This document shows, piece by piece, positions 1 to 64,000 of a stretch of DNA of 64,000 bases. Source of the stretch: Escherichia phage DCP548; sequence record PQ671645.1. One strand, written 5' to 3'. The first letter of the stretch is position 1; each line of letters starts with the position of its first letter. The translations under genes were made by a program, and so were the position numbers. The notes beneath the pieces are model-generated. The model saw nothing but the letters and a program-made list of their open reading frames with translations, was not told the DNA's origin and made no database searches.

Positions 1-762
1 AATCTTGAGGACGAACAAAACGAGTTCTCAACCAGTTAAATGGGTCTGTATCACGAGCTTTAATACAGTGCTGCATAGGATATCCGTTTAAGGATTTAGC
101 ATCATCAGCTGTAACATCAGTACTATGGAAAATATAGCAAGAGTCACGATAGCTACAATGTGTTGTATACCCTTTACCAGCATTAGAACAGAACTCATTT
201 ACAAGAACTTCAAATATTATATTGTTCTTATTACAAAACTCTGCTGCACGCTTCAGGAAAGAAACTGAACGGTTCTTATGAATTCCACAGCAGACCTTTT
301 TGATATTATATTGGTCGTGCAAGTATTTGATTTGAGTTACAGCATCGACATGTAGAATTGTTGAAACTTCAATCTCAATGTCTTTATTGACTTCACGAAC
401 AATTTCCATAACAACAGGGTTAGCGATAGTAATACGCCATACGCCTATTGACCAAAGATACTGAACATAATCCTGAATAGCTTTCTTCTTCCACTCAACT
501 AGTTCTCTTTTTGAACCAGGATTTATCGTGTTGAGTGTATAGTTAAAGCAAATACCTAATTCGTTACAACGTTTAACGTAATCTTCTAACATCTTTTTGT
601 CAACGTCAGGAAGCCTAAAATCAGGTCTGGCTGCTACAAAAGCCATTTCTCTTGTAGAGCCGTATACTTCATTTATCAAGCTATTAGGATAAGTTTTATT
701 GAGCTCTACGATTTTATCAAGAAGAGCTAAATCAAAATTCGTTCCGATTTTAAAGGTATTCA
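1..762 (-). CDS. U32-family-like protein, N-terminal 254 aa only (C-terminus lies beyond the window start)
   Basis: Minus-strand ORF from ATG at 762 running off the window edge. Motif pattern YTLNT ... EVSTILHVD ... C-x-n-GKGYTTHCSY resembles U32 (YhbU/RlhA/TrhP) proteins by memory. Confidence 0.45.
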
Positions 763-817
763 TTTTTGCATCTCGCGTTAATTGTTGCGATGGTTTTTGC
801 AGGTCTTACTTAAATTA

Positions 818-1219
818 TTATAGATTCGGTTTATATGATTTAAATGTTTCGAATTCGCCTTTATTCATAAGAGCTTTGAATTCGTCAGGACGCATAGCTT
901 TGTCGTCGATAATCCAATCATATACTGGTTTATGTGTTAGCAAATTATGGTACTTCAAGCCAATGTTTGCCAAGTTCTGAATCAGACTTGGGAGAATGTC
1001 AATTGCTATACGGCCAGGACCTACTGACTTCATACCGCGAGCAGTGTAAAGCGTTATTGTATGCCCTGCATCATACAGGGCATTAATGGCAGACACCATT
1101 TCGACGTCTGGTTTGAAGTTCACGTAATCACGATTGTTATTCCACTCTGTTATACAATCATCGACATCAAAACAAAGATTAAGCATGTTTTCTACACGGT
1201 GCATTAGATTCGTTCCCAT
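818..1219 (-). CDS. HAD-superfamily phosphatase (KdsC/GmhB-like sugar-phosphate phosphatase)
   Basis: 133 aa. Motif I CFDVDDCIT (DxD), conserved K, and DD motif (WIIDDKA). Confidence 0.55.
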   Translation of the reverse strand: MGTNLMHRVENMLNLCFDVDDCITEWNNNRDYVNFKPDVEMVSAINALYDAGHTITLYTARGMKSVGPGRIAIDILPSLIQNLANIGLKYHNLLTHKPVYDWIIDDKAMRPDEFKALMNKGEFETFKSYKPNL

Positions 1220-2889
1220 TGATGAGTGATATCGCCACCGATTGGACGATAGGAAACACCAGTTTCTTTATCAGTTAGTACCCATTTACCAGGATTTTTT
1301 GTAATCAGAGTAGCCGTTACAGGTTCTGCTACGTCATAACTAATAGAGCCGTCCTGAAGTACACGGCCCATGTTACGTAATTGCTTAGTCAGAAGTTCCA
1401 TACCTTTATAATATGCGGCTACCGCTTTAAGTGGATTATTCTTGAAATAACCACCTAATGCAATCCAGATAATTGCCACTGCCAAATGATGATACTCGTT
1501 AAACGAACTCATCTTTCCATATTTGTAAACTAATGGATTGATGTTAATAGTCACATTACAAGTTGTTTCATCAATAGTAAATTGCCCCCAGGTCGGATTA
1601 GCATTGAATTCATCATAACCTGAAACAGCATAAAGCACTTTAGCTTCATCATACAATTTTGGCCCATAAATCTTGGTTTCGCCAAAATATCCACGAGGGT
1701 CGATAAACTTGACTTCACCATTATCAGTAATCATAGTATTACTAAAGTTCGGGTCACCATGAATAACAGAGTACTGTCCCTGAGAACGGTTATGATAACG
1801 AATAAGGTGTTCTAAAGCTTGTTTCAGCATTGGCTTCAGACGCCCAATCTTAGTGTAGTTCACATGTGTGATTTTACCAAATGAATCAATCAATGGTTGA
1901 ATACTTTCACAACGATCAATAACTTTCGTATAGAACTCTTTAGTGAAATCACGACGAACAGTTTCAGGACTTACAAAATAAGTGTCTGTGCTGAATTTCA
2001 GTGCGTCTAAAATTGCATCAACAATTTGTGGACGAGCAAGACTTGATTTGGATTTAATATATTCAAATGCCGGCTTACCTTTAATGCGTTCCATTTCAAA
2101 GTTATTTTCATTAACAGAAACTAACTGAGGAACTGAATCTGATTTCACTTTAAGATACCATGAAATCTCATCTTTCTGAAGAGCTCGGCCCTGTTCGGTT
2201 AATGCGAATTTAGTTACAGTTTCTTCACCGATTTCAACTGCATTAAAACTACGATTAAGTTCACGAACTTCATGAGCCTTTTCAAGTTTAGGCATATCAC
2301 CTAAATCAATTAGATTCATAAGCTCTGATTTATTGAATGCGCTGCCGTAAAGGAATTCTACGAAATCACGTCCTTTGCAGTATTCATGAATTTCCTCATC
2401 AGTAGAACCCATATAGAATTCCCAGTCTTTGAACTGATAAATTCCTACAACATTACCACCTGTTGAACCTACGTTAGTGATATTTTCACCGTCGAAATTA
2501 TATCGACATTCGTCACCCTTAACATAGATTGCGTTAACATTCCAAGACCATGAACCAAAATCGGGAATAATATCACACCAGTTAACAATTACATTATGGC
2601 CGTCTAAATCTTTGTGCAATTTAGCAAGAGCATAAGCAGAACCATATGCTTCATCAACTGTACGAATAGTCACATTGAACCCTTCTTGCTCACAATAAGC
2701 TCGAACAGTTTCAGCAAATTTTGAATGAACTACTACAATAATTTCGTCTGCGCCAAGGTCAGAATAAATTGTATACAAATTGCTCAGAATAGTGTCTTGT
2801 TTATAGTTAACAAGCACCTTAGGAATATGATGCGTTATTGGATACAAACGAGTTGCCAGTCCAGCACCAAGAATAACAGCTTTTTTCAT
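1204..2889 (-). CDS. Bifunctional sugar-1-phosphate nucleotidyltransferase (N-terminal) / APH-ChoK-like kinase (C-terminal)
   Basis: 561 aa. N-terminal ILGAGLATRL nucleotidyltransferase signature; C-terminal HGDPNFSNTMI ... IDPRGYFG Brenner-type kinase motif. Confidence 0.6.
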   Translation of the reverse strand: MKKAVILGAGLATRLYPITHHIPKVLVNYKQDTILSNLYTIYSDLGADEIIVVVHSKFAETVRAYCEQEGFNVTIRTVDEAYGSAYALAKLHKDLDGHNVIVNWCDIIPDFGSWSWNVNAIYVKGDECRYNFDGENITNVGSTGGNVVGIYQFKDWEFYMGSTDEEIHEYCKGRDFVEFLYGSAFNKSELMNLIDLGDMPKLEKAHEVRELNRSFNAVEIGEETVTKFALTEQGRALQKDEISWYLKVKSDSVPQLVSVNENNFEMERIKGKPAFEYIKSKSSLARPQIVDAILDALKFSTDTYFVSPETVRRDFTKEFYTKVIDRCESIQPLIDSFGKITHVNYTKIGRLKPMLKQALEHLIRYHNRSQGQYSVIHGDPNFSNTMITDNGEVKFIDPRGYFGETKIYGPKLYDEAKVLYAVSGYDEFNANPTWGQFTIDETTCNVTININPLVYKYGKMSSFNEYHHLAVAIIWIALGGYFKNNPLKAVAAYYKGMELLTKQLRNMGRVLQDGSISYDVAEPVTATLITKNPGKWVLTDKETGVSYRPIGGDITHQWERI

Positions 2890-3070
2890 GTTGTGGTCCT
2901 CATTGGTAAGTAGGAGTATTGTACACTATTCTAGTTAAAGCATTCATACTTTGCTTGTAGTCCAATCATAATCCATCCAATTACAAGTGTTGGAATCATT
3001 ACCGGAGCCGTTAAGCTCCAGTAGATAGTCATGACAAGCATCAATAGTAAAAGTCCTATTGTTATTGCTT

Positions 3071-3706
3071 TCATTGTTCGCCTCGTAACATGGCACCTAG
3101 TGCACCGCCAGGGTGGAACTTAAGGAAATCATTAGAGGTAAATCCACGTTCAGACGAAAGGTTGATAGCAAACGTATCGATAAGCGCTAACAACAATGTA
3201 GTGGACATTGTCGGAGCTAAAGAGTTCTCGTCAACTTCTACAGCGATACCGGTACAGAACGTATAATCAAAAAGAGCTTCGTATTCTTGTGGAATGTCAG
3301 GGTTACAATGCAACAGAATCTGTTTGACGTTCGGACGAATCATTTTAAGATGCTTAGCCACGCCTATCATTTCTTCAGTTTTACCAGAACGACTAATATG
3401 AATCAACACATCATTAGGCGCAATGAATCCTGCATCACCGTGAGAATAATGCCCGGTGTTCAAGTACATACTCGGGATACCGAGTGAAGCAAATGTCTCA
3501 GAAGCTTTAGTTGCGATATTAGCGTTCTTACCAACACCTGTAATAATTACACGACTTTCATAATTACTAAGTCCAGGGCGTCGAAGAGTTTCTAGAATAG
3601 CATTATAACGAGCAGGGTTTTGACTAATTACTTTGGCCATAGCGGCCAAAGAAGAAGCTTGTTTTATGATTGCGTCAATAGCGATAGTAATAGGAGTAGT
3701 TTTCAT
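3071..3706 (-). CDS. D-arabinose-5-phosphate isomerase, SIS domain only (KdsD/GutQ/KpsF-like, no CBS pair)
   Basis: 211 aa. Block-for-block resemblance to the KdsD SIS domain: TFASLGIPS, HGDAGFI, ISRSGKTEE, LAPTMSTT, FHPGGALG. Confidence 0.7.
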   Translation of the reverse strand: MKTTPITIAIDAIIKQASSLAAMAKVISQNPARYNAILETLRRPGLSNYESRVIITGVGKNANIATKASETFASLGIPSMYLNTGHYSHGDAGFIAPNDVLIHISRSGKTEEMIGVAKHLKMIRPNVKQILLHCNPDIPQEYEALFDYTFCTGIAVEVDENSLAPTMSTTLLLALIDTFAINLSSERGFTSNDFLKFHPGGALGAMLRGEQ

Positions 3707-3746
3707 ATTTCTCTCATTTAATTAGTTTACCGTCCATGTCATTATA

Positions 3747-6458
3747 TCAAAAATCGAACATATCGAATAGAGATGCTTTCTTCTCGTAATCGAGTTTCGC
3801 TGCTGATGTGAATCCTTCAAGTGGTTTAATAAATGTCTTCTCAAGGAGAACAGTGTAGTCCATCCAATGAAGTACGTCGTCTTTAATTAAATCTGTGATT
3901 TCAGTACCAGAAGGCCATGCGATACATTTATCACCGAATGGGTTTCCTTCGCGTAAAGGCAGAACATATACTTTTTCACCTTCTACAACTTGCGGTGCAT
4001 CGATATTACCTTTGATAGCCCGGTTATACGTCAGAATTCCACGAATATGGAACGGGCATTTGGGACCAGGGAATCCACCTACATCATATTTAGCAATGTT
4101 ATTCGCAGAAGATACCGACGCGATGCTAATATAATTCAATTGACGGAATTCTTTTTCAAACTCTTTAAAATATTCTTGTAATGATTCTTCACCTTCTTGA
4201 AGCATACGACGAATACATTCTTTAAGAGCTTTCTGTACTGCTTTAGGAGTCGAAGATTTCTGAGTCTCTAGACCCATGATTTTGAGTTTAGGCTCAGCGT
4301 AACGAGTACCTTCCATATCCCACACGTTTAATGCATAACGTTTCTTACCAGTCCAGAATCCACCAATACCTTTAGAACCGAGTGGAGGACCAGCGATAGC
4401 TTCTCGGTCCATGAACATTAAGTGTTGTTTATTGTTCATGTATTCACACATTTCACGGAAACCTCTATCAATAGCTGGTTCCATACGTTCACGTGCAAAC
4501 TTATCTAAGAAGTCTACCCAATGGTTGGTATCACGGAATTTAGATTCACCAACCTTATCGATAATTTTATCAGCAGATACGTAAATAGAGTCTGTATCAC
4601 CATAAAGAACGAAAGCTTCACCTTCTGTGCCACAAACTTCATTCAGATATTCATTAACTTTACGTTCAATCCACTGTAAAGCCATTTGACCAAATGTTGT
4701 GATTGCAGTAGCATTACGCAAATCATAATAACGAAACCAAACGTTGCCAAGTGCACCATAAAGTGAGTTGATAAGCAATTTACGGTTAATTTGGGCAGTC
4801 ATACCTGCAACTTCAGTACGTTGAGCTCTAAACAACATTTCATTAAGAGATTTAGCAGACAACTTTTTAATCTTTTCTTTAATCTCATCGCTGAAGTCGA
4901 AACGATAATCAACATCTAATGGTTCGTCAACAGAAAGATTAGGATTATGCAATGCCTCTTTAATTATTTCACCATTACGTTGAGCTGCAAGCATGTAACC
5001 TTTATGTTCTTTACGTTGATTAAAGACCTTAGTGATTTCAGTTGGAACTACACCATCACGGTCTTTATAATACATCATGCCGTTAGGAGAACAACTGTAC
5101 ACATCAGAAGGACGTTCAGCAACAGCGTTAATATAATCATGCAATGGAGCTACTTTAAACGTTCCTGCTATTGTTTCTGGGCTAATATTCACTTGGCGAA
5201 TAATACTTGGATACAGAGATGTAAGGTCGAAACTCATTACATATTTGTATCGATTTGGAATAGGTTCCTTAACAAAAGCGCCGGGATAAGGTTGAACCGG
5301 GTGAGAACGACCTTGTGGAATCACCTTGTTCTGCTCTTTAAGGCTATTAAAAATAATAGCATCCCATGTTTTAATTGGGCTAAACACAGATTGAATCTGT
5401 ATCTTAGCATAATAACCCATGTCCAAACTCAAGTTGATGAACTGACGCTTAGCATCAATTTGCAATACACGATACACATCGATAATGTTATAAGAAATAT
5501 ATCGTTGGTGATTGCTTTCACGAAGCTTAGAAATAGGGCCGTCATATTTCAGTTTACCAACGTTCAATTCAAATTCTGAAATGTAATCCAGAGAATATGA
5601 CGGCTGATTGGTAAAAGAGAATTTTTTGTAAAGGTCAATGTAATCAAGAACAGAGATACCGAATAATGTAATGATTTCACGAGAACCATACATGTTTTCG
5701 ATAACTTTAACACGAGTTTTACGATGTGGTGATAAACGTTTCGCAGTAGATTCGCCAAAAATATTCTTGATTCGGTTATACACATATGGAATATCAAATG
5801 ACTCAACGTTCCATCCAGTCAAAATGACAGGAGTTTTCTGTTGCCAGAAGTTGAGATATTCCATCAACAATTCTTTTTCGTTATCGAACGGCATATAAAT
5901 GATTTTATCGATAATTTCGGATGGAACTTCATCACCGCCTTGTTCTTGAAGCTTAGCAGCGATTTCAATAGACCATTCTTCTACATTACCATATGGAGAA
6001 TTCAATAGATCAAATACGTAGAACCTGTCGTCAATTGAGTCATAATGGGTGATAGCATCAATCGGATGTTTTGCTTGTGACGGCTCAGGGAACCCATCTG
6101 GAGATGTTACTTCGATGTCGAAGTTAGCCACACGAATTTTTGTATGGTCGTATTTGATTTCATAGTTATAAGTGTCAGACAAATACGCCAATTTGAAATC
6201 GTCCATGCCAAGTGCTTCAAGTCCGATATCTTCCATGCGTTTAATCCATTGTGAGGCATCACGCATATTGGCGAACAACTTACGAGTACACGGCTTACCG
6301 TAGATATCGAAATATTTCGTAGCCTGACTTTCTGGACAATGAGCAAACAGTGATGGTTTATATTCTACTTCACGAGTACGTTCACGGCCGTTAGAATCGA
6401 TGTAACGTTCAAAAATTGAATCACCAATCTGTTCAACCGTTAAGTAAAATTCTTTCAT
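3747..6458 (-). CDS. 43: DNA polymerase (family B)
   Basis: 903 aa; recognisable T4/RB69 gp43 sequence with exonuclease and polymerase motifs (FDIE, YGDTDS). Confidence 0.97.
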   Translation of the reverse strand: MKEFYLTVEQIGDSIFERYIDSNGRERTREVEYKPSLFAHCPESQATKYFDIYGKPCTRKLFANMRDASQWIKRMEDIGLEALGMDDFKLAYLSDTYNYEIKYDHTKIRVANFDIEVTSPDGFPEPSQAKHPIDAITHYDSIDDRFYVFDLLNSPYGNVEEWSIEIAAKLQEQGGDEVPSEIIDKIIYMPFDNEKELLMEYLNFWQQKTPVILTGWNVESFDIPYVYNRIKNIFGESTAKRLSPHRKTRVKVIENMYGSREIITLFGISVLDYIDLYKKFSFTNQPSYSLDYISEFELNVGKLKYDGPISKLRESNHQRYISYNIIDVYRVLQIDAKRQFINLSLDMGYYAKIQIQSVFSPIKTWDAIIFNSLKEQNKVIPQGRSHPVQPYPGAFVKEPIPNRYKYVMSFDLTSLYPSIIRQVNISPETIAGTFKVAPLHDYINAVAERPSDVYSCSPNGMMYYKDRDGVVPTEITKVFNQRKEHKGYMLAAQRNGEIIKEALHNPNLSVDEPLDVDYRFDFSDEIKEKIKKLSAKSLNEMLFRAQRTEVAGMTAQINRKLLINSLYGALGNVWFRYYDLRNATAITTFGQMALQWIERKVNEYLNEVCGTEGEAFVLYGDTDSIYVSADKIIDKVGESKFRDTNHWVDFLDKFARERMEPAIDRGFREMCEYMNNKQHLMFMDREAIAGPPLGSKGIGGFWTGKKRYALNVWDMEGTRYAEPKLKIMGLETQKSSTPKAVQKALKECIRRMLQEGEESLQEYFKEFEKEFRQLNYISIASVSSANNIAKYDVGGFPGPKCPFHIRGILTYNRAIKGNIDAPQVVEGEKVYVLPLREGNPFGDKCIAWPSGTEITDLIKDDVLHWMDYTVLLEKTFIKPLEGFTSAAKLDYEKKASLFDMFDF

Positions 6459-6470
6459 TTAATTTCCTTT

Positions 6471-6486
6471 AGACGAGTTATTGTCT
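6471..6486 (-). promoter_or_regulatory. Putative gene 43 translational operator hairpin (4-bp stem, 8-nt loop AAUAACUC) just 5' of the SD
   Basis: Minus-strand agac-aataactc-gtct followed by aaaggaaattaa-ATG; the loop resembles the T4 gp43 autoregulatory operator as I remember it. Confidence 0.4.
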
Positions 6487-6489
6487 TTT

Positions 6490-6535
6490 GTTTGTTGATG
6501 AACTTATTATACTCCAAATGGGACCGAAGTCCCAT
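6490..6535 (-). promoter_or_regulatory. Early promoter-like -10 (GAGTATAAT) with adjacent 7-bp UUCG-tetraloop hairpin directly after the regA stop
   Basis: Minus strand reads atgggac-TTCG-gtcccat then ttggagTATAATaag upstream of gene 43. Confidence 0.45.
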
Positions 6536-6539
6536 TGCT

Positions 6540-6917
6540 TTAATTACCAATTGTATATTTTGCTTTCAAAGTCCAGTCATCTTTCTGTTTAAAAGAGATA
6601 ACACGGAAGTTATTAGTCAGGCCAAACAGATCTTCACGAGCAGAGTCTTCAATAACAATCAATCCCCAGTCTTCAAGCAACTGAGCAATCGAATCACGTC
6701 GCTGATAGTCTTCACCATCAATATCAACCTGACGTCCGTCCATACGCAGCATTTCTTTAAAGTGGACGATATAGTACTTACCTTGCTTTTGGAGGATATG
6801 ACAAGACTGGTAAAGGACTTTATCCTTGTTATTAGCGATGCCCATACGGGTCAAAGTCTCTTTGACTTTTAGAAAATCTTCAGGGTTCTTCAATTTAATT
6901 TCAATCATTTTTACCAT
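6540..6917 (-). CDS. regA: Translational repressor RegA
   Basis: 125 aa; close match to remembered T4 RegA ([23 protein letters not shown]). Confidence 0.9.
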
Positions 6918-7474
6918 TCCAATGCTAATTTTTTAAATTGTTTTTGTTCTTTCACATTTTTTGTAACTTCTTTGAGAAACTCATCAGTGACCATGGCCTT
7001 CAGTTCTTTAAGGACTATTGGCAACTTGTTATTTTTTTCAAGGAGCCGCTTATACTCGGTAGCATCATTCATGTTGATTGTGTAATGTTTCATCAACAGT
7101 TTGATAACTAGTAACTCTGAAGTGTCTTCGACTAGTTTAGCCCATTTAGAGAATCGACGACCACGCGGAATTGCCGCCATCATATAGTTGAAGTGCGCTT
7201 CATCACTTAATTCAGAACCGACTAAGTTCATCATGTAAACAGCTGGCATACATTCTGGGAACTGGGATAATGAGTTCTCAACCATAAATTTTGAGTAGTC
7301 AACCTGAGCAATTGACATAGATTTCTTTTCATTAATAGCATTAATGATTTTAAAGAATTCATTCTCAGGTTTTTCTTTAAACATATCAGCACATTTTTGA
7401 ATCGCATCAGCGTCATTAGACTTCCATGCAATTTGGTGCTCGTTAAGCTGGACGTCATCATCGAATAAGTTCAT
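6911..7474 (-). CDS. 62: Clamp loader small subunit
   Basis: 187 aa, between regA and 44 as in T4. Confidence 0.85.
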
Positions 7475-7475
7475 A

Positions 7476-8438
7476 TTATTTCCAAGTCAGTTCGCAGGTC
7501 AGTTGAAGAAGCATATACATAACATGTAATTCAATATTACTTGCTAATCCATGAAACTTATTGTTTTCGCCTGCAATTTCATAAAGCGAAATAATACTTT
7601 TACCAGGTGCAACTTGGTCATAACATTCTGAAACTAATTTATCGATGAACCATGAATAATCTGCGGCATATTTTGGAGCTAATGCACGAAGCTGTTTGAT
7701 ATCTTTGTTCTTCATTGCTTCTATGACATCAGAGACTGTGCCACGGTCATTAGTTACGATAGACAAAATACCCGCATCAAGAACACCTTTAGACGAGTAC
7801 TGGTCTAATTGACCGATTGTGCGACGAAAGTCCGGGAAGTTCTTTTTAACAAGAGCTGCAACAACTTTCATATCAACGATTTCGATATTTTCGTTCTTAC
7901 AGATTTCAACCATACGATGAATCATTTTCTTCATCATCGAGATTTTATCTTCTTCGGTTGGACGTCCGAATTCGATAACTCGACAACGACTACGTAATGG
8001 TTCAATAATTCCATCGATGTTGTTAGCAGTAATAACAATAGAGCAGTTACTAGAGAATTCTTCCATAAACGTACGAAGGTGACGTTGTGATTCGGCGAGG
8101 CCACTACGGTCAAATTCATCAATAACAATAACTTTAGGCTTGCCTTCCATTGAGACTGAACGAGCGAATGCGGTTAACGGACCACGCACAAAATCAATCT
8201 TACAATCAGAACCGTTGACAAACATCATTTCGGCATTGATATCATTACATAATGCTTTTGCTACTGTTGTTTTACCTGTGCCAGGAGAAGGAGAGTGCAA
8301 AATAATATGAGGAAGTTTTCCTTTAGATACTAAAGACTTGAATGTTTCATGGTCATACGCAGGCAGAATACATTCGTCAATGGAAGAAGGACGATATTTC
8401 TGTTCTAGAATGTGTTCTTTGGAATTGATAGTAATCAT
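7476..8438 (-). CDS. 44: Clamp loader large subunit (AAA+ ATPase)
   Basis: 320 aa; Walker [11 protein letters not shown]; T4 gp44-like N-terminus. Confidence 0.95.
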
Positions 8439-8513
8439 GTAATTTTCCTCATTATCATTAAACTGGAGGATTTCTCCTCCATAATAGTACTACATTAAAC
8501 GTAAAGCTTTGAC

Positions 8514-9215
8514 TTAGAAGTCGTGAGTAGAATCGGCTTCCATCGCAATAACATAACTTACTTGAGGGCTTTCAAACTTGGCTGCAACTTTATCACCAGC
8601 TCCCCACAACATTACTTTATAGTTACCTGGCTGGATTTTCATATTAGCCATATTGATTACGAAGTTAAAATTGTTAGAACCGTCATAATCGGTAAGAGTC
8701 AAAGAATACTTAGGACGGGTTAGTCCAGAATCTTCAACTTTATTATAGCCATTGATAACAATTTTACCATCTTTATTTGTAATAGCAATTGTATCAATCT
8801 GAAGACCACGTGAAACTCGAAGCAATTGTTGAAGGTCTTCGGCTTTAATTTCAGTAATCACAGAAGCCACTGGGAATTGAATTGGCTTATTAGGAAAAAC
8901 AATGGTGCTCTTGTCAGCGGCAGGCCAATAAACCGTGGAACGTGTATCTGCAATTTTAATATTGCCATCGGTGTGCATTGAAATTTCGGCATCATCAGAC
9001 ACTAGACTCAAAATGCTTAAGAAGCTATTCAAATCATAAAGTGCTACGTCAAAATCAATTTCATCAGAGATATTTGCTTCCGCATAAGTGGTGCCATTAA
9101 CTGCACGAGTCATAATAAATTTACCTTGACTCAGCAGAATGCCGGAGTTAATAGAGGCAAAGTTTTTCAGAATAGCGATAGTATCTTTAGACAGTTTCAT
9201 TTTATTTCCTTTCAA
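8514..9215 (-). CDS. 45: Sliding clamp
   Basis: T4 gp45-like sequence; the likely true start is the internal MKLSKD (about 9200). Confidence 0.93.
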   Translation of the reverse strand: MKGNKMKLSKDTIAILKNFASINSGILLSQGKFIMTRAVNGTTYAEANISDEIDFDVALYDLNSFLSILSLVSDDAEISMHTDGNIKIADTRSTVYWPAADKSTIVFPNKPIQFPVASVITEIKAEDLQQLLRVSRGLQIDTIAITNKDGKIVINGYNKVEDSGLTRPKYSLTLTDYDGSNNFNFVINMANMKIQPGNYKVMLWGAGDKVAAKFESPQVSYVIAMEADSTHDF

Positions 9216-9242
9216 GACAATTCAAAGTTTATAACAAATTTA

Positions 9243-9659
9243 TTATGCAGCAACCATTTGCTTTTTAATAGCTTCAGGCAGTGATTCAATATATTCTGGA
9301 ATTTTAGAAGCAACAATTTCGCCAGCTGCAATTAGCTGTTCGTCGGCATCAACACAGTAGAAATCTTCCAGACGCTCAGAACCATCTTTATCAAGAACGA
9401 TTTTTCCGCCGGCTTCAATAGAATCTTTATAGTGCTTACGCATCAGATGAATCCACATAACAGATACATCGTTATCAATAAAACCATAAATCATAAAACG
9501 AGTTTCTTGTGGCAAAGATTGGAGTTTTTTAGCACTTACGTCATCACAATGCAGGACCCATGCTTTACGAACACGATTATGGTTATGTGGGTTAGCGTCA
9601 GTACGGATAGAAGTAACTTTCAGATCAGCAGCAGTGAAACCTTTAGCAGTAGTAAACAT
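9243..9659 (-). CDS. rpbA: RNA polymerase-binding protein RpbA (by position)
   Basis: 138 aa immediately downstream of 45 as in T4. Confidence 0.55.
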   Translation of the reverse strand: MFTTAKGFTAADLKVTSIRTDANPHNHNRVRKAWVLHCDDVSAKKLQSLPQETRFMIYGFIDNDVSVMWIHLMRKHYKDSIEAGGKIVLDKDGSERLEDFYCVDADEQLIAAGEIVASKIPEYIESLPEAIKKQMVAA

Positions 9660-9671
9660 ATTATTTCTCTC

Positions 9672-9872
9672 TTATTCGTAGAAGTCGGTAACTGTCCATG
9701 CGGAATTGCGATTAGACATTATTTTATTATACTCATCTTTAAAAGCAGATTTGAGCATTTGTTCAGTAACAATATGTTCTTCACCTGAAAACGTATTGGT
9801 CAAAACATATTTTTTAATTTCAGGGACAACGAGAAGATGTTGGCCAGTTGAATACTCCATGTTGTTCTCCAT
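9672..9872 (-). CDS. Hypothetical small protein (45.2 position)
   Basis: 66 aa ORF, tightly packed between rpbA and 46. Confidence 0.4.
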   Translation of the reverse strand: MENNMEYSTGQHLLVVPEIKKYVLTNTFSGEEHIVTEQMLKSAFKDEYNKIMSNRNSAWTVTDFYE

Positions 9873-9914
9873 TTAATTTGATGTGGTCATTATAACCACA
9901 TCGTGTTAAAGCGT

Positions 9915-11603
9915 TTATGAAACAGTCATTACCGTAAATCGTCCAACTTTGCTCATTTGAAGATGTTGTCCATAAGCTTGTGGGTCATGGTCTCTATGAC
10001 TAATTATAAACACGTTTGCATCGGTTAGAGAGTTAAGAATTGTTGAAATAGCTTTAATACCTTCAGAATCAGTCGCGGAATCCATGACTTCGTCCATAAT
10101 TAATGTATTGATTCTAACACCAGAGACCTTTTCAGCAATATCTCGCCATGTAAACAACAATGCGATATCGATACGTGCCTTTTCACCTTGACTAAATGAA
10201 GCATAACTGAACTCTTCACGGCCACGTGATTTTATAGATTCATTGAATTCTTCGTCAATAGAAAACACGTAATCAGCTTCCATGATTTTAAGATAATGGT
10301 TAATCTGCTTGTTGAACAGAGGCACATATTTTTTAATGATAGCACCTTTAATACCAGAATCTTTTAACATATCTGTGATAATACCACGATGGTATTTTTC
10401 AAGAACGATATCAGATTTTGTTTTAATGATTTTATCAAGTTCTTTTTGAAGCAAAGCTATCTCATCAGCATGGTCGATAAATTCAGCTGAGGCTTGTTCT
10501 ATTGCAGCTTTAACTTTCTTAGCTTTATCAATAGTGGCAATCATTGCTTGTTTCTTGGTACGAATATCAGATGCAAGGTCCTGTTTAGTCTTAACATTAG
10601 CTCTATATTCGTCCACTAGGACACTCAGATTATCTCTGTGACATGTAAGTTGCTCGAATGAGTGATTACATTCATGAAGCTTATCGGTAATCTTAGAGAC
10701 AATAGGATCACCCTGGTGCAACTGCGATGCACAAGTAGGACATGTACCACCATCATGATACATCTTAATAACTTTGTTATACGAGTCGATTTTAGATTTA
10801 ATCAAGAATGCTTCTTGTCCTATCTTGTTGAATGCCTCAGTAGGGTCTTCGTCAAGAACGATATTAAGTAGTCGCTCATTAGCTTCTTCGATTTCTGCTT
10901 TTAATGAACGAGCTTCTTTGGCTAGGTCGTCATACATATTCTGTAGACGCGCTACATTATCACCAGATAATTTCTTTTGACGTTCGATATTCTCGTTATA
11001 AATCTTAATTTGTTGGATAACACCATCTTTCTTGGCATCGAGAACTTGTCCCTGTGAATTAAGTTCTCGAACTTGAGACTTATTGATTTTATCCATTTCA
11101 GCGAGTGTGCCAACTTCTAAAAGGTCTTCGACAAGTTTTCTGCGAGCAGGGGTGCTAAGAGCCATGAAAGGGGTATACCCTGCCGTCCCAAGCACAACGA
11201 TTTGTTTAAAAGACGCGTATGACATTCCGATGCTACGTTCAAATTCTTCTTGGAAGTCACGACTGCTGGCAGATTCATCAAGACGAACACCGTCAACGGA
11301 GATTTCGAAAATATTGGGCTTTTGGCCACGTTTAATGAAGTATTTTTTACCATCGAATTCCATCCAAAGCTCAACTAAGAGCTCTTTCTTGTTCGTGCTA
11401 TTAATGATTTGCCCTTTCTTAACATCACGAAATGGTTTACCGAAAAGTCCGAAAGTAATGGCTTCTAACATCGTAGATTTACCACCACCATTTTTACCAG
11501 TGATTAATGTCTTTTGGACTTTATCTAATTGGATGTCAATAGGATTCCCACCTACCGACATGATGTTTTGATAACGAACACGATTTAATTTAAATGATTT
11601 CAT
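9915..11603 (-). CDS. 46: Recombination endonuclease subunit (SbcC/Rad50-like ATPase)
   Basis: 562 aa; Walker A GKNGGGKST, long coiled coil, C-terminal Walker B/D-loop (LIMDEV). Confidence 0.92.
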   Translation of the reverse strand: MKSFKLNRVRYQNIMSVGGNPIDIQLDKVQKTLITGKNGGGKSTMLEAITFGLFGKPFRDVKKGQIINSTNKKELLVELWMEFDGKKYFIKRGQKPNIFEISVDGVRLDESASSRDFQEEFERSIGMSYASFKQIVVLGTAGYTPFMALSTPARRKLVEDLLEVGTLAEMDKINKSQVRELNSQGQVLDAKKDGVIQQIKIYNENIERQKKLSGDNVARLQNMYDDLAKEARSLKAEIEEANERLLNIVLDEDPTEAFNKIGQEAFLIKSKIDSYNKVIKMYHDGGTCPTCASQLHQGDPIVSKITDKLHECNHSFEQLTCHRDNLSVLVDEYRANVKTKQDLASDIRTKKQAMIATIDKAKKVKAAIEQASAEFIDHADEIALLQKELDKIIKTKSDIVLEKYHRGIITDMLKDSGIKGAIIKKYVPLFNKQINHYLKIMEADYVFSIDEEFNESIKSRGREEFSYASFSQGEKARIDIALLFTWRDIAEKVSGVRINTLIMDEVMDSATDSEGIKAISTILNSLTDANVFIISHRDHDPQAYGQHLQMSKVGRFTVMTVS

Positions 11604-11866
11604 ATGTATTCTCTTCGAATGAAGTCCTCTACATATTTTAACATGTCATCTCTATCAGCAAAATATTCATCTAGTTCTGCATACATAACAACACCTGGTG
11701 CGTACTCACAGGTAACATACATTGTTCCAAAGAAACGAGGAGTTGATTCCTCGTAATTCTCAGTCCATTCAACGACACCAATATAACCGTCACCAATACT
11801 AAATTCATGACGATGGATTTCATAATCAGTTTTCGTCATTATACGCATCCTTGATACATGCTTCAA
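11600..11866 (-). CDS. Hypothetical protein (46.1 position)
   Basis: 88 aa; stop overlaps the gp46 start. Confidence 0.4.
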   Translation of the reverse strand: MKHVSRMRIMTKTDYEIHRHEFSIGDGYIGVVEWTENYEESTPRFFGTMYVTCEYAPGVVMYAELDEYFADRDDMLKYVEDFIRREYI

Positions 11867-12083
11867 CCATTTTAAGAATAGAGCCAGGAGTATCGTTGTC
11901 CATTATATTAAAGCTAAATTCAATAGCCCAGTCGGTGCAGACATGAACTGCTTTAACTTCATTGCCTTCAACGCGTAATGGCTCAATCCAATACTTGATA
12001 GTGTTCTCGAATCCATCATCATCTTTAACGTCCATTTCAACTTCAAGCCTGAGTCCAGCATTGTTAAATTCATCTAAAGTCAT
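11826..12083 (-). CDS. Hypothetical protein (46.2 position)
   Basis: 85 aa ORF. Confidence 0.4.
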   Translation of the reverse strand: MTLDEFNNAGLRLEVEMDVKDDDGFENTIKYWIEPLRVEGNEVKAVHVCTDWAIEFSFNIMDNDTPGSILKMVEACIKDAYNDEN

Positions 12084-13099
12084 TGTGTTGCCTCAATATA
12101 AAGTTCGTTGGAATATTTGACCAGCGCTTCTCTGTCTTCGTCTGAGATATCTGGAATCGCGTCAATATATTCTTTAATGATATCTTGAAGTGATTTAATC
12201 TCGATTTCCTGGTCGTCATCAGATTCAACACTGTTATCAACTTTAGAAACCATACGAAGAGAGTGAACTACTTTTTCAAGTTCAGATTCAAACTTAGTCA
12301 ACTCTGAATCAATTTCTGATACTATAACACGTACGGCTAGATTAGTATAATCAGAATAATTGATTTTGCCTTTAAACGGATAAGTGATTCGTCGATGCCA
12401 TGTTGTTTCATTAGGAATAAATTCCATACGTTCAACATCGGTGTCAAATACCCAGAATCCGCGCGGGTCGTTTTCATCACCTGCAGTAAGGGTCCATGGT
12501 GTCCCAATATATTTGACGTTAGCAGCTTCAGAGATTGTGTGGAAGTGGCCAGACCAGACTTGTTTATAGGTCTTTAAGAAATCAGGTTCAAGCCCATGAG
12601 ACTTCATTCCTTTATAGAAATAAAAACCATTCAGTTCCCAGTGCCCAACACAAAAAGAAGCAGATGAAGTTTTGATATGTTCAAGAATTTCACCAGTATT
12701 TTCTTCGCACATCCAAGGAATTAAATCAATCAAACATCCGTCAAAATCTACTGTAGTAGGCTTATCGTATACTTTAACATTAGGATATTTAGCTAAAAGC
12801 TCAGTAGAAGCGTTTGGAGTTAAAGTATTTTTAAAGTGCATATCATGGTTTCCTACAACAGTATGTAGGGTAATACCAGCATCATCAAGCATTTGAACTA
12901 TTTCACGTGCGAACTCCATAGTTTTATGCGTGATTGCTTTTCGCACATCAAAAATATCGCCGTATTGAATCCATGTAGTAATTCCATTTTTCTTAGAATA
13001 TTCTATCGCCTGCTTAATTCCATCCAACTGAATGGATTGAACCCACTCATCATCGGCTTTAACACCTAAATGCCAATCACCTAAATTTAAAATTTTCAT
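12080..13099 (-). CDS. 47: Recombination endonuclease subunit (SbcD/Mre11-like phosphoesterase)
   Basis: 339 aa; calcineurin-like motifs (LGDWH, GDIFD, GNHD). Confidence 0.92.
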   Translation of the reverse strand: MKILNLGDWHLGVKADDEWVQSIQLDGIKQAIEYSKKNGITTWIQYGDIFDVRKAITHKTMEFAREIVQMLDDAGITLHTVVGNHDMHFKNTLTPNASTELLAKYPNVKVYDKPTTVDFDGCLIDLIPWMCEENTGEILEHIKTSSASFCVGHWELNGFYFYKGMKSHGLEPDFLKTYKQVWSGHFHTISEAANVKYIGTPWTLTAGDENDPRGFWVFDTDVERMEFIPNETTWHRRITYPFKGKINYSDYTNLAVRVIVSEIDSELTKFESELEKVVHSLRMVSKVDNSVESDDDQEIEIKSLQDIIKEYIDAIPDISDEDREALVKYSNELYIEATQ

Positions 13100-13143
13100 A
13101 TTATTTCCTCATTAGTTAATTCATTCTATCATCCGTTTATAAA

Positions 13144-13171
13144 GCAAAAAAAGGAACTCCGAAGAGTTCCT
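13144..13171 (-). terminator. Rho-independent terminator (8-bp stem, UUCG loop, U-run) on the minus strand
   Basis: Minus strand aggaactc-TTCG-gagttcct followed by ttttttt. Confidence 0.6.
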
Positions 13172-13343
13172 ATCCACATAGTACACCGTACAGAGGCTCA
13201 TTTGAACTTTTAAATCGAATGGGCTTGTATGTAATAGTTCCTTCGGCTTTAGCTTTATCATAAGACTCTTTAAAACGTCTCATTCTTTCTGCTTTGCCTT
13301 TACGGATTTTATCGAAATTTTCAGAAGTCGGGATGTTCGTCAT
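13170..13343 (-). CDS. Hypothetical small basic protein (57 aa, below the ORF-track cutoff)
   Basis: ATG-initiated ORF read by hand (MTNIPTSENFDKIRKGK...); ends at the terminator hairpin. Confidence 0.3.
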   Translation of the reverse strand: MTNIPTSENFDKIRKGKAERMRRFKESYDKAKAEGTITYKPIRFKSSNEPLYGVLCG

Positions 13344-13382
13344 GCATAAGCACCTCTCAGAAAATGCCTAAATCGATTTCTC

Positions 13383-13604
13383 TCATCGTTTCCACCATTT
13401 CTTAACTTGAAATGAATCGACCCACACGAGTTGTTTTGGGTCTGCCTTTACAATAGGCGGACAAATTTCTGTAATAGAACCGTCGTGATATTCCTTTTCG
13501 GAAATTTTAACACAAAGAGGACCTCCCAATTTAAGGGTGAATCCTGCGTTCAGATTAAGACGTTTAAACTTTGTTTGAACTAGCGCCATTAATGATGTCC
13601 TCAA
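13383..13604 (-). CDS. Hypothetical protein
   Basis: 73 aa ORF; start uncertain. Confidence 0.3.
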   Translation of the reverse strand: MRTSLMALVQTKFKRLNLNAGFTLKLGGPLCVKISEKEYHDGSITEICPPIVKADPKQLVWVDSFQVKKWWKR

Positions 13605-13887
13605 TAGCCTGACGAGTAGTAACCCACTGGATTTTAATTAACTTGTCATTATATGGTTGTCGTAGAATATCCCGAGATTTCTTAATAGCATATTCGTAAG
13701 CTTCGAAGTTGTTTTGAATTGCTGCTTCTTGAGCATGAGCATAAAGACGGTTTAGCTCAAAACGATTCTTTTTAAGAATCTTTTCGGATTTTTTACGTGC
13801 TTCAGCTTCATTTTTCTTTTGGATTTCTTGTAGCATTTTAGCTACTGCATCTTCTGCTTCTTTATTTTCAATAATCTCGGTAGTCAT
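13564..13887 (-). CDS. Hypothetical protein
   Basis: 107 aa charged helical ORF in the interval where T4 carries a-gt. Confidence 0.4.
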   Translation of the reverse strand: MTTEIIENKEAEDAVAKMLQEIQKKNEAEARKKSEKILKKNRFELNRLYAHAQEAAIQNNFEAYEYAIKKSRDILRQPYNDKLIKIQWVTTRQAIEDIINGASSNKV

Positions 13888-13888
13888 A

Positions 13889-14104
13889 TTATCTCATTAA
13901 ATTAAAATAAAAACGTCCATCCTCTTCAATACAGAACTCATACTCAACCGGAGTCCCATTTATCGAAAATGACACGTCATGTGGGTTCAAAGGGTCGATG
14001 TCAAAATTAATTTTAAATTCACGACCCAACAGTTTTACCAAATAAGGGATTGCTTCGTCAAAAGGTTCTTCTAAGTAGTTAGAGATGTCAATTGTCATCC
14101 TCAT
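13889..14104 (-). CDS. Hypothetical small protein
   Basis: ORF 13889..14182 trimmed to the internal Met because it overlaps gene 55. Confidence 0.3.
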
Positions 14105-14645
14105 ATAAAAAATCCAAACTAGGCGAATCGCTAACAACTTCCTTCTTTTCAGCCCCAGGAGCTTTATAAGCGGATTCTTCATAATGCGTCATTTTATCGT
14201 AGATGTCTTGAATAAACGTTTCATCTACCAACGCTACCATATCATCGTCATGACTGTCGTAGACGTTATGAACGAAGTAACTATATTTCTTTGCAACTTC
14301 CTTACGCTCTTTTTTGATACGTTGGACAAAAGCATTAAAACAAGCTCGAGTTATGTATGCATGTGGGTTATTGTACTTAGTTTCGTCGAAATTATGAAGT
14401 CCCTTAATAGAGGCTTCAATCCCATCTGCAATCATCTCCTGCTTCCAAGACTGGGTATATCCTGAAAAGTTGAAACGTTTGGACAGGCCTTCGGCGATAA
14501 GCATAATTGCTAAACCGATGGTATCATTCTGACGAATAATTTTGTTTGGGTCTTTATTATTTAAGAGCTCCTTTTTCCACTCGATTATAGCGGCGAGAAG
14601 CTCTTTATTATTCACATAGTTATTTTTAGGTTTTTGTTCAGTCAT
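14088..14645 (-). CDS. 55: Late-transcription sigma factor
   Basis: 185 aa; near-identical to remembered T4 gp55 ([52 protein letters not shown]). Confidence 0.95.
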
Positions 14646-14717
14646 AAGTACCTCTTAGCTCAATTCATAGGTCTATTATATCATAATATTTAGAGACCTA
14701 TCTTAAAGCACGAGATA

Positions 14718-14987
14718 CTATCGGAGCAAACAATAAGCCTGAAACACTTTTTCCATTAAACGTTTGAACTCATGGATATCGATATAAAGCTCAGTAAGAC
14801 CGGCATTATAAAGAAAATCTAAAAAGTTCTCATGTGTTTCGTTATAGTCGCCTTCGTTTAATTGAGATACATGAGTTTCCCAAAAACCAACACCTTTAAC
14901 GAATGGAAAATACGTGACTTTCATATATTCGTCAACATAAAATTCGCCCAGCTTTTCTTCAGTTATACTGATTCGAGTTAATTTCAT
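14718..14987 (-). CDS. Hypothetical protein (55.x region)
   Basis: 89 aa ORF. Confidence 0.35.
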   Translation of the reverse strand: MKLTRISITEEKLGEFYVDEYMKVTYFPFVKGVGFWETHVSQLNEGDYNETHENFLDFLYNAGLTELYIDIHEFKRLMEKVFQAYCLLR

Positions 14988-15211
14988 TCTAGTTCCTTTG
15001 CTGCTTCAAGAGCATCATCCAACGAATCAAATTGGTCAACGAAATCGATATTCAACGCATCGTCAGCCGTAGCATATAGCCACCATTGTTTGAATTCATA
15101 TTCTAGGATAAATCCAAGCCCTTCAATCTGAGAAAGACCTAGACTATTTGTACCAACTTCATAACCAGCTAGACGCAGGTCATTAATCAAAGTTTCTGTT
15201 AATACGCTCAT
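14984..15211 (-). CDS. Hypothetical protein
   Basis: 75 aa acidic ORF. Confidence 0.35.
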   Translation of the reverse strand: MSVLTETLINDLRLAGYEVGTNSLGLSQIEGLGFILEYEFKQWWLYATADDALNIDFVDQFDSLDDALEAAKELE

Positions 15212-15540
15212 TTTACCGCCTTAACAATTTTCAGGTCAACGAATTTTTTCTTACGTTGATTTTTCATACGACGGATAGTCTTTTCAGAGATTTCATGTTT
15301 CTGATAAGCTTTAGATTCAACACCAAATGCAGCAACGTCAAATTCAGAAAGAATATATTGTACTAGAATTTCACGAATAGAATTACGTCCAATTTTCTGG
15401 TCGTGTTTTTGCATAATTTCATAAAGACGGAATTCCCACGCGTCAAGGACTTGAGGAGTAACAATATTGCCGGATTCCAGAAGAGCAACAACTTTATCGA
15501 AAGCGAAAGAATTAACTACGTTTTTGATTTTAGTAGACAT
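15208..15540 (-). CDS. Hypothetical protein
   Basis: Start moved to the ATG with GAGGA SD (MSTKIKNVV...); the track start is an upstream extension. Confidence 0.4.
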   Translation of the reverse strand: MSTKIKNVVNSFAFDKVVALLESGNIVTPQVLDAWEFRLYEIMQKHDQKIGRNSIREILVQYILSEFDVAAFGVESKAYQKHEISEKTIRRMKNQRKKKFVDLKIVKAVK

Positions 15541-15557
15541 ATTATTTTCCTCGGTTA

Positions 15558-15605
15558 TTTTATTATCCAATGAGAGAATTATACTCTGCTCTCAAGAGTT
15601 TATAT
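15558..15605 (-). promoter_or_regulatory. Early sigma70-type promoter (A-rich UP, -35 TTTATA, 17-bp spacer, -10 TATAAT) with an inverted repeat flanking the -10
   Basis: Minus strand TTTATAaactcttgagagcagagTATAATtctctcattgg; about 40 nt nearly identical to 46262-46302. Confidence 0.5.
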
Positions 15606-15606
15606 A

Positions 15607-15846
15607 CTATTTTTTAAGCATGAAAAGTAAGTAATTTGTATCACGTGGAGTAATATCAACACCCATATCAAAGATGCCTTTATAGATTGGGTATTTATTT
15701 TCGGTTGTATCGAAGCTGAAACTATTTCCATCACAACTAACAGTAATAGCATCTGTTAAAATGTCATACTCAATCCTAACAATTGAATCCCCAATTTTAA
15801 CGTCGAGGTGTTTTTTGAATTTGATAAAATCTAATTCTTGGGCCAT
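15607..15846 (-). CDS. Hypothetical protein
   Basis: 79 aa ORF. Confidence 0.35.
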   Translation of the reverse strand: MAQELDFIKFKKHLDVKIGDSIVRIEYDILTDAITVSCDGNSFSFDTTENKYPIYKGIFDMGVDITPRDTNYLLFMLKK

Positions 15847-15911
15847 GATATTTTCCTCATTTTAAGACGATAGGAAGATAATAACATTCGTCTTCCTATC
15901 GTTGTATATTA

Positions 15912-16124
15912 TTAACCGAACTTTTTAGCGCCTTTCCAGCCTTCGTACATAGTTGCGCAAGTCAATAGCACAGCATGTTGACATTCTTTGTATTTGTAAA
16001 TCCAGAACCAACGTAAAAAGTCTTCATCCTCAACGCCGTTGAGTTTCATATTGGCAAAGAATTCGGCACGTTCTTCACGAAGTTGCCATGACACAATATT
16101 TTCAGGATTCATTTTGTGTTCCAC
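15912..16124 (-). CDS. Hypothetical protein
   Basis: 70 aa ORF. Confidence 0.35.
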   Translation of the reverse strand: MEHKMNPENIVSWQLREERAEFFANMKLNGVEDEDFLRWFWIYKYKECQHAVLLTCATMYEGWKGAKKFG

Positions 16125-16336
16125 GTCCCATTTTCATCGATGAACTTAATCCAGTCATTTACAGACCATTTAGTTGTATCACCCTTTGGATTAACATTTA
16201 AAGTATATAATCCCTGCTTAAAAAGCATTCGTTTGATATTCATAATTTCCTCAACTGTAACGATAACATTCGTTAGCTTTACGTTTGGCTTCAGTATGAG
16301 AAGTATTATAATCATAATCTTCTTTACTGTAAACAT
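16109..16336 (-). CDS. Hypothetical protein
   Basis: 75 aa ORF; the true start is probably the internal Met. Confidence 0.3.
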   Translation of the reverse strand: MFTVKKIMIIILLILKPNVKLTNVIVTVEEIMNIKRMLFKQGLYTLNVNPKGDTTKWSVNDWIKFIDENGTWNTK

Positions 16337-16571
16337 CTTTTTTCAACTTACGAACTTCTTTGCGAAGTTGTCGATTCATTTCGTTCTTGACTTCGGAATC
16401 AACGCCTTTCATACGTTTCCATTTATCTGAGCGGAAAATGTTTTCAACCATGTCTTTGTGGCTAACACCGTCAGGAGCTTTACGTTTACCAAAATAGTCG
16501 TAATCACGAACTTTCAAATCTTTACGACGATACGTTTTACCCATAAGTACCTCAGAGGTTGATTGATACAA
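16251..16571 (-). CDS. Hypothetical basic protein
   Basis: 106 aa, K/R-rich. Confidence 0.35.
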   Translation of the reverse strand: MYQSTSEVLMGKTYRRKDLKVRDYDYFGKRKAPDGVSHKDMVENIFRSDKWKRMKGVDSEVKNEMNRQLRKEVRKLKKDVYSKEDYDYNTSHTEAKRKANECYRYS

Positions 16572-16800
16572 TGCGTTTGATAAAATTCACTTCACTTACT
16601 GAAAGGTCTTTAAGACCGATTGATTCTAAACGCTGAGTAAGCGTCAACATTGGGATATAGTCCCAATGTGTTTTAGACGTTTGATAAGTATGGACGCCAT
16701 TAGCAATTTCAACATGCAAATCGGAAATGGTAACGAATACTGGACGCTCATCATTAACTTTAAGGGTTAGAACAACTTTCTTTGAATCTAAACTAATCAT
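16552..16800 (-). CDS. Hypothetical protein
   Basis: 82 aa ORF. Confidence 0.35.
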   Translation of the reverse strand: MISLDSKKVVLTLKVNDERPVFVTISDLHVEIANGVHTYQTSKTHWDYIPMLTLTQRLESIGLKDLSVSEVNFIKRIVSINL

Positions 16801-17099
16801 GGCTTAATTTCCTTCGCAATTGAACAGAAGATACCACGGTCACAAAGCATTTCACCAATTTCTGGATATTTGATCGAACGGTACCAAACATCCAGGCTTG
16901 AAACTCTGGTTATCTGTACTGCATTACCATTGACAGAATAGTACTGGTCAACCTTAATTTCTTTATCTTCAATTGTCATTTTATTTTCCTCTATAGTGGA
17001 TGGTTTAATCTTAACACATCTATTGAGGATGTAAACTGTTTTATGAAAATATTTTCGATTTGAGAGGGGCACAAGGAGATAGTGAAGTGAAGATTCCAA
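16797..17099 (-). CDS. Hypothetical protein
   Basis: 100 aa ORF. Confidence 0.35.
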   Translation of the reverse strand: MESSLHYLLVPLSNRKYFHKTVYILNRCVKIKPSTIEENKMTIEDKEIKVDQYYSVNGNAVQITRVSSLDVWYRSIKYPEIGEMLCDRGIFCSIAKEIKP

Positions 17100-17144
17100 T
17101 GGATTATATTAGAAATGAGATAAAGAAGACCAGGCGGCACCTGG

Positions 17145-17468
17145 TCAATCTTCTATGATATCGGAGTCATATCCTAATGAAATCAAGGACTTTTTAAACT
17201 CTGCAATATTCTTTTGTTTCTTATCATTTAAAAATATGACAGGATAACGAATATTAAGTGAAGTGAATCCTGCACGTTTAGCAAGAGATACGATTAAAGG
17301 ACGGTCATATTCAATCTTACCATTATTAGTGAGGACTTTATAAAATGTATAAGGAGCATTGAGCTCCTTTAAAAGTTTTGTAACAGTATAACATCCCGGA
17401 CAACGTCCTACTTCTTCAGGGATGCCATAAATTTCAATCTTGTTCTTTAAGTTCGAGTTTTGTTCCAC
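17145..17468 (-). CDS. nrdH: Glutaredoxin-like protein (NrdH-like)
   Basis: CPGC redox motif in a glutaredoxin-sized domain. The track ORF extends upstream into the neighbouring gene; the likely start is a GTG at 17468 with an AAGGA SD. Confidence 0.55.
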   Translation of the reverse strand: MEQNSNLKNKIEIYGIPEEVGRCPGCYTVTKLLKELNAPYTFYKVLTNNGKIEYDRPLIVSLAKRAGFTSLNIRYPVIFLNDKKQKNIAEFKKSLISLGYDSDIIED

Positions 17469-17751
17469 GAGAAATAATTCCTTGGTAAGCCCAATAAGGA
17501 GGATTAACAGAATCCTCGCCAGAGTTTTCTTCAGGAAAATAAACCTGGATAACAAATCCAGATTCATCAAAGGTAAAATAAACTGTAGGCAGTTCACCTA
17601 ACAATTCGGCACGAGCATTAATTTCTTCGAGATCTCGTTCACGTCCAGCCCAAAAACTAGGATTTAGATTACATTCGTAAAAATAATAGTCATTACCGAA
17701 CATATCAAAACCTTTCCAACTCTCTACCACATACCGCTCAAAACTAATCAT
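17434..17751 (-). CDS. Hypothetical protein
   Basis: 105 aa ORF. Confidence 0.4.
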   Translation of the reverse strand: MISFERYVVESWKGFDMFGNDYYFYECNLNPSFWAGRERDLEEINARAELLGELPTVYFTFDESGFVIQVYFPEENSGEDSVNPPYWAYQGIISRGTKLELKEQD

Positions 17752-17753
17752 AA

Positions 17754-17969
17754 TTAAGCCTTTTTATCAAGAACAGAATTCAGTTTATTAGTAATTTTGT
17801 CCAAACGTTCATTGAATTCGCTGGAGGATAAACCCTTTTCCGGAGAAATTAAACTAATCAAGAAAAATACAACAGTAAAAGGAATAAGAAAAATAGCTCC
17901 AACTGCCATAAACAAAAAGAACGTTACAGTTGTAAGAAAATCAGCTAAACCTTTACGAAATTTATACAT
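17754..17969 (-). CDS. Small membrane protein
   Basis: 71 aa with one long hydrophobic segment. Confidence 0.4.
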   Translation of the reverse strand: MYKFRKGLADFLTTVTFFLFMAVGAIFLIPFTVVFFLISLISPEKGLSSSEFNERLDKITNKLNSVLDKKA

Positions 17970-18079
17970 ATTTACCCTTAATTAACTAAGCATTGATAAA
18001 CACCAAACTATACTGCGAATAAAATTCTGGACCAAAACGAAAAATCATATCATTTATAGTATCCATAATGTAATTCAAT

Positions 18080-18550
18080 TTAATCATGTTTCCACACCCC
18101 ATCGGTATTTGACCAAAGTCGCTGATTATCTGATCCTCGCCACAGTTTTTTGGTCGGAAGATTTTTCTCATACTTCCCATCAATAATAACATCAACATAT
18201 TTAAGCATTTCTAGTTGTTTAATATCTTCAAACTTATATCCTGTCCACAACCAAATGCTTTTATTGGGATAAAGATTTTTTACTGTTTGAGCAATGCAAT
18301 GAACAACATCTCTGTTATCGGGATAGAGAGGGTCTCCTCCAGTTATAGTTAATCCTTCTATATAATCATTATTCAAACATTCAATTAATTGCTCTAGTGT
18401 TTCACCCGTGAATGGAATACCATTTCTAGCGTTCCATGTTGATTTATTATAACACCCTTCGCATTTATGCAAACAACCTGTAACGAAAAGAACGACCCTG
18501 CAACCAGGGCCATTCACAAAATCGCAAGGATAAAATCTATCATAATTCAT
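18080..18550 (-). CDS. nrdG: Anaerobic ribonucleotide reductase activating protein (radical SAM)
   Basis: 156 aa; CxxxCxxC cluster (GCLHKCEGC); T4 NrdG-like. Confidence 0.92.
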   Translation of the reverse strand: MNYDRFYPCDFVNGPGCRVVLFVTGCLHKCEGCYNKSTWNARNGIPFTGETLEQLIECLNNDYIEGLTITGGDPLYPDNRDVVHCIAQTVKNLYPNKSIWLWTGYKFEDIKQLEMLKYVDVIIDGKYEKNLPTKKLWRGSDNQRLWSNTDGVWKHD

Positions 18551-20364
18551 TGGTGTTTAACCCTATGCATGATTTCTTTATTTTTGCCGAGATTAAATCC
18601 GCGTTCGTTAGGATTTCCAAGATAACCGCATGTTCTTCTTATGGTGTTCATCTTTTTAGGGTCAGTTTCTCCACAAATAGAACAAACAAATCCGGTTTCA
18701 GTAGGAGTCATTTCATGAGTACTTCCACATGTAAAACATTTATCTACTGGCATATTAACACCAAAATAATCTAAATGTTGTGCAGCATAATCCCATACAG
18801 CCTCAAGACCTTTTAGGTTATTTTTCATATCAGGAAGTTCAACATAAGAAATATGTCCGCCAGTCGCAATGAAATGATATGGGGCTTCGCGAGAAATCTT
18901 TTCAAACGGAGTGATATTTTCTTCTACTGAAACATGGAAACTATTAGTGTACCAGCCTTTATCAGTAACATCTTTTACACTTCCATATTTCTCGGTATCA
19001 AGTTTACAGAAGCGATAGCACAGGTTTTCAGCAGGAGTAGAATACAAGCTAAAAGCAAAACCGGTTCTTTCAGTCCACTGCTTAAGACGAGCATTCATTT
19101 TGGTCAAAATTTCCTGTCCAATATCACGTCCGACAAGAATATTCAATTCGTGAATACCAATGTATCCTAAAGACACTGAACTTCTACCGTTTTTAAATAA
19201 CTCAATTATATCGTCATCAGGTTTAAGACGAACCCCAAATGCACCTTCTTGGTAAAGAATAGGAGCAACTGTTGCTTTAACACCTTTTAAAGAACTAATT
19301 CTACACATCAAGGCTTCAAAACACAGATCCATTCGTTCATTAAATAGCTCATCAAATTTCTGTTCATTGAATTGTGTTCCAATATAAGAATCTAACGCAA
19401 TACGAGGAAGATTCAGTGTTACAACACCAAGATTATTACGTCCATCAAGAATTTCATTTCCAGTCGAATCTTTCCATACACTCAAGAAACTACGACAACC
19501 CATTGGAGAAACAGGAATAGATGAACCAGTGATAGCTTTATTGTTCTTAACTGAAATAATATCAGGATACATTCTTTTGCTTGCACACTCTAGAGCAAGC
19601 TGCTTAATATCATAGTTCGGGTCGTCTTTATAAAGATTGACACCCTCTTCAATGAACATAACAAGTTTAGGGAAAATAGGAGTTATTCCATCACGACCAA
19701 GGCCTTTAATGCGGTTTTTAAGAATTGCTTTCTGAATAATTCGTTCAGTCCAGTCAGTTCCAGTACCAAATGTAATTGTTACAAAAGGCGTTTGACCGTT
19801 TGAGCTAAAAAGAGTATTTACTTCATACTCATAAGCTTGAAATGCATCGTATACGTCTTTTTCTGTTTTAGATTGGGCGTAATTCAACGCATCAGCGATT
19901 TGCCATTTTTCTGCATCCTCAATATGTTTTGCATAGGTGCGTTTAACATAAGGAGAAAGTACTTTATCTACATTAGCAAAAGTCGTTCCGCCGTACTGAT
20001 GTGAAGCAACCTGTGCGGTAATTTGTGCCATAATTGCAGTAGCAACACCAATCGATTTAGGCGTTTCAATTTGAGCATTGCCTAATTTAAATCCATTCTC
20101 AAGCATCCCCTTTAAATCGACTAAACAGCAATTAGTAAATGGAAGAGCAGGGGAATAATCAATATCATGGAAATGGATAATTCCGCTTTCATGTGCTTTC
20201 ATAATAAAAGACGGGACCATATTTTTGGCAATGTGCTTAGACACAATACCAGCCATAAGGTCCCGTTGAGTTGGAAAAACACGAGAATCTTTATTAGCAT
20301 TCTCGTTCAAAAGATCTTTATTAGTTTTATGAATTAATCCTTCAATTTCTTTTTCAATTTTCAT
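18547..20364 (-). CDS. nrdD: Anaerobic ribonucleoside-triphosphate reductase
   Basis: 605 aa; C-terminal glycyl radical motif RRTCGYLG and zinc ribbon CFTCGS...CSICG. Confidence 0.95.
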   Translation of the reverse strand: MKIEKEIEGLIHKTNKDLLNENANKDSRVFPTQRDLMAGIVSKHIAKNMVPSFIMKAHESGIIHFHDIDYSPALPFTNCCLVDLKGMLENGFKLGNAQIETPKSIGVATAIMAQITAQVASHQYGGTTFANVDKVLSPYVKRTYAKHIEDAEKWQIADALNYAQSKTEKDVYDAFQAYEYEVNTLFSSNGQTPFVTITFGTGTDWTERIIQKAILKNRIKGLGRDGITPIFPKLVMFIEEGVNLYKDDPNYDIKQLALECASKRMYPDIISVKNNKAITGSSIPVSPMGCRSFLSVWKDSTGNEILDGRNNLGVVTLNLPRIALDSYIGTQFNEQKFDELFNERMDLCFEALMCRISSLKGVKATVAPILYQEGAFGVRLKPDDDIIELFKNGRSSVSLGYIGIHELNILVGRDIGQEILTKMNARLKQWTERTGFAFSLYSTPAENLCYRFCKLDTEKYGSVKDVTDKGWYTNSFHVSVEENITPFEKISREAPYHFIATGGHISYVELPDMKNNLKGLEAVWDYAAQHLDYFGVNMPVDKCFTCGSTHEMTPTETGFVCSICGETDPKKMNTIRRTCGYLGNPNERGFNLGKNKEIMHRVKHQ

Positions 20365-20834
20365 TTTAAACTCTTTCTAAGCTGCTTTTTGAATGAAGCT
20401 ATTAATTGTGTTTTGGTATCAGATTCATTATATTCAAATCCTCTTTGAAGCATCTCAGCCATCATTTCCTCTTTACCTAGTCTTGAGAACTCTTTAGTTT
20501 TGTCTGGAACAAAATTAGGATGGATATTATTATCAGAATAATCTTGTTTCAAATAAGCAAGAAGAGCTTCAAGCCATTCGAGGTAGTCGACATCACGTCC
20601 TTTAAGACCGGAACGGTTGAACTTATGCTTCATTTGGCCTTCTGCTGCGTTGCACAGATTACAGAGTAATCCACGAACTCTACCGGCTTTTGGCCCGTTT
20701 AATTCATGGTCGTGGTCAAGATGGTTACCTTGAACATCAGGGTCTAATTCACGGTGGCAAATAGGACACTTACCATTCTGTGCATCATAAAATTTTTGTT
20801 TTTCTTCTTTGTATAATTTGCCAGATAATAACAT
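20361..20834 (-). CDS. 49: Endonuclease VII (Holliday junction resolvase)
   Basis: 157 aa; matches remembered T4 endo VII including the zinc-binding CPICH...CNLC. Confidence 0.92.
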   Translation of the reverse strand: MLLSGKLYKEEKQKFYDAQNGKCPICHRELDPDVQGNHLDHDHELNGPKAGRVRGLLCNLCNAAEGQMKHKFNRSGLKGRDVDYLEWLEALLAYLKQDYSDNNIHPNFVPDKTKEFSRLGKEEMMAEMLQRGFEYNESDTKTQLIASFKKQLRKSLK

Positions 20835-20872
20835 AATAAACCCTTACCATATTAGATAAGGGTATTTATAAT

Positions 20873-21052
20873 TTAATAAATGTTATAAAAGTCACGATGG
20901 AAACGTTTGTATTGGCGAATCATTCTTTTAGTAGGACGTGTTACCGAAATGATTGAAGTCCTCATGTTCGGATTGTTTGGAGCACCAATTATAACAAATT
21001 TCCAAGATTTTTGACCGTTTGTTCTTTCGCCAAAAAATAATGCAGTTTTCAT
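20873..21052 (-). CDS. Small basic protein (59 aa, below the track cutoff), paralog of 21477..21674
   Basis: Read by hand: C-terminus VTRPTKRMIRQYKRFHRDFYNIY aligns with TVRPTKRQLRKAKRSHRNFYREY of the 65-aa ORF. Confidence 0.35.
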   Translation of the reverse strand: MKTALFFGERTNGQKSWKFVIIGAPNNPNMRTSIISVTRPTKRMIRQYKRFHRDFYNIY

Positions 21053-21061
21053 AATAAGCCC

Positions 21062-21475
21062 TTAACTTAAACGTCTTTCTAAATATTCAATGTATTCCGC
21101 TGCGGCTTGCATCAGATTACCTTCATAACCGTCATTATTTTCTTGGGCGGCTAATTTAGCTAAAGCATAAGAAATACGTTCACCTTCGAATTCGCCAAGT
21201 CCACCATCACAAACTACTTGGTCAATTTCTTCGAGTTCATCTATTGAATGGGATTCCCAGAAGCACCAAAGAGAAGTATCACGGTCATAGATGCAAAGTT
21301 TCTCACCTGTGTTCAACATCACTTCGATAATGCCATGGTCGCCATAACCATCTTCGGTAGTAGTACCAATTACCTTGATGATCGTATCTTTCTTTAATTC
21401 AGGAAACTTATCTTGGAGTTCTTCGTCTTCTTTAACAATCTTGAACCATTTACCGCGAGTTTCAGAAATATTCAT
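21062..21475 (-). CDS. Hypothetical acidic protein
   Basis: Track ORF trimmed to the internal Met (MNISETRGKWF...) so it begins right after the upstream 65-aa gene. Confidence 0.4.
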   Translation of the reverse strand: MNISETRGKWFKIVKEDEELQDKFPELKKDTIIKVIGTTTEDGYGDHGIIEVMLNTGEKLCIYDRDTSLWCFWESHSIDELEEIDQVVCDGGLGEFEGERISYALAKLAAQENNDGYEGNLMQAAAEYIEYLERRLS

Positions 21476-21476
21476 A

Positions 21477-21674
21477 TCAATATTCTCTATAAAAGTTACG
21501 ATGGGAACGTTTAGCTTTGCGAAGCTGACGTTTAGTAGGACGAACTGTAAATGGTTGTCCAGAGAAAAAATTCGGATCGGTTTTAATAAGCAAATACCAA
21601 TCATGCTTGCCATTTTTTAATAAACGGTACAATAATTTAACTTGCATAATAATCTCTTCCCATTTCCATATCAA
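21477..21674 (-). CDS. Small basic protein, paralog of 20873..21052
   Basis: 65 aa with a conserved basic C-terminal motif. Confidence 0.4.
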   Translation of the reverse strand: MIWKWEEIIMQVKLLYRLLKNGKHDWYLLIKTDPNFFSGQPFTVRPTKRQLRKAKRSHRNFYREY

Positions 21675-21775
21675 TTAATTCATTTATTGAAGGTTCATCA
21701 TAACACGTTTCTTCGTCATTGTAAACTGTTTCGACGTCTGGCTCGACTGTCTCCCATCGAGCCGAATACCACGGT

Positions 21776-22132
21776 TTAACCCCGGAGTTTATTGAGCTCT
21801 TCATAATCAATCCAGGATTCTAGTCCGGATGGCAGGTCACATTCAATGTTCCACAGAAGCTCTTCAATGGCTTGCAGGCGATTATATTCTTCAACGGTAA
21901 TGGTAACCATTGGTGCAACCGGTTCTGCCTTTTTAACCATCATATCGTTCATCAGGACGTAAAGGTCATCACGAACGACAGTGTCGTTCCAACCCCATGA
22001 TTTGGCTTCGTAAGCTAATGATGAAGGGAGCACATTTAAAACTTCAATAATAGTTGGAGCATCAGGACCAAGTTCATTGGCACAAACTTCGTATACATCT
22101 TGGAAATCTTTAAGATTTAATGAATATGTCAT
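21776..22132 (-). CDS. Hypothetical protein
   Basis: 118 aa ORF. Confidence 0.4.
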   Translation of the reverse strand: MTYSLNLKDFQDVYEVCANELGPDAPTIIEVLNVLPSSLAYEAKSWGWNDTVVRDDLYVLMNDMMVKKAEPVAPMVTITVEEYNRLQAIEELLWNIECDLPSGLESWIDYEELNKLRG

Positions 22133-22392
22133 TTAAAATATTCTCGTAGTTGGTCAAATCCACCAATGTGACTTCCGTCAGGAGCAAACACTTGAGGCAT
22201 AGTCAATCCGACTTGTGATTCACGTCCAAGCTTAACCAGAAGCTCAGCAATTTTCTCATCGTCAAACACACCTTTTTCTGGCATAACATTAATGAATTCA
22301 AATGGCTGTTTCTTAACAGTCAGCAATCGTTTCGCATTATCACAATAAATGCATTTATGAATAGTAGAGTCATACCCGTACACTTTAAACAT
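22129..22392 (-). CDS. nrdC: Thioredoxin/glutaredoxin
   Basis: Near-identical to remembered T4 NrdC (MFKVYGYDS.IHKC.YCDNAKRLL...); start set at the MFKVYGYD Met. Confidence 0.92.
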   Translation of the reverse strand: MFKVYGYDSTIHKCIYCDNAKRLLTVKKQPFEFINVMPEKGVFDDEKIAELLVKLGRESQVGLTMPQVFAPDGSHIGGFDQLREYFK

Positions 22393-22798
22393 TATTTTTC
22401 CTTTCATCGATTAAATATGCAACGCCAAATACAATACATGTAATAAAACCTGTGATACAGATAGAAACCAACAACACTGTACCAAAGAACCAAATCAAGT
22501 TATCTTTAGTAGTTTGTTTGATATCCATCTCACGAATTTCTATAGCTATCGTATCACCTTTATTCAGAAGCGTATAAAACGATGGCGATACACGCCTGTC
22601 AAAAACTCGTCCTTGCTCATCTTTATAGACTGCAATAAATTCTAATTTAGAATATTTTCCTGTAGATTGGCCTGAGATTAATTCCACTACCTCCACAGGA
22701 ATTACTTTAGTTTCCATGTAAGTATTCTGGCTGTTCCAAATGAATGGAATAATAGTAAAAACTAAAGCTGCGATAAAACAACGAAGGCTATATCTCAT
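22385..22798 (-). CDS. Membrane protein
   Basis: 137 aa with N- and C-terminal hydrophobic segments. Confidence 0.4.
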   Translation of the reverse strand: MRYSLRCFIAALVFTIIPFIWNSQNTYMETKVIPVEVVELISGQSTGKYSKLEFIAVYKDEQGRVFDRRVSPSFYTLLNKGDTIAIEIREMDIKQTTKDNLIWFFGTVLLVSICITGFITCIVFGVAYLIDERKNNV

Positions 22799-23103
22799 TA
22801 TAATGTTCTCTCAAATTTGTGGAAGCATTTACGGCATTTCAATTTCAAGTTATCAGTGGTCCAGTTAACCAGTTGGACTTGGATAGTTCCACATTCCGGG
22901 CACGGATGTTTTGCTGCCGATTTGGCAGCATTTTCACGTCGTTCAACCATTTTCATTATTTCGTTCCATGCCGGAGGAACGAACTCTTCTTCAACGTGGA
23001 TTTTATCTCGCTGAACAAATTCAATCTTTGAACTATCGTCAATAAACTTAACCAAACCGTGATTAGTGTTCATATCAATATCCTCTAAAAGACGTAGTTT
23101 CAT
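22798..23103 (-). CDS. Zinc-ribbon protein
   Basis: 101 aa; CPECG...CRKC. Confidence 0.4.
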   Translation of the reverse strand: MKLRLLEDIDMNTNHGLVKFIDDSSKIEFVQRDKIHVEEEFVPPAWNEIMKMVERRENAAKSAAKHPCPECGTIQVQLVNWTTDNLKLKCRKCFHKFERTL

Positions 23104-24047
23104 TATAAAACCTCAATGGCATTTCGTAAACCATCAGCTTTTGCATTCAGAGCTTTTAATGATTTAGTTTGTTCTGCAATCTGGGCTTCGACTTCTTTCA
23201 GGCGAGATTTGAGATATTCGCGTTCTTCTCTTAAGTTATCAACTTTTTCTGCTTTAGGCTCTTTAATAGGCTTATACTCGTTAGGGTTCTTCAACTTAAT
23301 TTGAATGCGAGAACTGTATAACATTGAACCATTATCTTCGGTTTCATCATACATTTCTACCACGTCCATGATTCTTAACATCATGCGAAGTTTATAAGAC
23401 AGCGAACGAATGGTTTTGTTGTGCTTATTAATTTCTTCGGCTTTCATGGTACCGAGATTACGTGAGTAGTAATAAGGAACCTGGATATCAATTGATAACG
23501 ATGCGGTACCATTACCTGTTGGTTTGAACACTGCAGTAACCCAATCTTTAGCATGAACTGTATTTGTACGATCATCGCCACCTGTGAATAATTTACGTGA
23601 ATGTTTAAAAAGCATATTCACTTGGTTATTGAATTCACAAGCAAATTTATCAGCAAATTTAGTTTCAGGAATGGTAGATAACCAATCAGCCAAATGAGTC
23701 TTTTTAACATCATTAACAATAGTGAATTCAACCAAATCGGTTTTAGATGTCACAGATTTAATAAAGCTCGGCTTCATAAAGTTTTTAATGTTATCGCGAG
23801 CTACAGTAGAAGATAATAAACGAGAACGTTTGAACCATTGAAGCAGTGTCCCTAATGAATGAGAATATGCATTCTGAGTATCTTTACAGATATGATTTTC
23901 TTGGCCTGTGTATGTACCAAAATCGCGAAGAATACCACTTACTACAACTCGGTGTGGAACATCAAATCCTAATGAACCAGAAGCACGTTGGGCATGAACG
24001 TTAGCGATAAGACCTGCAAAATAATCAATGTAATGTGAACGTGTCAT
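23103..24047 (-). CDS. Hypothetical protein with C-terminal coiled coil
   Basis: 314 aa; first of three tandem genes of similar size. Confidence 0.4.
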   Translation of the reverse strand: MTRSHYIDYFAGLIANVHAQRASGSLGFDVPHRVVVSGILRDFGTYTGQENHICKDTQNAYSHSLGTLLQWFKRSRLLSSTVARDNIKNFMKPSFIKSVTSKTDLVEFTIVNDVKKTHLADWLSTIPETKFADKFACEFNNQVNMLFKHSRKLFTGGDDRTNTVHAKDWVTAVFKPTGNGTASLSIDIQVPYYYSRNLGTMKAEEINKHNKTIRSLSYKLRMMLRIMDVVEMYDETEDNGSMLYSSRIQIKLKNPNEYKPIKEPKAEKVDNLREEREYLKSRLKEVEAQIAEQTKSLKALNAKADGLRNAIEVL

Positions 24048-24109
24048 AATATTTTCCTCTCGTTAAGATAGAAAGATTATACTCCAACCATCCTTGGTTG
24101 TAAACTGAT

Positions 24110-25045
24110 TTATGATTTTAATGCATTCATTGCGTTAAAAAGTTTAGAGTACTGCAACTGGAGCTTGGTAACTACTTGTTGAGCATCACGAAGCTTAGCT
24201 TGTGCTTTGTCAAGTTCAACAGACAGTTGGTCCACAGTGGCTTTGATTTGATTATAATAGTAATCTTCGGCAGGAAGAAGACCGTTAGAGATTTCCAGTT
24301 TAGTCGACGGTGAAGTGTATATAGATGGAGCAGTAAAATATGCACCTTGAACTTCAGCATTGCCAATTGGGGTTGTAGTAATTGACGCTTCGAACGTTGC
24401 ATTTTCCTTTTTAAGATTTTGATAGTATTCAGAGTCTTTGTGCCACCATGGCGCAGGAACCTTTTTACCAATAGATACACGAGCCTGGATAGCGATATGA
24501 CCCTTATTCTTGATAGGGTTGATAATATTAAGCTCACGAGAATAAATTGCTTTAATCTGGTGGATATTATCACCTAACACTTCCAACGCTTGGTGGAATA
24601 CACGAGCAACGTTATCATTCTTAGGTTTATACGTAAGAGTGAACTCGTTCTCACTGATAACCATGATTTCTAACTTATCGTAAGTATATTTCAAATGTTT
24701 CATGTTAATTGCTTGAGGACGAATACGAGAAGCAATGGCCATCAGATTGTTAAGGTTATTCCTGAACTGCTTAGCGAAATATTGTCCTTCACCGCCAATA
24801 CAAAAATTACGAAGTTTCTGTTTGGCTAATAAACGGCTGAACTCACCATTTTTAATGAACTCTTTAACGGGTGTGTTAGTAACGCATTCAAATTGAGTAA
24901 ACTTACGAGAATTAATCCCATAATATGAACAGATTTCCTCAATCTCTTCAGGAGTCTTTACAGGCATACGGATAGGATTAGGTCCTGGGGTATATGCGTT
25001 CGAGGTAAATTCTTTGATAAGTTCTCTACGTGTAATAGAAGCCAT
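24110..25045 (-). CDS. Hypothetical protein with C-terminal coiled coil
   Basis: 311 aa; preceded by an early promoter cassette nearly identical to the one before 25101..26096. Confidence 0.4.
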   Translation of the reverse strand: MASITRRELIKEFTSNAYTPGPNPIRMPVKTPEEIEEICSYYGINSRKFTQFECVTNTPVKEFIKNGEFSRLLAKQKLRNFCIGGEGQYFAKQFRNNLNNLMAIASRIRPQAINMKHLKYTYDKLEIMVISENEFTLTYKPKNDNVARVFHQALEVLGDNIHQIKAIYSRELNIINPIKNKGHIAIQARVSIGKKVPAPWWHKDSEYYQNLKKENATFEASITTTPIGNAEVQGAYFTAPSIYTSPSTKLEISNGLLPAEDYYYNQIKATVDQLSVELDKAQAKLRDAQQVVTKLQLQYSKLFNAMNALKS

Positions 25046-25100
25046 TTTATATTCCTCATGTTGAAAAATTTATTATACTCCAACCATCCTTGGTTGTACA

Positions 25101-26096
25101 TCATTCCTTAAGAAGTTTTACTACCTGAATAAGATTAGCTCGTTCTGTTTTATTTTTACTGTTTAAGCCTGCTAATCGTGAGATTTCATCGTCAGTCTGT
25201 TGAATAGTTACATTAAGTTCGTTAATCAAAGCTTCAAAGTATTTGATTTGCTCAGCATGTTTTGATTCGAATTTCTGAACCGGAATAACGTCTTGGTTTA
25301 GTTCATCAATAAGGTCTTTAAGAGCATCTTCTTGGTTGATATCATATTCAACTTCTTTTATTTCTTCAACGAGCTCGTCTTTATATCTAACGTCTTTTAG
25401 TCCTGGTGCTGGTCCTGAAATCTCTTCTTTAAGAGTACAAACATATCCAATACGGTATCCAATGCTGTCTCGCTTGATATCAACTTCGTCAATAAATCCA
25501 CAATGTTTAAGACCAGAGCCGATTAGGTCAAAATATCCTTGACGTCGTCCTTCAAACGTTACACGAACTACTAAGACAGTTTTACCTGCGACCTTTTGAA
25601 GCTCACATTTATAAAAGTCTGTTGAACCTGAATAACGTGGATGAGTTTTAAAGTTCATCTGACGATCTAGGCCCATTTGTAAGCGTGCTGATACGGCCAT
25701 AAAACGTGTTTGATTCTCGTTAAGATGAGCAACAATCCATTTCAAAGGCATTTTACACTGTTCACGACCGAACAAATCAGTACGTCCTAGATTACGCAGG
25801 ATGTTGTTAGAGTTAATCATCGACAGAACGTTAAGTTTATTCAGCGCGCTGAAGATTCCATCGGCCATTGATTTTCCGTAACCTTTACACGCTTTAATAA
25901 GCGCTCGTGGTAGGTTAGTATAGATTTCAGACGGCATATGAAAATCAAATTTACTAGTCAGTAATTGATGAACTTGGATAGCAATTTGCTCATAATTAAG
26001 TGCTCTGCGATCATTATGGTCTTTAAACCACACTTTAATCTGTGAAGCACATAAACCGTTAATTTCATGTTTTACCGCATCAGATGTAATGCTCAT
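25101..26096 (-). CDS. Hypothetical protein with C-terminal coiled coil
   Basis: 331 aa. Confidence 0.4.
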   Translation of the reverse strand: MSITSDAVKHEINGLCASQIKVWFKDHNDRRALNYEQIAIQVHQLLTSKFDFHMPSEIYTNLPRALIKACKGYGKSMADGIFSALNKLNVLSMINSNNILRNLGRTDLFGREQCKMPLKWIVAHLNENQTRFMAVSARLQMGLDRQMNFKTHPRYSGSTDFYKCELQKVAGKTVLVVRVTFEGRRQGYFDLIGSGLKHCGFIDEVDIKRDSIGYRIGYVCTLKEEISGPAPGLKDVRYKDELVEEIKEVEYDINQEDALKDLIDELNQDVIPVQKFESKHAEQIKYFEALINELNVTIQQTDDEISRLAGLNSKNKTERANLIQVVKLLKE

Positions 26097-26158
26097 AACT
26101 ATTTCCTCAGATTGAATTGGAACTCAAAACCATTATAACCCGTCCTTGGGTAAAGCGT

Positions 26159-26686
26159 TTATGCGTGAACCGTCTTTAAACGTTCTTCAAATTTCCGAAG
26201 AGTACTAATACGTTCTGCTTTCTGTTTTGTATAGTTTGCAATACGTTCTGAAGTGAGAGCGTATCGTTCATTTACTGTTTCTTTCATGAAGTCAGGGATT
26301 TCACGAGAAGCTTTAATTTCGTCAAACTTGTCGAGTACTGCCTGGTCTTCAGCGATTAAATTTTCGTACATCTCGATATCTTTCTTGATAAACTCGATAT
26401 CTTCCTGGGTTACTTTGGATAAACGAGATGCTTTATCCTTTTTGTACTGCTCGTTAGTTTCACGAGACCAGAATAATGTACGTTTTTTGTTAGTGTTTTT
26501 GTAGACTTCCACAATTCCAACTGAATCGATGATAGCAATCCAATTCCAGCGAGATTTGAAAATCTGACCTCCGTCCACGGTAATCTCGTTACCATAAGCA
26601 ACGTCATTAAAGAACTTGCTTTGTGCTTCAGATTTAAATTTACCGTCGTTATAATTTACCAGGTTGAAAATATCTTTAGCGTTCAT
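26159..26686 (-). CDS. Hypothetical protein
   Basis: 175 aa ORF. Confidence 0.4.
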   Translation of the reverse strand: MNAKDIFNLVNYNDGKFKSEAQSKFFNDVAYGNEITVDGGQIFKSRWNWIAIIDSVGIVEVYKNTNKKRTLFWSRETNEQYKKDKASRLSKVTQEDIEFIKKDIEMYENLIAEDQAVLDKFDEIKASREIPDFMKETVNERYALTSERIANYTKQKAERISTLRKFEERLKTVHA

Positions 26687-26744
26687 GTTTTACCTCCAGT
26701 AGTTGATAGGTCTATAATAACATAACTATAGACCTTGTAAACAA

Positions 26745-27032
26745 CTAAAAGAAACTTTTTTCGGTATTTTTTCCACTGAACCAAACAGACTTCGGGATTT
26801 TTTGTAATTTTTCAGATTTAAGTTTCTCTTCCTGTTCTTTCTTATATACACCCTTGTCGTACTGGAGCATCTCTATGGCATTCTTTTGCAAATGATCTAA
26901 GGTAATTAAGGCTTTAGTTTTTCCTTTCAAGGAAGAGTCCTGGCGAACCTCCTCGCTATATTGCATCGTAGAACTAATCATACGATGAGCATAGAGTTCA
27001 ACTGCGGCTTTAATTTTTTGCATAAAATCCAT
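26745..27032 (-). CDS. Hypothetical protein
   Basis: 95 aa ORF. Confidence 0.35.
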   Translation of the reverse strand: MDFMQKIKAAVELYAHRMISSTMQYSEEVRQDSSLKGKTKALITLDHLQKNAIEMLQYDKGVYKKEQEEKLKSEKLQKIPKSVWFSGKNTEKSFF

Positions 27033-27170
27033 AACATATCCTCTTTGATTTGTACATCATTATTTTTAAATATTTCTATGCCCTCAGTAGGTTCCTAGTG
27101 TCCTTCTTTGAGGTAAGCCATATGATTATTCATCTTTATGGCTTTTGTTACCTCAGAACTTCCTATAAGC

Positions 27171-28172
27171 TTATTTCAGTAAAGTTACTTCAGAGATTTC
27201 CTCCCAACCATCTTTATCAGTTGAAATAAAATCTGCTACATAAAGAGCCGTACGTAATGATACATTGCGAAGACGAGATACGTTAGCCTTCATCCAGGAC
27301 AATGCTTTATACGTTTCTGCATCCGTCAGACCACGTTTCTGCATCATGTCAGTAGATAATATTACGTCTTCAACTCGAACCATAATCTCTTCATTAGAGT
27401 GTACTCCAAGATCGAGATACACTGAACGAGATACTAAAGCTTGAAGGTGTGGGGCAAGTTTCGAACCGCGTTCTAACTCTTTATCGATATCAACGTTTGT
27501 AATGAAAACGATAGTACCTTCAAACTCAAATTCTTTATCAATACCCTTATCATCGAGATAAGATGACGCAGTGCTCCAACAAACTTTGCGTTTATCTCCA
27601 GTATCTAATGCTGCTTTAAGAAGGTTCAAGATGTCCATATCTGAGAATACGTCAACGTCGTCGATTAAGAGAACGCTGTCTGCATCACGGTTGAGCCAAA
27701 GTTGTTCGTAAAGGCCAATACCAGAGATTTTACCATTAATGCTTTTGTATTTGATGAAACCATTATCATTAGCATTATTAAGTGCTTTATCCAGAGAATA
27801 CGTCTTACCAATACCAGCTGCACCTGAAATAATGAGTGAACGAATTTTGCCATCGATAATGCCATTCGTCATCATGTTCATTACTTTAAAGCGTTTGTTG
27901 ATACGAGTTTTCATATCTTCAGTGCTTTCAACAACTGCAACTGGTGACGTCTCAACTCCTTCCATTACGATGTCTGATTTGAAGACCCATACTCCACGTT
28001 CAGAACCATCAATCATAACGAAAATTTTACCATCACCTAAGTGGGAACATTCAGGATTAAGCTTTGCCGGGAACCAGGTCTTTGTGGCAACATAAGAACC
28101 AGAGATTTCGTTATTACGATAGATACCTTTTTTGATTTGAACGTTGAACATTTTATTCTCCAATTTACTCAT
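27171..28172 (-). CDS. P-loop NTPase (AAA-like ATPase)
   Basis: 333 aa; Walker A GAAGIGKT and Walker B LLIDDVD. Confidence 0.5.
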   Translation of the reverse strand: MSKLENKMFNVQIKKGIYRNNEISGSYVATKTWFPAKLNPECSHLGDGKIFVMIDGSERGVWVFKSDIVMEGVETSPVAVVESTEDMKTRINKRFKVMNMMTNGIIDGKIRSLIISGAAGIGKTYSLDKALNNANDNGFIKYKSINGKISGIGLYEQLWLNRDADSVLLIDDVDVFSDMDILNLLKAALDTGDKRKVCWSTASSYLDDKGIDKEFEFEGTIVFITNVDIDKELERGSKLAPHLQALVSRSVYLDLGVHSNEEIMVRVEDVILSTDMMQKRGLTDAETYKALSWMKANVSRLRNVSLRTALYVADFISTDKDGWEEISEVTLLK

Positions 28173-28268
28173 TTCGTTTCGATAGGTCTATAATAACATA
28201 TCCTAAAAGCATGTACACCACTTTTTTAAATATTTTAACCCCCTAAAGGGACCCGAAGGTCCCCACAT

Positions 28269-28535
28269 TTACTTATCGCACTTAGCAACATAATTAGGCA
28301 TATCACAGAATACGGAGCGAGTAACTACTCGGCCCTTTGACCATGCTTCAGTTGCTTGTCCGGCGGTGCTATTAATATAGCTTGATCTAATGTTCTCAAT
28401 ACCCTGAGAATGTGATGCATTTACCGAACCATTAGAAGGCCCAGAAGACTGGTTACCACCAGCTCCTGCACCCGTGGTAGCACCAACAGAGAATGCCATC
28501 ATTACTGCGAATAAACCAATTACTAATTTTTTCAT
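28269..28535 (-). CDS. Small secreted protein
   Basis: 88 aa; N-terminal signal peptide (MKKLVIGLFAVMMAFSVGA); G/S/N-rich. Confidence 0.4.
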   Translation of the reverse strand: MKKLVIGLFAVMMAFSVGATTGAGAGGNQSSGPSNGSVNASHSQGIENIRSSYINSTAGQATEAWSKGRVVTRSVFCDMPNYVAKCDK

Positions 28536-28566
28536 ATTTACCTCAAGTTAATGGTTATTTATCTAC

Positions 28567-29556
28567 TTATTTATAGTAAGAATTATGATTTTCGAGATAG
28601 ACTTGTTCAAGGAAATCATCCCAGAAACTCATATCTACTTTTTGTTGCATACCGTTCTTGGCAGCTTGTTCTGACGCATGTTCAACTTGGTCGACGATAT
28701 CTTCTAGGAATTCTTGTACAGTTTTAAACGTATGTTTACCGAGCTTAACATCGAGAATAAATGGAGCATCCTGAAGTGGGTAAACCAGGTCGCCGGTTTT
28801 ATAAATTTCTAATAGTTGAAGTCCACCACGACATGCATGACTCAATGCTTTCCAATCAATACCTTCGTTAGCTTCTGCCTTACGAGCACGTTCGCCATAG
28901 TTCTCTTCTAGTTTAACCAGGATGGCATTGAACTCTTTATTGGTTAATGTGTCTTGGAATTTACGGTCTAACAGATTATAGAATGTTTGCTTACCTGTTT
29001 TCTCGTTTTCGGTTTCAACCCATGAAGCAAATTCACCTACAGGCAGAACATTCTTCATATGTGATAAACGAATTACTGCACCATTATCAAAGTATTGTCC
29101 CCATTCATTAGAACGTTTAAGGGCTTGACGAAGAACAGCCAGTCGAGAACCCTTGACACCGTATTTAGAAGCTTGCTTACGGACATACCCTAAATAAGAT
29201 TTCATGTTAGTGGTATAGAAACGAGACCTGTTATCTTGAATATACTTCCATACATCAGGCAAATCAGATTTAACTACTAAACTTGGTGGAGTGTGAAGCA
29301 TATCTAATGCGACGGTTTCACCATCTGCAGCTAATTTAAAGAAATATTTGAGACTATACAACTCGTGGTCCACGTCGTCTTTTGTATTCTTAGAAGATGT
29401 GTTATTCGTGTTCTTGCTCATATGTTCTTTAACGTTACCGGTCAAAATATCACGAGCATGAGGGACATAAATTTCTTTAAAATCGACGTCAGATTCAGGA
29501 GTAGACGTTCCATAAAGGTGGCTACCAAAGTAGCCTTTCATAATTGTTTTCATCAT
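28567..29556 (-). CDS. Nucleotidyltransferase-fold protein (Pol-beta-like minimal NTase motif)
   Basis: 329 aa; N-terminal GS-x10-DVD signature (YFGSHLYGTSTPESDVDF). Confidence 0.45.
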   Translation of the reverse strand: MMKTIMKGYFGSHLYGTSTPESDVDFKEIYVPHARDILTGNVKEHMSKNTNNTSSKNTKDDVDHELYSLKYFFKLAADGETVALDMLHTPPSLVVKSDLPDVWKYIQDNRSRFYTTNMKSYLGYVRKQASKYGVKGSRLAVLRQALKRSNEWGQYFDNGAVIRLSHMKNVLPVGEFASWVETENEKTGKQTFYNLLDRKFQDTLTNKEFNAILVKLEENYGERARKAEANEGIDWKALSHACRGGLQLLEIYKTGDLVYPLQDAPFILDVKLGKHTFKTVQEFLEDIVDQVEHASEQAAKNGMQQKVDMSFWDDFLEQVYLENHNSYYK

Positions 29557-30026
29557 TTAGCCTTATATTCAAGAGTAGGACAGACTTTTTCTTTACGAGC
29601 TTTAAGGTATTCGCCTATTAATGATTTCTTACGTTCAATAGGTTCAAGTCCATTTTTAATTCGTTCTTGGTTTTGTGCAATGAGCTCAATTTCTTTATAA
29701 TATTTTCTGTCGTTATATTTGTCTAACAACCAAGACGGACCAATTACCAACCCGGTAGCAATAAAAGCCATGACTGCTACCATTAAAATGCCTACGCCAA
29801 TTGAGGCCGGAACTAATGTCCATAGACTACTAAAAACAAAGAATTTAGTTAAAATTTCCTGGCCAATGATTGTGACTGCTGCTAAAATCGCAAATCCAAT
29901 AATTGAAACAGCCAATACCGGGATTAGCGTTTTCCAAAAATAAGCACACAACGTTTTCGGACGATTCCATGTACTATTGAACGCGGCATAAATTTTAAAG
30001 TGCCAAGAGTTTTCATTGATAATCAT
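29553..30026 (-). CDS. Membrane protein
   Basis: 157 aa with several hydrophobic helices. Confidence 0.4.
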   Translation of the reverse strand: MIINENSWHFKIYAAFNSTWNRPKTLCAYFWKTLIPVLAVSIIGFAILAAVTIIGQEILTKFFVFSSLWTLVPASIGVGILMVAVMAFIATGLVIGPSWLLDKYNDRKYYKEIELIAQNQERIKNGLEPIERKKSLIGEYLKARKEKVCPTLEYKAK

Positions 30027-30035
30027 AATAATTCC

Positions 30036-30578
30036 TTATTTCAAAGTCGGGATAATAGAATCAAGATAAGCTTTAAGAGCAACTGCTTCATCTTTGTCTA
30101 ATGTAACGATATGTTGACGAAGGTCATCAATTTGACGAATAACTACGACATCACCATCTTCATAAGAAGGATTAACGCCTAGGACTGTTGTATAGTTAGG
30201 GCGGTCCTGATTTGTAATAAAAGCATTACGGCATTTAGCCCATTGAAGTTTGGCCTTTTTGGCTGTTTCAGATTCCATTAATTCTTTCACCTTAGTGACG
30301 AATGTTTTCCAATTATTAATAGAAAAACATTCGTCTTCAGTTTCGATATTAACCCCACTATAAAGTCCATGATAAAAACGAACTTGAAGGTCTTCGTTAA
30401 TGTTAATTACAGATGCATGACCCGGTGGATTGAGTTTCAAAATCTTGTCCAGTTCCATAGGAAGAATAGTAGCAGCATCATCTTCTTGTGTCAGAACATA
30501 CACATAACCACGTTTTTCAATACATAAATCACCAAACAACTCGGTTGTTTCAATTACAGTTTTCATATTATTCACCAA
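30036..30578 (-). CDS. Hypothetical protein
   Basis: 180 aa ORF. Confidence 0.4.
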   Translation of the reverse strand: MVNNMKTVIETTELFGDLCIEKRGYVYVLTQEDDAATILPMELDKILKLNPPGHASVININEDLQVRFYHGLYSGVNIETEDECFSINNWKTFVTKVKELMESETAKKAKLQWAKCRNAFITNQDRPNYTTVLGVNPSYEDGDVVVIRQIDDLRQHIVTLDKDEAVALKAYLDSIIPTLK

Positions 30579-30747
30579 TTAAAGTTTCAACAAAATTCAC
30601 CAAAGCATTCTGGCAAGCATCAACCTGATTTTCATAAAAGTCTTCGTTATCATTTACCGCATGATAAGCTACATCATTCAAATCTGAATCGGCTTCACGT
30701 AAGTCACGGATAAGGTCCATCAATTTATTAGCTTGTTCACGGGTCAT
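30567..30747 (-). CDS. Hypothetical acidic small protein (about 59 aa, below the track cutoff)
   Basis: Hand-read ATG ORF (MTREQANKLMDLIRDL...); coordinates approximate. Confidence 0.25.
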
Positions 30748-30911
30748 TTTACCATACTCGTTTCAATAAGATTCACTATGCCGTTTACCATGTTATAAGT
30801 AAACATCGGATAATTGTATTGTACTACAACATAAGCGATAAGCAAAAGTTTCATTTTGTTCTCCATTTGTTTTGGTAGGATTACTATATCATAGTCCTAC
30901 CAAGACGTAAA

Positions 30912-31202
30912 CTACCGATTATGTTTTAAAATACTATAAAGAGCTTCTACTTGGCTTGCATCCAGGTAAATAACATCATCATCTTGCTCAATGGAAATTC
31001 CGCCAGTATTACCTTCAACGAAATTACATTCGCATACTTCAACGGTGCGATATACATCACCAACTGGATGCTCAGGCTCCAGAACAATCACACCATCTTC
31101 AGAACAACCGCTTGGGTCATATAACATTACAGTTTCCTCGCCAACCATGAAAAGAATAAACCAATTAAAACAGGTCCTACAGCCATTGTTAACCAAGCCC
31201 AA
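30912..31202 (-). CDS. Cys-rich small protein, paralog of 31219..31437
   Basis: Shared core MLYD-x-GxSEDGV(I/L)-L-PE and CxxC pairs. Confidence 0.4.
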   Translation of the reverse strand: MGLVNNGCRTCFNWFILFMVGEETVMLYDPSGCSEDGVIVLEPEHPVGDVYRTVEVCECNFVEGNTGGISIEQDDDVIYLDASQVEALYSILKHNR

Positions 31203-31218
31203 GGTTCAAGATAATAAA

Positions 31219-31437
31219 TCATCTCATGCTCCTGTGCCAACAGTTTCTTGGTTCACGTTTAAAAATTTCATCATGCATTGATTGACAACCAACACAATAT
31301 ATCACCACCATATCATCATCTTCAGCGCTTTCAGGTAAAAGTTCAAGTACACCGTCTTCAGATTTTCCAGTATAATCGTAAAGCATAATATCCTCACATA
31401 ATCTCGTTAACATACATTTGCAATTCGGTGTGGGCAT
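31219..31437 (-). CDS. Cys-rich small protein, paralog of 30912..31202
   Basis: 72 aa; same core motif. Confidence 0.4.
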   Translation of the reverse strand: MPTPNCKCMLTRLCEDIMLYDYTGKSEDGVLELLPESAEDDDMVVIYCVGCQSMHDEIFKREPRNCWHRSMR

Positions 31438-31642
31438 CTGCCATCTTTTTCATAGCTCTGTTAATGTCGATGTCTCCATCTTCGCAACCATGAGCATTTT
31501 CCCAATCAGATACCGCATTAGCGTACTCTTCAATCAAAAACATTAACTTAGAAATTTTTTCTTTACGTGACATAACGTTCTCCTCTAGTAAGTAAGGACT
31601 ACTATAACACAACCTAAGGAAAAGTAAACTGATAGATGCCAA
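31394..31642 (-). CDS. Hypothetical protein
   Basis: 82 aa ORF. Confidence 0.35.
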   Translation of the reverse strand: MASISLLFLRLCYSSPYLLEENVMSRKEKISKLMFLIEEYANAVSDWENAHGCEDGDIDINRAMKKMADAHTELQMYVNEIM

Positions 31643-31667
31643 AAAGCCCCAACCTTTCGGAAGGGGC
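31641..31667 (-). terminator. Rho-independent terminator (GC stem GCCCC/GGGGC plus U-run)
   Basis: Minus strand gcccc-ttccgaaaggtt-ggggc then ttttt, right after the rI stop. Confidence 0.6.
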
Positions 31668-31674
31668 TAGTAAA

Positions 31675-31977
31675 TTAGATAGATGTAGGCTCTAATTTTA
31701 TTTTCATGAACTCGGCAAATTGTCTGGCAGTTTTTATGCCTTGTTCATGACATTCAAATGCATCATCACAGGGGCTATTTTTGTAATGCTTTGCCATATA
31801 CTTATAGAATTTTTCAGAATTCTCTACATTTTGAATTTCAAACAAAGTATATACGTTTTTAATCCCTGATTCCATAAAGTTATCAAAATATGGGTCGGTG
31901 TACGCAGTACCAACGATAGGAGTTGTTGCTGCAAAAAACCCCAGCATCGCCATGACAGCTATCGCTCTTAAGGCCAT
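31675..31977 (-). CDS. rI: Lysis inhibition regulator rI
   Basis: 100 aa; signal-anchor N-terminus and DPYFDNFMESGIKNVY...C..AFEC, matching remembered T4 rI. Confidence 0.85.
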   Translation of the reverse strand: MALRAIAVMAMLGFFAATTPIVGTAYTDPYFDNFMESGIKNVYTLFEIQNVENSEKFYKYMAKHYKNSPCDDAFECHEQGIKTARQFAEFMKIKLEPTSI

Positions 31978-31989
31978 ATAGGCCTCCTG

Positions 31990-32202
31990 TTAATTTTGGC
32001 CAGTATTTATTTTTCGCCTTTGGACGGCCTTAACATCTGTGAGGTATTTTTCCAGCTTGCGCTTGCGTGTATAATCAGCTTTAGAACCAGTTTGACGGAT
32101 ATCCTCGTTTAAATGAGAAATAGAATGTCCTAATTCTCTTCGGATTTCATCCAATTGGGCTACAGTAAGATTACGAAGTTGTCTTTCGTTTAATTGCTGC
32201 AT
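31990..32202 (-). CDS. Hypothetical protein (rI.1 position)
   Basis: 70 aa ORF. Confidence 0.4.
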
Positions 32203-32229
32203 ATATACCTCTTGGTTAGATATTAGTAT

Positions 32230-32811
32230 TTATAACAACCCTGTCAAATCATTCCAATGCTTCCGGCATAATGACACATATCTATCAGTATCACCAATTT
32301 CAATTTGACTGCCATCTGTAATTGGAAGTCCGTCTTCCGTGACTCTAGCTACCATTGTGGCCTTTTTACCACAATGACAGACACCTTTAAGTTCAACAAG
32401 CTTATCGGCAATAGCCATTAATGCTTGAGAACCTTCAAATAGATTACCTTTAAAATCTGTTCGTAGTCCATATGCCATTACCGGCACATTGTATACGTCA
32501 ACAATACGACTAAGTTGATACACCTTTTCAGTAGTTAAGAATTGAGCTTCGTCAACAAATACACAATGAATATCCTTTTGTGCTGCAGCCCATTTATAGA
32601 ATTCAAAGATATCCATGTCTTTTGTAATTATATTGGCGTCCTGACGAATACCAATACGAGAGACTATTTCACCTTTTGAATCGCGAGTATCAATAGCCGG
32701 TTTAAGAACTAATACACCCATGCCACGTTCTTTATAGTTATGTGCGGCAGTAAGTAATGAAGCAGACTTACCAGCGTTCATAGCGGCATATGTAAAAATT
32801 AAACTAGCCAT
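32230..32811 (-). CDS. tk: Thymidine kinase
   Basis: 193 aa; P-loop MNAGKS and C-terminal zinc motif CHCGKKA...C; T4 Tk-like. Confidence 0.95.
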   Translation of the reverse strand: MASLIFTYAAMNAGKSASLLTAAHNYKERGMGVLVLKPAIDTRDSKGEIVSRIGIRQDANIITKDMDIFEFYKWAAAQKDIHCVFVDEAQFLTTEKVYQLSRIVDVYNVPVMAYGLRTDFKGNLFEGSQALMAIADKLVELKGVCHCGKKATMVARVTEDGLPITDGSQIEIGDTDRYVSLCRKHWNDLTGLL

Positions 32812-32820
32812 AAGAGTCCC

Positions 32821-33003
32821 TTATAGTGAATTCACGTAGTCAATGAGTTCTTGTTCTTTCCTGTCAAATGATTCCAACAATGTTTGATATTCTTCATCCG
32901 TCAAAGGAGCATATTCATCGTACGCATTGGTGGCTGCTTGCTCATCCAATAGGTCATGGATAAGTTCGAACAGTTTAGCTTTCTCTTCTTTAGTTAATTT
33001 CAT
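32821..33003 (-). CDS. Hypothetical acidic protein
   Basis: 60 aa ORF. Confidence 0.35.
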   Translation of the reverse strand: MKLTKEEKAKLFELIHDLLDEQAATNAYDEYAPLTDEEYQTLLESFDRKEQELIDYVNSL

Positions 33004-33212
33004 TTAGGTTCACCTTCTTTAACGAAATCCGGGTAAGGGTAAAATCCTGAGTAAAACCCTTCACCTTTATGATTGCTACAACCTTTGTTCGAACAGTAAC
33101 ACCAATAATCAAAATCACAAGCCATTTCGTCATTGCATAAAGCAAAAACTACAGGCCATTCGCATTTTTCGCATTTAGCACCTGTAAGAATTTTTGTTTG
33201 ACTCATAACCAT
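33000..33212 (-). CDS. Cys-rich (probable zinc-binding) small protein
   Basis: 70 aa; CEKCEW...C...C.C...C. Confidence 0.4.
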   Translation of the reverse strand: MVMSQTKILTGAKCEKCEWPVVFALCNDEMACDFDYWCYCSNKGCSNHKGEGFYSGFYPYPDFVKEGEPK

Positions 33213-33430
33213 GTCACCTTTAAGCAGTATTCTTCTACATGCTGTTTACGACCTTTCTTATCAATAAAGGTATATTCAACGAATGTTCCGATGTAGTCTT
33301 TATCTACATCATGTGGACTATTAATTGGACATTTGGTACGACAAATGCGTTCCCATTGACGAATAATTACTACCTTATTCTTTGGGTCATATGGATGTGG
33401 ATAATGTATATTCATAATAACGGTTCCCAA
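33203..33430 (-). CDS. Hypothetical protein
   Basis: 75 aa ORF. Confidence 0.35.
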   Translation of the reverse strand: MGTVIMNIHYPHPYDPKNKVVIIRQWERICRTKCPINSPHDVDKDYIGTFVEYTFIDKKGRKQHVEEYCLKVTWL

Positions 33431-33909
33431 TCAACAATCACAATTTCTAGTTTAGTGGAATACGTATCTAAAATCTCTTCGATGACATCCCAGTTTCCAC
33501 CACCGATACCTGCACCAATTCTTGGCATATAAATTACAGGCTTTGTTATCTTATTCTTTCCGAATTCATTTAATTCTATTATACAATTCATTAAAGCAGA
33601 GTACTCAAAATTAGGTCCCGGCTCAAACTGCGTATAAAGATTAAAGCAATAAGCTTTATGGGTCTTAAAATATTTTTCATAAACCGAATAAGTCCCGAGT
33701 TTAGACTTGTCTCCGAATTCGGTTTGAAGTTTATCGGCTTCTAAAATTTTTGGATAAGCCTTTGCTAATTGTCCTGCCACACCAGCGCCCATTGTATGAA
33801 AACAATTACACCCATGAGCAATATTATTACCTTTAGAAAACAGGGCGACAATATCGCCCTTGATATAGTTTTTAATCACTTGCTGCAAGTCCTCTATTAT
33901 AAGAGTCAA
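33412..33909 (-). CDS. Possible macro-domain (ADP-ribose binding/hydrolase) protein
   Basis: 165 aa; NIAHGCNC...MGAGVAGQLAKAYP resembles the macro-domain NAAN...GGGVAGAI segment. Weak, pattern-based. Confidence 0.35.
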   Translation of the reverse strand: MTLIIEDLQQVIKNYIKGDIVALFSKGNNIAHGCNCFHTMGAGVAGQLAKAYPKILEADKLQTEFGDKSKLGTYSVYEKYFKTHKAYCFNLYTQFEPGPNFEYSALMNCIIELNEFGKNKITKPVIYMPRIGAGIGGGNWDVIEEILDTYSTKLEIVIVDWEPLL

Positions 33910-34219
33910 CTAGACGGTCCACCATAGAATTGCATGCTGCCTTATCTTTAGGTTCCGCCACCGAGCATTCTAATATTTGCCATTTTTTATAGTATCTTTT
34001 AATTAAGGTAGACGCCTTGAACCTACTAGACGCCCCATCTTTTTCTCCGTCTTTATACGCATATAACAATTTTTGTGAAAAATCTACTTTACACTCTTGA
34101 CTTTTACCACAATAATCAGACGCCGTTCTGTTTGTATACTCCGTTACATCAGTATATGTAGTATTAGCAAGAGCGTTAAATGAAACCAAGCTAACTATTA
34201 AAGCCAACATTTTGGTCAT
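33872..34219 (-). CDS. Small secreted protein
   Basis: 115 aa; signal peptide MTKMLALIVSLVSFNALA. Confidence 0.4.
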   Translation of the reverse strand: MTKMLALIVSLVSFNALANTTYTDVTEYTNRTASDYCGKSQECKVDFSQKLLYAYKDGEKDGASSRFKASTLIKRYYKKWQILECSVAEPKDKAACNSMVDRLVDSYNRGLAASD

Positions 34220-34758
34220 TCTTTTATTTCCAGTAGTTTATTTGATTTAAGGTAATTAGCCTTTTCTAGGACTTCAGAAGCATATTTACTTCCAGCACTT
34301 GTCTTCCATCCCGCATTATATGAGGATATAGCTTTTCTTATATCCCCGTTATGTATATTTAACCAATAAGAAAATTCGATATAAGCCCATCTGGCTGAAT
34401 TAGACCGCTTAGATAGCATTTTCTTAATTTGGGCATCAGTCATATTGTAACCAAGCTGGTTAATTCTTGCCCTCATTGTTGGTAGATAATTTTGGAACAT
34501 TCCATACGCATGGTGACCTTTCTTATCTTTAAGATTAATACCGGCAGATGATTCTTGCCATAGTATTGCGGCCATTATGTATCCAAGTCCTTTCTTATGC
34601 ATATTTTCATGCGTTTTAAATTTTCCATCCTTAGAAAACTGTTCCCCAAACTGATAAGCATAATTCAAGTTATCGAGTTGGACATTACTAAAAGTATGCT
34701 CGGAGCTATGTGCTGATAATGAAAGAGCAAATAGACCAGCGAGTAGTGCTTTTCTCAT
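34216..34758 (-). CDS. Secreted lytic transglycosylase-like protein (SLT domain)
   Basis: Signal peptide plus SLT motifs QESSAG, AYGMFQ, YNAGW. Confidence 0.5.
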   Translation of the reverse strand: MRKALLAGLFALSLSAHSSEHTFSNVQLDNLNYAYQFGEQFSKDGKFKTHENMHKKGLGYIMAAILWQESSAGINLKDKKGHHAYGMFQNYLPTMRARINQLGYNMTDAQIKKMLSKRSNSARWAYIEFSYWLNIHNGDIRKAISSYNAGWKTSAGSKYASEVLEKANYLKSNKLLEIKE

Positions 34759-34766
34759 GTTTACCT

Positions 34767-35225
34767 CTAGATTTTAATCACTGCTTTAGAAGCTTTTCCG
34801 GGTAGTCGTTTACTGTTAATAATAGCCATTCTGCATTGAAGAGTCTTCATTTTGAATGCTGGATTTTCGCGACAAACTGTAAGTCCTAACCAAAGATTTC
34901 CATCAGTTATTTCTAAACGGCCTGGGCGATATTCGACACCTTCGACAAAATCTTCATCAACATCTGGACGTGCTGGCATTGATAAAAATTCTGCAACTTC
35001 TTTAACATGATTTTTTACTTTACGAAATAATTCAAAAACGTAATTCTCATCTATTTCTCTCTGGATGGCACGATCTAAGAGATGTTGAGAATACTTGATA
35101 TGAAAGCCTGGTAGTCCAAGAGACTTTGCAGCATCTTTTATACTGGCATTTATTTTGCGGAACTCCGTTTCAAAGATTCGACGGAGTTTATTACGGCGGA
35201 TAAAAACGTCTGAATTGATAGTCAT
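34767..35225 (-). CDS. regB: Site-specific endoribonuclease RegB
   Basis: 152 aa; close match to remembered T4 RegB. Confidence 0.9.
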   Translation of the reverse strand: MTINSDVFIRRNKLRRIFETEFRKINASIKDAAKSLGLPGFHIKYSQHLLDRAIQREIDENYVFELFRKVKNHVKEVAEFLSMPARPDVDEDFVEGVEYRPGRLEITDGNLWLGLTVCRENPAFKMKTLQCRMAIINSKRLPGKASKAVIKI

Positions 35226-35234
35226 TTTGATTTC

Positions 35235-35280
35235 TCCTCTAGTTGACAGGTCTATAGTAACACAACTAGAGGAGAAGTAA
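35235..35280 (-). promoter_or_regulatory. Early promoter with 14-bp inverted repeat (promoter-stem-loop cassette) upstream of regB
   Basis: Minus strand GTTTAC-ttctcctctagttg-tgtTACTATAGAcctgt-caactagaggagaa-ATG. Confidence 0.45.
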
Positions 35281-35281
35281 A

Positions 35282-35581
35282 CTACTCTTTGAAAGGAATT
35301 AACTTTTTAACTGCTTTAGATACTTCGTCACGAACCTGATGGAAGTTCTTGAGCTGTTCAAGGCGTTGTTCGTAATACGCAATCTCATCTTCTTCAAGAC
35401 AATCGTCAGCGTCTTCTTTCAGATATGCCTTGTACTCATTAAAGAGGGCCCATAGGCGGTTCTCAAAGTCATCAAGGCTTTGAATTTTCTTGTGCTTCGG
35501 AACAAGGCCAAAAGGATTGCTTTCAGTTATGCGTCTAGATGATTCATAATGAGTTCCAAAGCCTGATAGGATTTGAGCCAT
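35282..35581 (-). CDS. Hypothetical protein (vs.3/vs.4 region)
   Basis: 99 aa acidic helical ORF. Confidence 0.4.
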
Positions 35582-35847
35582 TAGTATTTTTCCTCAGGTC
35601 GAAATACTGCACGACAGGCCCACATGCTGGCTTCTTTTAGATGTTGCTTAGCATACTTAAGAGCCTGCACTGCATCCATATCTTCTTTGGTTTGTTGCTC
35701 TGATTCATTTTCTTTCAAGATATATGCTTCTTCAATCAGAGCATCAAACATCAATCCAAGACGGACTTCTGCGTCTTTAATAGCGTTCACTTTACTGATT
35801 TTATCATCGGTATGTGGCTTGTAGCCTTTGATGTCTTCAATCGACAT
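35581..35847 (-). CDS. Hypothetical protein (vs.x region; Acb2/Vs.4 candidate by size and position only)
   Basis: Track ORF trimmed to the internal Met ([10 protein letters not shown]...), about 88 aa. Confidence 0.3.
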
Positions 35848-36061
35848 AAGGAATTTCCTCATAGGTGGCAAGGTCATATTCGACCAATTGGATAGGCTCA
35901 TTAATACCATATCCGCGTACAGTGATATCGGTTGACGGATATTTTCCAGTAATATCACCCGTTCTAAATGCTTCAATGAATGATTGCTCGCCTGAGCAAC
36001 CAAACCAGGCGGCAAAACATTTTAAAACATCTTCAGACCCTTCTATAATCAATTTAGCCAT
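35837..36061 (-). CDS. Hypothetical protein
   Basis: 74 aa ORF. Confidence 0.35.
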   Translation of the reverse strand: MAKLIIEGSEDVLKCFAAWFGCSGEQSFIEAFRTGDITGKYPSTDITVRGYGINEPIQLVEYDLATYEEIPYVD

Positions 36062-36423
36062 TATAGACTCTCAGTAAAGGTACGAGCGATAACGTCGCGC
36101 TGCTGTTCCGGAGTCAGAGAGTTAAAGCGAACTGCATAACCGGATACACGGATGGTCAGCTGCGGATATTTTTCCGGATGCTTAACTGCATCTTCCAGAG
36201 TTTCGCGACGCAGAACGTTAACGTTCAGGTGTTGACCACCTTCAATTTTAACTTTAGGTTGATGTTCAATTTCAATTTCACGAGCATGCAAACCGTAGAA
36301 AATTTCCGGGTCTACAATAGCATCTTCTTTAAAAGTCTTAGAGACAATAATCCGGGCTTGAGTACCGTCTTCAAAATAAATAGTGCCTTTATGTGCACCT
36401 TCAAGAATTTGATATGCTTTCAT
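36061..36423 (-). CDS. grcA: Autonomous glycyl radical cofactor (GrcA/YfiD-like; T4 Y06I-type)
   Basis: C-terminal about 60 aa essentially identical to the E. coli GrcA C-terminus ([59 protein letters not shown]); N-terminal half is phage-specific. Confidence 0.85.
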
Positions 36424-36429
36424 ATAACC

Positions 36430-36738
36430 TCAATTAGAAAATAAATTTATCCAAGATTTTTCTTTAATCAAAAATGGGTCGGAATTAAACGCCATTAAAC
36501 TTTGAGTGATTAATCCCTTAAATGGCCCATCAATAAATTCCATTTTGAAATGCGGAATACTAGTCATCAACTGTGCATTAGGAGCGGTACAAAGAACCTG
36601 CTGCCCTGCGAACGGACCTTTAGTCAAACGATATCGTTTAGGTTTAAAATGGTAAATCTCATAATTTTCTACAAGAGCCCTTTTATTGCATACTGGGCTG
36701 CTATAACAATACTCAAAAACTTCAATAGTTGTCATCAT
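36430..36738 (-). CDS. Hypothetical protein
   Basis: Track ORF trimmed to the internal Met. Confidence 0.35.
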   Translation of the reverse strand: MMTTIEVFEYCYSSPVCNKRALVENYEIYHFKPKRYRLTKGPFAGQQVLCTAPNAQLMTSIPHFKMEFIDGPFKGLITQSLMAFNSDPFLIKEKSWINLFSN

Positions 36739-37274
36739 TGCATTCCAATCACAAAAAATTGAGGACGAGCAATACCACCGATGCAATATTTGCTTTTGCA
36801 ACAGTGTTGGACTGTTTTAATATGGATGTCGTAAATCTTATCCATATCAGGAGCTTTAATAGGCTCGTCAATTATGTACAGAATACGAGAAAGTGTTAAT
36901 CCACGGAATTTATGTCCTTCATTACCAATAAAACTACGGACAGAATCAGTAAATAAACGGAATCGAATATCATCGCTAGAATATCGAGAAAATTCTTTTT
37001 CAATGTTGCCAGCAGAAATTTTAGCATAAGCTGAAGTATTAGAAAGAACAATAACCGTTCCGCCATCATACAACCAATTAGCAGCAAAATTAGTCACAGC
37101 AATTGATTTACCGGATTGTCTGCCACCGTCTAAACGAAGTGTACAGTACTGCTTGAGTACGTCTTCAAATGGTGGGGCATAACCGTTCTTACAAATTTCT
37201 TCTACTCTAGCATCAGAATGGTGTGTAAAAGCATTCATCAGGGATAGATAAGGTCCAGTTAAAAATGTTCTCAT
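36735..37274 (-). CDS. Hypothetical protein with P-loop-like motif
   Basis: GGRQSGKS Walker-A-like motif; start set at the MRTFLTG Met. Confidence 0.4.
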   Translation of the reverse strand: MRTFLTGPYLSLMNAFTHHSDARVEEICKNGYAPPFEDVLKQYCTLRLDGGRQSGKSIAVTNFAANWLYDGGTVIVLSNTSAYAKISAGNIEKEFSRYSSDDIRFRLFTDSVRSFIGNEGHKFRGLTLSRILYIIDEPIKAPDMDKIYDIHIKTVQHCCKSKYCIGGIARPQFFVIGMQ

Positions 37275-37446
37275 ATTATTTCTCTTAAGGTTTGGGCCAT
37301 TCCGTGGCACATGTTAGGTCCTTCGACTCGCTATGTAAACCCATTACCGCATTGCGCTCGACCTTATTACAGGTTGGAAAAGGTACATCACTCAGAGGAC
37401 TCGACGTTCATAAGGAGAGGTTGCGTTTCCCTTTATTAGGCAAGAA

Positions 37447-37776
37447 TTATACTCTAGGCTTTTGAGCTTGTTTGGTATTGGATTCCCATGCGGCTTTGGT
37501 AATTTTGTTAGCGGCATAACCAAAGGCATTAGATAGAACACCTTTAGAGTTGAATACATCCAATCCAATAAGTACACCGGCCGCGTTAAATTTAGGAGCA
37601 AAGTATGCATTAGTTTTAGAAAGAGCTTTTTTCAATTCAGGGTCTTGAACCAAACCATCAAAAACGCCTTTACTATTTACTTTATATGTTACTTTGGGAT
37701 TTTTACCTTCTTCGATAGCAGCTTTCTGTTCCGCAGATAATGTAACTTCAGTGATAAACTCTTGATACGTTTTCAT
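37447..37776 (-). CDS. Capsid internal protein (CTS-bearing; ipII/ipIII-type)
   Basis: N-terminal capsid targeting sequence MKTYQEFITE with a prohead-protease L/I-x-E site. Confidence 0.6.
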   Translation of the reverse strand: MKTYQEFITEVTLSAEQKAAIEEGKNPKVTYKVNSKGVFDGLVQDPELKKALSKTNAYFAPKFNAAGVLIGLDVFNSKGVLSNAFGYAANKITKAAWESNTKQAQKPRV

Positions 37777-37801
37777 TTTGTTCCTATTGTTTTAATTTAT
37801 G

Positions 37802-38116
37802 TTATTCTTTAGGGAAGTTTTTAGAGTATGCATCATAAAGTTTATTACCAATACGGCGGAAGACTTTAGCTGCAAAACGGTTTTCAGGGTTTTTAATCAT
37901 GATTTGCATCATGTAAGTTCCTGCATCCGAAAGAGCTTCTTCATAGTACCCATTAATTTCTTTAAGAGTCCTACGTTTACCACCAGGACCATCAACAGTA
38001 ATTTTCCATTTACCTGTAGAAGTGCGGCTCGGTGGCTCAACTTGTTCAATCCAAATATAACCACCTTCAACGCGTTGGTTGGCGGATTCTGCAATAAATT
38101 CTTTATACGTTTTCAT
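37802..38116 (-). CDS. Capsid internal protein (CTS-bearing)
   Basis: N-terminal MKTYKEFIAES. Confidence 0.6.
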   Translation of the reverse strand: MKTYKEFIAESANQRVEGGYIWIEQVEPPSRTSTGKWKITVDGPGGKRRTLKEINGYYEEALSDAGTYMMQIMIKNPENRFAAKVFRRIGNKLYDAYSKNFPKE

Positions 38117-38180
38117 TTTTTGTTTCCTTGTTTGTTTTGATAGAGTAATTATACCATATTAATACTTAAGCGTAAACAAT

Positions 38181-38441
38181 TTAAGCTTTACCGCCAGAAA
38201 TAATTCCGAAGTTGTTAAAATCGTATCCAATATCGTCAACATCTACTTTAGGACTTACTACAACATAAGCAATTTCACTACGTTTTGCATAGGTGTTGAT
38301 TTCTTTACCATCGCCACCTAAGAAAGAATACCCATTACGTTTTAATGAGCCAAAGTCTTCCGCATCACCAATGAAAGCTTTAACTTTAAATTTGGGGTCT
38401 TTGGCATCTGCTTCAGTGATAAATTCTTGATACATTTTCAT
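38181..38441 (-). CDS. Capsid internal protein (CTS-bearing)
   Basis: N-terminal MKMYQEFITEA. Confidence 0.55.
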   Translation of the reverse strand: MKMYQEFITEADAKDPKFKVKAFIGDAEDFGSLKRNGYSFLGGDGKEINTYAKRSEIAYVVVSPKVDVDDIGYDFNNFGIISGGKA

Positions 38442-38447
38442 TTTTCC

Positions 38448-38861
38448 TTAGTAAATTGATTTACCATAGTATTTGTACCAAGTCGGACGTTGAGCAATTT
38501 TTTCGTCTAAGCGTGCTTGACTTATCGCAATGGACGCTTCGGACGGGACATAATTATTACGAAATTCGGCAGGGATGTCGGAAATATCCTGGACAGTCGT
38601 GTCCTTGATTTTGAAACCACGTTTCAAGCATTCGGCGATTAGCTCGATTTGACGTAAACGTAAAAATTCGAGTTTGTCGTAAAAGAATGTTACGTGACCT
38701 GTGCCTAAGATAAATGTTGGAGAGATTTTAAAATCCTTGACACGTTTACCATTTTGAACATGTTTACGGACTGCACCAAATACGCGTGGTAATTCACGAT
38801 ACTCGGCCATAAGATGTTGGTCAGTCAGTTCAGAAACAAGTGTTAAATTGATACGAGTCAT
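38448..38861 (-). CDS. denV: Endonuclease V (pyrimidine dimer DNA glycosylase)
   Basis: Near-identical to remembered T4 endo V ([34 protein letters not shown]). Confidence 0.95.
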
Positions 38862-38919
38862 AATTTCCTCCAAGTAGTTGATGAATGTATAGTATCAAAA
38901 CCCTTGGAGGAAGTAAACA

Positions 38920-39201
38920 CTATTTTTCTGAAGCGCCTGAAATATATTTTTCAAGACGTTGTTTCATCAGCGAGCCGTTCTTAGCGATTTCTTCCGGTTT
39001 ATCGCACATACGTAACAAGGCTTCAAGCTTAGCGATATCGCTGGTACGTTCAAATTTGCGAGTATCTATCTTACTAGCAAGTTCAGAAATACGTGCTAAT
39101 AGACTTTCGGCTTCAACCAAAGCTGCACCTAACTTAGTTGCAAATGTGTCAGTAGCTTCGTTAAGAATAGATTCTGATAAAAATTCACTATATGTTTTCA
39201 T
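38920..39201 (-). CDS. Capsid internal protein (CTS-bearing)
   Basis: Internal Met begins [11 protein letters not shown]; the track start is an upstream extension. Confidence 0.5.
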
Positions 39202-39686
39202 ATATACGCTTTCCAAGTTCCTGTTTTAAATGTTGAGATTACGCGTTTCGCGCGATTAGGTGTCTGACGATACCATTTAGATTGTGCTAGATTTACTGCC
39301 GCTTCATCCCAACGTTTCTGTTGAAGCATACGAAGAGAATTAGTAAAACCAGCGACGCCTGCTACACCCATTTGGAAGACCATATTGACCAATGCACATC
39401 GACGAACCGCATCTAAAGAATCATATACCGGTTTAAGTTTAACATTACCCAAGATTCCGCGAACAGCTTTATCAACGTCTTCGTTAAATAACTTTTCAGC
39501 CTCATCAAGGGTAATTGTACCGTTGCATTTACGCCCGATCATTCTGTCAAGTTCAGCTTTAGCTACAGCTAAAGACGGGTTCTTTGTTACTAAATGACCT
39601 ATGCCAATTGTCCAAAAGCCTTCAGTGTCTTTGTATAAAGTCAGTCTAAGACCTTCGTCATTACGAAGCATTTCAAATATATTCAT
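39198..39686 (-). CDS. e: Lysozyme (endolysin, T4 e-type)
   Basis: [27 protein letters not shown]; close match to T4 lysozyme. Confidence 0.95.
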
Positions 39687-39720
39687 AATACCTCCCACGT
39701 TTATAGGAGGTATTTATTAC

Positions 39721-40179
39721 TTATAGGATGGTAGTGAGCACCTTATATAATGATTTGCCCATTACATATTCCCACTGAGAAGGTTTAATTAAAGCGAATG
39801 CATCAAATTCAGGAATCTGTCGTCCGTCTGGGAACGTATGATAGGAATTACAAACACTGTTTCTGAATTGCTCGTGCTCTACAGGGATGGTATATAGGAA
39901 CAGATGAATATTCTTATTGTCTGAGTAATGATGTTCACCTAGGTCTTTCAGGAAGGCGGGGTCATATTGTGTAAACCCAGTTTCTTCTTCGCATTCACGA
40001 ATAGCGGCTTCGATAGGAGATTCACCGGGCTCGACACGACCTTTAGGAATATCCCAGCGATGAGCTAATGCACCTTTAGGACGAGAACCAGTTACACGCC
40101 CCATGAATAATTCTTTATCTTCGGTAAGGAAAATAATACCAGCTGATAATTCTTTCACTTTATTTTTCTTACTCATCAT
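39721..40179 (-). CDS. nudE: Nudix hydrolase
   Basis: Nudix box GRVEPGESPIEAAIRECEEETG; downstream of e as in T4. Confidence 0.8.
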   Translation of the reverse strand: MMSKKNKVKELSAGIIFLTEDKELFMGRVTGSRPKGALAHRWDIPKGRVEPGESPIEAAIRECEEETGFTQYDPAFLKDLGEHHYSDNKNIHLFLYTIPVEHEQFRNSVCNSYHTFPDGRQIPEFDAFALIKPSQWEYVMGKSLYKVLTTIL

Positions 40180-40405
40180 CTCGGTCCCATGATTTGGCCA
40201 TTAATTCGGACATAAATTCTTCAATGCGCGTTTCTTTAGATGGACTTTCACTATTAGAGACCGCAAGTTTGTAATCTGCAATAGGACAGAACATATCAAG
40301 GTCCATATTAAGGTCGTCTTTGATTTTTTCTTCTGACACATCTTTATCGTATGTGTACAGATAACTATCACATGATTCTGATTTAATGTAAATTGCTATA
40401 CTCAT
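40169..40405 (-). CDS. Hypothetical acidic protein
   Basis: Start at the internal ATG (MSIAIYIK) with SD. Confidence 0.35.
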   Translation of the reverse strand: MSIAIYIKSESCDSYLYTYDKDVSEEKIKDDLNMDLDMFCPIADYKLAVSNSESPSKETRIEEFMSELMAKSWDRDDE

Positions 40406-40893
40406 CTCAAATTCCTGCATTCGGTAATAAAACGTTCAACTTCATTATTCTTGGCTTTTATCTTGTCTTTATGTTCTTGTAAACTACTTTTAATAAGATT
40501 AATAATGATGCCTACAGTACCTCCACCAATTATACCGCCAATTATACTTACGATAGTAGATGCTAATAAGATAGCAATAATATCAACAAAACCGAAAGAA
40601 CTCACCTTAGTACTAAAAAACCACACTGATGGTACAAATATAATCCATCCTGTTATCCATTGACACTTATTGAAAAACTTTTCAAGCTCAGCTTGAGTTG
40701 TTCGTATTACTTCATCGATAGGTTGATAACCATTAATATGTCTGTTCACGATAATACCTGCTGGCTGGTCGATTTTAAATTCTTGGCAAATACGTTTCAC
40801 TAAGTAGGATGGACATCCTGTCCAATCCACTGAATAGTACGAAATACCTTCATTGCCGTCGTCAATATTAGACCAATATGTTTTGTTAATCAT
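40402..40893 (-). CDS. Membrane protein with C-terminal ERFITECR tail
   Basis: 163 aa; N-terminal soluble part, two hydrophobic helices, conserved C-terminal motif. Confidence 0.4.
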   Translation of the reverse strand: MINKTYWSNIDDGNEGISYYSVDWTGCPSYLVKRICQEFKIDQPAGIIVNRHINGYQPIDEVIRTTQAELEKFFNKCQWITGWIIFVPSVWFFSTKVSSFGFVDIIAILLASTIVSIIGGIIGGGTVGIIINLIKSSLQEHKDKIKAKNNEVERFITECRNLR

Positions 40894-41579
40894 TACCAGC
40901 CTTCCATAGGGAATTCCAGATAAACTTGAGCGTTGACACGAATTTCGTTGGTAATCTTTTTAACTCGGTCTGTATTACGAGATACACGTCCGAACCAACG
41001 CCATCCATTACTAATTGCACGAGAACCAGTGTGCCATGTTTGCCAATCAAACTGAAGAAGAGTACGGTCTGGAGCTTCCCATTTCTCTAGTTCGCCTTTT
41101 TCGATTTTTTCGAGGACTTCTTTGTGCCACTGGCGATAGATAAGTTCGCCATCAGGAATCTGACTGAACTCTGCAGTTCCTGTTGCAAAATGAGTAGGAC
41201 ACACATCAGCGTTAACAAGACCAAGAATATGTTCAGAATGGTAACGAGGGTTGTCATAATCAGGTTGTCCTGCAGTAATAAAGTGTTGACCAACCGGAAT
41301 ATCCGGGCGTGGTACATCATCATGGTGATAACCTGGGATAGCAGGGTACCAACCGGGCATCAGCATGTGGACTCGTGAATCAAATACAACCTGGTCGGTG
41401 TTCCAATCATCAGGCAAGTTCATGATGAAGCTGCGAGTAATAGGACCACCGTTATTATAAGCAAATTCTAAACTACAGTTGAAGAACATAGGCTCGTTTT
41501 TAATCTGGTCATTTTTAATCGCATGAGCAAAACCACCTACTGCACGAGCTTGACTATTAAACACTTTAGAACTATTCAT
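40893..41579 (-). CDS. Hypothetical protein; possible Fe(II)/2OG-dioxygenase-like fold (weak)
   Basis: Start moved to the ATG with SD (MNSSKVF...). HHDD ... H ... R pattern is only suggestive. Confidence 0.35.
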   Translation of the reverse strand: MNSSKVFNSQARAVGGFAHAIKNDQIKNEPMFFNCSLEFAYNNGGPITRSFIMNLPDDWNTDQVVFDSRVHMLMPGWYPAIPGYHHDDVPRPDIPVGQHFITAGQPDYDNPRYHSEHILGLVNADVCPTHFATGTAEFSQIPDGELIYRQWHKEVLEKIEKGELEKWEAPDRTLLQFDWQTWHTGSRAISNGWRWFGRVSRNTDRVKKITNEIRVNAQVYLEFPMEGW

Positions 41580-41580
41580 A

Positions 41581-41886
41581 TTATTTTCCTCGACATTCTT
41601 TAACAAAATTTTCTAAATCTGTTGATTCAATAGCTTTTTTACGAGCTTCAGCGTGTTCTTCTTCAGTTAATCTACGTTTAAACTTGACCCAAACATTATG
41701 GTCGAAACCTGTTGTCGCGTATAATAACAGAGCACCAACGAATAACAAAAACGGTGATAAAAATACACAACCAGGAACACCGTCCATGCCATAGGCCTTT
41801 TGTAATACTGCAACAGAAAGCACAGCATAAAAAGGTGATGTAAGTATCGTTAAAAGGCCAATTCGGTTGGTTTCGGATAATTTCAT
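41581..41886 (-). CDS. Small membrane protein with C-terminal ENFVKECR tail
   Basis: Start at the ATG with GAGGAG SD (MKLSETN...); the track start is GTG inside the upstream promoter cassette. Confidence 0.4.
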   Translation of the reverse strand: MKLSETNRIGLLTILTSPFYAVLSVAVLQKAYGMDGVPGCVFLSPFLLFVGALLLYATTGFDHNVWVKFKRRLTEEEHAEARKKAIESTDLENFVKECRGK

Positions 41887-41902
41887 AATATTCTCCTCAT
41901 GT

Positions 41903-41940
41903 TTAATAGGACTACTATAACATAGTCCTATCAGTTTGTA
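41903..41940 (-). promoter_or_regulatory. Early promoter with embedded 9-bp perfect stem-loop (PeSL-like cassette)
   Basis: Plus strand ataggacta-ctataaca-tagtcctat followed by tgtacac; in sense orientation -35 GTACAA/TTTACA-like and -10 TTATAG within the loop. Confidence 0.45.
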
Positions 41941-41943
41941 CAC

Positions 41944-42162
41944 TTATTTTGACATTTCTTCGATGTCACGACGATACCCATCACGAACTTCACGAAGAGC
42001 TTCAAGGCCACACATAGGCTCGATACCAGTAATGTGAACTTGATTAATCTGATACTCTACATCTTCTAACTGAGCGAAAACATAACGACGTTCTGCTTCA
42101 CAACCAGGTTTAGCTTTACCGAAACGTTTATTCAAAGTAGTCATTTTTATATCTCCATTCAC
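41944..42162 (-). CDS. Hypothetical protein
   Basis: 72 aa ORF. Confidence 0.35.
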   Translation of the reverse strand: MNGDIKMTTLNKRFGKAKPGCEAERRYVFAQLEDVEYQINQVHITGIEPMCGLEALREVRDGYRRDIEEMSK

Positions 42163-42224
42163 TCATTTGTTTTGATAGGTCTATAGTATCAACAACTACA
42201 GACCTTGTAAACTGTTTTGTGAAA

Positions 42225-43181
42225 TTATTTGAAAGGTTTTACCATATGAAAGTTTTGTTTGAAACGCTTGACGTAATCGTCGTGTCCTAAGCTTTGGTAC
42301 ATACTTACTACTTTGCTATAATTTTCCCAAGCGAACTCACGGAACCATCCTGATGTGATTGATGTACAGACCTTTTCAAGGGCCATCATAAAACTATCAC
42401 GTGGATGGATTTTAAAGTCGTTAGGAATCTGTGAACGTTCAAGAGCTAATACACAAGCTTCTTCATATACACCGGCTAATTTGACCATTTCTGGTAACGA
42501 TTCGAACTTCTCGCGTGAGGTCATGACTTCAGAACCGTCTTTCATATAAAATGTATACGCTGGACGGTCTGTTAGTGCAATGGCTTCATGAATAGTATCA
42601 TGGTCATACGTATAGATGTCATCTTTAAAGAACGCACTTTTAGAAGTGTCAAGAACTGGGTGAGCATAGTTCAAGGTTTCTTTCTGGCGTTTTAGCATAA
42701 TTTCAGTAAGTTCATCGTTCAGTGTAACACCTTTACCACGAAGATACTGAATATGGTTCATAGTCTTTAAAAAGAATGGATTATTTTTCTTGAAACGATG
42801 AGACATCTTAATTGCAAGACATATCTCAGGAGTTGCCCAATAAAACCCGTTCAAACGGTCTTTAGACAAATTTTTCTTGGCGTATTTTAAAAGGTCATAA
42901 GAAGACGTGAAATCTTCAGGAGTGAGTTCACCGACTAATTCACGGACATTAGTGATTGCCGGAACAATATATGCTTCAAAATGAGTTTCGCGTCCATTAT
43001 GGAAGCATTTGAAAACTTGGACATCAGGGTTATCTTGATGAACATATACACCCATCATTTGATTTTTGAATGCATTCCAAGAACCTTGGTCCGCAATAAA
43101 GTCCCAATCGCTATTTTTGATAGCGCTAGAATCAATAAGACCATGATAGTGAAGTGCACGAGAACCAATAACTAACATCAT
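42225..43181 (-). CDS. Nucleotidyltransferase-fold protein
   Basis: 318 aa; N-terminal IGSRALHYHGL-x8-DWDF (GS ... DxD minimal NTase motif). Confidence 0.4.
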   Translation of the reverse strand: MMLVIGSRALHYHGLIDSSAIKNSDWDFIADQGSWNAFKNQMMGVYVHQDNPDVQVFKCFHNGRETHFEAYIVPAITNVRELVGELTPEDFTSSYDLLKYAKKNLSKDRLNGFYWATPEICLAIKMSHRFKKNNPFFLKTMNHIQYLRGKGVTLNDELTEIMLKRQKETLNYAHPVLDTSKSAFFKDDIYTYDHDTIHEAIALTDRPAYTFYMKDGSEVMTSREKFESLPEMVKLAGVYEEACVLALERSQIPNDFKIHPRDSFMMALEKVCTSITSGWFREFAWENYSKVVSMYQSLGHDDYVKRFKQNFHMVKPFK

Positions 43182-43205
43182 AATATTTTCCTCGGATTAA
43201 TTAAC

Positions 43206-43445
43206 TTAAATTTCACGACATGCGATATTATATTCATCCCAGAGGTCGTCATGTGAAGCCTCTACCAATGGAACGATTGTACCGTTTATGTCTTCATTAT
43301 AAGGGCAAATTGTACAGTGCGCATCTTCGAATCGGATGCCTTTGTGTTCAGATTTTTTATAACGCATATCAAATATCTTTGCAAACTTTTCACGAGTAAT
43401 AGTTTTAGCAACTACTTCGGTTCCGATACTTTCGTAATAAATCAT
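43206..43445 (-). CDS. Hypothetical Cys-containing small protein
   Basis: Start set at the ATG with GGAG SD (MIYYESIG...). Confidence 0.35.
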   Translation of the reverse strand: MIYYESIGTEVVAKTITREKFAKIFDMRYKKSEHKGIRFEDAHCTICPYNEDINGTIVPLVEASHDDLWDEYNIACREI

Positions 43446-43473
43446 TGTAGACTCCATTTAATTTGATAGGGCT

Positions 43474-43503
43474 ACTATAACATAGCCCTATCTTGTTGTA
43501 AAC
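43474..43503 (-). promoter_or_regulatory. Early promoter (-35 TTTACA, 17-bp spacer, -10 TATAGT) with 9-bp stem-loop
   Basis: Stem atagggcta/tagccctat differs from the 41903 copy by a compensatory base-pair change. Confidence 0.5.
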
Positions 43504-43507
43504 TGTT

Positions 43508-43705
43508 TTAGCAAGAATAACTAGATGATACCCAGCCTTGAACAGTAATACTATTATTTGATAACGAGATTGCGTCCTGGAGATTCAGACCCGCATTATC
43601 TTCAATCCACAATGTAACTTCTTCACGCTCTTCGGTTGCAATCTGGAACAGGTTTTCCAGGGCAGCTACTGCCGTACGTACAGCACAATCTAATTCACGA
43701 GACAT
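43508..43705 (-). CDS. Small protein with C-terminal GWVSSSYSC motif (paralog family member)
   Basis: 65 aa. Confidence 0.4.
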   Translation of the reverse strand: MSRELDCAVRTAVAALENLFQIATEEREEVTLWIEDNAGLNLQDAISLSNNSITVQGWVSSSYSC

Positions 43706-43714
43706 ATGATTTCC

Positions 43715-43987
43715 TTAACAAGTGTGAGAAGATGCAACCCAACCACCATCTTCAAGGCTCAAGTTGTAGTCGTATTGGTAAACGTCAGCCCATTCAGCAT
43801 AACCGTTTTTTGTACAACGTTCAAGATCGGCTTTAAGATGTCCTGGTGAATGATAGGTTCCACCCATGCCATAAGCTGGATACAAGTCGAATGTTGTGTT
43901 TTGTTTATCAGCAATTTCTTTGGCAGCCTCAATAGCTGCATAGATTTTTGCTACGGCTTCAGCCAGTTCGGTTTGTTCTTTAGACAT
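43715..43987 (-). CDS. Small protein with C-terminal GGWVASSHTC motif (paralog family member)
   Basis: 90 aa. Confidence 0.4.
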   Translation of the reverse strand: MSKEQTELAEAVAKIYAAIEAAKEIADKQNTTFDLYPAYGMGGTYHSPGHLKADLERCTKNGYAEWADVYQYDYNLSLEDGGWVASSHTC

Positions 43988-43996
43988 AATGATTCC

Positions 43997-44302
43997 TTAG
44001 CACAACGCAGAAGACGAAACCCAAGCACCTTCAGTAATAATGTAACCATTACCTTCACGCTTAACATCGCCACCATTATTTTCAATTTCATCTTTCATCC
44101 ACTGGGATACGATTTCACCCTTAGGATAATAAGTACGACCACTACCATAATCACCTACAGAAAATGATACGGCATATTGGTCTGCGATCTTTGTTGCTTC
44201 TTCTTCGATACGTTCAGCTTGATTCAGAAGTTTATAAATTGCATCTGAAGCGGATTTGGCATCATTAAACTCTGGTACTTTAATTTCAATAATCTTACTC
44301 AT
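43997..44302 (-). CDS. Small protein with C-terminal GAWVSSSALC motif (paralog family member)
   Basis: Start at the ATG with AAGGA SD (MSKIIEIKV...). Confidence 0.4.
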   Translation of the reverse strand: MSKIIEIKVPEFNDAKSASDAIYKLLNQAERIEEEATKIADQYAVSFSVGDYGSGRTYYPKGEIVSQWMKDEIENNGGDVKREGNGYIITEGAWVSSSALC

Positions 44303-44657
44303 TTCTACATTCCTTAATAAAGTTTTCGATTGTTTCATTTTCACGTCTAGCTAGGAGTTCATTATAACTAATCATTTGAGAAGCGTAAACCTTTTTATTT
44401 TTCTTGTTATGGTTTATAAAATCGTAGTAAAAATAGACTACAGTACAAAAGGATGCGATGGATGCAAAGGCTTGGGTATACCTTAAGTCCTGCCATTGGT
44501 CTGTGAATCCACCAGTGTTCCCTATAAATCCTAACACAACGCCGTCAATAAGAAATCCAACTAATCCAAAGGCAAATCCCATGCCAATACTCATAATAAA
44601 AATTAGAATGTTCTCACCAAGAGAAGGCCATACGGTTAAGAGTTGAGGCTTTTGCAT
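44295..44657 (-). CDS. Membrane protein with C-terminal ENFIKECR tail
   Basis: 120 aa; hydrophobic helices; conserved tail. Confidence 0.4.
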   Translation of the reverse strand: MQKPQLLTVWPSLGENILIFIMSIGMGFAFGLVGFLIDGVVLGFIGNTGGFTDQWQDLRYTQAFASIASFCTVVYFYYDFINHNKKNKKVYASQMISYNELLARRENETIENFIKECRNE

Positions 44658-45031
44658 CTTATTTCCTTAACAAATTCCATAGCTTCTTCATATTCATACT
44701 TTTTAACAGCTTCATCATACTGAGCTTGGGCTTTTGCGCACTGAACTTTCCATTCTCTTAATCGGGCTCTGTGATGACGTCCTTGGTACCAATATCCCAC
44801 CCAGTTAATAGGCATTAATAAAAACGGTACAATAAGTGGTGCGACGAACATTAATGAAAATGCTGCATCAGACGATATAACTTTATTGGAATCTAAAATA
44901 GCTCCTATAATCATAAAGATTAAAAATGCTAAAGCTAAAATAGGACCAAACAACACTTCATTAGGAATTAATTTACGTTTGTATTCGTATGCCCAGGGCT
45001 TAATTGGCATGTATAGGGTTGGCTTTGACAT
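44636..45031 (-). CDS. Membrane protein with C-terminal EFVKEIRCK tail
   Basis: Start at the internal ATG (MSKPTLYMP...). Confidence 0.4.
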   Translation of the reverse strand: MSKPTLYMPIKPWAYEYKRKLIPNEVLFGPILALAFLIFMIIGAILDSNKVISSDAAFSLMFVAPLIVPFLLMPINWVGYWYQGRHHRARLREWKVQCAKAQAQYDEAVKKYEYEEAMEFVKEIRCKSLNS

Positions 45032-45617
45032 ATTCTCTACATTCCATAATAAATTGCTCAAGGATTAAATTGTTAGTGAAATTAGGACTAACAACCATGG
45101 TTTCATAAAGCGCATCAATAGCACTTAAAGCATCAACTCTCTTAAGCAAAGGCTTGCCTTCATACATAGTTTCAGAATCGACGATTAAAGTGAAGTAGTA
45201 TTTTTTATTATTGACCAGAACTTCTGTATCAATATAAAACATGTTAGACCTTAAAAGCTTGTCTCTAAAGCCTACGTAATCATCTGAACGTTCACTGATA
45301 TAGTCCCATTCAGTGTTTAAACAACAAACAGACCATGTAGGAGCAACGAAATCAGTGAATCTAATATCATGGTCTGCAACTAGTTTAGCAATAGCTCCGA
45401 TATCATGAATCATAATACCTGGGGCTAATAAAGATTTTCGGTTATTTGCATATTCAGTTGTCTCATAAGAAGACGACCAGTACCATTTACGTCCAGTTGC
45501 AACATATCGTAATGAATCAACTAAAGACGTAGGTGGATTTACCTTATCTCGGAACTCTTCGAACATTGAGTCAATATCATTATTTTGGTTTCGCATGTTA
45601 ACTCCTTTATTATCCAA
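45000..45617 (-). CDS. Hypothetical protein with C-terminal EQFIMECR tail
   Basis: 205 aa, soluble. Confidence 0.4.
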   Translation of the reverse strand: MDNKGVNMRNQNNDIDSMFEEFRDKVNPPTSLVDSLRYVATGRKWYWSSSYETTEYANNRKSLLAPGIMIHDIGAIAKLVADHDIRFTDFVAPTWSVCCLNTEWDYISERSDDYVGFRDKLLRSNMFYIDTEVLVNNKKYYFTLIVDSETMYEGKPLLKRVDALSAIDALYETMVVSPNFTNNLILEQFIMECREYVKANPIHAN

Positions 45618-45645
45618 AAGGAGGACCGGAGTCCTCCGTATTATT

Positions 45646-46239
45646 TTATTTCAAAGAGTTAATATATTCTTGTACATCAGCAGAAGTGGTTTCGACACCA
45701 GCCGGAGTGCCATTGAACGTTTCAACACGAGTCAGAGTGTCTTCGATATCAACCTTAGTCAGTGCAGCGATTTCAATTACATCATCAGCCGTAGAGATAC
45801 CAAGGGCATTGGCTGCTCGAGTTTCACGAATGTATTCGAGTTTGATTGCCAGATTCTGACGAGCATCATCAAGTTCAACCACCTTACGAGCAATTTCAAT
45901 TCGCATAGCGGCATACCCGTCAGCTTTTGTATTAAGTTGTTCGGCAGTTCGACGATACAGAAGACCAAGCTTAGCATGCATGGTAACATCTTGTCCTTCA
46001 GCCAGGAGCTTACGAATTTCACGTTCCTTAGAAGCGGCTTGCTTGTTCTTTTCATTAACAAGTTCGCGAATACGTTTTTCTTCATTAATAGATTTAACAG
46101 AAGCCGTTTTTAGTTCTTTGATTTGGGTAATCAACTTATCTGCAGCTGCGTTATACTGTTCTTCGACAGTCAGATTTTTAGCCATAGCAGTACCCAGTTT
46201 AGTGCGGATGAATTCAACAAGTTTTTTCAGTGTGTTCAT
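45646..46239 (-). CDS. Coiled-coil protein (possible PspA/IM30-like; weak)
   Basis: Start at the ATG with AAAGG SD ([10 protein letters not shown]...); helical heptad-rich sequence. Confidence 0.35.
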
Positions 46240-46261
46240 ATTATTACCTTTCAATTGGTGG

Positions 46262-46302
46262 TTTATTATCCAATGAGAGCATTATACTCTGCTCTCAAGA
46301 GT
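46262..46302 (-). promoter_or_regulatory. Early promoter (-35 TTTACA, 17-bp spacer, -10 TATAAT); near-identical copy of the 15560 element
   Basis: Minus strand aaaaaataaTTTACAaactcttgagagcagagTATAATgctctcattgg. Confidence 0.55.
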
Positions 46303-46309
46303 TTGTAAA

Positions 46310-46537
46310 TTATTTTTTAATCAAATTGACATAAAACTCGGCGTCTTCCGGGTGCATGCCTTCACAGTATTCTTCAACCATGAACTTCTTAACAGCTTCA
46401 TAAGGACCACTCAGATTAAGCTCAGTTGTCCAGAACTTGGAATCTTGGACTGAATCGATACGAACTTCAGGGTGTCGGTTGCGAATAACTTCTTCGGTGT
46501 ATTCATAATCAACGACATCAATACTAACTTTAGCCAT
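46310..46537 (-). CDS. Hypothetical protein
   Basis: 75 aa ORF. Confidence 0.35.
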   Translation of the reverse strand: MAKVSIDVVDYEYTEEVIRNRHPEVRIDSVQDSKFWTTELNLSGPYEAVKKFMVEEYCEGMHPEDAEFYVNLIKK

Positions 46538-46583
46538 TTTGTTTTCCTCTTGATTTGATAGGACTACTATAACATAAACTTAC

Positions 46584-46811
46584 TTAGATGTAAATTATTT
46601 CAACGTCACCTTTAGCTGCTTTATAACCTTCAGCCCAAGATACAACAGAGTTTTTATCTGAGGATTCAAATTCAGGCATTGGACTTTCACCAATATTCAC
46701 ACAGTATGTTTCTTCATTTTCATCGAACCAAATAATTAAAGTAGTCATTTTGTTTACTCCTCTGTAGTTGATAAGTCTATAGTAACACCGTCCTTGGCGT
46801 TTGTACATCAT
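46584..46811 (-). CDS. Hypothetical protein
   Basis: 75 aa ORF. Confidence 0.35.
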   Translation of the reverse strand: MMYKRQGRCYYRLINYRGVNKMTTLIIWFDENEETYCVNIGESPMPEFESSDKNSVVSWAEGYKAAKGDVEIIYI

Positions 46812-47311
46812 TTATTTTTAATTTTGCAAATTTTTTCTGCTTCAGCAATTGCAGCGTCAATGATGCTTTGTGCAATTTTATTACTAGTTGACCTGGCAAT
46901 CACACTAAGAACAATTTCTTTTTCTTCACCACCCCAACCCCAAGTCCTTTGTTCGTGGGTACCTTTAACTACAGCTGAAACTTCAACAGAACGTCCACCA
47001 TCAGAAGTTTTAACATCTACAACCCAATCACCATCTTTCTCTTCTACCCTTGATTTATCCCAAGAAATACTAATATATGATTCACTGTCAATAGAAGTCG
47101 CCGGGTTTTTCTCTACCGTAAGACCTTCACTTTCCAGCCATTCAATAGTATTTGCGCATAAATCAGAAGAACACCTCATCGGAAACCGGCAAGATTTTTC
47201 ACCTTTAGATGCTGCATCGTACATCTTTTCTAAAATACGCTTTTGCACGTTTTTAAAAATAGTTTCAGCGGATTCTTCGGATTTTTTATTCAGTTCAGTA
47301 TAAAGACTCAT
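46808..47311 (-). CDS. Hypothetical protein
   Basis: 167 aa ORF. Confidence 0.4.
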   Translation of the reverse strand: MSLYTELNKKSEESAETIFKNVQKRILEKMYDAASKGEKSCRFPMRCSSDLCANTIEWLESEGLTVEKNPATSIDSESYISISWDKSRVEEKDGDWVVDVKTSDGGRSVEVSAVVKGTHEQRTWGWGGEEKEIVLSVIARSTSNKIAQSIIDAAIAEAEKICKIKNK

Positions 47312-47401
47312 AACATTTTCCTCTGTGGTTGATAAGTCTATAGTATCATGTTCTTAGAAGAAGTAAACATCTTTATGAAATATTTTTATGCCCTAGATAC
47401 C

Positions 47402-47428
47402 AAAAAGCCCCAACCGTAAGGAAGGGGC
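47402..47428 (-). terminator. Rho-independent terminator (GCCCC/GGGGC stem plus U-run)
   Basis: Second copy of the 31641 hairpin family. Confidence 0.6.
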
Positions 47429-47434
47429 ATTCTA

Positions 47435-47899
47435 TTATTTAATTTGTTTAGCAGACCAGATACGGTCTTTAATAAGTTTTTGGATATCTTCAACATACTC
47501 AAGGCTATGAGCGTGAGGATTATCTTTGAAGCTATGTGCTCGGGCCAGTTTCTGGCCTTCTGTTTTGATTACTAAAAGCTCTTTAAGAATTGCTTCATAC
47601 TTAGAAATAATTCCTTTGGCGATATTTTTTTCTTGAGCGGCTTTAGGGTCCGCTTTTGGCGCAGGTGCTTTACCTGTAGCTTTCTGGAACAATTCACCTG
47701 ATGCAGCTAGGCTTTTAAAAACTCGGCTAACAGTATTAGCATTAGTAAAACCTTCGGCTTTAAAATCTCTAATAAAACGGAAACGTTCTTCATCAGAGGC
47801 GTCTTTGTAAGAATATTTACCTGCTTGAATTGCTGCAATCGCAGCGGCTTTTACATCTGAACTAGATTGTTCAGTCAAAAATTCAGCGTATGATTTCAT
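47435..47899 (-). CDS. Capsid-targeted protein (CTS-bearing; candidate injected effector)
   Basis: N-terminal MKSYAEFLTEQ; 154 aa. Confidence 0.5.
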   Translation of the reverse strand: MKSYAEFLTEQSSSDVKAAAIAAIQAGKYSYKDASDEERFRFIRDFKAEGFTNANTVSRVFKSLAASGELFQKATGKAPAPKADPKAAQEKNIAKGIISKYEAILKELLVIKTEGQKLARAHSFKDNPHAHSLEYVEDIQKLIKDRIWSAKQIK

Positions 47900-47943
47900 G
47901 TTGCTTTTCCTAAGTTAATTAACTTATCTATTTATTATTATGC

Positions 47944-47972
47944 AAAAAAAGCCCCAACCTTTCGGAAGGGGC
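47944..47972 (-). terminator. Rho-independent terminator (GCCCC/GGGGC stem plus U-run)
   Basis: Third copy of the hairpin family; closes the structured RNA region at 47973-48284. Confidence 0.6.
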
Positions 47973-48284
47973 TATGCCTTGCGGCAACCTTGTCGGGGTT
48001 CCACCTGCTAAGGCAAGTGTTTGTACGAAACGCCGGGATTCGAACCCGGTTATTAAGCAGTTGACGCTACTCAATATTTTTAAAAGGCCATATCTCGACC
48101 ATATCCGAACGTTCCGTCAAAAACGCTACTCGGCTTACGGCAAAGATATTTCCTCGAATCGATAATTCTGTGCGCCGTTTCTGCTGTGATGTAAGGGGAT
48201 ATTAACAAATCGTAAAGATTTATTAAGACCAGTCCTTACGCAGGGAACATCAGTCCGACGACTTACCGGTAGCGACCCGGCTTC

Positions 48285-48677
48285 TTATTTTGGCATATCA
48301 TCAATTTGCTCTCGACGCCGACGCCATAGATTAATCGCTTCATAAACACATTCTGCGTTTGGTATATGACGGCAATAATATAATGATTCGCGTTTCTGGA
48401 ACCGATGTTGTAATGGAATTTCGTTTAAAAGGTCTTTACGATCAAAGTATTCAAAACTAGTTAACCCAGAACGATTTTTAAGGAACTTCCAATGGCCAAA
48501 TTCATTTTGGAAATAAACGTAATCAGCGTGTTGATATAACGAATTAATCAACCGGTCGGAAATAACTGTATCCTGTTCATTAAAATAAAACGTTAAATCA
48601 TGAACTACCAGATAAATATTACCTTTCATATTTTCCTCACTTAAAGTTGGTCGAGACAGAAGGATTCTAACCTTCAC
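48285..48677 (-). CDS. Hypothetical protein
   Basis: 130 aa; the likely true start is the internal Met (MKGNIYLVV...). Confidence 0.35.
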   Translation of the reverse strand: MKVRILLSRPTLSEENMKGNIYLVVHDLTFYFNEQDTVISDRLINSLYQHADYVYFQNEFGHWKFLKNRSGLTSFEYFDRKDLLNEIPLQHRFQKRESLYYCRHIPNAECVYEAINLWRRRREQIDDMPK

Positions 48678-48708
48678 CTTTAACCTTAGAATGATTATAT
48701 GCTATCCA

Positions 48709-49377
48709 TTACACTATAGAAGCAATTAAATTGTTTACTTTATCATCTTTATAAACTTCAGAATAGTGGAGTTCATAAATTTCCCAGCCCAGGGATTTTA
48801 TAATATCATGTCTTTCCTGATAATATGGGGCCAGAATTTTCTTGTTATGATCGGAGTAATGTTGGTTACCGTTAACTTCAATAATTATTTTCTTATCCAT
48901 CAAAGCAATGTCACAGGAATATGCTCTATTTTTAACAGGTTGATATTCCTCAACAAATTGTATATTTGCTTCTATTAATTTATTTTTCAAAAATTCGCAC
49001 GGAACAGATTTGAATTTTGAATTCTTTTTCCAAGGGTGTTTATCTGGATTTTCCTTTAACCAGGTCTTCCGGGCTGCTGATATCTTTTGTTTGGATTCAG
49101 ACGAATGCTTTCGTCCTGTGCCTGCAGCAGACAATTTTTCTCTTGTTTCTTCAGAAACAACTAAAGAAATGCCCTTCTTTTTGGCAACCATGAATTGATT
49201 TAAATTACCAGATTCTTTGCGTGCTTTATTCATAGCAGCGACTGCATTTTTAGAACCCTCTTTATAAGAGGCGAGTTTTGGATTTTCAGAACACCATCTG
49301 GTATGACTTGCCATCCATCCCTTTGGTTTATCAGAAATATCAAATTCTTTATTGCAGTGTTTGCAGATGCTCATCAA
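48709..49377 (-). CDS. Putative free-standing homing-type endonuclease (zinc finger, NUMOD3-like repeats, Vsr/DUF559-like PD-(D/E)xK domain)
   Basis: N-terminal CKHC...HTRWC; repeats SEETREKLSAAGTGRK and SESKQKISAARK; C-terminal IIIEVNGNQHY. Confidence 0.45.
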   Translation of the reverse strand: MMSICKHCNKEFDISDKPKGWMASHTRWCSENPKLASYKEGSKNAVAAMNKARKESGNLNQFMVAKKKGISLVVSEETREKLSAAGTGRKHSSESKQKISAARKTWLKENPDKHPWKKNSKFKSVPCEFLKNKLIEANIQFVEEYQPVKNRAYSCDIALMDKKIIIEVNGNQHYSDHNKKILAPYYQERHDIIKSLGWEIYELHYSEVYKDDKVNNLIASIV

Positions 49378-49433
49378 AATACTCCTATTATATTATAAGA
49401 GTATTTATAATTGAATAGAGCACCGTTCTAAGT

Positions 49434-49508
49434 TGGTGACCCTGGCTGGTTTCGATCCAGCTACCTATCAGTTATGAGCTGACAGCTCTCCCATTGAGCT
49501 ACAGGGCC
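49434..49508 (-). tRNA. tRNA with anticodon CAU (Met, or Ile if lysidine-modified), CCA encoded
   Basis: Hand-folded cloverleaf: acceptor GGCCCTG/CAGGGTC, D-stem GCTC/GAGC, anticodon stem GTCAG/CTGAT with loop CTCATAA, T-stem GCTGG/CCAGC, 3' ACCA. T-loop ATCGAAA is atypical. Confidence 0.7.
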
Positions 49509-49587
49509 TAAATAACTTTCTATTATGAAAGGCACTTTAGAGCACCTTTGGTAATAGAGGGTATGAATTAATAATAACACATAATTC

Positions 49588-50103
49588 TTAAAGCAAATCA
49601 ATCATTTTAACAGTTGGCAAAACGATTTCTTCTTCAATATAAGCAAATTCAACACGTTCAACTACACGCAAGAAATCATAATCATAATATTCAGAAGCAT
49701 GGCCGAGAATATCAATAAGGCCTTGGGATACCTCATCACCTTTCACAAAGAACAGGTCGAATACGCGGGCTTCGTCTTCTTCGGATTTATTACCGAGGTC
49801 GACTTCAATATCAAAGACCTTTTTAATGAATTCTGGATAAAGCTGGTCTGAGAACAGCCCTTCAACCAAGTATTCATAGATTAAAAGCGAGCAATCACTG
49901 AATGGTGTATTACCACAATAACGTTCGGCTTTGGTGCTAGAATGACGGCTCTTAAATTTCTTCAAGAGATATTTAAACTGTTGGAGCTCATGCTCTTCCA
50001 CTTCAAACAATGTTTTGGTTTTATAGTTGTCACCATCATTTTCATAGGTAGTGACATCAATTACGTAGCCCTTAGGAATTGTACTGCCTAAACGAATATT
50101 CAT
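49588..50103 (-). CDS. Hypothetical acidic protein
   Basis: 171 aa ORF. Confidence 0.4.
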   Translation of the reverse strand: MNIRLGSTIPKGYVIDVTTYENDGDNYKTKTLFEVEEHELQQFKYLLKKFKSRHSSTKAERYCGNTPFSDCSLLIYEYLVEGLFSDQLYPEFIKKVFDIEVDLGNKSEEDEARVFDLFFVKGDEVSQGLIDILGHASEYYDYDFLRVVERVEFAYIEEEIVLPTVKMIDLL

Positions 50104-50107
50104 TTAC

Positions 50108-50398
50108 TCACCGTACCATATTAATGTAGTTATATTCAATGCAACGTAATTTCAAAGGGTTCTTGAAAATATCATATTCAAGAGGACCTTTTTCTGTTTC
50201 AATAAAGAAATCAAAGTTCACACTATTAAATTTGCGGTCTTCCCAAAGTAATTTAACCTGTGAAGATGAACGGTCGACGTAAACCTTTTCAACTTCAAAG
50301 TGGGTCAAAATACCATAGTAATCGACTAGTGCTTTAGCTGCAGCTCGGTCGCTTTCATATCCATTCTCAACGGATTTTACCTTAGCATAAAGAATCAT
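50108..50398 (-). CDS. Hypothetical protein
   Basis: 96 aa ORF. Confidence 0.35.
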   Translation of the reverse strand: MILYAKVKSVENGYESDRAAAKALVDYYGILTHFEVEKVYVDRSSSQVKLLWEDRKFNSVNFDFFIETEKGPLEYDIFKNPLKLRCIEYNYINMVR

Positions 50399-50775
50399 GA
50401 ATGTTCCACCATTTCAAAGGTATGAGCATCAACAATATGATACCAGTCAAAATTTTCTTCTGCGTTTTTATAAATTTCGCGAAGAGCCTCAACAGTTTTT
50501 CCTGTAGCAACAAGGTCGTCAATACCACCAAGAGGATAACAGTCATAACCAGCAAACAGAAGGAAATTAATAGTTTCTGTAGGTTCTGGATGCAGAACTC
50601 CGTTATCGTCTACCACTTCAAAGAAAGTGTAAGAAGGAGTACAAGTTTTAATCCAGGCCCATGCTTGAGCTGCTGAATCAAATGGCCTGCGTATCAAACG
50701 ACAATCAGGGTCTTTAGAAGGATTTGCTTCAAAATCAGCATATACGTGATATTTCATTTTACTCACCTTTTGCAA
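50395..50775 (-). CDS. Hypothetical protein
   Basis: 126 aa ORF. Confidence 0.4.
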   Translation of the reverse strand: MQKVSKMKYHVYADFEANPSKDPDCRLIRRPFDSAAQAWAWIKTCTPSYTFFEVVDDNGVLHPEPTETINFLLFAGYDCYPLGGIDDLVATGKTVEALREIYKNAEENFDWYHIVDAHTFEMVEHS

Positions 50776-50956
50776 TTTTATCCATAACGATAGCGATTAA
50801 GCCGATTAGAAATGCTACTACCAATGAGATAGAGTTTTCAGTTGTTGTCAGTAGTCCACAAATGAATCCTACAAACATCGAAAAACTAAAAGCCATTGAA
50901 GCAATTACTACAGCAACATTACGAATCAGTTCAGCGCGTTTCATTTTATTCTCCAT
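50759..50956 (-). CDS. Small membrane protein
   Basis: 65 aa, two hydrophobic helices. Confidence 0.4.
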   Translation of the reverse strand: MENKMKRAELIRNVAVVIASMAFSFSMFVGFICGLLTTTENSISLVVAFLIGLIAIVMDKIAKGE

Positions 50957-51012
50957 TTACTCATTTGTTTTGATAGGACTACTATAACATAGTCCTATCA
51001 TCATGTAAACTA

Positions 51013-51276
51013 TTAAATACCAGCTTCGCGTTTAACATAATCGACGTAAGCTTGGATAGCTTTCTTGCTGGTAATTTTTACCTGACCACGACCATTGCCT
51101 TCTTTAGAGTTTTTCTTAACAACTACATTACCATCTTTAACACCCCATACATGGACGTAAGTACCGATGTTTCGGTCGTAGAACATTGCATGGTCGTTGT
51201 TGTAAGAGAATGATTCGTAGTTCTCTGTCAGAGTAGAAGATTGAGATTCGGCGATAAATTCTTTATAGGTTTTCAT
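51013..51276 (-). CDS. ipI: Capsid internal protein (ipI position, CTS-bearing)
   Basis: N-terminal MKTYKEFIAES; directly upstream of 57B as ipI is in T4. Confidence 0.55.
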   Translation of the reverse strand: MKTYKEFIAESQSSTLTENYESFSYNNDHAMFYDRNIGTYVHVWGVKDGNVVVKKNSKEGNGRGQVKITSKKAIQAYVDYVKREAGI

Positions 51277-51353
51277 TTTATTTCCTTGAGGCTGTTTATT
51301 TGATAGGATGATAGTAACACACCATCATCCTTATGTAAACTGTTTTGTGAAAA

Positions 51354-52039
<686 letters not shown>

Positions 52040-52043
52040 TTTA

Positions 52044-52778
52044 TTACCTTAAGATTGTTTCAATTTTAGAATAAAGCTCTTCTAAAGAGCCGTCGTTTGT
52101 AATAACTAAATCGCCTTCTTCAATAGGCAACCCAGCTTCTGTAATATGTTTATCAACGGATTCCGTACCAGAGCGAACCACATGAATAACTGTAGCACCC
52201 ATCGCTCTAGCGGTTTCCATTTCATGGACTTGGCGTGTATCGGTTACAACATAGTAATCGAAATCACTTCCAATATAATCCATATAGTTTAATGCAAAAA
52301 GTTTAACCCAATACATACGGTCAAATAAATTAACGACAACATCCGTACCGAGGGCTTGCATAAGACGGCGGATTGACCATGTGTCGTTGATATTATTTAT
52401 AGCTTCACGCAGGGCTTCGTATGGTTTAATATCTAGATATGAATATCCACCTTCTAACGATGATAATACTTTAACATTATTAATTGGTAAATATTGACTT
52501 TGTAAATAAATTAGCGCTTCTTCCAATAATTCAATAACATCCAACTTATTGAGATTTAATGGCGTTTCACGGTCGTATCCAATGCCTTCAAAGTATTCGT
52601 ATTTCAACTCTGTGAATACATCAGGATTTTCAGCATGCCTACGTCCCCAGGCTATTGCTAGAGCGTCTTTAATTGGATATGCTAATTGGTATTTTACGGA
52701 TTTAAAGTTTGAATTGATGTAATCAGCAGTAGTGTCTTTACCACTACGTTTGATGCCACTTAAAAAGATTAGCTCCAT
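52044..52778 (-). CDS. 1: Deoxynucleoside monophosphate kinase
   Basis: 244 aa; P-loop GIKRSGKDT and RLMQALGTD; T4 gp1-like. Confidence 0.93.
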   Translation of the reverse strand: MELIFLSGIKRSGKDTTADYINSNFKSVKYQLAYPIKDALAIAWGRRHAENPDVFTELKYEYFEGIGYDRETPLNLNKLDVIELLEEALIYLQSQYLPINNVKVLSSLEGGYSYLDIKPYEALREAINNINDTWSIRRLMQALGTDVVVNLFDRMYWVKLFALNYMDYIGSDFDYYVVTDTRQVHEMETARAMGATVIHVVRSGTESVDKHITEAGLPIEEGDLVITNDGSLEELYSKIETILR

Positions 52779-52831
52779 AGGTTTTCCTCATATAATTTAT
52801 GAGTGATTATAACATACGGAGCTAGAAGCGA

Positions 52832-53422
52832 TTAACGCAAGGAAGGGTGTCTAGAAATGGATTTAGATTCGACCGCTTGACGTGGTTGTTGAGATACAAT
52901 GACTTCACCATCCTTTTCTATCGTCATATACGCGTAGTGAATAGTTGCTACGCACGTAACGGCAGGGTCAGAGTCTTCGGTGTAACTAAATTCGATTTCA
53001 CTCAAATCAGAAATCCATGGTTTATAGAAATTCGCCGTCAAAACTACTTCTGTCTTATTGTTGTTTAAAATGTGCAAAGTAACAAACTCAGGACCATCGG
53101 AGTGGGCCGTATTATGTCCGGTTATATAGTTATTAGTGCTGAGCATCCATTTATACATGTTCATCCAGGACGTCATGTCTTCATCAACTATAAATCGTAC
53201 AACAAAAGGGTCGTATTCAAATGTGGTGCCTGCACGCATTGCACGTCCTAACCCCATTGTGCCTGTCACAGTTTCAACAACAGGAATTCTCACACCTGGC
53301 AATGGAGCCGTTTGGGCATTGAGCACAAAACCTGACGTTCGTGTACTATCCGGGATATCCACAACAAAGTTTGTTATATTTGTTTGGTTAAAAATCTGTC
53401 TCGCTGGACGAGTCATAAGCAC
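52832..53422 (-). CDS. 3: Tail completion / sheath stabilizer protein
   Basis: 196 aa at the gene 3 position between 1 and 2. Confidence 0.75.
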   Translation of the reverse strand: MLMTRPARQIFNQTNITNFVVDIPDSTRTSGFVLNAQTAPLPGVRIPVVETVTGTMGLGRAMRAGTTFEYDPFVVRFIVDEDMTSWMNMYKWMLSTNNYITGHNTAHSDGPEFVTLHILNNNKTEVVLTANFYKPWISDLSEIEFSYTEDSDPAVTCVATIHYAYMTIEKDGEVIVSQQPRQAVESKSISRHPSLR

Positions 53423-53518
53423 CTCAAAAACGCTTTAATAAAAATGCAGTATAATGGTTTTAGGTCTCTTCCATTAATCTGGTTCAACAGAATATCAGAA
53501 GAACGGAAGAGAATAGAA

Positions 53519-54340
53519 TTAAGATTTCCAAACAGTATTCGCAGAGAAACGTTTTCCTTTTGACATAAACTGCTGAGTAGGTAACATGATTATGTTAGCC
53601 CAGTCTTTAGGAGCTATTTCTGTTATTGTTCCTCTAATGTGGCCTGGCAGGTATGCTTTAATCATTTTGTCAGCACCTTGAAATCCTTTCACCTTGCTCC
53701 AGTCTATCTTCAACTTTGTGTTATTAGTAATAGTAGTTGTGCTAGCATATTGCTTCAGCAATTCTTCAAGAAACTGTTGACGTGCTTTAGGTGGGATATA
53801 GTGCAAGTTTAACCCATACATCAAATTATGTTTACCTAATCCTAAATAAATAATCAAAGGATATCTGTCCCAGTATGGCAGAGTATCCTTATGTTTAGCA
53901 TCATACACGTAAGTATAAATTTTGCCTGGCGTAGGCTTGACTACTTTATGACCTTTTACACTTTTCTTAATTGTTTCAACAAACCACTTAGATGATTTGT
54001 TGTTTACTGCTGCGCCTTCATTTCTAATCTTTTCTCGTATTGAACTGCGAAACGAGTTTATCATCAGAAGTTGACGTTCTTGCTTATTGAGTTTATTTTT
54101 AGGTTTAGATTCAAGCGTTTCAATTTTCTGTGCAGTCTTAATAGATGATGCATATCTAGACATTGCAGATGTAAACGACGAGTATTTTATTCCTTTTGAT
54201 TCTGCAAATGCTTTTGCAGTGATTCCTTTCTCTTTAGCTTTCTTGTATTCTAATCCTATCTCAATCCATTTTCTTTCATTCATAGACTGAGCAATCTTAG
54301 GGGCTTGTACGCCTTCAGATATAATTTGGAATATGCTCAT
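53519..54340 (-). CDS. 2: DNA end protector protein
   Basis: 273 aa at the gene 2 position (T4 gp2 is about 274 aa). Confidence 0.8.
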
Positions 54341-54342
54341 AA

Positions 54343-54792
54343 TTACCCCTTGTATCCGAGTTTCCTAAGTCCGTCTTCGGTTAGAACTCGAAATTTTATA
54401 TTTCTCTTTTCAGCAACAGCTGAGGCAGCTTTCCATTTATCACAGTTCACAGACCACGTGTAGATTTCATTCATATAACGTTTCTTAGCCGCAGTTGTAA
54501 GATTCGCCGGTTTAATAGGTGGCTGAGTTTCTTTCTTTGGTTTTATTTCTACAAAGAACTCTTGACCTGATGCATCTTTCATCCATATGTCCATATAGTA
54601 TCGACGTTTCTTACCTTCAGCATTACAAAAATATGGAATTACTGCTGTTTCACTACCCCATGCAATAATTTCTGGATTTTTATCTAACCATTCGAAAAAG
54701 AATTTTTCCCAGTTTGAACGATACGTTATTTTGGTATGGTCTCCACGGTATTTTTTTAAATTTTTTGGGACCCATTTACCAGAGTAGGCCAT
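54343..54792 (-). CDS. 4: Head completion protein
   Basis: Start at [11 protein letters not shown] as in T4 gp4; the track start is an upstream extension. Confidence 0.9.
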
Positions 54793-54803
54793 GTTGTCCT
54801 CCT

Positions 54804-54811
54804 TATAAATA
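54804..54811 (+). promoter_or_regulatory. Late promoter TATAAATA for gene 53
   Basis: Exact T4 late promoter consensus about 43 nt upstream of the gene 53 start. Confidence 0.6.
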
Positions 54812-54818
54812 GTATTAT

Positions 54819-54826
54819 TATTTATA
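54819..54826 (-). promoter_or_regulatory. Late promoter TATAAATA (minus strand) for gene 4; divergent from the gene 53 promoter
   Basis: Plus-strand tatttata is the reverse complement of the consensus, about 28 nt upstream of the gene 4 start. Confidence 0.5.
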
Positions 54827-54853
54827 CCAATTTCATATTGGAAGGAGACTATC

Positions 54854-55429
54854 TTGTTATTTACATTCTTCGACCCAATAGGATATAGTGCTAAAACAGT
54901 TAATAAGAACGCACCTACTATTCCTATGACAGACATATTTCGTAACTATAAAGAGTACTTTAAGCGTGTTGCTGCCAATTATAGATTACGTTCTTATTAT
55001 ATTAAAGGCTCTCCGCGTCCTGAAGAACTAGCAAATATAATTTATGGCAACCCTCAATTATACTGGGTCCTTTTGATGTGTAATGACAACTATGATCCGT
55101 ATTATGGTTGGATTACATCTCAGGAAGCAGCGTATCAAGCTTCTATTCAGAAATATGCTAATGCTGGCGGTGACCAAATTCTTTATCATATTAACGAGAA
55201 CCGTGAGAAATTTTACAATTTGGTTTCATATCCGGACGAGCCTTTAGTGTGGTACGATAAAGGTGATGAAGCTCGTAAGTATCCGCAATATAAAGGACCT
55301 TTAGCTGCAGTAGATACTTATGAAGCGGCAGTATTAGATAATGAAAAACTTCGTAAAATAAAAATTGTTGCAAAAGAAGATATAAACTCGTTTATCACAG
55401 ATTTGATTCGTGAGATGGAGATTGCATAA
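54854..55429 (+). CDS. 53: Baseplate wedge protein
   Basis: 191 aa; T4 gp53-like (MLFTFFDP...YYIKGSPRPEELAN). Apparent TTG start with GGAGG SD. Confidence 0.9.
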   Translation: MLFTFFDPIGYSAKTVNKNAPTIPMTDIFRNYKEYFKRVAANYRLRSYYIKGSPRPEELANIIYGNPQLYWVLLMCNDNYDPYYGWITSQEAAYQASIQKYANAGGDQILYHINENREKFYNLVSYPDEPLVWYDKGDEARKYPQYKGPLAAVDTYEAAVLDNEKLRKIKIVAKEDINSFITDLIREMEIA

Positions 55430-57162
55430 TGGAAATGATTAGCAGTAGCCTTAATTGGTTCGTGGGTGTTGTCGAGGACAGAATGGACCCGTTAAAACAA
55501 GGGCGAGTTCGAGTTCGAGTCGTTGGTCTTCATCCAGCGCAGAGAACACAAGGTGATGTACAAGGTATTCCTACAGAAAAACTTCCATGGATGACTGTTA
55601 TTCAACCTATTACGTCTGCATCAATGTCAGGTATTGGTGGTTCTGTTACAGGTCCTGTTGAAGGAACTCGAGTATATGGTCATTTCTTAGACAAATGGAA
55701 AACAAACGGGATTGTACTTGGTACATACGGCGGAATAGTACGTGAAAAGCCTAATAGACTTGAAGGTTTTTCAGACCCGACAGGCCAGTATCCGCGACGT
55801 TTAGGTAATGATACGAACGTACTAAACCAAGGTGGTGAAGCTGGTTATTATTCGAACTCTAACGTAATTCAAGATAACAACTTGGATTATGGTATAAACC
55901 CAGACGATACAGATTTAGCAAATATTCCAGAAGATGATGACCCTAATTTTACAATAACAGAAATGTTACGTCGTGACGAAGGTCTTCGTGATAAAGTGTA
56001 TTGGGACCATCTCGGGTATCCTACAGTAGGTATTGGACACCTTATCGTAATGGAAAAGACCCGAGATATGTCTCGAATTAATAAATTGTTATCTGATCAA
56101 GTAGGGCGTGAAGTAACAGGAAATCCGGGAACTATTACATTAGAAGAAGCAACAGCGTTATTTGAGAAAGACCTTGCTAAGATGCAGAAAGACATTCGTT
56201 CTAATTCTAAAGTAGGTCCTGTTTATGCTAAAATGAACAGATCTCGCCAAATGGCATTAGAAAACATGTGCTTCCAAATGGGCGTTGGTGGTGTAGCAAA
56301 ATTCAATACTATGCTTAAAGCAATGGCCGAAGGTGATTGGAAAACTGCATACAAATCTGGGCGCGATTCATTATGGTTCCAACAGACTAAAGGACGCGCT
56401 TCACGTGTAACAACAATTATTTTAACCGGTAACATGGAATCATATGGCGTTCCTGTTAAAACACCACCTTCACCAGGAGTTGGTGCTGATTTAGTTACCA
56501 GAAATACCGATCCAGAAGACCCAGCTGGTCCTCCTGTTCCATTAGATTCACGTATCCTTTTTAAAGAACCGGAATCAAGTTATCGTGGTGAGTATCCATA
56601 CGTTCATGCTATGGAAACAGAAAGCGGTCACATCCAAGAATTTGACGATACTCCAGGTAATGAACGTTATCGCTTAGTTCATCCAACAGGGTCATATGAG
56701 GAAGTTTCTCCGTCTGGGCGTCGTACTCGTAAAACTGTAGAAGACCTTTTTGACATCACTAATGGTGATGGGAACTTCTTGATTTCCGGTGATAAACTTG
56801 TTAACGTTGGTGCTAATGAAATATATTATAACATGGCCGACCGCCTCCATCAAATAGACGGCAATGACACAATCTTTATTCGTGGTAACCAAGCTAAAAC
56901 TGTTGAAGGCGATGGAACTCTTTACGTTAAGGGTAATATCAAAATAGTTGTTGACGGAAATGCAGATATTCTTGTTAAAGGCGATGCTAAAACTCAGGTC
57001 GAAGGGAATCATGATTACACCGTCAACGGAAACGTTAAATGGACTGTTAATGGTAATGTTGATATGACTGTTGCCGGGGATTGGGCAGAAACAATGTCTA
57101 CAATGAGCTCAGTAGCTTCAGGACAATACACTGTTGACGGATCTCGTATTGATATTGGGTAA
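55429..57162 (+). CDS. 5: Baseplate hub / tail-associated lysozyme
   Basis: 577 aa; OB-fold N-terminus, lysozyme domain (DEGLRDKVYWDHLGYPTVGIGHL), C-terminal beta-helix repeats (VxGxxxxxV). Confidence 0.95.
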   Translation: MEMISSSLNWFVGVVEDRMDPLKQGRVRVRVVGLHPAQRTQGDVQGIPTEKLPWMTVIQPITSASMSGIGGSVTGPVEGTRVYGHFLDKWKTNGIVLGTYGGIVREKPNRLEGFSDPTGQYPRRLGNDTNVLNQGGEAGYYSNSNVIQDNNLDYGINPDDTDLANIPEDDDPNFTITEMLRRDEGLRDKVYWDHLGYPTVGIGHLIVMEKTRDMSRINKLLSDQVGREVTGNPGTITLEEATALFEKDLAKMQKDIRSNSKVGPVYAKMNRSRQMALENMCFQMGVGGVAKFNTMLKAMAEGDWKTAYKSGRDSLWFQQTKGRASRVTTIILTGNMESYGVPVKTPPSPGVGADLVTRNTDPEDPAGPPVPLDSRILFKEPESSYRGEYPYVHAMETESGHIQEFDDTPGNERYRLVHPTGSYEEVSPSGRRTRKTVEDLFDITNGDGNFLISGDKLVNVGANEIYYNMADRLHQIDGNDTIFIRGNQAKTVEGDGTLYVKGNIKIVVDGNADILVKGDAKTQVEGNHDYTVNGNVKWTVNGNVDMTVAGDWAETMSTMSSVASGQYTVDGSRIDIG

Positions 57163-57165
57163 TAT

Positions 57166-57681
57166 ATGGCACAAATACTTCCTTTAAATACCGACTTAGG
57201 AGAAGACATGGAAGGGGCGTCTATTGACGTCCTTTTTACTCCACAGTTAGAAACAACCGAAACTTTAGTGTCAATAAATATAACAGATTATGAACAGACA
57301 CAAGGCATTACGGTAGATGGTAATCGTTTATATGGAACATATGAAAGTGTGTTTAGCTTTTCTTCGGATGCATTGAAATACCGATTAAATGATGATTTTG
57401 AAACCGCATCTTCATGGGATGATTTACCAAAAGATGAATCCACACAGTTATATTTGTGGAGAGCTCCTCAGAATCTTCGTAAAGTGTTTAGTTATACGGT
57501 TGAAATGATTTATAACCACCAAGAAGAAAGTTCATCAGGCGGTTCTAGAAGTGACTCTGGTACAGAACCTCCACCGGCTCCAGTACAAAAAACTCTTACT
57601 AAGGTTTATACAAAAACTATAGTAGGAAATTGGAGCAAATGGGCTCATCAATTACGAAACTATGTTTATGCGAGGCCGTGA
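57166..57681 (+). CDS. 5.1: Baseplate-associated protein
   Basis: 171 aa between 5 and 5.4. Confidence 0.6.
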
Positions 57682-57683
57682 AA

Positions 57684-57977
57684 ATGTCTGGCTTAAGTTA
57701 CGACAAGTGCGTTACAACAGGTCATGAAGCATGGCCTCCTACTGTAATAAATGCTTCCCAATCTAAAGTGTTCACCGGCGGTATTCCTGTTCTTGTGGCA
57801 GGAGACCAAATAACACCTCATACAGAAATTAAAAAACCATACGAGACTCATGGAGGTGTTACTGAACCTCGTACATCTAAAGTATACGTCACCGGTAAAA
57901 AGGCCGTTCAAATGGCCGACCCAATTTCATGCGGGGATACTGTTTCTCAGGCCTCGTCAAAAGTCTTTATAAAATAG
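57684..57977 (+). CDS. 5.4: PAAR-like spike tip protein
   Basis: Start at MSGLSYDKC; about 97 aa matching remembered T4 gp5.4. Confidence 0.85.
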
Positions 57978-57985
57978 GAATTAAA

Positions 57986-59959
57986 ATGGCAAACACTCCT
58001 GTAAATTATCAATTAACCCGAACAGCGAATGCTATTCCCGAGATTTTTATCGGGGGCACATTTGCCGAAATCAAACAGAACATTATCGAATGGCTTAATG
58101 GGCAGAATGAATTTCTTGATTATGATTTTGAAGGTTCACGCTTAAACGTATTGTGCGACCTTTTAGCATATAACACTCTTTACATCCAACAGTTCAGTAA
58201 TAGTGCAGTGTATGAAAGTTTTATGCGTACTGCAAACTTGCGTAGTTCTGTTGTACAAGCGGCTCAAGATAACGGATATCTGCCTTCATCTAAATCAGCA
58301 GCACAAACCGAAATTATGCTCACATGTACGGATGCATTAAATAGAAACTATATCACCATTCCACGTGGCACTCGTTTCTTAGCATACGCTAAAGATACTT
58401 CTGTTAACCCGTATAACTTTGTTTCTACTGAAGACGTCATTGTAGTTAAAGACAAAAATAACCAATATTTTCCACGTCTTCGATTAGCTCAAGGACGTAT
58501 TGTTCGCACTGAATTAACATTTGATAAATTAAAACCTATCATTATTCGTGATAAGAATATTGACCGTAATTTGGTTAAGTTGTATGTTGACGGAGCAGAA
58601 TGGATTAACTGGACTCGTAAGTCGATGGTTCACGCTGGTTCTACGTCAACAATCTATTATATGCGTGAAACAGTTGATGGGAACACCGAATTTTATTTTG
58701 GTGAAGGCGAAATCTCTATTAACACGTCAGAAGGTGCGTTAACGTCTAACTATATTGGTGGCCTTAAACCTGTTCAGGGTTCTAAAATCGTAATTGAGTA
58801 TATTTCTACTAATGGCGCAGATGCTAACGGTGCCGTAGGATTTTCTTATGCTGATACATTAGCTAATATCACGGTAATCGATATTAACGAGAACCCTAGC
58901 AATAACCCAGACTTTGTTGGGGCTGACGGTGGTGGTGACCCTGAAGATATTGAACGTATCCGCGAATTAGGCACAATTAAACGCGAAACTCAACAACGTT
59001 GTGTAACCGCTTCCGACTATGACACATTCGTTTCTGAGCGGTTTGGTTCTATTATTCAAGCGGTTCAAACATTCACAGATTCATCTAAACCAGGGTACGC
59101 ATATATTGCTGCTAAGCCTAAATCTGGATTGTATTTGACTTCTGTTCAACGTGATGATATCAAAAACTATTTAAATGATTATAACTTAGGGACTATTACA
59201 CCTGTTGTTATTTCGCCTGATTATTTGTTTATCAAAATGAATATCAAAGTTACATACGCGTTGAATAAACTCCAAGAATCAGAACAATATCTTGAAGGGC
59301 AGATTATTAATAAAATAGACCGTTATTATATTGAAGATGTAGAAATTTTTAACTCATCGTTTGCAAAATCTAAAATGCTAACTTATGTCGATGATGCAGA
59401 TATTTCTATTATTGGTTCTTCTGCTACTATTCAAATGGTTCGCGAAGTACAAAACTTCTATAAAACGCCTGAGGCCGGTATTAAATACAATAATCAGATT
59501 AAAGATAGATCGATGGAATCTAATATATTCTCGTTTGATTCGCACAGACCTAATCCAGAAAATGCAAACGAAACTATTAAATACGGTGTTCGCATAGTAT
59601 CTTCTGACCGTAATGACCGTGGCATAGGTCAAGTTATTATTGGTCCATTTGCAGAAGGTGATGTTGTTGAAAACGAAAATATACAACCTTATACAGGTAA
59701 TGATTTTAATAAACTTACTGTTACTGACGGACGAAACAAATACTATTCAATTGGTGAAGTGAATTATCCTGCCGATTCGATTTATTGGAACATTGCTAAA
59801 ATTGACCTCACTTCAGACCGTTTTGAAGTTCAAACAATTGAACTTTATTCCGACCCTGCAGATGATATTATTTTTACAAAGGATGGTTCTTTAATCGTAT
59901 TCGAAAATGACTTACGTCCTCAGTACTTAACTATAGATTTGGAGCCTATTTCACAATGA
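57986..59959 (+). CDS. 6: Baseplate wedge protein
   Basis: Start at MANTPVNYQLTRTANAIPE as in T4 gp6. Confidence 0.9.
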   Translation: MANTPVNYQLTRTANAIPEIFIGGTFAEIKQNIIEWLNGQNEFLDYDFEGSRLNVLCDLLAYNTLYIQQFSNSAVYESFMRTANLRSSVVQAAQDNGYLPSSKSAAQTEIMLTCTDALNRNYITIPRGTRFLAYAKDTSVNPYNFVSTEDVIVVKDKNNQYFPRLRLAQGRIVRTELTFDKLKPIIIRDKNIDRNLVKLYVDGAEWINWTRKSMVHAGSTSTIYYMRETVDGNTEFYFGEGEISINTSEGALTSNYIGGLKPVQGSKIVIEYISTNGADANGAVGFSYADTLANITVIDINENPSNNPDFVGADGGGDPEDIERIRELGTIKRETQQRCVTASDYDTFVSERFGSIIQAVQTFTDSSKPGYAYIAAKPKSGLYLTSVQRDDIKNYLNDYNLGTITPVVISPDYLFIKMNIKVTYALNKLQESEQYLEGQIINKIDRYYIEDVEIFNSSFAKSKMLTYVDDADISIIGSSATIQMVREVQNFYKTPEAGIKYNNQIKDRSMESNIFSFDSHRPNPENANETIKYGVRIVSSDRNDRGIGQVIIGPFAEGDVVENENIQPYTGNDFNKLTVTDGRNKYYSIGEVNYPADSIYWNIAKIDLTSDRFEVQTIELYSDPADDIIFTKDGSLIVFENDLRPQYLTIDLEPISQ

Positions 59960-62900
59960 CAGTAAAAGCGCCAGCAGTCACAAGTCTCAGAATATCCAAG
60001 TTGTCCGCTAACCAAGTTCAAATACGCTGGGATGACGTTGGTGCTAATTTCTACTATTTCGTAGAAATCGCTGAGACTAAAACGGCGGACGGTGGAATAA
60101 TTCCCCCTGCCAGCTACAGATGGATAAATTTAGGATATACTCCTAATAGCAACTGGTTCGAAAATAGCTTAGACCCATTAACTTCTTATATTATTCGTGT
60201 ATCAACTGCCGCTGAAGGCTTTGAGAGATCTGATTGGGTATATACCGAAATATTTGAATCATTTCAGACTAACGCGTATACATTTCAACATATGATTGAA
60301 ATGCAATTGGCTAACACTTTTATTAGAGAAAAATTTACAAATAACAACATGGCTTATGTCGATTTTAATAACGACACTATAATGGCAGCTCTAATGAATG
60401 AATCGTTCCAATTTAGCCCTGCTTATGCGGATATTTCATCTATTAAAAATTTCATTATTGGCGAAAATGAGTATCATGAAATTCAAGGTTCGATTCAACA
60501 GGTGTGTCATGATATAAACCGTGTTTATTTGATGGAATCCGAAGGAATTCTTTATTTGTTTGAACGGTATCAGCCTGTGGTTAAAGTCTCTAATGATAAG
60601 GGACAAACCTGGAAATCGGTTAAATTGTTTAATGACCGTGTAGGGTACCCTGTATCAAGAACAGTGTATTACCAGACAGATTACACCACGTATGTTCTTG
60701 GGTATGATAAATTATTTTACGGCCGTAAATCAACTGACGTTCGTTGGTCTGCTGATGATGTGAGATTTAGTTCTCAAGATATAACATTTGCTAAAATTGG
60801 TGACCAGTTAAATTTAGGATATGATGTAGAAATATTTGGTAACTATGCATCATTACCTGCTAACGTATCACGTATTGCAGAAGCTATCGTTTGCAATGAC
60901 GATTATGTATACGTTGCTGCTCGAGATAAAGTTCGTTTTATTAAAACTAGTAATGCCCCTATTGATTCAGACCCGTTATCTCCGACGTATTCCGAACGTT
61001 TGTTTGAACAAGAAACATTTAACATCACAGGTAACCCTAAGGCAGTTTGCTATAAAATGGATTCTGTCGGTGGTAAAATATTTGCACTGATTATCGGTGA
61101 AGTTGTTAATCTTAATGACGACCCGAGGACCACTCCTATTGTCGATTCTGCTGATAAGGGTGTTTATGTTCTAGACCATGATGCTGGCACATTTAAACGT
61201 GTGTTTGGTAATACTGAAGAAGAACGCCGTCGTATTGAACCAGGGTACACCAGTATGTCTACTGATGGTGTTGAGTTATCTATTTCATCTAGTAATTTTA
61301 AATTTTTAGAATCGGATATTGTTGATGACCCAAAAACACAAATCAAGTACGGTTTAATCGGTGCTGTTAAATATGAGTATCCTCGCGAATGGTTGGCTGA
61401 TAAACATTATCATATGATGGCATTTATTTCAACTGAAGACTCTCAATGGGAATCGTTCACTCCTCAACCAATGGAATACTATGCTGAGCCATTCTTTAGT
61501 TATTCTAGAAAGTCTGGTACTCGTTGTTGGATTAATAACTCAGACAAGGCCGTTGTAATTTATTCTGATTTACTTTACACTAAGGTTATTGAGAATCATC
61601 CACTTAGTTCTTCAGACCGTGAAGTTCATGAATATTGGAAGGACGGTGACTGTACAATAGTGATGCCTAACGTAGATTTCACCGGATTTAAAAAATATGC
61701 ATCTGGCATGATTTTCTATAAAGCATCAGGTGAGATTATTTCTTATTATGACTTTAGTTACCGTGTTAGAGATAATGTTTCTATAATTTGGAAGCCTACT
61801 AATATATTCTTAACAGCATCGTTACAAAACCAAGAAAAAGATACCACATGGACTCCTGTAGAAGAGACTGGTATCGCGGACCCAGATTTACGACCATTGC
61901 TCACTACAATGATGCCAGAGTCTTATCTTTTAGATAATACAAACTTCGAAGCATTCTGCGAGGCTTATATTCAGTATCTTTCTGACGGTTATGGGACACA
62001 TTATAACAACCTTTTAAATCTTATTAAAAATCAATATCCACGCGAAGAACATGCGTGGGAATATTTATGGTCTGAGATTTATAAACGAAACATTTACTTA
62101 AACGCTGAAAAACGCGATTTAGTGTCTCGTTTCTTTGAATCAAGAAGTTATGACTTCTATTCAACTAAAGGAACTGAAGCATCATATAAATTCTTGTTTA
62201 AAGTGCTTTATAACGAAGATGTTGAAATTGAAATTGAATCTAGTTCCGGGACCGAATATGATATCATCATTGAATCTGATTCGTTGACAGAAGATTTGGT
62301 CGGACAAACCATATACACCGCTACAGGACGTTGTAATGTGACGTATATCGAGAGAAGTTACTCTAAAGGTAAATTACAATGGACCGTAACAATTCACAAC
62401 CTCTTAGGTCGTTTAATCCAAGGACAGGAAGTTAAAGCTGAAAGACTCCCTGGTTTTGAAGGTGAAATTGTTCGCGGTATTAAAGGTAAAGAGCTTTCTC
62501 AGAACAACATCGATTACATAAATCGTGGTAGAGCATACTACGTAATGAAGATTAAATCTAAACTTCCGTCATCTCGTTGGAAATCAGACGTATTACGTTT
62601 TGTTCATCCGGTTGGATTTGGATTTATCGCAATTACCCTTCTCACAATGTTTATTAACACCGGATTAACACTTAAACATGTTGAAACCATTATTAATAAA
62701 TATAAAAACTATAAGTGGGATTCTGGATTACCGACTAAATATGCAGACCGAGTGGCTAAATTAGACCCACAAGGAAATGTTGAGTTTGACCCTATTACAG
62801 GTAAAGCGATATATGAAATAGGCCCTATGGCTGGTCAAGATTATCCATTGCCTGAAGATTATAACGCTGAAAACAATAACTCTGTATTTCAAGGTCAACT

Positions 62901-63054
62901 TCCATCGGAACGTCGTAAACTGATGAGCCCATTATTTGATGCGTCCGGAACAACATTCTCTAGATTTAGAGATTTGGTTGAACAACGGTTAATCGATAAT
63001 GTAGGAAATCCAAGAGACCCCGTGAATCCACCACAGGTTAAATTAGATGAATGA
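59956..63054 (+). CDS. 7: Baseplate wedge protein
   Basis: 1032 aa, the same length as T4 gp7; follows gp6. Confidence 0.9.
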   Translation: MTVKAPAVTSLRISKLSANQVQIRWDDVGANFYYFVEIAETKTADGGIIPPASYRWINLGYTPNSNWFENSLDPLTSYIIRVSTAAEGFERSDWVYTEIFESFQTNAYTFQHMIEMQLANTFIREKFTNNNMAYVDFNNDTIMAALMNESFQFSPAYADISSIKNFIIGENEYHEIQGSIQQVCHDINRVYLMESEGILYLFERYQPVVKVSNDKGQTWKSVKLFNDRVGYPVSRTVYYQTDYTTYVLGYDKLFYGRKSTDVRWSADDVRFSSQDITFAKIGDQLNLGYDVEIFGNYASLPANVSRIAEAIVCNDDYVYVAARDKVRFIKTSNAPIDSDPLSPTYSERLFEQETFNITGNPKAVCYKMDSVGGKIFALIIGEVVNLNDDPRTTPIVDSADKGVYVLDHDAGTFKRVFGNTEEERRRIEPGYTSMSTDGVELSISSSNFKFLESDIVDDPKTQIKYGLIGAVKYEYPREWLADKHYHMMAFISTEDSQWESFTPQPMEYYAEPFFSYSRKSGTRCWINNSDKAVVIYSDLLYTKVIENHPLSSSDREVHEYWKDGDCTIVMPNVDFTGFKKYASGMIFYKASGEIISYYDFSYRVRDNVSIIWKPTNIFLTASLQNQEKDTTWTPVEETGIADPDLRPLLTTMMPESYLLDNTNFEAFCEAYIQYLSDGYGTHYNNLLNLIKNQYPREEHAWEYLWSEIYKRNIYLNAEKRDLVSRFFESRSYDFYSTKGTEASYKFLFKVLYNEDVEIEIESSSGTEYDIIIESDSLTEDLVGQTIYTATGRCNVTYIERSYSKGKLQWTVTIHNLLGRLIQGQEVKAERLPGFEGEIVRGIKGKELSQNNIDYINRGRAYYVMKIKSKLPSSRWKSDVLRFVHPVGFGFIAITLLTMFINTGLTLKHVETIINKYKNYKWDSGLPTKYADRVAKLDPQGNVEFDPITGKAIYEIGPMAGQDYPLPEDYNAENNNSVFQGQLPSERRKLMSPLFDASGTTFSRFRDLVEQRLIDNVGNPRDPVNPPQVKLDE

Positions 63055-64000
63055 TTCAAGTGTTATCTATCGTGCAATAGTTACATCAAAATTTAGAACA
63101 GAGAAAATGCTGAATTTTTATAATTCAGTTGGGGATGGAGATGATAAGAACTCCATTTATATTACGTTTGGACGTTCAGAGCCTTGGGCGTCAAATGAAA
63201 ATGAGGTGGGCTTCGCCCCACCTTATCCTACAGATTCTGTTCTTGGTGTTACTGATATGTGGACCCATATGATGGGCACCGTTAAAGTTTTACCTTCAAT
63301 GTTAGATTCTGTTATTCCTAGACGTGATTGGGGAGATGTGCGATATCCAGACCCTTACACGTTTAGAATTAACGATATAGTCGCATGTAATACTGCTCCG
63401 TACAACGCGACAGAAGTTGGAGCTGGTTGGTTAATTTACCGTTGTTTAGATGTCCCTGACGTAGGGCTCTGTTCAATAGAATCTTTAGATAATAAAGATG
63501 AATGTCTTAAATTAGGTGGTAAATGGACCCCGTCTGTTCGTTCTATGTCTCCTCCTGAAGGCAGAGGCGATGCTAATGGGGTTATAGAAACCGGTGATGG
63601 ATATATTTGGGAATATCTTTATGAGATTCCTGCCGATGTGTCAATTAACCGTTGCACTAACGAATATCTTGTAGTTCCATGGCCGGAAGAAATTAAAGAA
63701 GACCCCACCCGTTGGGGATATGAAAATAACTTAACTTGGCAACAAGATGACTACGGCTTGATTTATCGTGTTAAAGCTAATACAATGCGGTTTAAAGCAT
63801 ATTTTGATTCTGTTTATTTCCCTGAGGCAGCTTTGCCTGGTAATAAGGGTTTTAGACAGATATCAATTATCGCAAACCCGTTAGAAGCTAAGAAAAATCC
63901 AAACGACCCTAATGTTAAAGCAGAAAAGGATTATTACGACCCTAGAGACCTGCAACGTCATTCTGGTGAAATGATTTATATGGAAAACCGCCCACCTGTT
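63051..64000 (+). CDS. 8: Baseplate wedge protein, N-terminal part (runs past the window end)
   Basis: Hand translation from ATG 63051 (MNDSSVIYRAIVTSKFRTEKMLNFYNS...) matches the T4 gp8 N-terminus. Confidence 0.9.

Follow-up and report, generated by a model that had tools for sequence, protein, structure and literature searches.

The isomerase, HAD phosphatase and fused nucleotidyltransferase-kinase genes found at the left end of the window (the whole 64,000-nt stretch of Escherichia phage DCP548 DNA analysed here) are the published RB69-type UDP-arabinose genes, and the U32-family protein encoded next to them is probably not a sugar enzyme, its genomic context making an O2-independent cytosine hydroxylase more likely. 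Reading the cluster as a UDP-arabinose pathway is right in outline and already known; the lead concerning the U32 protein may be new. Taken as a whole, the explanation favoured here, in which a UDP-arabinofuranose route is accompanied by U32 as a second, O2-independent pyrimidine hydroxylase, is considered very probable.

Gene content and setting of the locus

The source of the window is an RB69-like Mosigvirus. JS09 is 98.6% identical to it at the nucleotide level, a nucleotide search gave at least 80% query cover in each of 152 phage records, and RB69 ORF045c-055c display full synteny with this locus. The window most likely opens within the DNA-hypermodification module of RB69-type phages (Mosigvirus), of which the left half, comprising ORF049c, a ThyA-like hydroxylase, a glycosyltransferase and a Tmk-like kinase, lies beyond its edge. 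The four adjacent minus-strand genes listed in the initial annotation are all present at the place it gave, upstream of the DNA polymerase gene, and its synteny argument holds, the cluster filling the T4 imm/42/beta-gt slot from gene 43 to uvsX. The features concerned are:

1..763, minus strand: U32-family protein (RB69 gp50), N-terminal 254 of 386 aa (PF01136), cut by the window edge
818..1219 or 818..1204, minus strand: AfhF-type HAD phosphatase (RB69 gp51; motifs, TIGR01689, PDB 9iqw)
1204..2889, minus strand: AfhE-type fused nucleotidyltransferase/kinase (RB69 ORF53_52c), 561 aa
1339..2259, minus strand: kinase domain of the fused enzyme, about aa 211-517 (motifs, PHROG 21938)
2563..2883, minus strand: nucleotidyltransferase core of the fused enzyme, aa 3-109 (PF00483)
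2931..3074, minus strand: hydrophobic ORF, 47 aa (RB69 ORF054c homologue; ORF list, translation)
3071..3706, minus strand: SIS protein, predicted D-arabinose-5-phosphate isomerase (RB69 gp55 homologue), 211 aa
12080..13099: gene 47
13100..14087, minus strand: slot between gene 47 and gene 55 (ORF list, JS09 annotation, Pfam)
14088..14645: gene 55
18547..20364, minus strand: NrdD, anaerobic ribonucleotide reductase (PF13597, 568 bits; Gly_radical, 89.8 bits)

The SIS protein matches Pfam SIS (41.2 bits) and, over the SIS half of the models only, the NCBIfam families KpsF/GutQ (112.7 bits, below the curated full-length cut-off of 203.7 bits) and KdsD (107 bits). Pfam and NCBIfam profile searches detected no CBS pair in it, in agreement with its earlier description as a KdsD-like isomerase devoid of CBS domains. 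The initial annotation had named GmhA (heptose) specificity as a result that would refute its pathway; no GmhA match was obtained in the NCBIfam profile search, the best matches being A5P isomerases. The protein also corresponds to PHROG 5670 "arabinose 5-phosphate isomerase" (E 2e-116), carries the motifs GVGKN and HPGG, and has as closest PDB sequences 3etn, 5uqi and 2xhz, all of which are A5P isomerases. The 47-aa hydrophobic ORF at 2931..3074, which did not figure in the earlier gene list, separates the isomerase gene from that of the fused enzyme and shares 4 nt with the end of the SIS gene. It matches PHROG 3610 (unknown function) with 94 bits, and an ORF054c-like gene is annotated in the same slot of JS98.

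Both halves ascribed earlier to the fused enzyme, a nucleotidyltransferase and an APH-type kinase, were recovered. Its N-terminus matches NTP_transferase (PF00483) with 39.1 bits for a cut-off of 21.2, and the core, which bears the signature G-x-G-x2-T-R-L-x-P (here GAGLATRLYP), further matches NCBIfam sugar-1-P nucleotidyltransferase families and PDB 1jyk. The kinase domain resembles APH and choline kinases, its motifs being HGDPNFSN (aa 377-384) and DPRG (aa 397), and gives sub-threshold matches only to Pfam Fructosamin_kin, EcKL and RIO1; structural matches to 3ham and 6hwl have been listed for it (Lee et al. 2026, Table 1, PMC13326640). PHROG 21938 spans aa 211-517 while PHROG 4098 spans the full length, and tblastn indicated 100% identity to the enzymes of JS09, PhAPEC2 and others and 99.6% identity to that of RB69. 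For the HAD phosphatase, the motifs (DVDDC, TAR and K..DD), a 49.3-bit match to TIGR01689 and 100% identity of residues 6-133 to PDB 9iqw chain A all agree with the earlier assignment; the probable true start of its gene is the ATG at 1204, which gives a product of 128 aa.

Between genes 47 and 55, where T4 has alpha-gt, there are only the small ORFs a-gt.2 to a-gt.5, and neither the ORF list, the JS09 annotation nor Pfam revealed an alpha-gt gene at 13100..14087, as had been noted before. The transferase had likewise been placed outside the window, and tblastn searches of the 64 kb with the JS09 glycosyltransferase, Tmk-like kinase and ThyA-like protein gave no match; the first transferase gene of JS09 is situated ca. 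1.4 kb beyond the position of the left edge.

The sugar-donor route and the modified base

From homology, the SIS protein is predicted to form D-arabinose-5-phosphate by isomerising ribulose-5-phosphate of the host. C1 would then be phosphorylated by the kinase half of the fused enzyme, giving arabinose-1,5-bisphosphate, from which the small HAD phosphatase would remove the 5-phosphate. The resulting Ara1P would be converted by the nucleotidyltransferase half to UDP-arabinofuranose, and glycosyltransferases encoded outside the window would place the arabinofuranose on 5-hydroxycytosine in DNA.

The activated-arabinose logic proposed in the initial annotation for the isomerase, HAD and fused enzyme is borne out by the published route. 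It had left open whether the assignment was already described, which has been the case since 2018, when RB69 ORF055c and ORF53_52c were proposed to act in UDP-arabinose synthesis (Thomas et al. 2018, PMC6024577). The whole route, including the base and a gene table, has since been set out by Lee et al. (NAR 2026, PMC13326640), whose references to recent studies of arabinosylated phages include Mahler et al. 2025. As cited there, He et al. 2026 proved the AfhE/AfhF route of HY126 biochemically, AfhE being an arabinose-5-P 1-kinase and arabinose-1-P uridylyltransferase and AfhF taking the 5-phosphate off arabinose-1,5-bisphosphate. According to the account of Lee et al. (PMC13326640), what the fused enzyme and the phosphatase do, and which base is modified, was shown in a phage whose AfhF sequence (PDB 9iqw) is identical to that of the HAD protein of the window, and the steps run from Ara5P through Ara-1,5-P2 and Ara1P to UDP-Araf; UDP as the nucleotide was deduced by these authors from glycosyltransferase homology. 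The order is printed in two ways in that paper, phosphatase-first in Table 1 and kinase-first in the text.

The acceptor base had been taken to be hydroxymethylcytosine. This part has to be revised, since in the literature the base is 5-hydroxycytosine, which a ThyA-like flavoenzyme produces (Lee et al. 2026, PMC13326640). In the present phage, the enzyme making 5-hydroxy-dCMP would be the ThyA-like protein whose gene lies just beyond the left edge of the window and which depends on flavin and O2; this neighbouring protein is near-identical to PDB 9iqc, 9ir2 and 9iqu.

Two other readings of these genes were weighed. The order given in the initial annotation, in which the HAD enzyme frees arabinose from A5P before the kinase phosphorylates C1 and Ara1P is converted to NDP-arabinose, fits the domain content equally well and is still that of Table 1 of Lee et al. 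[quoted passage not shown] A kinase-first order also mirrors the established GmhA/HldE/GmhB heptose pathway. Far less credible still is the synthesis of a heptose, KDO or capsule precursor that alters the surface of the host and not the DNA of the phage. RefSeq labels such as "phosphoheptose isomerase" and "capsule biosynthesis protein", the match of the HAD protein to the TIGR01689 capsule phosphatase subfamily and the KpsF-like character of the SIS protein would suit it, but A5P isomerases and not GmhA are matched, the cluster is embedded among 5hodCMP synthase, dNMP kinase and DNA glycosyltransferase genes, and RB69 DNA carries arabinose (PMC6024577, PMC13326640). The kinase-first route to UDP-arabinofuranose is preferred; none of the results obtained contradicts the sugar route.

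The U32-family protein

The U32-like protein named in the initial annotation is indeed present, its fragment in the window matching PF01136 with 28.7 bits and the full-length JS09 homologue with 42.2 bits. An AF2 model (pLDDT 91) has 5d88, a U32 protein, as top PDB fold. The protein is the most conserved of the module (83-89% identity across genera) and contains ten invariant cysteines, as would suit an Fe-S protein. When the U32 paralogues of E. coli are compared by profile, RlhA, which makes 5-hydroxycytidine in 23S rRNA, matches best, and in this alignment the invariant phage residues E190, C203 and C209 correspond to E161, C169 and C176, which are essential in RlhA.

In Entb_45, the U32 and ThyA-like genes flank a translationally coupled chorismate mutase gene (PF01817, 40.9 bits). 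The same gene occurs in 51 phage records, nearly always beside an annotated thymidylate-synthase-like gene, and a DAHP synthase-chorismate mutase fusion is encoded just upstream of U32 in four unrelated viral contigs, with a KdsC-like HAD gene intervening. This recurrence of chorismate mutase beside U32 points to prephenate. Operons made of a Tmk-like kinase, a glycosyltransferase and U32 and devoid of a ThyA-like gene (scanned over 6 kb either side of U32, or for close relatives of the known enzyme only) were found at ca. 28 divergent viral loci, in which SIS, AfhE-like and HAD genes are variably present; arabinose genes are missing next to the kinase, glycosyltransferase and U32 genes at L030, L034, L040, L043, L051, L012 and L035. 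U32 also adjoins genes for dCMP deaminase, dUTPase/DCD, Tmk, NT5C and dNK. All eight matches in cellular genomes belong to taxa associated with anaerobes (Romboutsia, Lachnospiraceae, Erysipelotrichales, Tannerella, Phocaeicola, BRC1 and an unclassified Bacillota MAG), where U32 accompanies glycosyltransferase and dNMP-kinase genes without a ThyA-like hydroxylase in scans of the same scope.

It is this genomic context that points to U32 as a putative prephenate-dependent, O2-independent pyrimidine C5-hydroxylase, which would provide a second hydroxylation route with prephenate as oxygen donor, as for RlhA, TrhP and UbiU/V. With NrdD, the phage is equipped to replicate without O2, where the O2-dependent 5hodCMP synthase cannot work. 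An O2-independent cytosine-hydroxylating role for the phage U32 protein is not stated in the accessible literature. Several observations speak against the hydroxylase reading: pairwise similarity to E. coli U32 proteins is insignificant (BLASTP), TrhP and UbiU are matched poorly by profile, and hhalign and MAFFT disagree on the register of the Glu/Cys motif. JS98-type E. coli phages have the pathway without U32, chorismate mutase is absent from Mosigviruses including this phage, the 53-aa ORF049c occupying its slot, and co-occurrence with AfhE, SIS and glycosyltransferase genes also suits a sugar-related role.

Such a role, for instance as a sugar or heterocycle reductase or an epimerase, was implied when U32 was earlier counted among the pathway members. 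The gene does lie inside the cluster and adjoins AfhE-like, SIS and HAD genes in many divergent contigs; the Bas46 annotation reads "putative enzyme involved in UDP-arabinose biosynthesis" and Table 1 of Lee et al. "sugar or heterocycle reductase" (PMC13326640). It is held to be unlikely, however, because Acinetobacter phages make tri-arabinosyl-5hoC without U32 and because the gene has ties of its own, to chorismate mutase, and hence prephenate, and to deoxynucleotide enzymes. No U32 gene was found in the Acinetobacter phage Maestro cluster or in any of the 57 Acinetobacter phage records carrying an AfhE-like gene, and the gene table of DLP3 has none, yet mono- to tri-arabinosylated 5hoC is made (PMC13326640). 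The operons without arabinose genes likewise argue against it, and the characterised U32 family members considered are tied to hydroxylation. A genuine collagenase-like peptidase (PrtC) is what the Pfam family name and the word "peptidase" in dozens of records, the usual database label, would suggest. This can be given hardly any credence in view of the ten cysteines, of the link of RlhA, TrhP and UbiU/V to hydroxylation and not proteolysis, and of a context of nucleotide and DNA-modification genes.

Comparison with known systems

The closest counterparts are the Afh genes of HY126 and RB69 gp51, gp52:53 and gp55, which have the same order and neighbours and differ in nothing of substance; the window represents a further isolate of this group. 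The SIS protein shares with KdsD, KpsF and GutQ the catalytic domain, the GxGK and HPGG motifs and the best family and PDB matches, but lacks their C-terminal CBS pair and scores under the full-length cut-offs. With the GmhA/HldE/GmhB pathway to ADP-heptose in Gram-negative bacteria the logic is identical, namely an SIS ketose-aldose isomerase, a bifunctional kinase and nucleotidyltransferase, and a HAD phosphatase that strips the distal phosphate of a 1,n-bisphosphate between the two HldE-type steps. In contrast, the phage substrate is a pentose, the phage isomerase is KdsD-like and not GmhA-like, the kinase is APH/choline-kinase-like and the nucleotidyltransferase RmlA/GlmU-like, and the domain order of the fused enzyme is opposite to that of HldE.

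As with gene 42, alpha-gt and beta-gt of T4, the gene 43-uvsX slot is used and dCMP is modified and incorporated before the DNA is glycosylated. The base here is 5-hydroxy- and not 5-hydroxymethyl-cytosine, the sugar is arabinofuranose, whose donor must be phage-made, and the 47/55 slot is without alpha-gt.

Finally, compared with RlhA (ho5C2501, 23S rRNA), TrhP (ho5U34, tRNA) and UbiU/UbiV (anaerobic ubiquinone synthesis), the phage U32 protein forms a very divergent subfamily whose members have no significant BLASTP match to the E. coli paralogues, possesses an extra C-terminal C-x4-C-x3-C-x2-C motif, and presumably acts on a deoxynucleotide, dCMP, and not on RNA or a quinone. It shares with them the Pfam U32 domain and TIM-barrel fold, the conserved Glu/Cys motif, further invariant cysteines and a genomic tie to prephenate supply, and its occurrence beside an O2-dependent ThyA-like analogue parallels the TrhO/TrhP and UbiIHF/UbiUV pairs.

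The locus upstream of the DNA polymerase

Bases 1-3800 of the window are 98.6% identical to Escherichia phage JS09 (genus Mosigvirus), and a single match covering at least 80% of this query was found in 152 phage records, mostly of RB69-like coliphages; the locus is an unexceptional example of a known system. RB69 coordinates rise along the window, ORF050c lying at 26,495-27,652 and ORF052c/053c at 28,097-29,780 in RB69. All four genes of the minus-strand cluster that the initial annotation had placed upstream of the DNA polymerase (3747..6458) are present, and profile searches bear out each of the assignments. A small hydrophobic ORF had been missed.

ORFs of the cluster (from the ORF list)
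3071..3706, minus strand: SIS protein, 211 aa
2931..3074, minus strand: hydrophobic ORF, 47 aa
1204..2889, minus strand: fused protein, 561 aa
818..1219, minus strand: HAD protein, 133 aa (128 aa if the start is at 1204)
1..763, minus strand: U32-family gene cut by the window edge, first 254 codons

The 47-aa ORF (MKAITIGLLLLMLVMTIYW...) is strongly hydrophobic, shares 4 nt with the end of the SIS gene and fills the gap between this gene and that of the fused enzyme. It matches PHROG 3610, of unknown function, and RB69 ORF054c, and is left unannotated in the RefSeq record of JS09. Two starts can be considered for the HAD gene: the ATG at 1219 gives 133 aa and a 16-nt overlap with the fused gene, and the ATG at 1204 gives 128 aa and an ATGA-type overlap. 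The JS09 annotation takes the latter, and the sequence match to PDB entry 9iqw starts at the same residue. In a promoter and terminator scan of bases 1-4000, sites were no commoner than expected by chance.

In JS09, genes for a ThyA-like 5hodCMP synthase, a glycosyltransferase and a Tmk-like kinase are syntenic with the cluster between gene 43 and uvsX; they fall just outside the window, the nearest module glycosyltransferase beginning ca. 1.4 kb past its left edge. As had been anticipated, no homologue of the module glycosyltransferase (JS09_0137) was found within the 64 kb. The slot between genes 47 and 55 contains only the small ORFs a-gt.2 to a-gt.5, in agreement with the earlier remark that no alpha-glucosyltransferase occurs there. 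The arrangement of T4 (alpha-gt/beta-gt), with a glucosyltransferase gene at the 47/55 slot or beside gene 42, is absent from this window.

Sugar enzymes and the published arabinose pathway

The SIS protein matches the Pfam SIS domain and the NCBIfam profiles KpsF/GutQ (112.7 bits), KdsD (107 bits) and GutQ (79.9 bits), and its closest solved relatives in a PDB sequence search are the A5P isomerases 3etn, 5uqi and 2xhz. Specificity for heptose, as in GmhA, was ruled out since the best matches are A5P isomerases and the GmhA family gave no match at E ≤ 0.01 in the NCBIfam profile search. The phage protein shares the SIS domain of KdsD, KpsF and GutQ but covers only positions 47-202 of the 328 of the KpsF/GutQ model, corresponding to the SIS half, and its score lies below the curated full-length cut-off of 203.7 bits. 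The tandem C-terminal CBS domains are absent from its 211 aa according to the profile search, and the reading as an A5P-isomerase-like protein devoid of CBS domains stands.

The fused protein is a single nucleotidyltransferase and kinase ORF of 561 aa that is 99.6% identical to its RB69 counterpart. Its N-terminus belongs to the sugar-1-phosphate nucleotidyltransferases (PF00483, 39.1 bits versus a gathering threshold of 21.2) and displays the signature G-x-G-x2-T-R-L-x-P (GAGLATRLYP, aa 8-17). The C-terminal region contains the Brenner motif HxDxxxxN of APH/choline kinases (HGDPNFSN, aa 377-384) and, downstream, the metal-binding Asp in DPRG (aa 397). The Pfam kinase profiles all remained below threshold on this protein (Fructosamin_kin 17.1, EcKL 16.2 and RIO1 16.1 bits), and its fold-level kinase matches, 3ham and 6hwl, are taken from the literature (PMC13326640). 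HAD motifs were found in the product of 818..1219, which also matches TIGR01689 and whose residues 6-133 are 100% identical to 9iqw. The JS09 ThyA-like protein is near-identical to 9iqc, 9ir2 and 9iqu, and these four PDB entries appear to be structures from the work of He et al. on coliphage HY126.

The presence of arabinose on RB69 DNA was reported by Thomas et al. 2018, who also recognised ORF052c and ORF053c as one gene of 561 residues and proposed that this gene and ORF055c, in the 43-uvsX module, serve UDP-arabinose synthesis (PMC6024577). Lee et al. 2026 described mono- to poly-arabinosylated 5-hydroxycytosine in RB69 and in Acinetobacter phage DLP3, the bridging oxygen of which derives from 5-hydroxy-dCMP, the product of the ThyA homologue gp48; they assigned gp55 as isomerase, gp52:53 as kinase and uridylyltransferase, and gp51 as phosphatase (PMC13326640). 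According to their account, the HY126 equivalents have been characterised (He et al. 2026, Nat Chem Biol), the HY126 HAD protein AfhF being a Mg2+-dependent phosphatase acting on Ara-1,5-bisphosphate (PMC13326640). UDP-arabinofuranose production and arabinosyl-5hoC in virion DNA likewise belong to the literature on RB69 and HY126, as related there (PMC13326640). Given this published pathway and the identity of the HAD protein to the 9iqw sequence, the core of the finding is already known and has been experimentally shown on the same protein sequence.

The initial interpretation in terms of activated arabinose was therefore right in the outline of the sugar pathway and has to be amended for the base, the order of steps and the role of the U32-like protein. 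The acceptor, thought to be hydroxymethylcytosine, is 5-hydroxycytosine (PMC13326640). A phosphatase followed by an anomeric kinase had been proposed, and the order reported in the main text of Lee et al. is isomerase, kinase, phosphatase, nucleotidyltransferase; it supersedes the phosphatase-first order still found in their Table 1 (PMC13326640). The U32-like protein, which had been counted as a member of the sugar route, fits poorly there, its genomic context and distribution favouring pyrimidine hydroxylation.

Public names for the homologues of the genes in 1-3706 are inconsistent and often wrong, the HAD protein being listed as 'phosphoheptose isomerase' or 'capsule biosynthesis protein', the U32 protein as 'peptidase' and the fused enzyme as 'GlmU'; in record PQ480333, the only features listed at the position of the fused enzyme are a 'dCMP deaminase' and a 'homing endonuclease'. 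As a rediscovery, the pathway has its value in a correct call made from sequence only and as a prompt to mend the first three of these labels. The succession of isomerase, kinase, phosphatase and nucleotidyltransferase is a pentose copy of the GmhA/HldE/GmhB logic of ADP-heptose synthesis.

The U32-family protein and its neighbourhoods

The U32 protein (RB69 gp50) matches PF01136 above the cut-off of 22.4 bits, both in its full 386-aa form from JS09 (42.2 bits) and as the fragment in the window (28.7 bits), and its AlphaFold (AF2) model displays the U32 TIM-barrel fold with a pLDDT of 91.2. In a Foldseek search of the PDB, the top match to this model was the uncharacterised U32 protein 5d88 (TM 0.70), followed by generic TIM barrels, with no solved U32 hydroxylase among the matches listed; a PDB sequence search with the phage protein gave no match. 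BLASTP against E. coli UbiU, RlhA and TrhP returned nothing significant. With hhalign, single sequences gave a usable match for RlhA alone (probability 79.9%, E 1.4e-5), the best profile match among the E. coli paralogues, those to TrhP and UbiU being weak. This alignment pairs phage E190/C203/C209 with the essential E161/C169/C176 of RlhA, whereas the register obtained with MAFFT differs (E185/C192). Residues E190, C192, C203, C209 and C233 are invariant in 20-30 U32 homologues, which have ten invariant Cys in all, including a C-terminal C-x4-C-x3-C-x2-C motif. Within the module, U32 shows the highest conservation across T4-like genera.

Identity of module proteins to JS09 across T4-like genera
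U32: 83-89%
ThyA-like: 74-83%
AfhE-like (fused enzyme): 42-73%
Glycosyltransferase: 51-72%

Among characterised U32 proteins, RlhA is needed for 5-hydroxycytidine at C2501 of 23S rRNA, and TrhP for the prephenate-dependent, O2-independent formation of ho5U34 in tRNA, for which TrhO is the O2-dependent partner; both RlhA and TrhP depend on one Glu and two Cys residues in the U32 motif, which are essential (PMC6599085). UbiU and UbiV are Fe-S proteins required for anaerobic ubiquinone hydroxylation with prephenate as oxygen donor (PMC10990095). Lee et al. tabulated gp50 as a 'sugar or heterocycle reductase' and did not discuss it, and their mention of other tRNA pyrimidine hydroxylation pathways makes no tie to gp50 (PMC13326640).

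A U32 gene was detected in 221 phage records, and the host genera listed (Escherichia, Klebsiella, Shigella, Serratia, Proteus, Yersinia, Enterobacter, Providencia, Edwardsiella, Pectobacterium and Shewanella) are all facultatively anaerobic. An AfhE-like gene was detected in 373 phage records, 57 of them from Acinetobacter phages, and none of these 57 has U32, with which the Maestro cluster agrees. JS98-type coliphages also have the arabinose pathway without U32.

A gene for a 79-aa chorismate mutase (PF01817, 40.9 bits versus a cut-off of 27) lies between U32 and the ThyA-like gene in Enterobacter phage Entb_45 and overlaps each of them, U32 at its end and the ThyA-like gene at its start. 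The same gene recurs in 51 phage records spanning about a dozen host genera, and almost all of them have a thymidylate-synthase-like gene annotated beside it. DCP548 has no chorismate mutase; in Mosigviruses the slot is occupied by the 53-aa ORF049c (8445-8606 of the JS09 locus L001, ca. 0.4-0.6 kb left of the window), a slot which in most other U32-bearing T4-like phages is the position of the chorismate mutase. That ORF049c might be a degenerate chorismate mutase was ruled out: it has no CM_2 match, and the coexistence of an ORF049-like gene and a chorismate mutase in some phages, such as those of Yersinia, indicates that these are different genes.

Metagenomes hold a large family of U32 homologues (45-58% identity) whose neighbours serve nucleotide metabolism and DNA modification: dCMP deaminase, thymidylate-kinase-like kinases, UDG, dUTPase/DCD, NT5C, dNK, a TAGT-type DNA glycosyltransferase and UDP-galactopyranose mutase. 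In ca. 28 divergent viral loci, one operon type combines a Tmk-like kinase, a glycosyltransferase homologous to RB69 gp46:47 and U32, and another a glycosyltransferase, SIS, an AfhE-like enzyme, a KdsC-like HAD and U32; a third type corresponds to the latter with a DAHP synthase-chorismate mutase fusion (125 and 64.9 bits) just upstream of HAD/U32. In these divergent loci, the ThyA-like 5hodCMP synthase was absent within 6 kb of U32 (phmmer and a custom HMM), nor did it appear in a Pfam tally of 85 neighbouring proteins, and in a collection-wide scan the T4-like contigs yielded it, whereas every divergent U32 contig was negative. The sole Thymidylat_synt match among U32 neighbours (243.6 bits) looks like an ordinary thymidylate synthase. 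A recurrent 220-aa protein upstream of U32 was considered as a hidden ThyA-like enzyme and rejected as it is a KdsC-like HAD with the motifs DCDGVxTDG and GDSxSD.

Several U32-bearing loci have a particular organisation. In three of them (L036:1243-3060, L045:1237-3057 and L048:1354-3006), single proteins of 550-606 aa appear to be fusions of a thymidylate-kinase-like domain to a gp46:47-type DNA glycosyltransferase, suggesting that the two steps are tightly coupled. In the viral contigs L012 (6001-12179) and L035, a Tmk-like kinase, a glycosyltransferase and U32 share an operon with a glycosyltransferase of the TAGT type (33.9 bits), dUTPase/DCD, two genes of unknown function and UDP-galactopyranose mutase. 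This arrangement suggests galactofuranosylated hydroxypyrimidine DNA, made in the absence of a neighbouring ThyA-like enzyme. At L050:4590-5543, a SAM methyltransferase lies one 154-aa ORF upstream of a 40%-identical U32 homologue and, by analogy with the conversion of ho5U to mo5U in tRNA, may point to 5-methoxy-pyrimidine chemistry. Finally, two metagenome contigs (L007 and L008) and a Bacillota MAG (L096) associate U32 with an NT5C deoxyribonucleotidase, a PnuC-like transporter, a deoxynucleoside kinase, a radical SAM-SPASM protein, a second, faint U32-like protein and a nucleoside 2-deoxyribosyltransferase-like protein, a cluster that looks like nucleoside-level modification or salvage.

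In cellular genomes, the U32 subfamily was found 8 times in 100,044 species genomes, all from anaerobe-associated taxa (two Romboutsia, Lachnospiraceae, Erysipelotrichales, an unclassified Bacillota MAG, Tannerella, Phocaeicola faecalis and candidate division BRC1), bearing in mind that MAG binning may misplace phage contigs; the Phocaeicola faecalis match comes from a cultured isolate. At two of these eight loci, a glycosyltransferase, an AfhE-like enzyme, a HAD, a kinase or a chorismate mutase adjoins U32, and a ThyA-like gene was found at none of the eight.

A putative O2-independent route to 5-hydroxypyrimidines

Three patterns emerge from this distribution. Phages of a strict aerobe have the ThyA-like enzyme without U32, phages and genomes of anaerobe-associated taxa have U32 without the ThyA-like enzyme, and phages of facultative anaerobes have both. 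From this context, together with the two independent ways in which chorismate mutase is brought in, we infer that the patterns are those expected of two analogous enzymes for one step, one of which needs O2 and the other prephenate. They led to the proposal that gp50 makes 5-hydroxy-dCMP, or a close relative of it, without O2. Judging from genomic context, the chances are about even that gp50 hydroxylates C5 of dCMP, or of a related pyrimidine deoxynucleotide, with prephenate and without O2. Counting against it are the faint sequence links to characterised U32 proteins, the alignment-dependent register of the Glu/Cys motif, the JS98-type coliphages, which do without the gene, and the lack of a chorismate mutase in DCP548.

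Under this hydroxylase proposal, gp50 would be an anaerobic equivalent of the ThyA-like 5hodCMP synthase, which depends on flavin and O2, and enteric T4-like phages would possess both an aerobic and an anaerobic route to one modified base. In many phages of strict anaerobes, hydroxylation would rest with the U32 enzyme alone, and prephenate would often be supplied by a chorismate mutase or a DAHP synthase-chorismate mutase brought in by the phage. The anaerobic ribonucleotide reductase NrdD is encoded in the window (18547-20364, minus strand, 568 bits); it is ordinary for T4-like phages and is relevant here because of the O2 requirement of the known 5-hydroxy-dCMP synthase. The hosts of these phages are nevertheless gut bacteria, and the phages encode NrdD, which raises the question of cytosine modification without oxygen.

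If correct, the proposal would give DNA-precursor metabolism its first U32 hydroxylase and provide the first case of a virus using prephenate as oxygen donor; it would extend prephenate-dependent hydroxylation chemistry to DNA precursors, and it would explain a widespread and very conserved phage gene. U32 would then mark those phages of strict anaerobes whose DNA contains glycosylated 5-hydroxypyrimidines, with a bearing on restriction evasion, phage therapy and gut virome sequencing. A full-text literature search, which extended to neither He et al. 2026 nor Mahler et al. 2025, returned no link between phage U32 proteins and cytosine hydroxylation, and this link may be new. Dual aerobic and anaerobic routes such as the one proposed for the ThyA-like enzyme and U32 exist in E. 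coli, with TrhO/TrhP on the one hand and UbiIHF/UbiUV on the other.

Follow-up and report, generated by a model that had tools for sequence, protein, structure and literature searches.

Gene organization at the left end of the window

The window, a stretch of 64,000 nucleotides of Escherichia phage DCP548 (PQ671645.1), opens inside a real and strongly conserved gene of an RB69-like coliphage. The reading frame is located on the minus strand and runs from an ATG at 763..761 to the left window edge, covering 254 codons without a stop. In a previous sequence-only reading, this gene had been placed at positions 1–762; the gene itself was confirmed, but the coordinates were one base off and the true span is 2..763. 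The statement that only the N-terminal 254 amino acids are visible was correct, the remaining approximately 132 amino acids being located beyond the window edge. The full-length product comprises approximately 386 amino acids and is the orthologue of RB69 gp50 (RB69ORF050c). The following features were assigned:

2..763, minus strand: U32-family gene, N-terminal 254 codons, cut by the window edge (translation, Pfam, PHROG, orthologues)
65..67, minus strand: codon of C233 (YPMQHC), aligned with the UbiU ligand C232
137..190, minus strand: cysteine-rich segment NEFC192-x10-C203-SYRDS-C209, invariant in 34–45 homologues (hhalign)
350..364, minus strand: STILH motif, amino acids 134–138, aligned with the H-x-S-x-Q strand of UbiU/RlhA
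527..541, minus strand: YTLNT motif, amino acids 75–79, aligned with the xxLNT strand of the E. coli U32 proteins
770..772, minus strand: alternative in-frame start ATG (MQKMNTF...), 9 nt upstream, chosen by RefSeq for phage F2
817..844, minus strand: sigma-70-like promoter match (TTTAAA-16-TATAAT) upstream of the U32 gene
818..1219, minus strand: small HAD-like phosphatase, orthologue of RB69 gp51 and HY126 AfhF (open reading frame; annotated orthologue in F2)
1204..2889, minus strand: bifunctional nucleotidyltransferase/kinase, orthologue of RB69 gp52:53 and AfhE (Pfam NTP_transferase and kinase-like matches)
3071..3706, minus strand: SIS-domain arabinose-5-phosphate isomerase, orthologue of RB69 gp55 (Pfam SIS; annotation; function from PMC13326640)
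3747..6458, minus strand: DNA polymerase gp43, end of the modification cluster (open reading frame; annotation of the 98.5%-identical F2 region)

The window fragment matched Pfam PF01136 (Peptidase_U32) with 28.7 bits (E = 1e-6, cut-off 22.4) and PHROG 5757 with an E-value of 3.6e-178. It is 99.6% to 100% identical to the orthologues in L012 and in phage F2 (L001), the latter being annotated as 'peptidase, RB69ORF050c'. The dN/dS values against the orthologues were between 0.02 and 0.08 with saturated synonymous sites, and the cross-genus identity of the U32 protein amounted to 83–89% (DNA polymerase: 65–79%). The Pfam and PHROG scores and the low dN/dS values indicate that the U32 frame did not arise by chance. 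The promoter match at 817..844 is regarded as a lead only, because the number of matches in a promoter and terminator scan of positions 1–3800 was no higher than in shuffled sequence.

The U32 gene is located between the arabinose-activating genes and gp48, which lies two genes away in the orthologous locus. The Afh genes and the ara-5hoC phages are reportedly covered by He et al. 2026 (Nat Chem Biol) and Mahler et al. 2025 (Cell Host Microbe). RB69 DNA carries arabosylated 5-hydroxycytosine (5hoC), and gp48, a ThyA homologue, is a flavin (FMN)/O2-dependent 5hodCMP synthase according to 18O2 labelling (PMC13326640). AfhF converts Araf-1,5-P2 to Araf-1-P, and AfhE makes UDP-arabinofuranose (PMC13326640). 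The window copy of the AfhF orthologue (818..1219) gave no match in Pfam. For RB69 virion DNA, only arabinosylated 5hoC forms were reported (PMC13326640), which fits either a gp50 product duplicating that of gp48 or a gp50 that is inactive in air. Among the papers covered, none showed a function for gp50, and a search for work joining U32 proteins, prephenate or chorismate mutase with phage DNA modification returned no paper linking a U32 gene to such modification; neither Thomas 2018 nor the Thanatos paper addresses what the U32 gene does. Base hydroxylation by a phage enzyme, which according to the sequence-only reading would be new chemistry for a phage, can no longer be called so, since 5-hydroxycytosine in RB69 DNA and gp48 were published in 2025–2026; an oxygen-independent second route would be new.

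Assignment to the U32 family

The full-length orthologue, which is 99.6% identical to the window fragment over 254 amino acids, matched PF01136 with 42.4 bits at residues 94–286, and four distant homologues matched with 35–46 bits (cut-off 22.4 in each case). An alignment with E. coli UbiU, UbiV, RlhA and TrhP using hhalign covered 207 columns with a probability of 96.2% (E = 2.6e-9) and included the blocks xLNT, S-x-Q and K-[IV]-x-G-R-x-x-S-x-x-Y. The window protein is truncated by the window edge, and the fold was tested on the 87%-identical orthologue P0002, for which an AF2 model with a pLDDT of 91.8 and a pTM of 0.91 was obtained. The top PDB match of this model in Foldseek was the U32 protein Mk0906 (5D88, E = 7e-8), the sole solved U32 structure found, which shares 12% identity with the phage protein; the lower matches were generic TIM barrels. 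Searches of PDB sequences with the protein or a 34-sequence profile retrieved no U32 structure, the only match being a spurious one to BIM1 (E = 0.008), so that the kinship to 5D88 is visible by fold only. The full-length profile search, hhalign and Foldseek all keep the protein in U32 rather than in an unrelated TIM-barrel family, as the sequence-only reading had proposed.

None of the characterised subfamilies accommodates the protein. The UbiU equivalog NF047963 (NCBIfam) was matched with 19.4 bits at a cut-off of 440, and DUF3656, the signature of RlhA, was absent from the Pfam results for the full-length protein and the four distant homologues. TrhP has an additional U32 C-terminal domain with a Pfam family of its own; in the full-length phage protein, Pfam identified PF01136 alone and no U32_C domain. 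Similarity to thymidylate synthase, as expected for a ThyA-like 5hodCMP synthase, was not found in the U32 protein either. Judged from the profiles and the modelled fold, the protein is a divergent, putative iron–sulfur enzyme of the U32 family outside every characterised U32 subfamily. At E ≤ 1e-30, the proposed viral clade of the protein comprises 459 cluster representatives at 50% identity.

The motifs that had been named beforehand (YTLNT, STxxH and C-x-n-C-SY) are present in the translation as YTLNT, STILH and C192...C203-SY...C209. Among the family homologues, FNYT.N is invariant or nearly so, and S134 of STILH is invariant. A check for cysteine ligands of a 4Fe–4S cluster, which had been suggested together with the motifs, revealed conserved candidates: C203, C209 and C233 are invariant and were aligned by hhalign with C169, C176 and C232 of UbiU, whose four Fe–S ligands are C169, C176, C193 and C232 (PMC6747719). 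Across 45 homologues, C203 and C209 do not vary, and their spacing is CX5C versus CX6C in UbiU. No phage residue was aligned with C193, so that three of the four UbiU ligands are matched; the invariant C192, located inside a 10-residue insertion, is a candidate for the fourth Fe–S ligand. An additional invariant knot, C340-x4-C345-x3-C349-x2-C352, is found in the C-terminal part beyond the window edge.

Chorismate mutase genes adjacent to the U32 gene

Chorismate mutase makes prephenate. In most related T4-like genera, a gene encoding an AroQ chorismate mutase of 75–79 amino acids is located between the U32 gene and gp48, and in Entb_45 it overlaps the stop codon of the U32 gene. The phage protein matched Pfam CM_2 with 40.9 bits (cut-off 27), and the PheA active-site positions R11, R28, K39, S84 and Q88 are conserved. 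Using tblastn, the gene was detected in 51 phage records, all of them from T4-like genera with the U32 gene; 10 of 12 representative lineages possess it. The Mosigvirus lineage of the window is devoid of it and carries a 49-amino-acid open reading frame lacking similarity to chorismate mutase in its place; no remnant was detected in this frame or the intergenic DNA, even by tblastn at E ≤ 10. A DAHP synthase–chorismate mutase fusion or a stand-alone chorismate mutase is encoded within 1–2 kb of the U32 gene in five distant loci (L037, L040, L041, L053 and L056). Two contexts with DAHP synthase only are ambiguous, because KDO8P synthases, whose substrate is arabinose-5-P, fall under Pfam DAHP_synth_1 as well. 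The pairing of U32 and chorismate mutase genes is newly noted here, as are the gene neighbourhoods of the distant homologues and the lack of the U32 gene in gp48-carrying Acinetobacter and Rhizobium phages. The chorismate mutase neighbours and the clusters for deoxynucleotide metabolism and DNA glycosylation strengthen the earlier guess of nucleobase hydroxylation, which we continue to treat as an inferred function.

Distribution and distant homologues

The U32 gene was found in 221 phage records, whose hosts all belong to the Enterobacterales or Shewanella and whose genera are all also among the gp48 matches; these hosts are facultative anaerobes. The gp48-carrying records of Acinetobacter (57 of 57) and Rhizobium (20 of 20) phages lack the U32 gene. 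In the Dhakaviruses, which infect E. coli, gp48 and the arabinose genes are present and the U32 and chorismate mutase genes are not, which means that the U32 gene is not needed by every gut coliphage of this type.

Distant homologues from phages and MAGs are 40–58% identical to the window protein. Their flanking genes encode gp46:47-like glycosyltransferase, A5P isomerase, AfhE-like enzyme, TAGT, Tmk-like kinases, dUTPase/DCD and dCMP deaminase. Among 124 neighbour proteins scanned from 23 loci, 10 were Tmk-like kinases; dNK, dUTPase/DCD, dCMP deaminase and NT5C were also detected. API and an AfhE-like enzyme co-occur with the U32 homologue in about 14 distant loci, while many homologue clusters contain no arabinose genes and instead TAGT/GLF, a glycosyltransferase only, or a kinase–methyltransferase pair, as in the kinase–methyltransferase–U32 module of Phocaeicola faecalis (L063). 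A ThyA-like gene was found within ±10 kb in one of about 30 distant loci, and ThyA-like genes farther away are possible. The homologues from genomes and MAGs belong mostly to obligate anaerobes (Oscillospiraceae, Romboutsia, Tannerella, Phocaeicola, Gastranaerophilaceae); this association is derived from host names in phage and genome collections only.

Proposed function of the phage U32 enzyme

We lean towards the reading that the gp50 orthologue is an O2-independent, prephenate-dependent dCMP C5-hydroxylase and the anaerobic twin of gp48. The substrate, product, prephenate use and oxygen independence that we infer for the enzyme, as well as the mechanism, are drawn by analogy with UbiU/V, RlhA and TrhP. 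The most likely substrate would be dCMP, with hydroxylation preceding replication; dC that is already part of the DNA is a less likely one. A [4Fe–4S] centre, with C192, C203, C209 and C233 as probable ligands, would mediate a two-electron oxidation of the pyrimidine, and the C-terminal four-cysteine site might be a second site relaying electrons. Prephenate would decarboxylate and aromatise to phenylpyruvate and give hydroxide to C5, so that the oxygen would originate from prephenate and not from O2. In the lineage of the window, prephenate would be supplied by PheA/TyrA of the host, and in most sister genera by the phage's own chorismate mutase. The product, 5-hydroxy-dCMP, would be the same as that of gp48 and would subsequently be phosphorylated, incorporated into DNA and arabinosylated. 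Such a phage would form one base by two routes, one with and one without oxygen, similar to ubiquinone synthesis in E. coli with UbiI/H/F and UbiU/V.

In UbiU/UbiV, prephenate is the oxygen donor, and the pair forms the anaerobic half of a dual pathway, the aerobic half of which consists of flavin/O2 enzymes (2024 PNAS paper). The U32 fold and the three UbiU ligands aligned with invariant phage cysteines link them to the phage protein, in which the [4Fe–4S] cluster that UbiU/UbiV bind on conserved cysteines is a putative one; however, UbiU and UbiV work as a heterodimer together with lipid-binding UbiT and have a polyprenyl-phenol substrate, whereas the phage encodes a single gene with the extra C-terminal site. 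RlhA (YdcP), the 5-hydroxycytidine-2501 synthase of E. coli 23S rRNA, has the U32 domain in common with the phage protein, introduces a C5 hydroxyl on cytosine and requires Fe–S biogenesis and prephenate. Two U32-motif cysteines and further C-terminal ones are essential in RlhA, and the phage protein likewise possesses U32-motif cysteines and a C-terminal cluster. In contrast, RlhA is a DUF3656-containing protein of 653 amino acids whose substrate is a ribosomal assembly intermediate; the shorter phage protein resembles RlhA by profile methods only and is encoded among deoxynucleotide genes. TrhP (YegQ) is a prephenate-dependent U32 hydroxylase that forms ho5U34 in tRNA, again at a pyrimidine C5, and belongs to a dual pathway with the alternative, O2-dependent enzyme TrhO; it differs from the phage protein in its tRNA substrate and in the C-terminal domain. 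RB69 gp48, DLP3 gp80 and the HY126 homologue would share the product 5-hydroxy-dCMP and the pathway with the phage U32 enzyme. The thymidylate synthase fold of gp48 is unrelated to the U32 fold, its cofactor is FMN and its oxygen comes from O2. Phages infecting strict aerobes also encode gp48, and these have no U32 gene.

Several observations speak against the preferred reading: the CX5C spacing, the alignment of only three of four ligands, the missing chorismate mutase in the window's lineage and the Dhakaviruses without the gene. Moreover, the nucleic-acid U32 enzymes characterised so far have RNA polymers and not mononucleotides as substrates, and this precedent favours a hydroxylation of cytosine already present in phage DNA, after replication, by which unmodified dC would be mopped up or an anaerobic route on the polymer would be provided. 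The C-terminal knot could accordingly be a nucleic-acid-binding zinc ribbon, and in several distant loci the U32 gene forms an operon with a DNA glycosyltransferase gene (TAGT or gp46:47-like). We nevertheless consider hydroxylation of the polymer unlikely, as the recurrent neighbours are mononucleotide enzymes, a signature of pre-replicative pathways, and the RNA-binding extensions of RlhA (DUF3656) and TrhP are missing. Hydroxylation of host or phage RNA (ho5U34 in tRNA or ho5C2501 in 23S rRNA) for tuning translation, with the location in the cluster being incidental, has its closest functional precedents in RlhA and TrhP, and T4-like phages encode tRNAs. It is very improbable in view of the unmatched subfamily signatures (UbiU, DUF3656, U32_C), the RlhA and TrhP already owned by the host, the steady linkage to deoxynucleotide and DNA-glycosylation genes in unrelated phages and the absence of the U32 gene from T4-like phages without 5hoC genes.

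A contribution to the sugar, as one step of UDP-arabinose or glycan synthesis or as an accessory to it, is suggested by the position beside the arabinose-activating genes, the API and AfhE-like genes in about 14 distant loci, the description 'putative enzyme involved in UDP-arabinose biosynthesis' in a BASEL phage record and the label 'sugar or heterocycle reductase' for gp50 in Table 1 of the RB69 study (PMC13326640). However, the UDP-Araf route is complete with API, AfhE and AfhF, and Acinetobacter phages such as DLP3, which have the arabinose genes, make ara-5hoC without the U32 gene, as is predicted for the Dhakaviruses (PMC13326640). No U32 enzyme with a sugar substrate is known, many homologue clusters are free of arabinose genes, and the linkage to chorismate mutase would have no role; sugar hydroxylation, the alternative offered by the sequence-only reading, is therefore quite unlikely. 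Least credible is a genuine collagenase-like peptidase, although the family name and many phage records ('peptidase', 'putative protease', 'collagenase-like protease') state this and collagenolytic activity of some U32 proteins is reported in the RlhA literature: U32 proteolysis has no known catalytic mechanism, the invariant residues form cysteine clusters of the kind seen in Fe–S proteins, and the surrounding genes belong to nucleotide metabolism and not to morphogenesis or lysis. Both the protease and the UDP-arabinose step were rejected for the reasons given.

Beyond the coliphages, the hydroxylation of dCMP might be one instance of a wider scheme, which we put forward tentatively and with some reserve. 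The phage protein may found a distinct viral U32 clade that generates 5-hydroxypyrimidine deoxynucleotides with prephenate and without O2, the hydroxyl serving as a handle for arabinosylation, glycosylation (TAGT/GLF) or O-methylation (kinase–methyltransferase). In phages of strict anaerobes, the enzyme would be the sole hydroxylase, and in RB69-like coliphages the anaerobic twin of the flavin/O2 enzyme.

The one route to phage 5-hydroxycytosine known so far depends on O2, yet such phages and their hosts live for the most part under anaerobic conditions. If the proposal is true, it would explain the full DNA modification of gut coliphages without oxygen. It would add a third pair of a flavin/O2 and a U32/prephenate enzyme to those for ubiquinone and tRNA ho5U, the first for DNA, and the enzyme would be the first of the U32 family in DNA modification, in viruses and with a small soluble substrate. 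As of 2024, in vitro reconstitution of a U32 hydroxylase had not been achieved (2024 PNAS paper). A membrane lipid, a ribosome precursor and tRNA are the substrates known so far; dCMP, by contrast, is soluble and commercially available and, as a substrate, would open the U32 mechanism to direct tests. The distant homologues suggest that phages of anaerobes carry uncharacterised DNA hypermodifications, with 5-methoxy pyrimidines or other glycosylated ones possibly among them. For phage therapy, oxygen and the aromatic amino acid pathway of the host could both influence the modification status and, with it, how sensitive the phage is to restriction and type IV systems.

The U32 gene and its placement in the family

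The gene at the left edge of the window encodes a U32-family protein, and its full-length sequence (386 aa) was taken from the locus of phage F2 (L001).

2..763 (-): U32-family frame of 254 codons, open to the left window edge, ATG at 763..761
L001:5606-6763 (-): full-length U32 gene in phage F2, bearing a C-terminal Cys knot

The span 1-762 proposed in the sequence-only reading was off by one base; an alternative in-frame ATG (772..770), 9 nt upstream, is the RefSeq start in F2. RB69-like T-even coliphages (e.g., F2, JS09, HX01, and phi25-307) share 98.5% identity with the window, and the gene is an already known annotated ORF, the orthologue of RB69ORF050c (alias gp50). In the accessible literature, no function shown for gp50 was found. 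Earlier papers mention just "homologs among peptidases" or omit the gene, and the RB69 study (PMC13326640) lists it only as a table entry, "Sugar or heterocycle reductase," undiscussed in the text. A literature search for U32, prephenate, or chorismate mutase together with phage returned nothing relevant.

The window fragment by itself scored 28.7 bits against Pfam Peptidase_U32 (cut-off 22.4) and matched PHROG 5757 ("peptidase") with E=3.6e-178; the full-length F2 protein reached 42.4 bits over residues 94-286. The U32 motifs named from the sequence alone were all recovered (YTLNT at aa 75-79, STILH at aa 134-138, and EFC192...HC203SY...SC209, after which C233 follows). Neither the sequence nor a 34-sequence profile matched a U32 chain in the PDB. 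The profile recovered 1,669 of 1.84 billion cluster representatives at E<=1e-3 (459 at E<=1e-30) and therefore does not reach canonical U32 proteins; judged by such comparisons, the phage protein is very divergent. Profile-profile comparison (hhalign) with UbiU, UbiV, RlhA, and TrhP of E. coli gave a probability of 96.2% (E=2.6e-9, 207 columns). For the 87%-identical orthologue P0002, AlphaFold2 gave a confident model (pLDDT 91.8, pTM 0.91), whose top PDB match is the U32 structure 5D88 (E=7e-8), a match also reported by the RB69 authors (PMC13326640). The full-length Pfam score, the profile-profile comparison, and the fold match uphold the assignment to the U32 family. The UbiU equivalog scored 19 bits against a cut-off of 440, outside that subfamily definition, and neither DUF3656 nor the U32 C-terminal domain was found. 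The phage protein fits no existing subfamily definition and represents a new subfamily within U32.

Conserved cysteines

Ten cysteines are invariant in alignments of 34-45 homologues. Six are located in the body of the protein (C158, C177, C192, C203, C209, and C233), whereas a C-terminal knot, C340-x4-C345-x3-C349-x2-C352 (residues 340-352, invariant in 45/45 homologues), lies beyond the window. The conserved cysteines about which the first reading had asked are thus present, and hhalign placed C203, C209, and C233 on C169, C176, and C232 of UbiU, which belong to the four [4Fe-4S] ligands defined by experiment (PMC6747719). The fourth, UbiU C193, had no aligned phage cysteine in this comparison; C192, located within a 10-residue insertion, is the obvious candidate. 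The C-terminal knot may hold a second Fe-S cluster or a zinc ion and recalls the essential C-terminal cysteines of RlhA.

Neighboring genes and the published modification pathway

Upstream of the U32 gene, the window encodes on the same strand a HAD phosphatase and a bifunctional nucleotidyltransferase/kinase (AfhE), followed further upstream by a SIS-domain arabinose-5-phosphate isomerase and DNA polymerase gp43. RB69 DNA contains mono- and poly-arabinosylated 5-hydroxycytosine (5hoC) instead of hydroxymethylcytosine (PMC13326640). The ThyA homologue gp48, which binds flavin and takes up 18O from 18O2, forms 5-hydroxy-dCMP, and UDP-arabinofuranose is made by gp51, gp52:53, and gp55 (PMC13326640). 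Base hydroxylation, regarded in the sequence-only reading as chemistry new to phages, is hence already published for these phages, via a different, O2-dependent enzyme. A 50-aa ORF (2944..3096, minus strand) with no Pfam match lies between the AfhE-like and isomerase genes; phage F2 has a small annotated hypothetical CDS in the corresponding position.

A chorismate mutase gene beside the U32 gene

Prephenate, the product of chorismate mutase (CM), is the co-substrate of U32 hydroxylases. In T4-like phages, one or the other of two small genes occupies the position next to the U32 gene.

L005:8158-8397: AroQ chorismate mutase gene (79 aa) of Enterobacter phage Entb_45, between the U32 and gp48-homologue genes, outside the window
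L001:5457-5606: 49-aa ORF (F2 gp49) in the CM slot, just past the left edge of the window

The Entb_45 CM gene is translationally coupled to the U32 gene, with an overlap of 4 nt at the U32 stop codon. Its product scored 40.9 bits against Pfam CM_2 (cut-off 27) and keeps the PheA active-site positions R11, R28, K39, S84, and Q88, the catalytic residues of EcCM. Minimal CMs of 75-79 aa are found at the same position in L014-L027, and tblastn detected the gene in 51 phage records, always between the U32 and gp48 genes. The hosts are Klebsiella, Serratia (incl. LC53 and 92A1), Yersinia, Enterobacter, Edwardsiella, Erwinia, Pectobacterium, Providencia, Morganella, Shewanella (phage Thanatos), and E. 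coli (phage EcS1). Ten of 12 representative T4-like lineages carry the gene; it is missing from one Klebsiella lineage and from the Mosigvirus-type lineage of the window, where host PheA/TyrA would therefore have to supply prephenate. No similarity to chorismate mutase was detected in the F2 49-aa ORF.

Gene contexts of distant homologues

Metagenomic homologues of the phage U32 protein with 45-58% identity number about 250. Some 35 loci (viral contigs, assemblies, and MAGs) were examined by ORF calling and phmmer with the F2 cluster proteins. A gp46:47-like glycosyltransferase gene lies directly upstream of the U32 gene in eight viral loci, and about 10 loci have the order glycosyltransferase, arabinose-5-phosphate isomerase, AfhE-like enzyme, ~210-aa protein, U32 gene.

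Pfam families among neighbors of U32 homologues (124 proteins, 23 loci)
Thymidylate_kin: 10
DNA pol III alpha: 6
DAHP_synth_1: 5
CM_2: 3
dNK: 3
SIS: 3
dUTPase: 2
dCMP deaminase: 2
UDG: 2
TAGT: 2

The U32 enzyme is constantly accompanied by nucleotide kinases and DNA glycosyltransferases but not by a ThyA-like hydroxylase, for which L028 gave the only match, a weak one, among the distant loci examined. In L037, L040, L041, and L056, a DAHP-synthase-CM fusion is encoded one to two genes upstream of the U32 gene; L053 has a stand-alone CM gene at a distance of 2 kb, and L009 and L026 have a DAHP synthase without CM directly downstream. At least three unrelated gene architectures thus show a link of the U32 gene to prephenate supply.

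The ThyA-like match in L028 (5509-6360, E=9e-6) adjoins a glycosyltransferase gene in a cluster that also has AfhE-like and U32 genes; both hydroxylation routes may exist in this phage. A second conserved context (L003/L054, L060, L061, L062, and L063; MAGs and a Phocaeicola faecalis genome) has the order GP88, guanylate-kinase/SAM-methyltransferase fusion (414-443 aa), ~265-aa protein, U32 gene, which suggests that a nucleotide is hydroxylated and then O-methylated (5-methoxy pyrimidine?). In L003, genes for NT5C, a PnuC-like transporter, dNK, a radical-SAM/SPASM protein, a second U32 protein, and a deoxyribosyltransferase follow. Two unrelated contigs, a phage-like one of 466 kb and one of 86 kb, have radical-SAM/SPASM genes only a few genes away from the U32 homologue (L002, 1314-2249, and L003, 14160-15185). 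In L010 (11098-11997) and L034 (11086-11976), the U32 gene overlaps at its end with a gene for a TET-associated glycosyltransferase (TAGT). Genes for dUTPase/DCD and UDP-galactopyranose mutase lie close by, a ThyA-like gene was not seen, and the arrangement has the look of another system based on glycosylated 5-hydroxypyrimidine.

Distribution and constraint

The U32 gene was found in 221 phage records, all at least 80% identical, with hosts exclusively among Enterobacterales or Shewanella, and gp48 homologues in 373. None of the 57 Acinetobacter phages, 20 Rhizobium phages, and Dhakaviruses among the latter has the U32 gene; arabinosyl-5hoC synthesis in air therefore does not require it. The Dhakavirus UGJNEcP4 (L052) is a natural "deletion" control for the module: its cluster lacks U32 and CM genes, and a SIS isomerase was not detectable. 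The order there is polymerase, imm, 166-aa ORF, AfhE-like, HAD, Tmk-like, ThyA-like, glycosyltransferase, UvsX.

In a species-level genome collection, the subfamily occurred in Oscillospiraceae, Romboutsia, Erysipelotrichales, Gastranaerophilaceae, Tannerella, Phocaeicola faecalis, and a few other MAGs. These groups are for the most part obligate anaerobes. In the records searched, no phage of a strict aerobe carries the U32 gene, and the gene is common in settings closed to O2-dependent chemistry. The gene is under strong constraint, with dN/dS values of 0.02-0.08 against orthologues at saturated synonymous sites. Across T4-like genera (L012-L027 vs. L001), the U32 protein (83-89% identity) is better conserved than DNA polymerase (65-79%), gp48 (73-82%), and every other modification-cluster protein.

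Possible function of gp50

Known U32 enzymes include RlhA, which forms 5-hydroxycytidine in 23S rRNA and requires Fe-S biogenesis and prephenate, and the [4Fe-4S] proteins UbiU/V, which hydroxylate ubiquinone precursors without O2 using prephenate as oxygen donor; the aerobic counterparts of UbiU/V are flavin/O2 mono-oxygenases. By analogy, gp50 would be an oxygen-independent, prephenate-dependent C5-hydroxylase yielding 5-hydroxy-dCMP, an anaerobic counterpart of the flavin/O2 enzyme gp48, a pairing that mirrors UbiU/V versus UbiI/H/F. We hold this, with modest confidence, to be the best-supported explanation; substrate, product, prephenate use, and O2 independence are what we infer beyond the observed family membership, conserved cysteines, linkage, and distribution. 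The arabinosylated forms are the only 5hoC reported in RB69 virion DNA (PMC13326640), which fits the proposal: no additional base would be expected from an enzyme with the product of gp48 or from one that does not work in air. Counting against the proposal, E. coli Dhakaviruses manage without the U32 gene, the CM gene is absent in the lineage of the window, and one Fe-S ligand has no aligned counterpart.

Since the nucleic-acid U32 enzymes known so far work on polymers, action on DNA itself rather than on dCMP is a live, if rather improbable, alternative. A role in UDP-arabinose synthesis fits the data poorly and is unlikely, and with it the sugar substrate that had been considered from the sequence alone. 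The data fit an RNA hydroxylase just as poorly, which we regard as very unlikely, and a protease, the reading to which we give the least credence. As an anaerobic 5-hydroxy-dCMP-forming counterpart of gp48, gp50 would have a role that is new among U32 hydroxylases.

Follow-up and report, generated by a model that had tools for sequence, protein, structure and literature searches.

The DNA of phages of the genus Mosigvirus carries mono- and di-arabinosyl-5-hydroxycytosine (Thomas 2018; NAR 2026; AEM 2026), and arabinosylated 5-hydroxycytosine has been found in chemical analyses of this DNA (PMC6024577, PMC13326640, PMC13390438). RB69 and NP DNA contain arabinose and not glucose (PMC6024577, PMC13390438), arabinosylated 5-hydroxy-dC has been reported in HY126 DNA (PMC13326640), and the 2026 papers give the base as 5-hydroxycytosine and not hydroxymethylcytosine (hmC) (PMC13326640, PMC13390438). 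The RB69 orthologue of gene 42 makes 5-hydroxy-dCMP, not hm-dCMP, and the RB69 dNMP kinase turns 5-hydroxy-dCMP into the diphosphate (PMC13326640). What a U32-like protein does, and which nucleotide acts as carrier, are predictions in the cited pathway papers, and GT-B proteins of the JS09_0177 and JS09_0137 types have been assigned as arabinosyltransferases in the literature. RB69, annotated in 2003, already shows genes 47 and 55 without the alpha-glucosyltransferase gene (a-gt) between them. An a-gt-free 47-55 site in RB69-type phages and the accompanying different modification are already known and documented in the literature, and a genus that lacks both T4 glucosyltransferases and uses arabinosylated 5-hydroxycytosine is textbook-level for RB69-like phages.

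The window analysed here is a 64,000-nt stretch of Escherichia phage DCP548 (PQ671645.1), and its source is a Mosigvirus, an RB69/JS09-like T-even phage. Positions 12000-14700 are 99.6% identical in DNA to PNJ-6 and 98.2% to JS09, and the window aligns collinearly with positions 144584-81405 of JS09, with several small indels between the two. JS09, ST0, PNJ-6 and pEK20, which represent the species Mosigvirus JS09 and close relatives, are 98-99.6% identical in DNA across the interval and share with DCP548 both an empty a-gt site and a Tequatrovirus-like tract in gene 47. One continuous match over at least 80% of the 2.7-kb interval is found in 146 phage records. The segment flagged in the initial annotation, 13100-14090, is exactly the 47-55 interval, bounded by gene 47 (12080-13099) and gene 55 (14088-14645). 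The interval and its flanks are laid out as follows.

12080..13099, minus strand: gene 47, 339 aa, a recombination nuclease subunit of SbcD/Mre11 type; flanks the a-gt site downstream
13100..13169, no strand: empty a-gt site proper, the 70-nt spacer from the a-gt.2 orthologue to gene 47
13170..13343, minus strand: a-gt.2 orthologue (DUF5486), 57 aa; 76% identity to T4 a-gt.2, E 3e-24; PF17588 at 4.5e-28
13383..13589, minus strand: a-gt.3 orthologue, 68 aa (73 aa from the first TTG); 69% identity to T4 a-gt.3, E 8e-29; phrog_1648
13564..13887, minus strand: a-gt.4 orthologue (DUF2654), 107 aa; 58% identity to T4 a-gt.4, E 2.5e-32; PF10849 at 1e-27
13889..14098, minus strand: a-gt.5 orthologue (DUF5491), 69 aa (71 aa if the start is at 14104); 47% identity to T4 a-gt.5, E 1e-14; PF17595 at 1.4e-12
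14088..14645, minus strand: gene 55 for the late sigma factor (185 aa); flanks the interval upstream

The flanking genes are well conserved: the gene 47 product has a Metallophos domain, 86.4% amino acid identity to T4 gp47 and a match to phrog_100 at 5e-141, and the gene 55 product is 90.7% identical to T4 gp55 over 182 aligned residues and matches phrog_234 at 4e-68. Between them, by sequence and position, the four small ORFs are orthologues of T4 a-gt.2, a-gt.3, a-gt.4 and a-gt.5 and not fillers, with the same order and overlaps between 55 and 47 as in T4 (E 3e-24 to 1e-14). The gene at 13170..13343 is annotated as a-gt.2 in JS09 and RB69, a-gt.4 belongs to the ORFs that T4 shares with five T4-like genomes (PMC1524935), and the a-gt.5 ORF, for which a mechanical ORF list gives 97 aa, overlaps the end of gene 55. 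Searches of PHROGs, Pfam, NCBIfam, PDB sequences and the literature for a function of the four ORFs returned DUF families only, with no NCBIfam family or PDB relative. A PHROG label of 'head maturation protease' for a-gt.2 was disregarded, as it reflects a 34-residue match to a 62-position profile. The small ORFs coexist with a-gt in T4, and their presence therefore says nothing about modification.

The same order is common to RB69, JS09, ST0 and HY126, that is every Mosigvirus examined, and to Gaprivervirus VR25. In RB69 (NC_004928), gene order and spacing from 47 through a-gt.2, a-gt.3, a-gt.4 and a-gt.5 to 55 are identical to those of DCP548, and the interval aligns at 93.6% DNA identity with a single 1-nt gap. 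The RB69 a-gt.4 and a-gt.5 proteins are 100% identical to those of DCP548; the two phages share one terminator hairpin sequence, and a single base separates their promoter regions. The difference between the two phages lies in the first 445 nt of gene 47, which are only ~71% identical and are of Tequatrovirus type in DCP548.

The T4 locus (47 / 47.1 / a-gt / mobB / a-gt.2 to a-gt.5 / 55) has the same flanking genes and small ORFs, a UUCG terminator hairpin after a-gt.2 and a MotA-box promoter before 47, each of the same kind as in DCP548. Unlike DCP548, T4 carries a further 2.25 kb with a-gt, which encodes an alpha-glucosyltransferase of GT-B type, mobB, which encodes an HNH homing endonuclease, and 47.1, a small membrane ORF. 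Alignment with T4 and RB69, which the initial annotation had proposed, shows collinearity with RB69 and, by blastn, two blocks of similarity to T4 that leave T4 locus positions 8451-10702 without a match; this extra cargo of mobB, a-gt and 47.1 amounts to 2,252 nt, for which DCP548 has the 70-nt spacer instead. The T4 annotation table confirms the claim that T4 a-gt lies between 47 and 55, and DCP548 indeed has only small ORFs (four) and one intrinsic terminator there. The description of this interval as an a-gt slot held up as to the absence of a-gt, but not as to its extent, as the true site is the spacer at 13100-13169 and the small ORFs are also in T4. The canonical glucosylation enzyme is missing at this position, as had been stated.

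Two regulatory elements occupy the spacer.

13145..13171, minus strand: intrinsic terminator, an 8-bp stem AGGAACUC-UUCG-GAGUUCCU followed by U7; its start falls within the 57-aa ORF's stop codon
13123..13149, minus strand: MotA-dependent middle-promoter-like site for gene 47, TTTTGCTTTA, 11 nt, TAGAAT

The terminator hairpin alone folds at -11.7 kcal/mol, and its position is kept in RB69, T4 and Gaprivervirus VR25, with T4 and VR25 stems that differ in sequence and still pair. A consensus scan for terminators taken alone gives no excess over chance (2 sites against an expected 2.1), and the fold of the whole 101-nt spacer has no significant structure (z = -0.71), such that only the local hairpin matters. 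Judged on its sequence and conservation, the terminator is real and ends the 55/a-gt.5-a-gt.2 transcription unit. A terminator-like hairpin on the plus strand at 13440-13462 lies antisense inside a-gt.3 in a scan that does no better than shuffles, and was set aside as chance. The promoter-like site fits the MotA middle-promoter consensus, (a/t)3TGCTTtA-N11-13-TAtaAT (PMC1524935), also with the last element relaxed to TAnnnT, and this class of motif has 5 minus-strand matches in the window versus 0.44 in shuffles. It probably functions as a middle promoter for gene 47; motA itself lies beyond the window, and in JS09 it is JS09_0190.

In other T-even phages the a-gt cassette is bracketed by repeated modules of UUCG hairpin and MotA box. 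The module occurs once in DCP548 and twice in T4, and in T4, RB27 and Mineola the stem-loop and promoter are repeated at both a-gt borders. The modules resemble the composite terminator/promoter cassettes known as PeSLs in T4-type phages (Arbiol 2010, PMC2839356; Comeau 2014, PMC4122927) in that a stem-loop is directly followed by a promoter, recurs at either side of a variable cassette of genes, and offers short homologies for gain or loss of that cassette. They differ in that PeSLs are defined with early promoters, whereas the promoter part at the a-gt borders fits the MotA middle consensus and not the early one.

The search for a-gt and b-gt homologues that had been suggested as a check gave nothing significant in either the window or complete JS09. 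The T4 a-gt and b-gt queries (tblastn, phmmer) have no significant match in the window (best E 0.54, a-gt tblastn), and phmmer, run on all six-frame ORFs (50 aa or longer) of the window and of the complete JS09 genome, found neither at E<=10; the similarity sought was a protein of ~400 aa recognisably like T4 a-gt. With two JS09 GT-B proteins added to the queries, no glucosyltransferase paralogue was found in the window by tblastn and phmmer, and in complete JS09 the same four queries matched only the known JS09 GT-B genes. In T4, b-gt lies between 42 and uvsX, a position that falls mostly beyond the window and is occupied by an arabinosylation module in JS09. Among the loci compared, a-gt lies between a-gt.2 and 47 in T4, RB27, PP01, ECO4 and Mineola. 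A tblastn census of a-gt across phage records gives identity bands for Tequatrovirus (at least 90%) and Klebsiella phages (60-80%), and no band corresponding to Mosigvirus. The cassette is present in Tequatrovirus and Jiaodavirus and absent from Mosigvirus and Gaprivervirus; as to loss or gain, the identities of gp47 and gp55 give no clear branching order for these genera.

Four genes of the arabinosyl-5-hydroxycytosine pathway are found at 1-3706 of the window, and the dNMP kinase gene lies apart from them.

2..763, minus strand: RB69 gp50-like (U32 peptidase-like) protein, N-terminal 254 aa, truncated at the edge of the window; matches residues 1-254 of JS09_0134 at 100% identity
818..1204, minus strand: HAD-type phosphatase (RB69 gp51, HY126 AfhF analogue), 128 aa, or 133 aa with the first ATG (1219) as start; 99.2% identical to JS09_0133
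1204..2889, minus strand: bifunctional sugar kinase/nucleotidyltransferase (RB69 gp52:53, HY126 AfhE analogue), 561 aa; 100% identical to JS09_0132
3071..3706, minus strand: arabinose-5-phosphate isomerase (RB69 gp55/JS09_0131 orthologue), first step of the pathway; 98.6% identical to JS09_0131
52047..52778, minus strand: dNMP kinase (gene 1; RB69 gp159 orthologue); 99.2% identical to JS09_026

The isomerase, which adjoins the DNA polymerase gene 43 (3747-6458), has a SIS domain, matches the KpsF/KdsD families at 2e-32 and 1e-30 and is related to PDB entries 3etn and 2xhz. The bifunctional protein has an N-terminal NTP_transferase domain and weak C-terminal kinase-like matches, and its function, the making of NDP-arabinofuranose, is taken from PMC13326640. 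The phosphatase matches PDB 9iqw_A at E 7.8e-88 and TIGR01689, a capsule biosynthesis phosphatase family. In comparison with the pathways of RB69, HY126 (the Afh genes) and DLP3, the window holds orthologues of the isomerase, kinase/nucleotidyltransferase, HAD phosphatase, U32-like protein and dNMP kinase, and the pathway genes likewise sit between gene 43 and uvsX. The synthase and transferases fall outside the window, and nothing points to a difference in pathway. The 5-hydroxy-dCMP synthase (a thymidylate synthase homologue, RB69 gp48) is expected ~1.5 kb past the left edge; its JS09 counterpart, JS09_0136, is the gene 42 homologue and is 25% identical to T4 gp42, the dCMP hydroxymethylase. 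The arabinosyltransferases (RB69 gp46:47 and gp3) also lie beyond the window, JS09 having JS09_0137 (transferase 1) and JS09_0177 (transferase 2), and JS09_0136 and JS09_0137 sit in JS09 directly past the point corresponding to the window edge. From JS09 synteny and the literature, and with relatives 97-99% identical, the synthase and transferases of the JS09_0137 and JS09_0177 types are probably present in DCP548 outside the window, and on the same basis its virion DNA is likely to be arabinosylated. The arabinose-activation genes at 1-3706, together with the published Mosigvirus DNA chemistry, support the earlier suggestion of a different DNA hypermodification.

We therefore consider it very probable that DCP548 is a Mosigvirus with a compact 47-55 interval, without a-gt or b-gt, and with arabinosylated 5-hydroxycytosine in place of glucosyl-hmC. 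The interval would be the compact version of an early/middle transcription unit conserved in T-even phages, in the order 55, a-gt.5, a-gt.4, a-gt.3, a-gt.2, terminator, MotA-type middle promoter and gene 47. By homology with the RB69 and HY126 enzymes, the thymidylate synthase homologue would make 5-hydroxy-dCMP, which the dNMP kinase and host enzymes would convert to the triphosphate for incorporation at replication. The phage isomerase, kinase/nucleotidyltransferase and HAD phosphatase would supply NDP-arabinofuranose, and two GT-B arabinosyltransferases would put one or two arabinoses on the 5-hydroxyl on DNA. Neither a-gt nor b-gt would be needed because no hydroxymethylcytosine is made, and the genus would have no a-gt because its cytosines are decorated with arabinose rather than glucose. 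Following the 2026 papers, the a-gt enzyme appears to be missing together with its substrate, hmC.

It could be argued that hmC is still glucosylated by a relocated or highly diverged glucosyltransferase and that the empty slot reflects relocation only, as ~105 kb of the DCP548 genome lie beyond the window and relatives carry two GT-B glycosyltransferases elsewhere (JS09_0177 and JS09_0137). These two proteins are not detectable by sequence as a-gt or b-gt homologues, and complete JS09 has no similarity to either T4 enzyme at E<=10. The limited identity of the relatives' gene 42 homologue to the T4 hydroxymethylase, the 5-hydroxy-dCMP product of its RB69 orthologue, the arabinose in RB69, NP and HY126 DNA, and the arabinose-5-phosphate isomerase and activating enzymes in the window all make relocation highly improbable.

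Precise deletion is mechanically conceivable, given that short direct repeats (the UUCG hairpin plus GCTTTATA) flank the T4 cassette; nevertheless, a recent deletion or assembly artefact peculiar to the DCP548 sequence is scarcely credible when the 146 records match the interval continuously, RB69, JS09, ST0, HY126 and VR25 have the same order, and a single 1-nt gap interrupts the collinearity with RB69. Hardly any weight falls, either, on functional replacement of a-gt by the four small ORFs, for example as a DCP548-specific modification or anti-restriction module. Their lack of a Pfam function, NCBIfam family or PDB relative would leave room for such a role, but orthologues coexist with a-gt in T4, RB27, PP01 and Mineola and are equally present in phages without it; occurring with and without a-gt, the small ORFs are therefore independent of the kind of modification.

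A further feature abuts the empty site.

12654..13099, minus strand: Tequatrovirus-derived tract of ~445 nt at the 5' end of gene 47; it reaches to the start codon, the point at which homology with phages that carry a-gt breaks off

This segment is 98.0% identical to Tequatrovirus PP01 and 70.6-71.5% identical to Mosigvirus HY126 and RB69, whereas the remainder of 47 and 46.x has 97-98% identity with Mosigvirus and 72.6% with PP01. Window positions 4600-15100 contain no other T4-like patch and, from these identities, the segment is a recombination tract between genera, from Tequatrovirus to Mosigvirus. JS09 has another inner breakpoint of the tract and is 94.6% identical within it. An assembly chimera was rejected as the source of the gene 47 mosaic, which is common to 16 full-length records under 13 differently named phages.

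HNH endonuclease genes are found at the 47 junction in Tequatroviruses, namely mobB in T4 and an HNH gene overlapping the 47 start in ECO4. One tentative and rather unlikely reading is that the tract was left by gene conversion, stimulated by an endonuclease, when a glucosyl-hmC phage and an arabinosyl-5-hydroxycytosine phage infected the same cell. A free-standing Tequatrovirus HNH enzyme would cut Mosigvirus gene 47, and repair would copy the donor only to the end of homology; a-gt would therefore not be transferred, or would be lost for want of substrate. If true, genera whose DNA chemistries are incompatible do exchange DNA in nature, against the recombination barrier reported for RB69, and gene 47 would be a candidate target for one of the HNH endonucleases.

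For a genome scan, the value of these observations lies in a correct annotation of the window: its genus, its type of modification and the genes of the pathway that it contains. Small concrete additions are the repeat-defined borders of the a-gt cassette and a clean Tequatrovirus-to-Mosigvirus tract abutting an indel. Arabinosylated 5-hydroxycytosine alters sensitivity to type IV restriction, CRISPR and other defences, and a tract in this position bears on whether differing hypermodifications genetically isolate the T-even genera.

The interval read in the initial annotation as the alpha-glucosyltransferase (a-gt) slot, 13100-14090, is exactly the stretch from gene 47 to gene 55, in a part of the window where the minus strand carries every gene. 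It holds four small open reading frames (ORFs) that match T4 a-gt.5 to a-gt.2 with E values of 1e-14 to 3e-24:

14088-14645, minus strand: gene 55, 185 aa, 91% identical to T4 over aligned residues
13889-14098, minus strand: a-gt.5 orthologue, 69 aa, 47% identity to T4
13564-13887, minus strand: a-gt.4 orthologue, 107 aa, 58% identity to T4
13383-13589, minus strand: a-gt.3 orthologue, 68 aa, 69% identity to T4
13170-13343, minus strand: a-gt.2 orthologue, 57 aa, 76% identity to T4
12080-13099, minus strand: gene 47, 339 aa, 86% identical to T4 gp47

The block is tightly packed, with the ORF at 13889-14098 overlapping the end of gene 55 and those at 13564-13887 and 13383-13589 sharing 26 nt. 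All four ORFs are annotated in close relatives, under the names a-gt.2 to a-gt.5 in the RB69 and JS09 records, and a-gt.4 is among the ORFs conserved across T4 and five T4-like genomes (PMC1524935). They match DUF5491, DUF2654, DUF5486 and PHROGs of unknown function, and a search for their functions yielded none that could be assigned. Because a-gt.2 to a-gt.5 are found in phages with a-gt and in phages without it, the names record where these ORFs map and do not imply a part in glucosylation. The block closes with a hairpin, AGGAACUC-UUCG-GAGUUCCU, followed by seven U (13171-13145; -11.7 kcal/mol), and the description of the interval as ORFs of 57-107 aa plus a terminator is correct as written.

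The T4 gene order (55, a-gt.5, a-gt.4, a-gt.3, a-gt.2, mobB, a-gt, 47.1, 47) confirms that a-gt lies between 47 and 55 in that phage. T4 also has all four small ORFs, and the window lacks only the last block (mobB, a-gt, 47.1). In blastn alignments, the match to T4 falls into two collinear segments, and 2,252 nt of T4 (47.1, a-gt, mobB) have no partner, while RB69 is collinear throughout, aligning over the full 2,566 nt at 93.6% identity with one 1-nt gap. The 70-nt spacer at 13100-13169 is the true a-gt site.

No a-gt or b-gt homologue was found elsewhere in the window or in the complete genome of JS09, which was assembled from four pieces and aligns collinearly with the window (91-98% identity). 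A tblastn search of the 64 kb with T4 a-gt, b-gt, mobB and 47.1 turned up nothing significant (best E 0.28-1.9), and phmmer with a-gt and b-gt gave zero matches at E<=10 among the six-frame ORFs, 50 aa or longer, of JS09 and the window. A tblastn census of 50,697 phage records returned 657 with a match to T4 a-gt. Their identities form one band at 90% or more (Tequatrovirus) and another at 60-80% (Klebsiella phages), and no band that could be Mosigvirus. Tequatrovirus and Jiaodavirus have the gene; Mosigvirus and Gaprivervirus lack it.

Several segments of the window have no blastn match in JS09. Six of these (35287-35575, 37378-37745, 38255-38390, 46834-47050, 47375-47944 and 51013-51253) correspond to the JS09 region of vs, internal-protein, e.x, RB69-specific-ORF and tRNA genes; the sole match of the ORF at 47435-47899 (154 aa) is a PHROG of unknown function. 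Another, of 756 nt, holds a 222-aa ORF (48709-49377, minus strand) adjoining tRNA-Met (49434-49508), the window's sole tRNA gene. Its NUMOD3 motif, its DUF559/RAP-type nuclease domain and its weak resemblance to PHROGs of homing and HNH endonucleases give it the appearance of a free-standing, homing-endonuclease-like gene.

The interval is 99.6% identical to PNJ-6 and 98.2-99.2% identical to ST0 and JS09, both classified as Mosigvirus JS09. For 1-3706 the identity to this group is 98-98.6%, and that segment carries genes of an arabinose pathway directly adjoining the DNA polymerase gene 43 (3747-6458); they are listed here together with the dNMP kinase gene, which lies farther along the window:

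2-763: first 254 residues of a U32-like protein, RB69 gp50 orthologue
818-1204: HAD phosphatase, RB69 gp51 orthologue (PDB 9iqw_A, E 7.8e-88)
1204-2889: nucleotidyltransferase/kinase, 561 aa, 100% identical to JS09_0132, RB69 gp52:53 orthologue
3071-3706: arabinose-5-phosphate isomerase, KpsF/KdsD families (PDB 2xhz, 3etn), RB69 gp55 orthologue
52047-52778: dNMP kinase (gene 1), RB69 gp159 orthologue

The near-identical structure matched by the phosphatase (window 818-1219) may be that of HY126 AfhF; it was deposited as 'Capsule biosynthesis protein', a title that would mislead automatic annotation.

RB69 lacks a-gt and b-gt and carries arabinose in place of glucose (PMC6024577), the base being 5-hydroxycytosine with one or two arabinofuranoses; the 5-hydroxy-dCMP synthase of RB69 is gp48, and gp46:47 and gp3 are proposed arabinosyltransferases (PMC13326640). 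The latter source, with reference to He et al. (Nat Chem Biol 2026), attributes the preparation of activated arabinose to HY126 AfhE and AfhF (RB69 analogues gp52:53 and gp51). It also states that the HY126 pathway was reconstituted biochemically. Mosigvirus NP contains mono- and di-arabinosylated dC in a ratio of 1:4 (PMC13390438). JS09 has a synthase (JS09_0136, only 25% identical to T4 gp42) and first and second transferases (JS09_0137 and JS09_0177); the positions of JS09_0136 and JS09_0137 fall just past the left edge of the window. The proposal that the missing a-gt goes with a different DNA hypermodification is therefore supported by the arabinose genes and the Mosigvirus literature. 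HY126 has the same arrangement (47, four small ORFs, 55). The proposal is right but restates published knowledge: RB69-like phages were already known to have an empty a-gt slot.

Within the empty site, the hairpin and U-run are followed by TTTTGCTTTA, 11 nt and TAGAAT (13149-13123), which fits the middle-promoter consensus (a/t)3TGCTTtA-N11-13-TAtaAT applied to T4 and RB69 (PMC1524935), a pattern with five matches on the window's minus strand versus 0.44 in shuffles. Two such modules, each a UUCG hairpin and then a (T)GCTTTA MotA box, bracket a-gt in T4 (10675-10747 and 8580-8640 of the locus sequence), RB27 and Klebsiella phage Mineola, and phages without a-gt have one copy (window 13123-13171, RB69, VR25). 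The RB69 module is the same as that of the window except for a T-run one base shorter and one substitution in the -10 element, and in Gaprivervirus VR25 the stem differs yet pairs (GGAAGC/GCTTCC). The hairpin of the window module, fused to the a-gt.2 stop codon, resembles the left copy of T4, whereas its promoter spacer resembles the right copy (CGGA..TGATAnAATGA). This mixture is the pattern that would be expected had exchange in the shared GCTTTATA core added or removed the cassette, and short direct repeats at the cassette borders could mediate its gain or loss. The identities of gp47 and gp55 settle neither the branching nor loss versus gain of a-gt. A close idea is the PeSL terminator/promoter cassette (PMC2839356, PMC4122927), but in this phage the promoter part belongs to the middle class.

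Gene 47 itself is a mosaic. From the 46.1-46.2 region to the start of 47, Tequatrovirus PP01 and Mosigvirus HY126 differ at 360 sites. At these the window follows the Mosigvirus type as far as 12644 and, from 12654 to 13088, the Tequatrovirus type at 126 of 129.

Identity of the gene 47 tract and the adjacent segment to four phages
12654-13099 (tract, 445 nt): PP01 98.0%, T4 90.4%, HY126 70.6%, RB69 71.5%
11830-12644 (adjacent): PP01 72.6%, T4 72.4%, HY126 97.3%, RB69 98.4%

The flanks are 97-100% Mosigvirus-type, and the tract is the sole T4-like patch between 4600 and 15100; many Tequatroviruses are 96-98.4% identical to it. By identity arithmetic it is common to the 16 records with no less than 97.7% identity over the 2.7-kb interval. 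Approximately 129 records fall at 90-95%, and most of these, HY126, PhAPEC2 and APCEc01 among them, are RB69-type here. JS09, ST0, PNJ-6 and pEK20 belong to the subgroup with the tract, although the inner breakpoint in JS09 differs from that of the window.

The tract and the homology with a-gt-carrying phages stop together at the 47 start codon, exactly at the empty a-gt site. In T4 this junction holds the free-standing HNH endonuclease gene mobB, whose target is unknown (PMC2988022), and in Escherichia phage ECO4 (3628-4251 of its locus) a gene for a 207-aa HNH endonuclease lies between a-gt and 47, overlapping the start of 47; there and in some other Tequatroviruses it stands in place of 47.1. 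The junction is thus a repeated landing site for free-standing endonucleases, and endonuclease-stimulated conversion is therefore a reasonable putative cause of the tract. What is new, namely the borders of the cassette and the tract in gene 47, is minor and worth an annotation line, not a discovery. RB69 is described as incapable of recombining with T4 (PMC6024577); the tract shows that, despite this reported barrier, exchange between Tequatrovirus and Mosigvirus has happened in nature, at least at the gene 47 locus.
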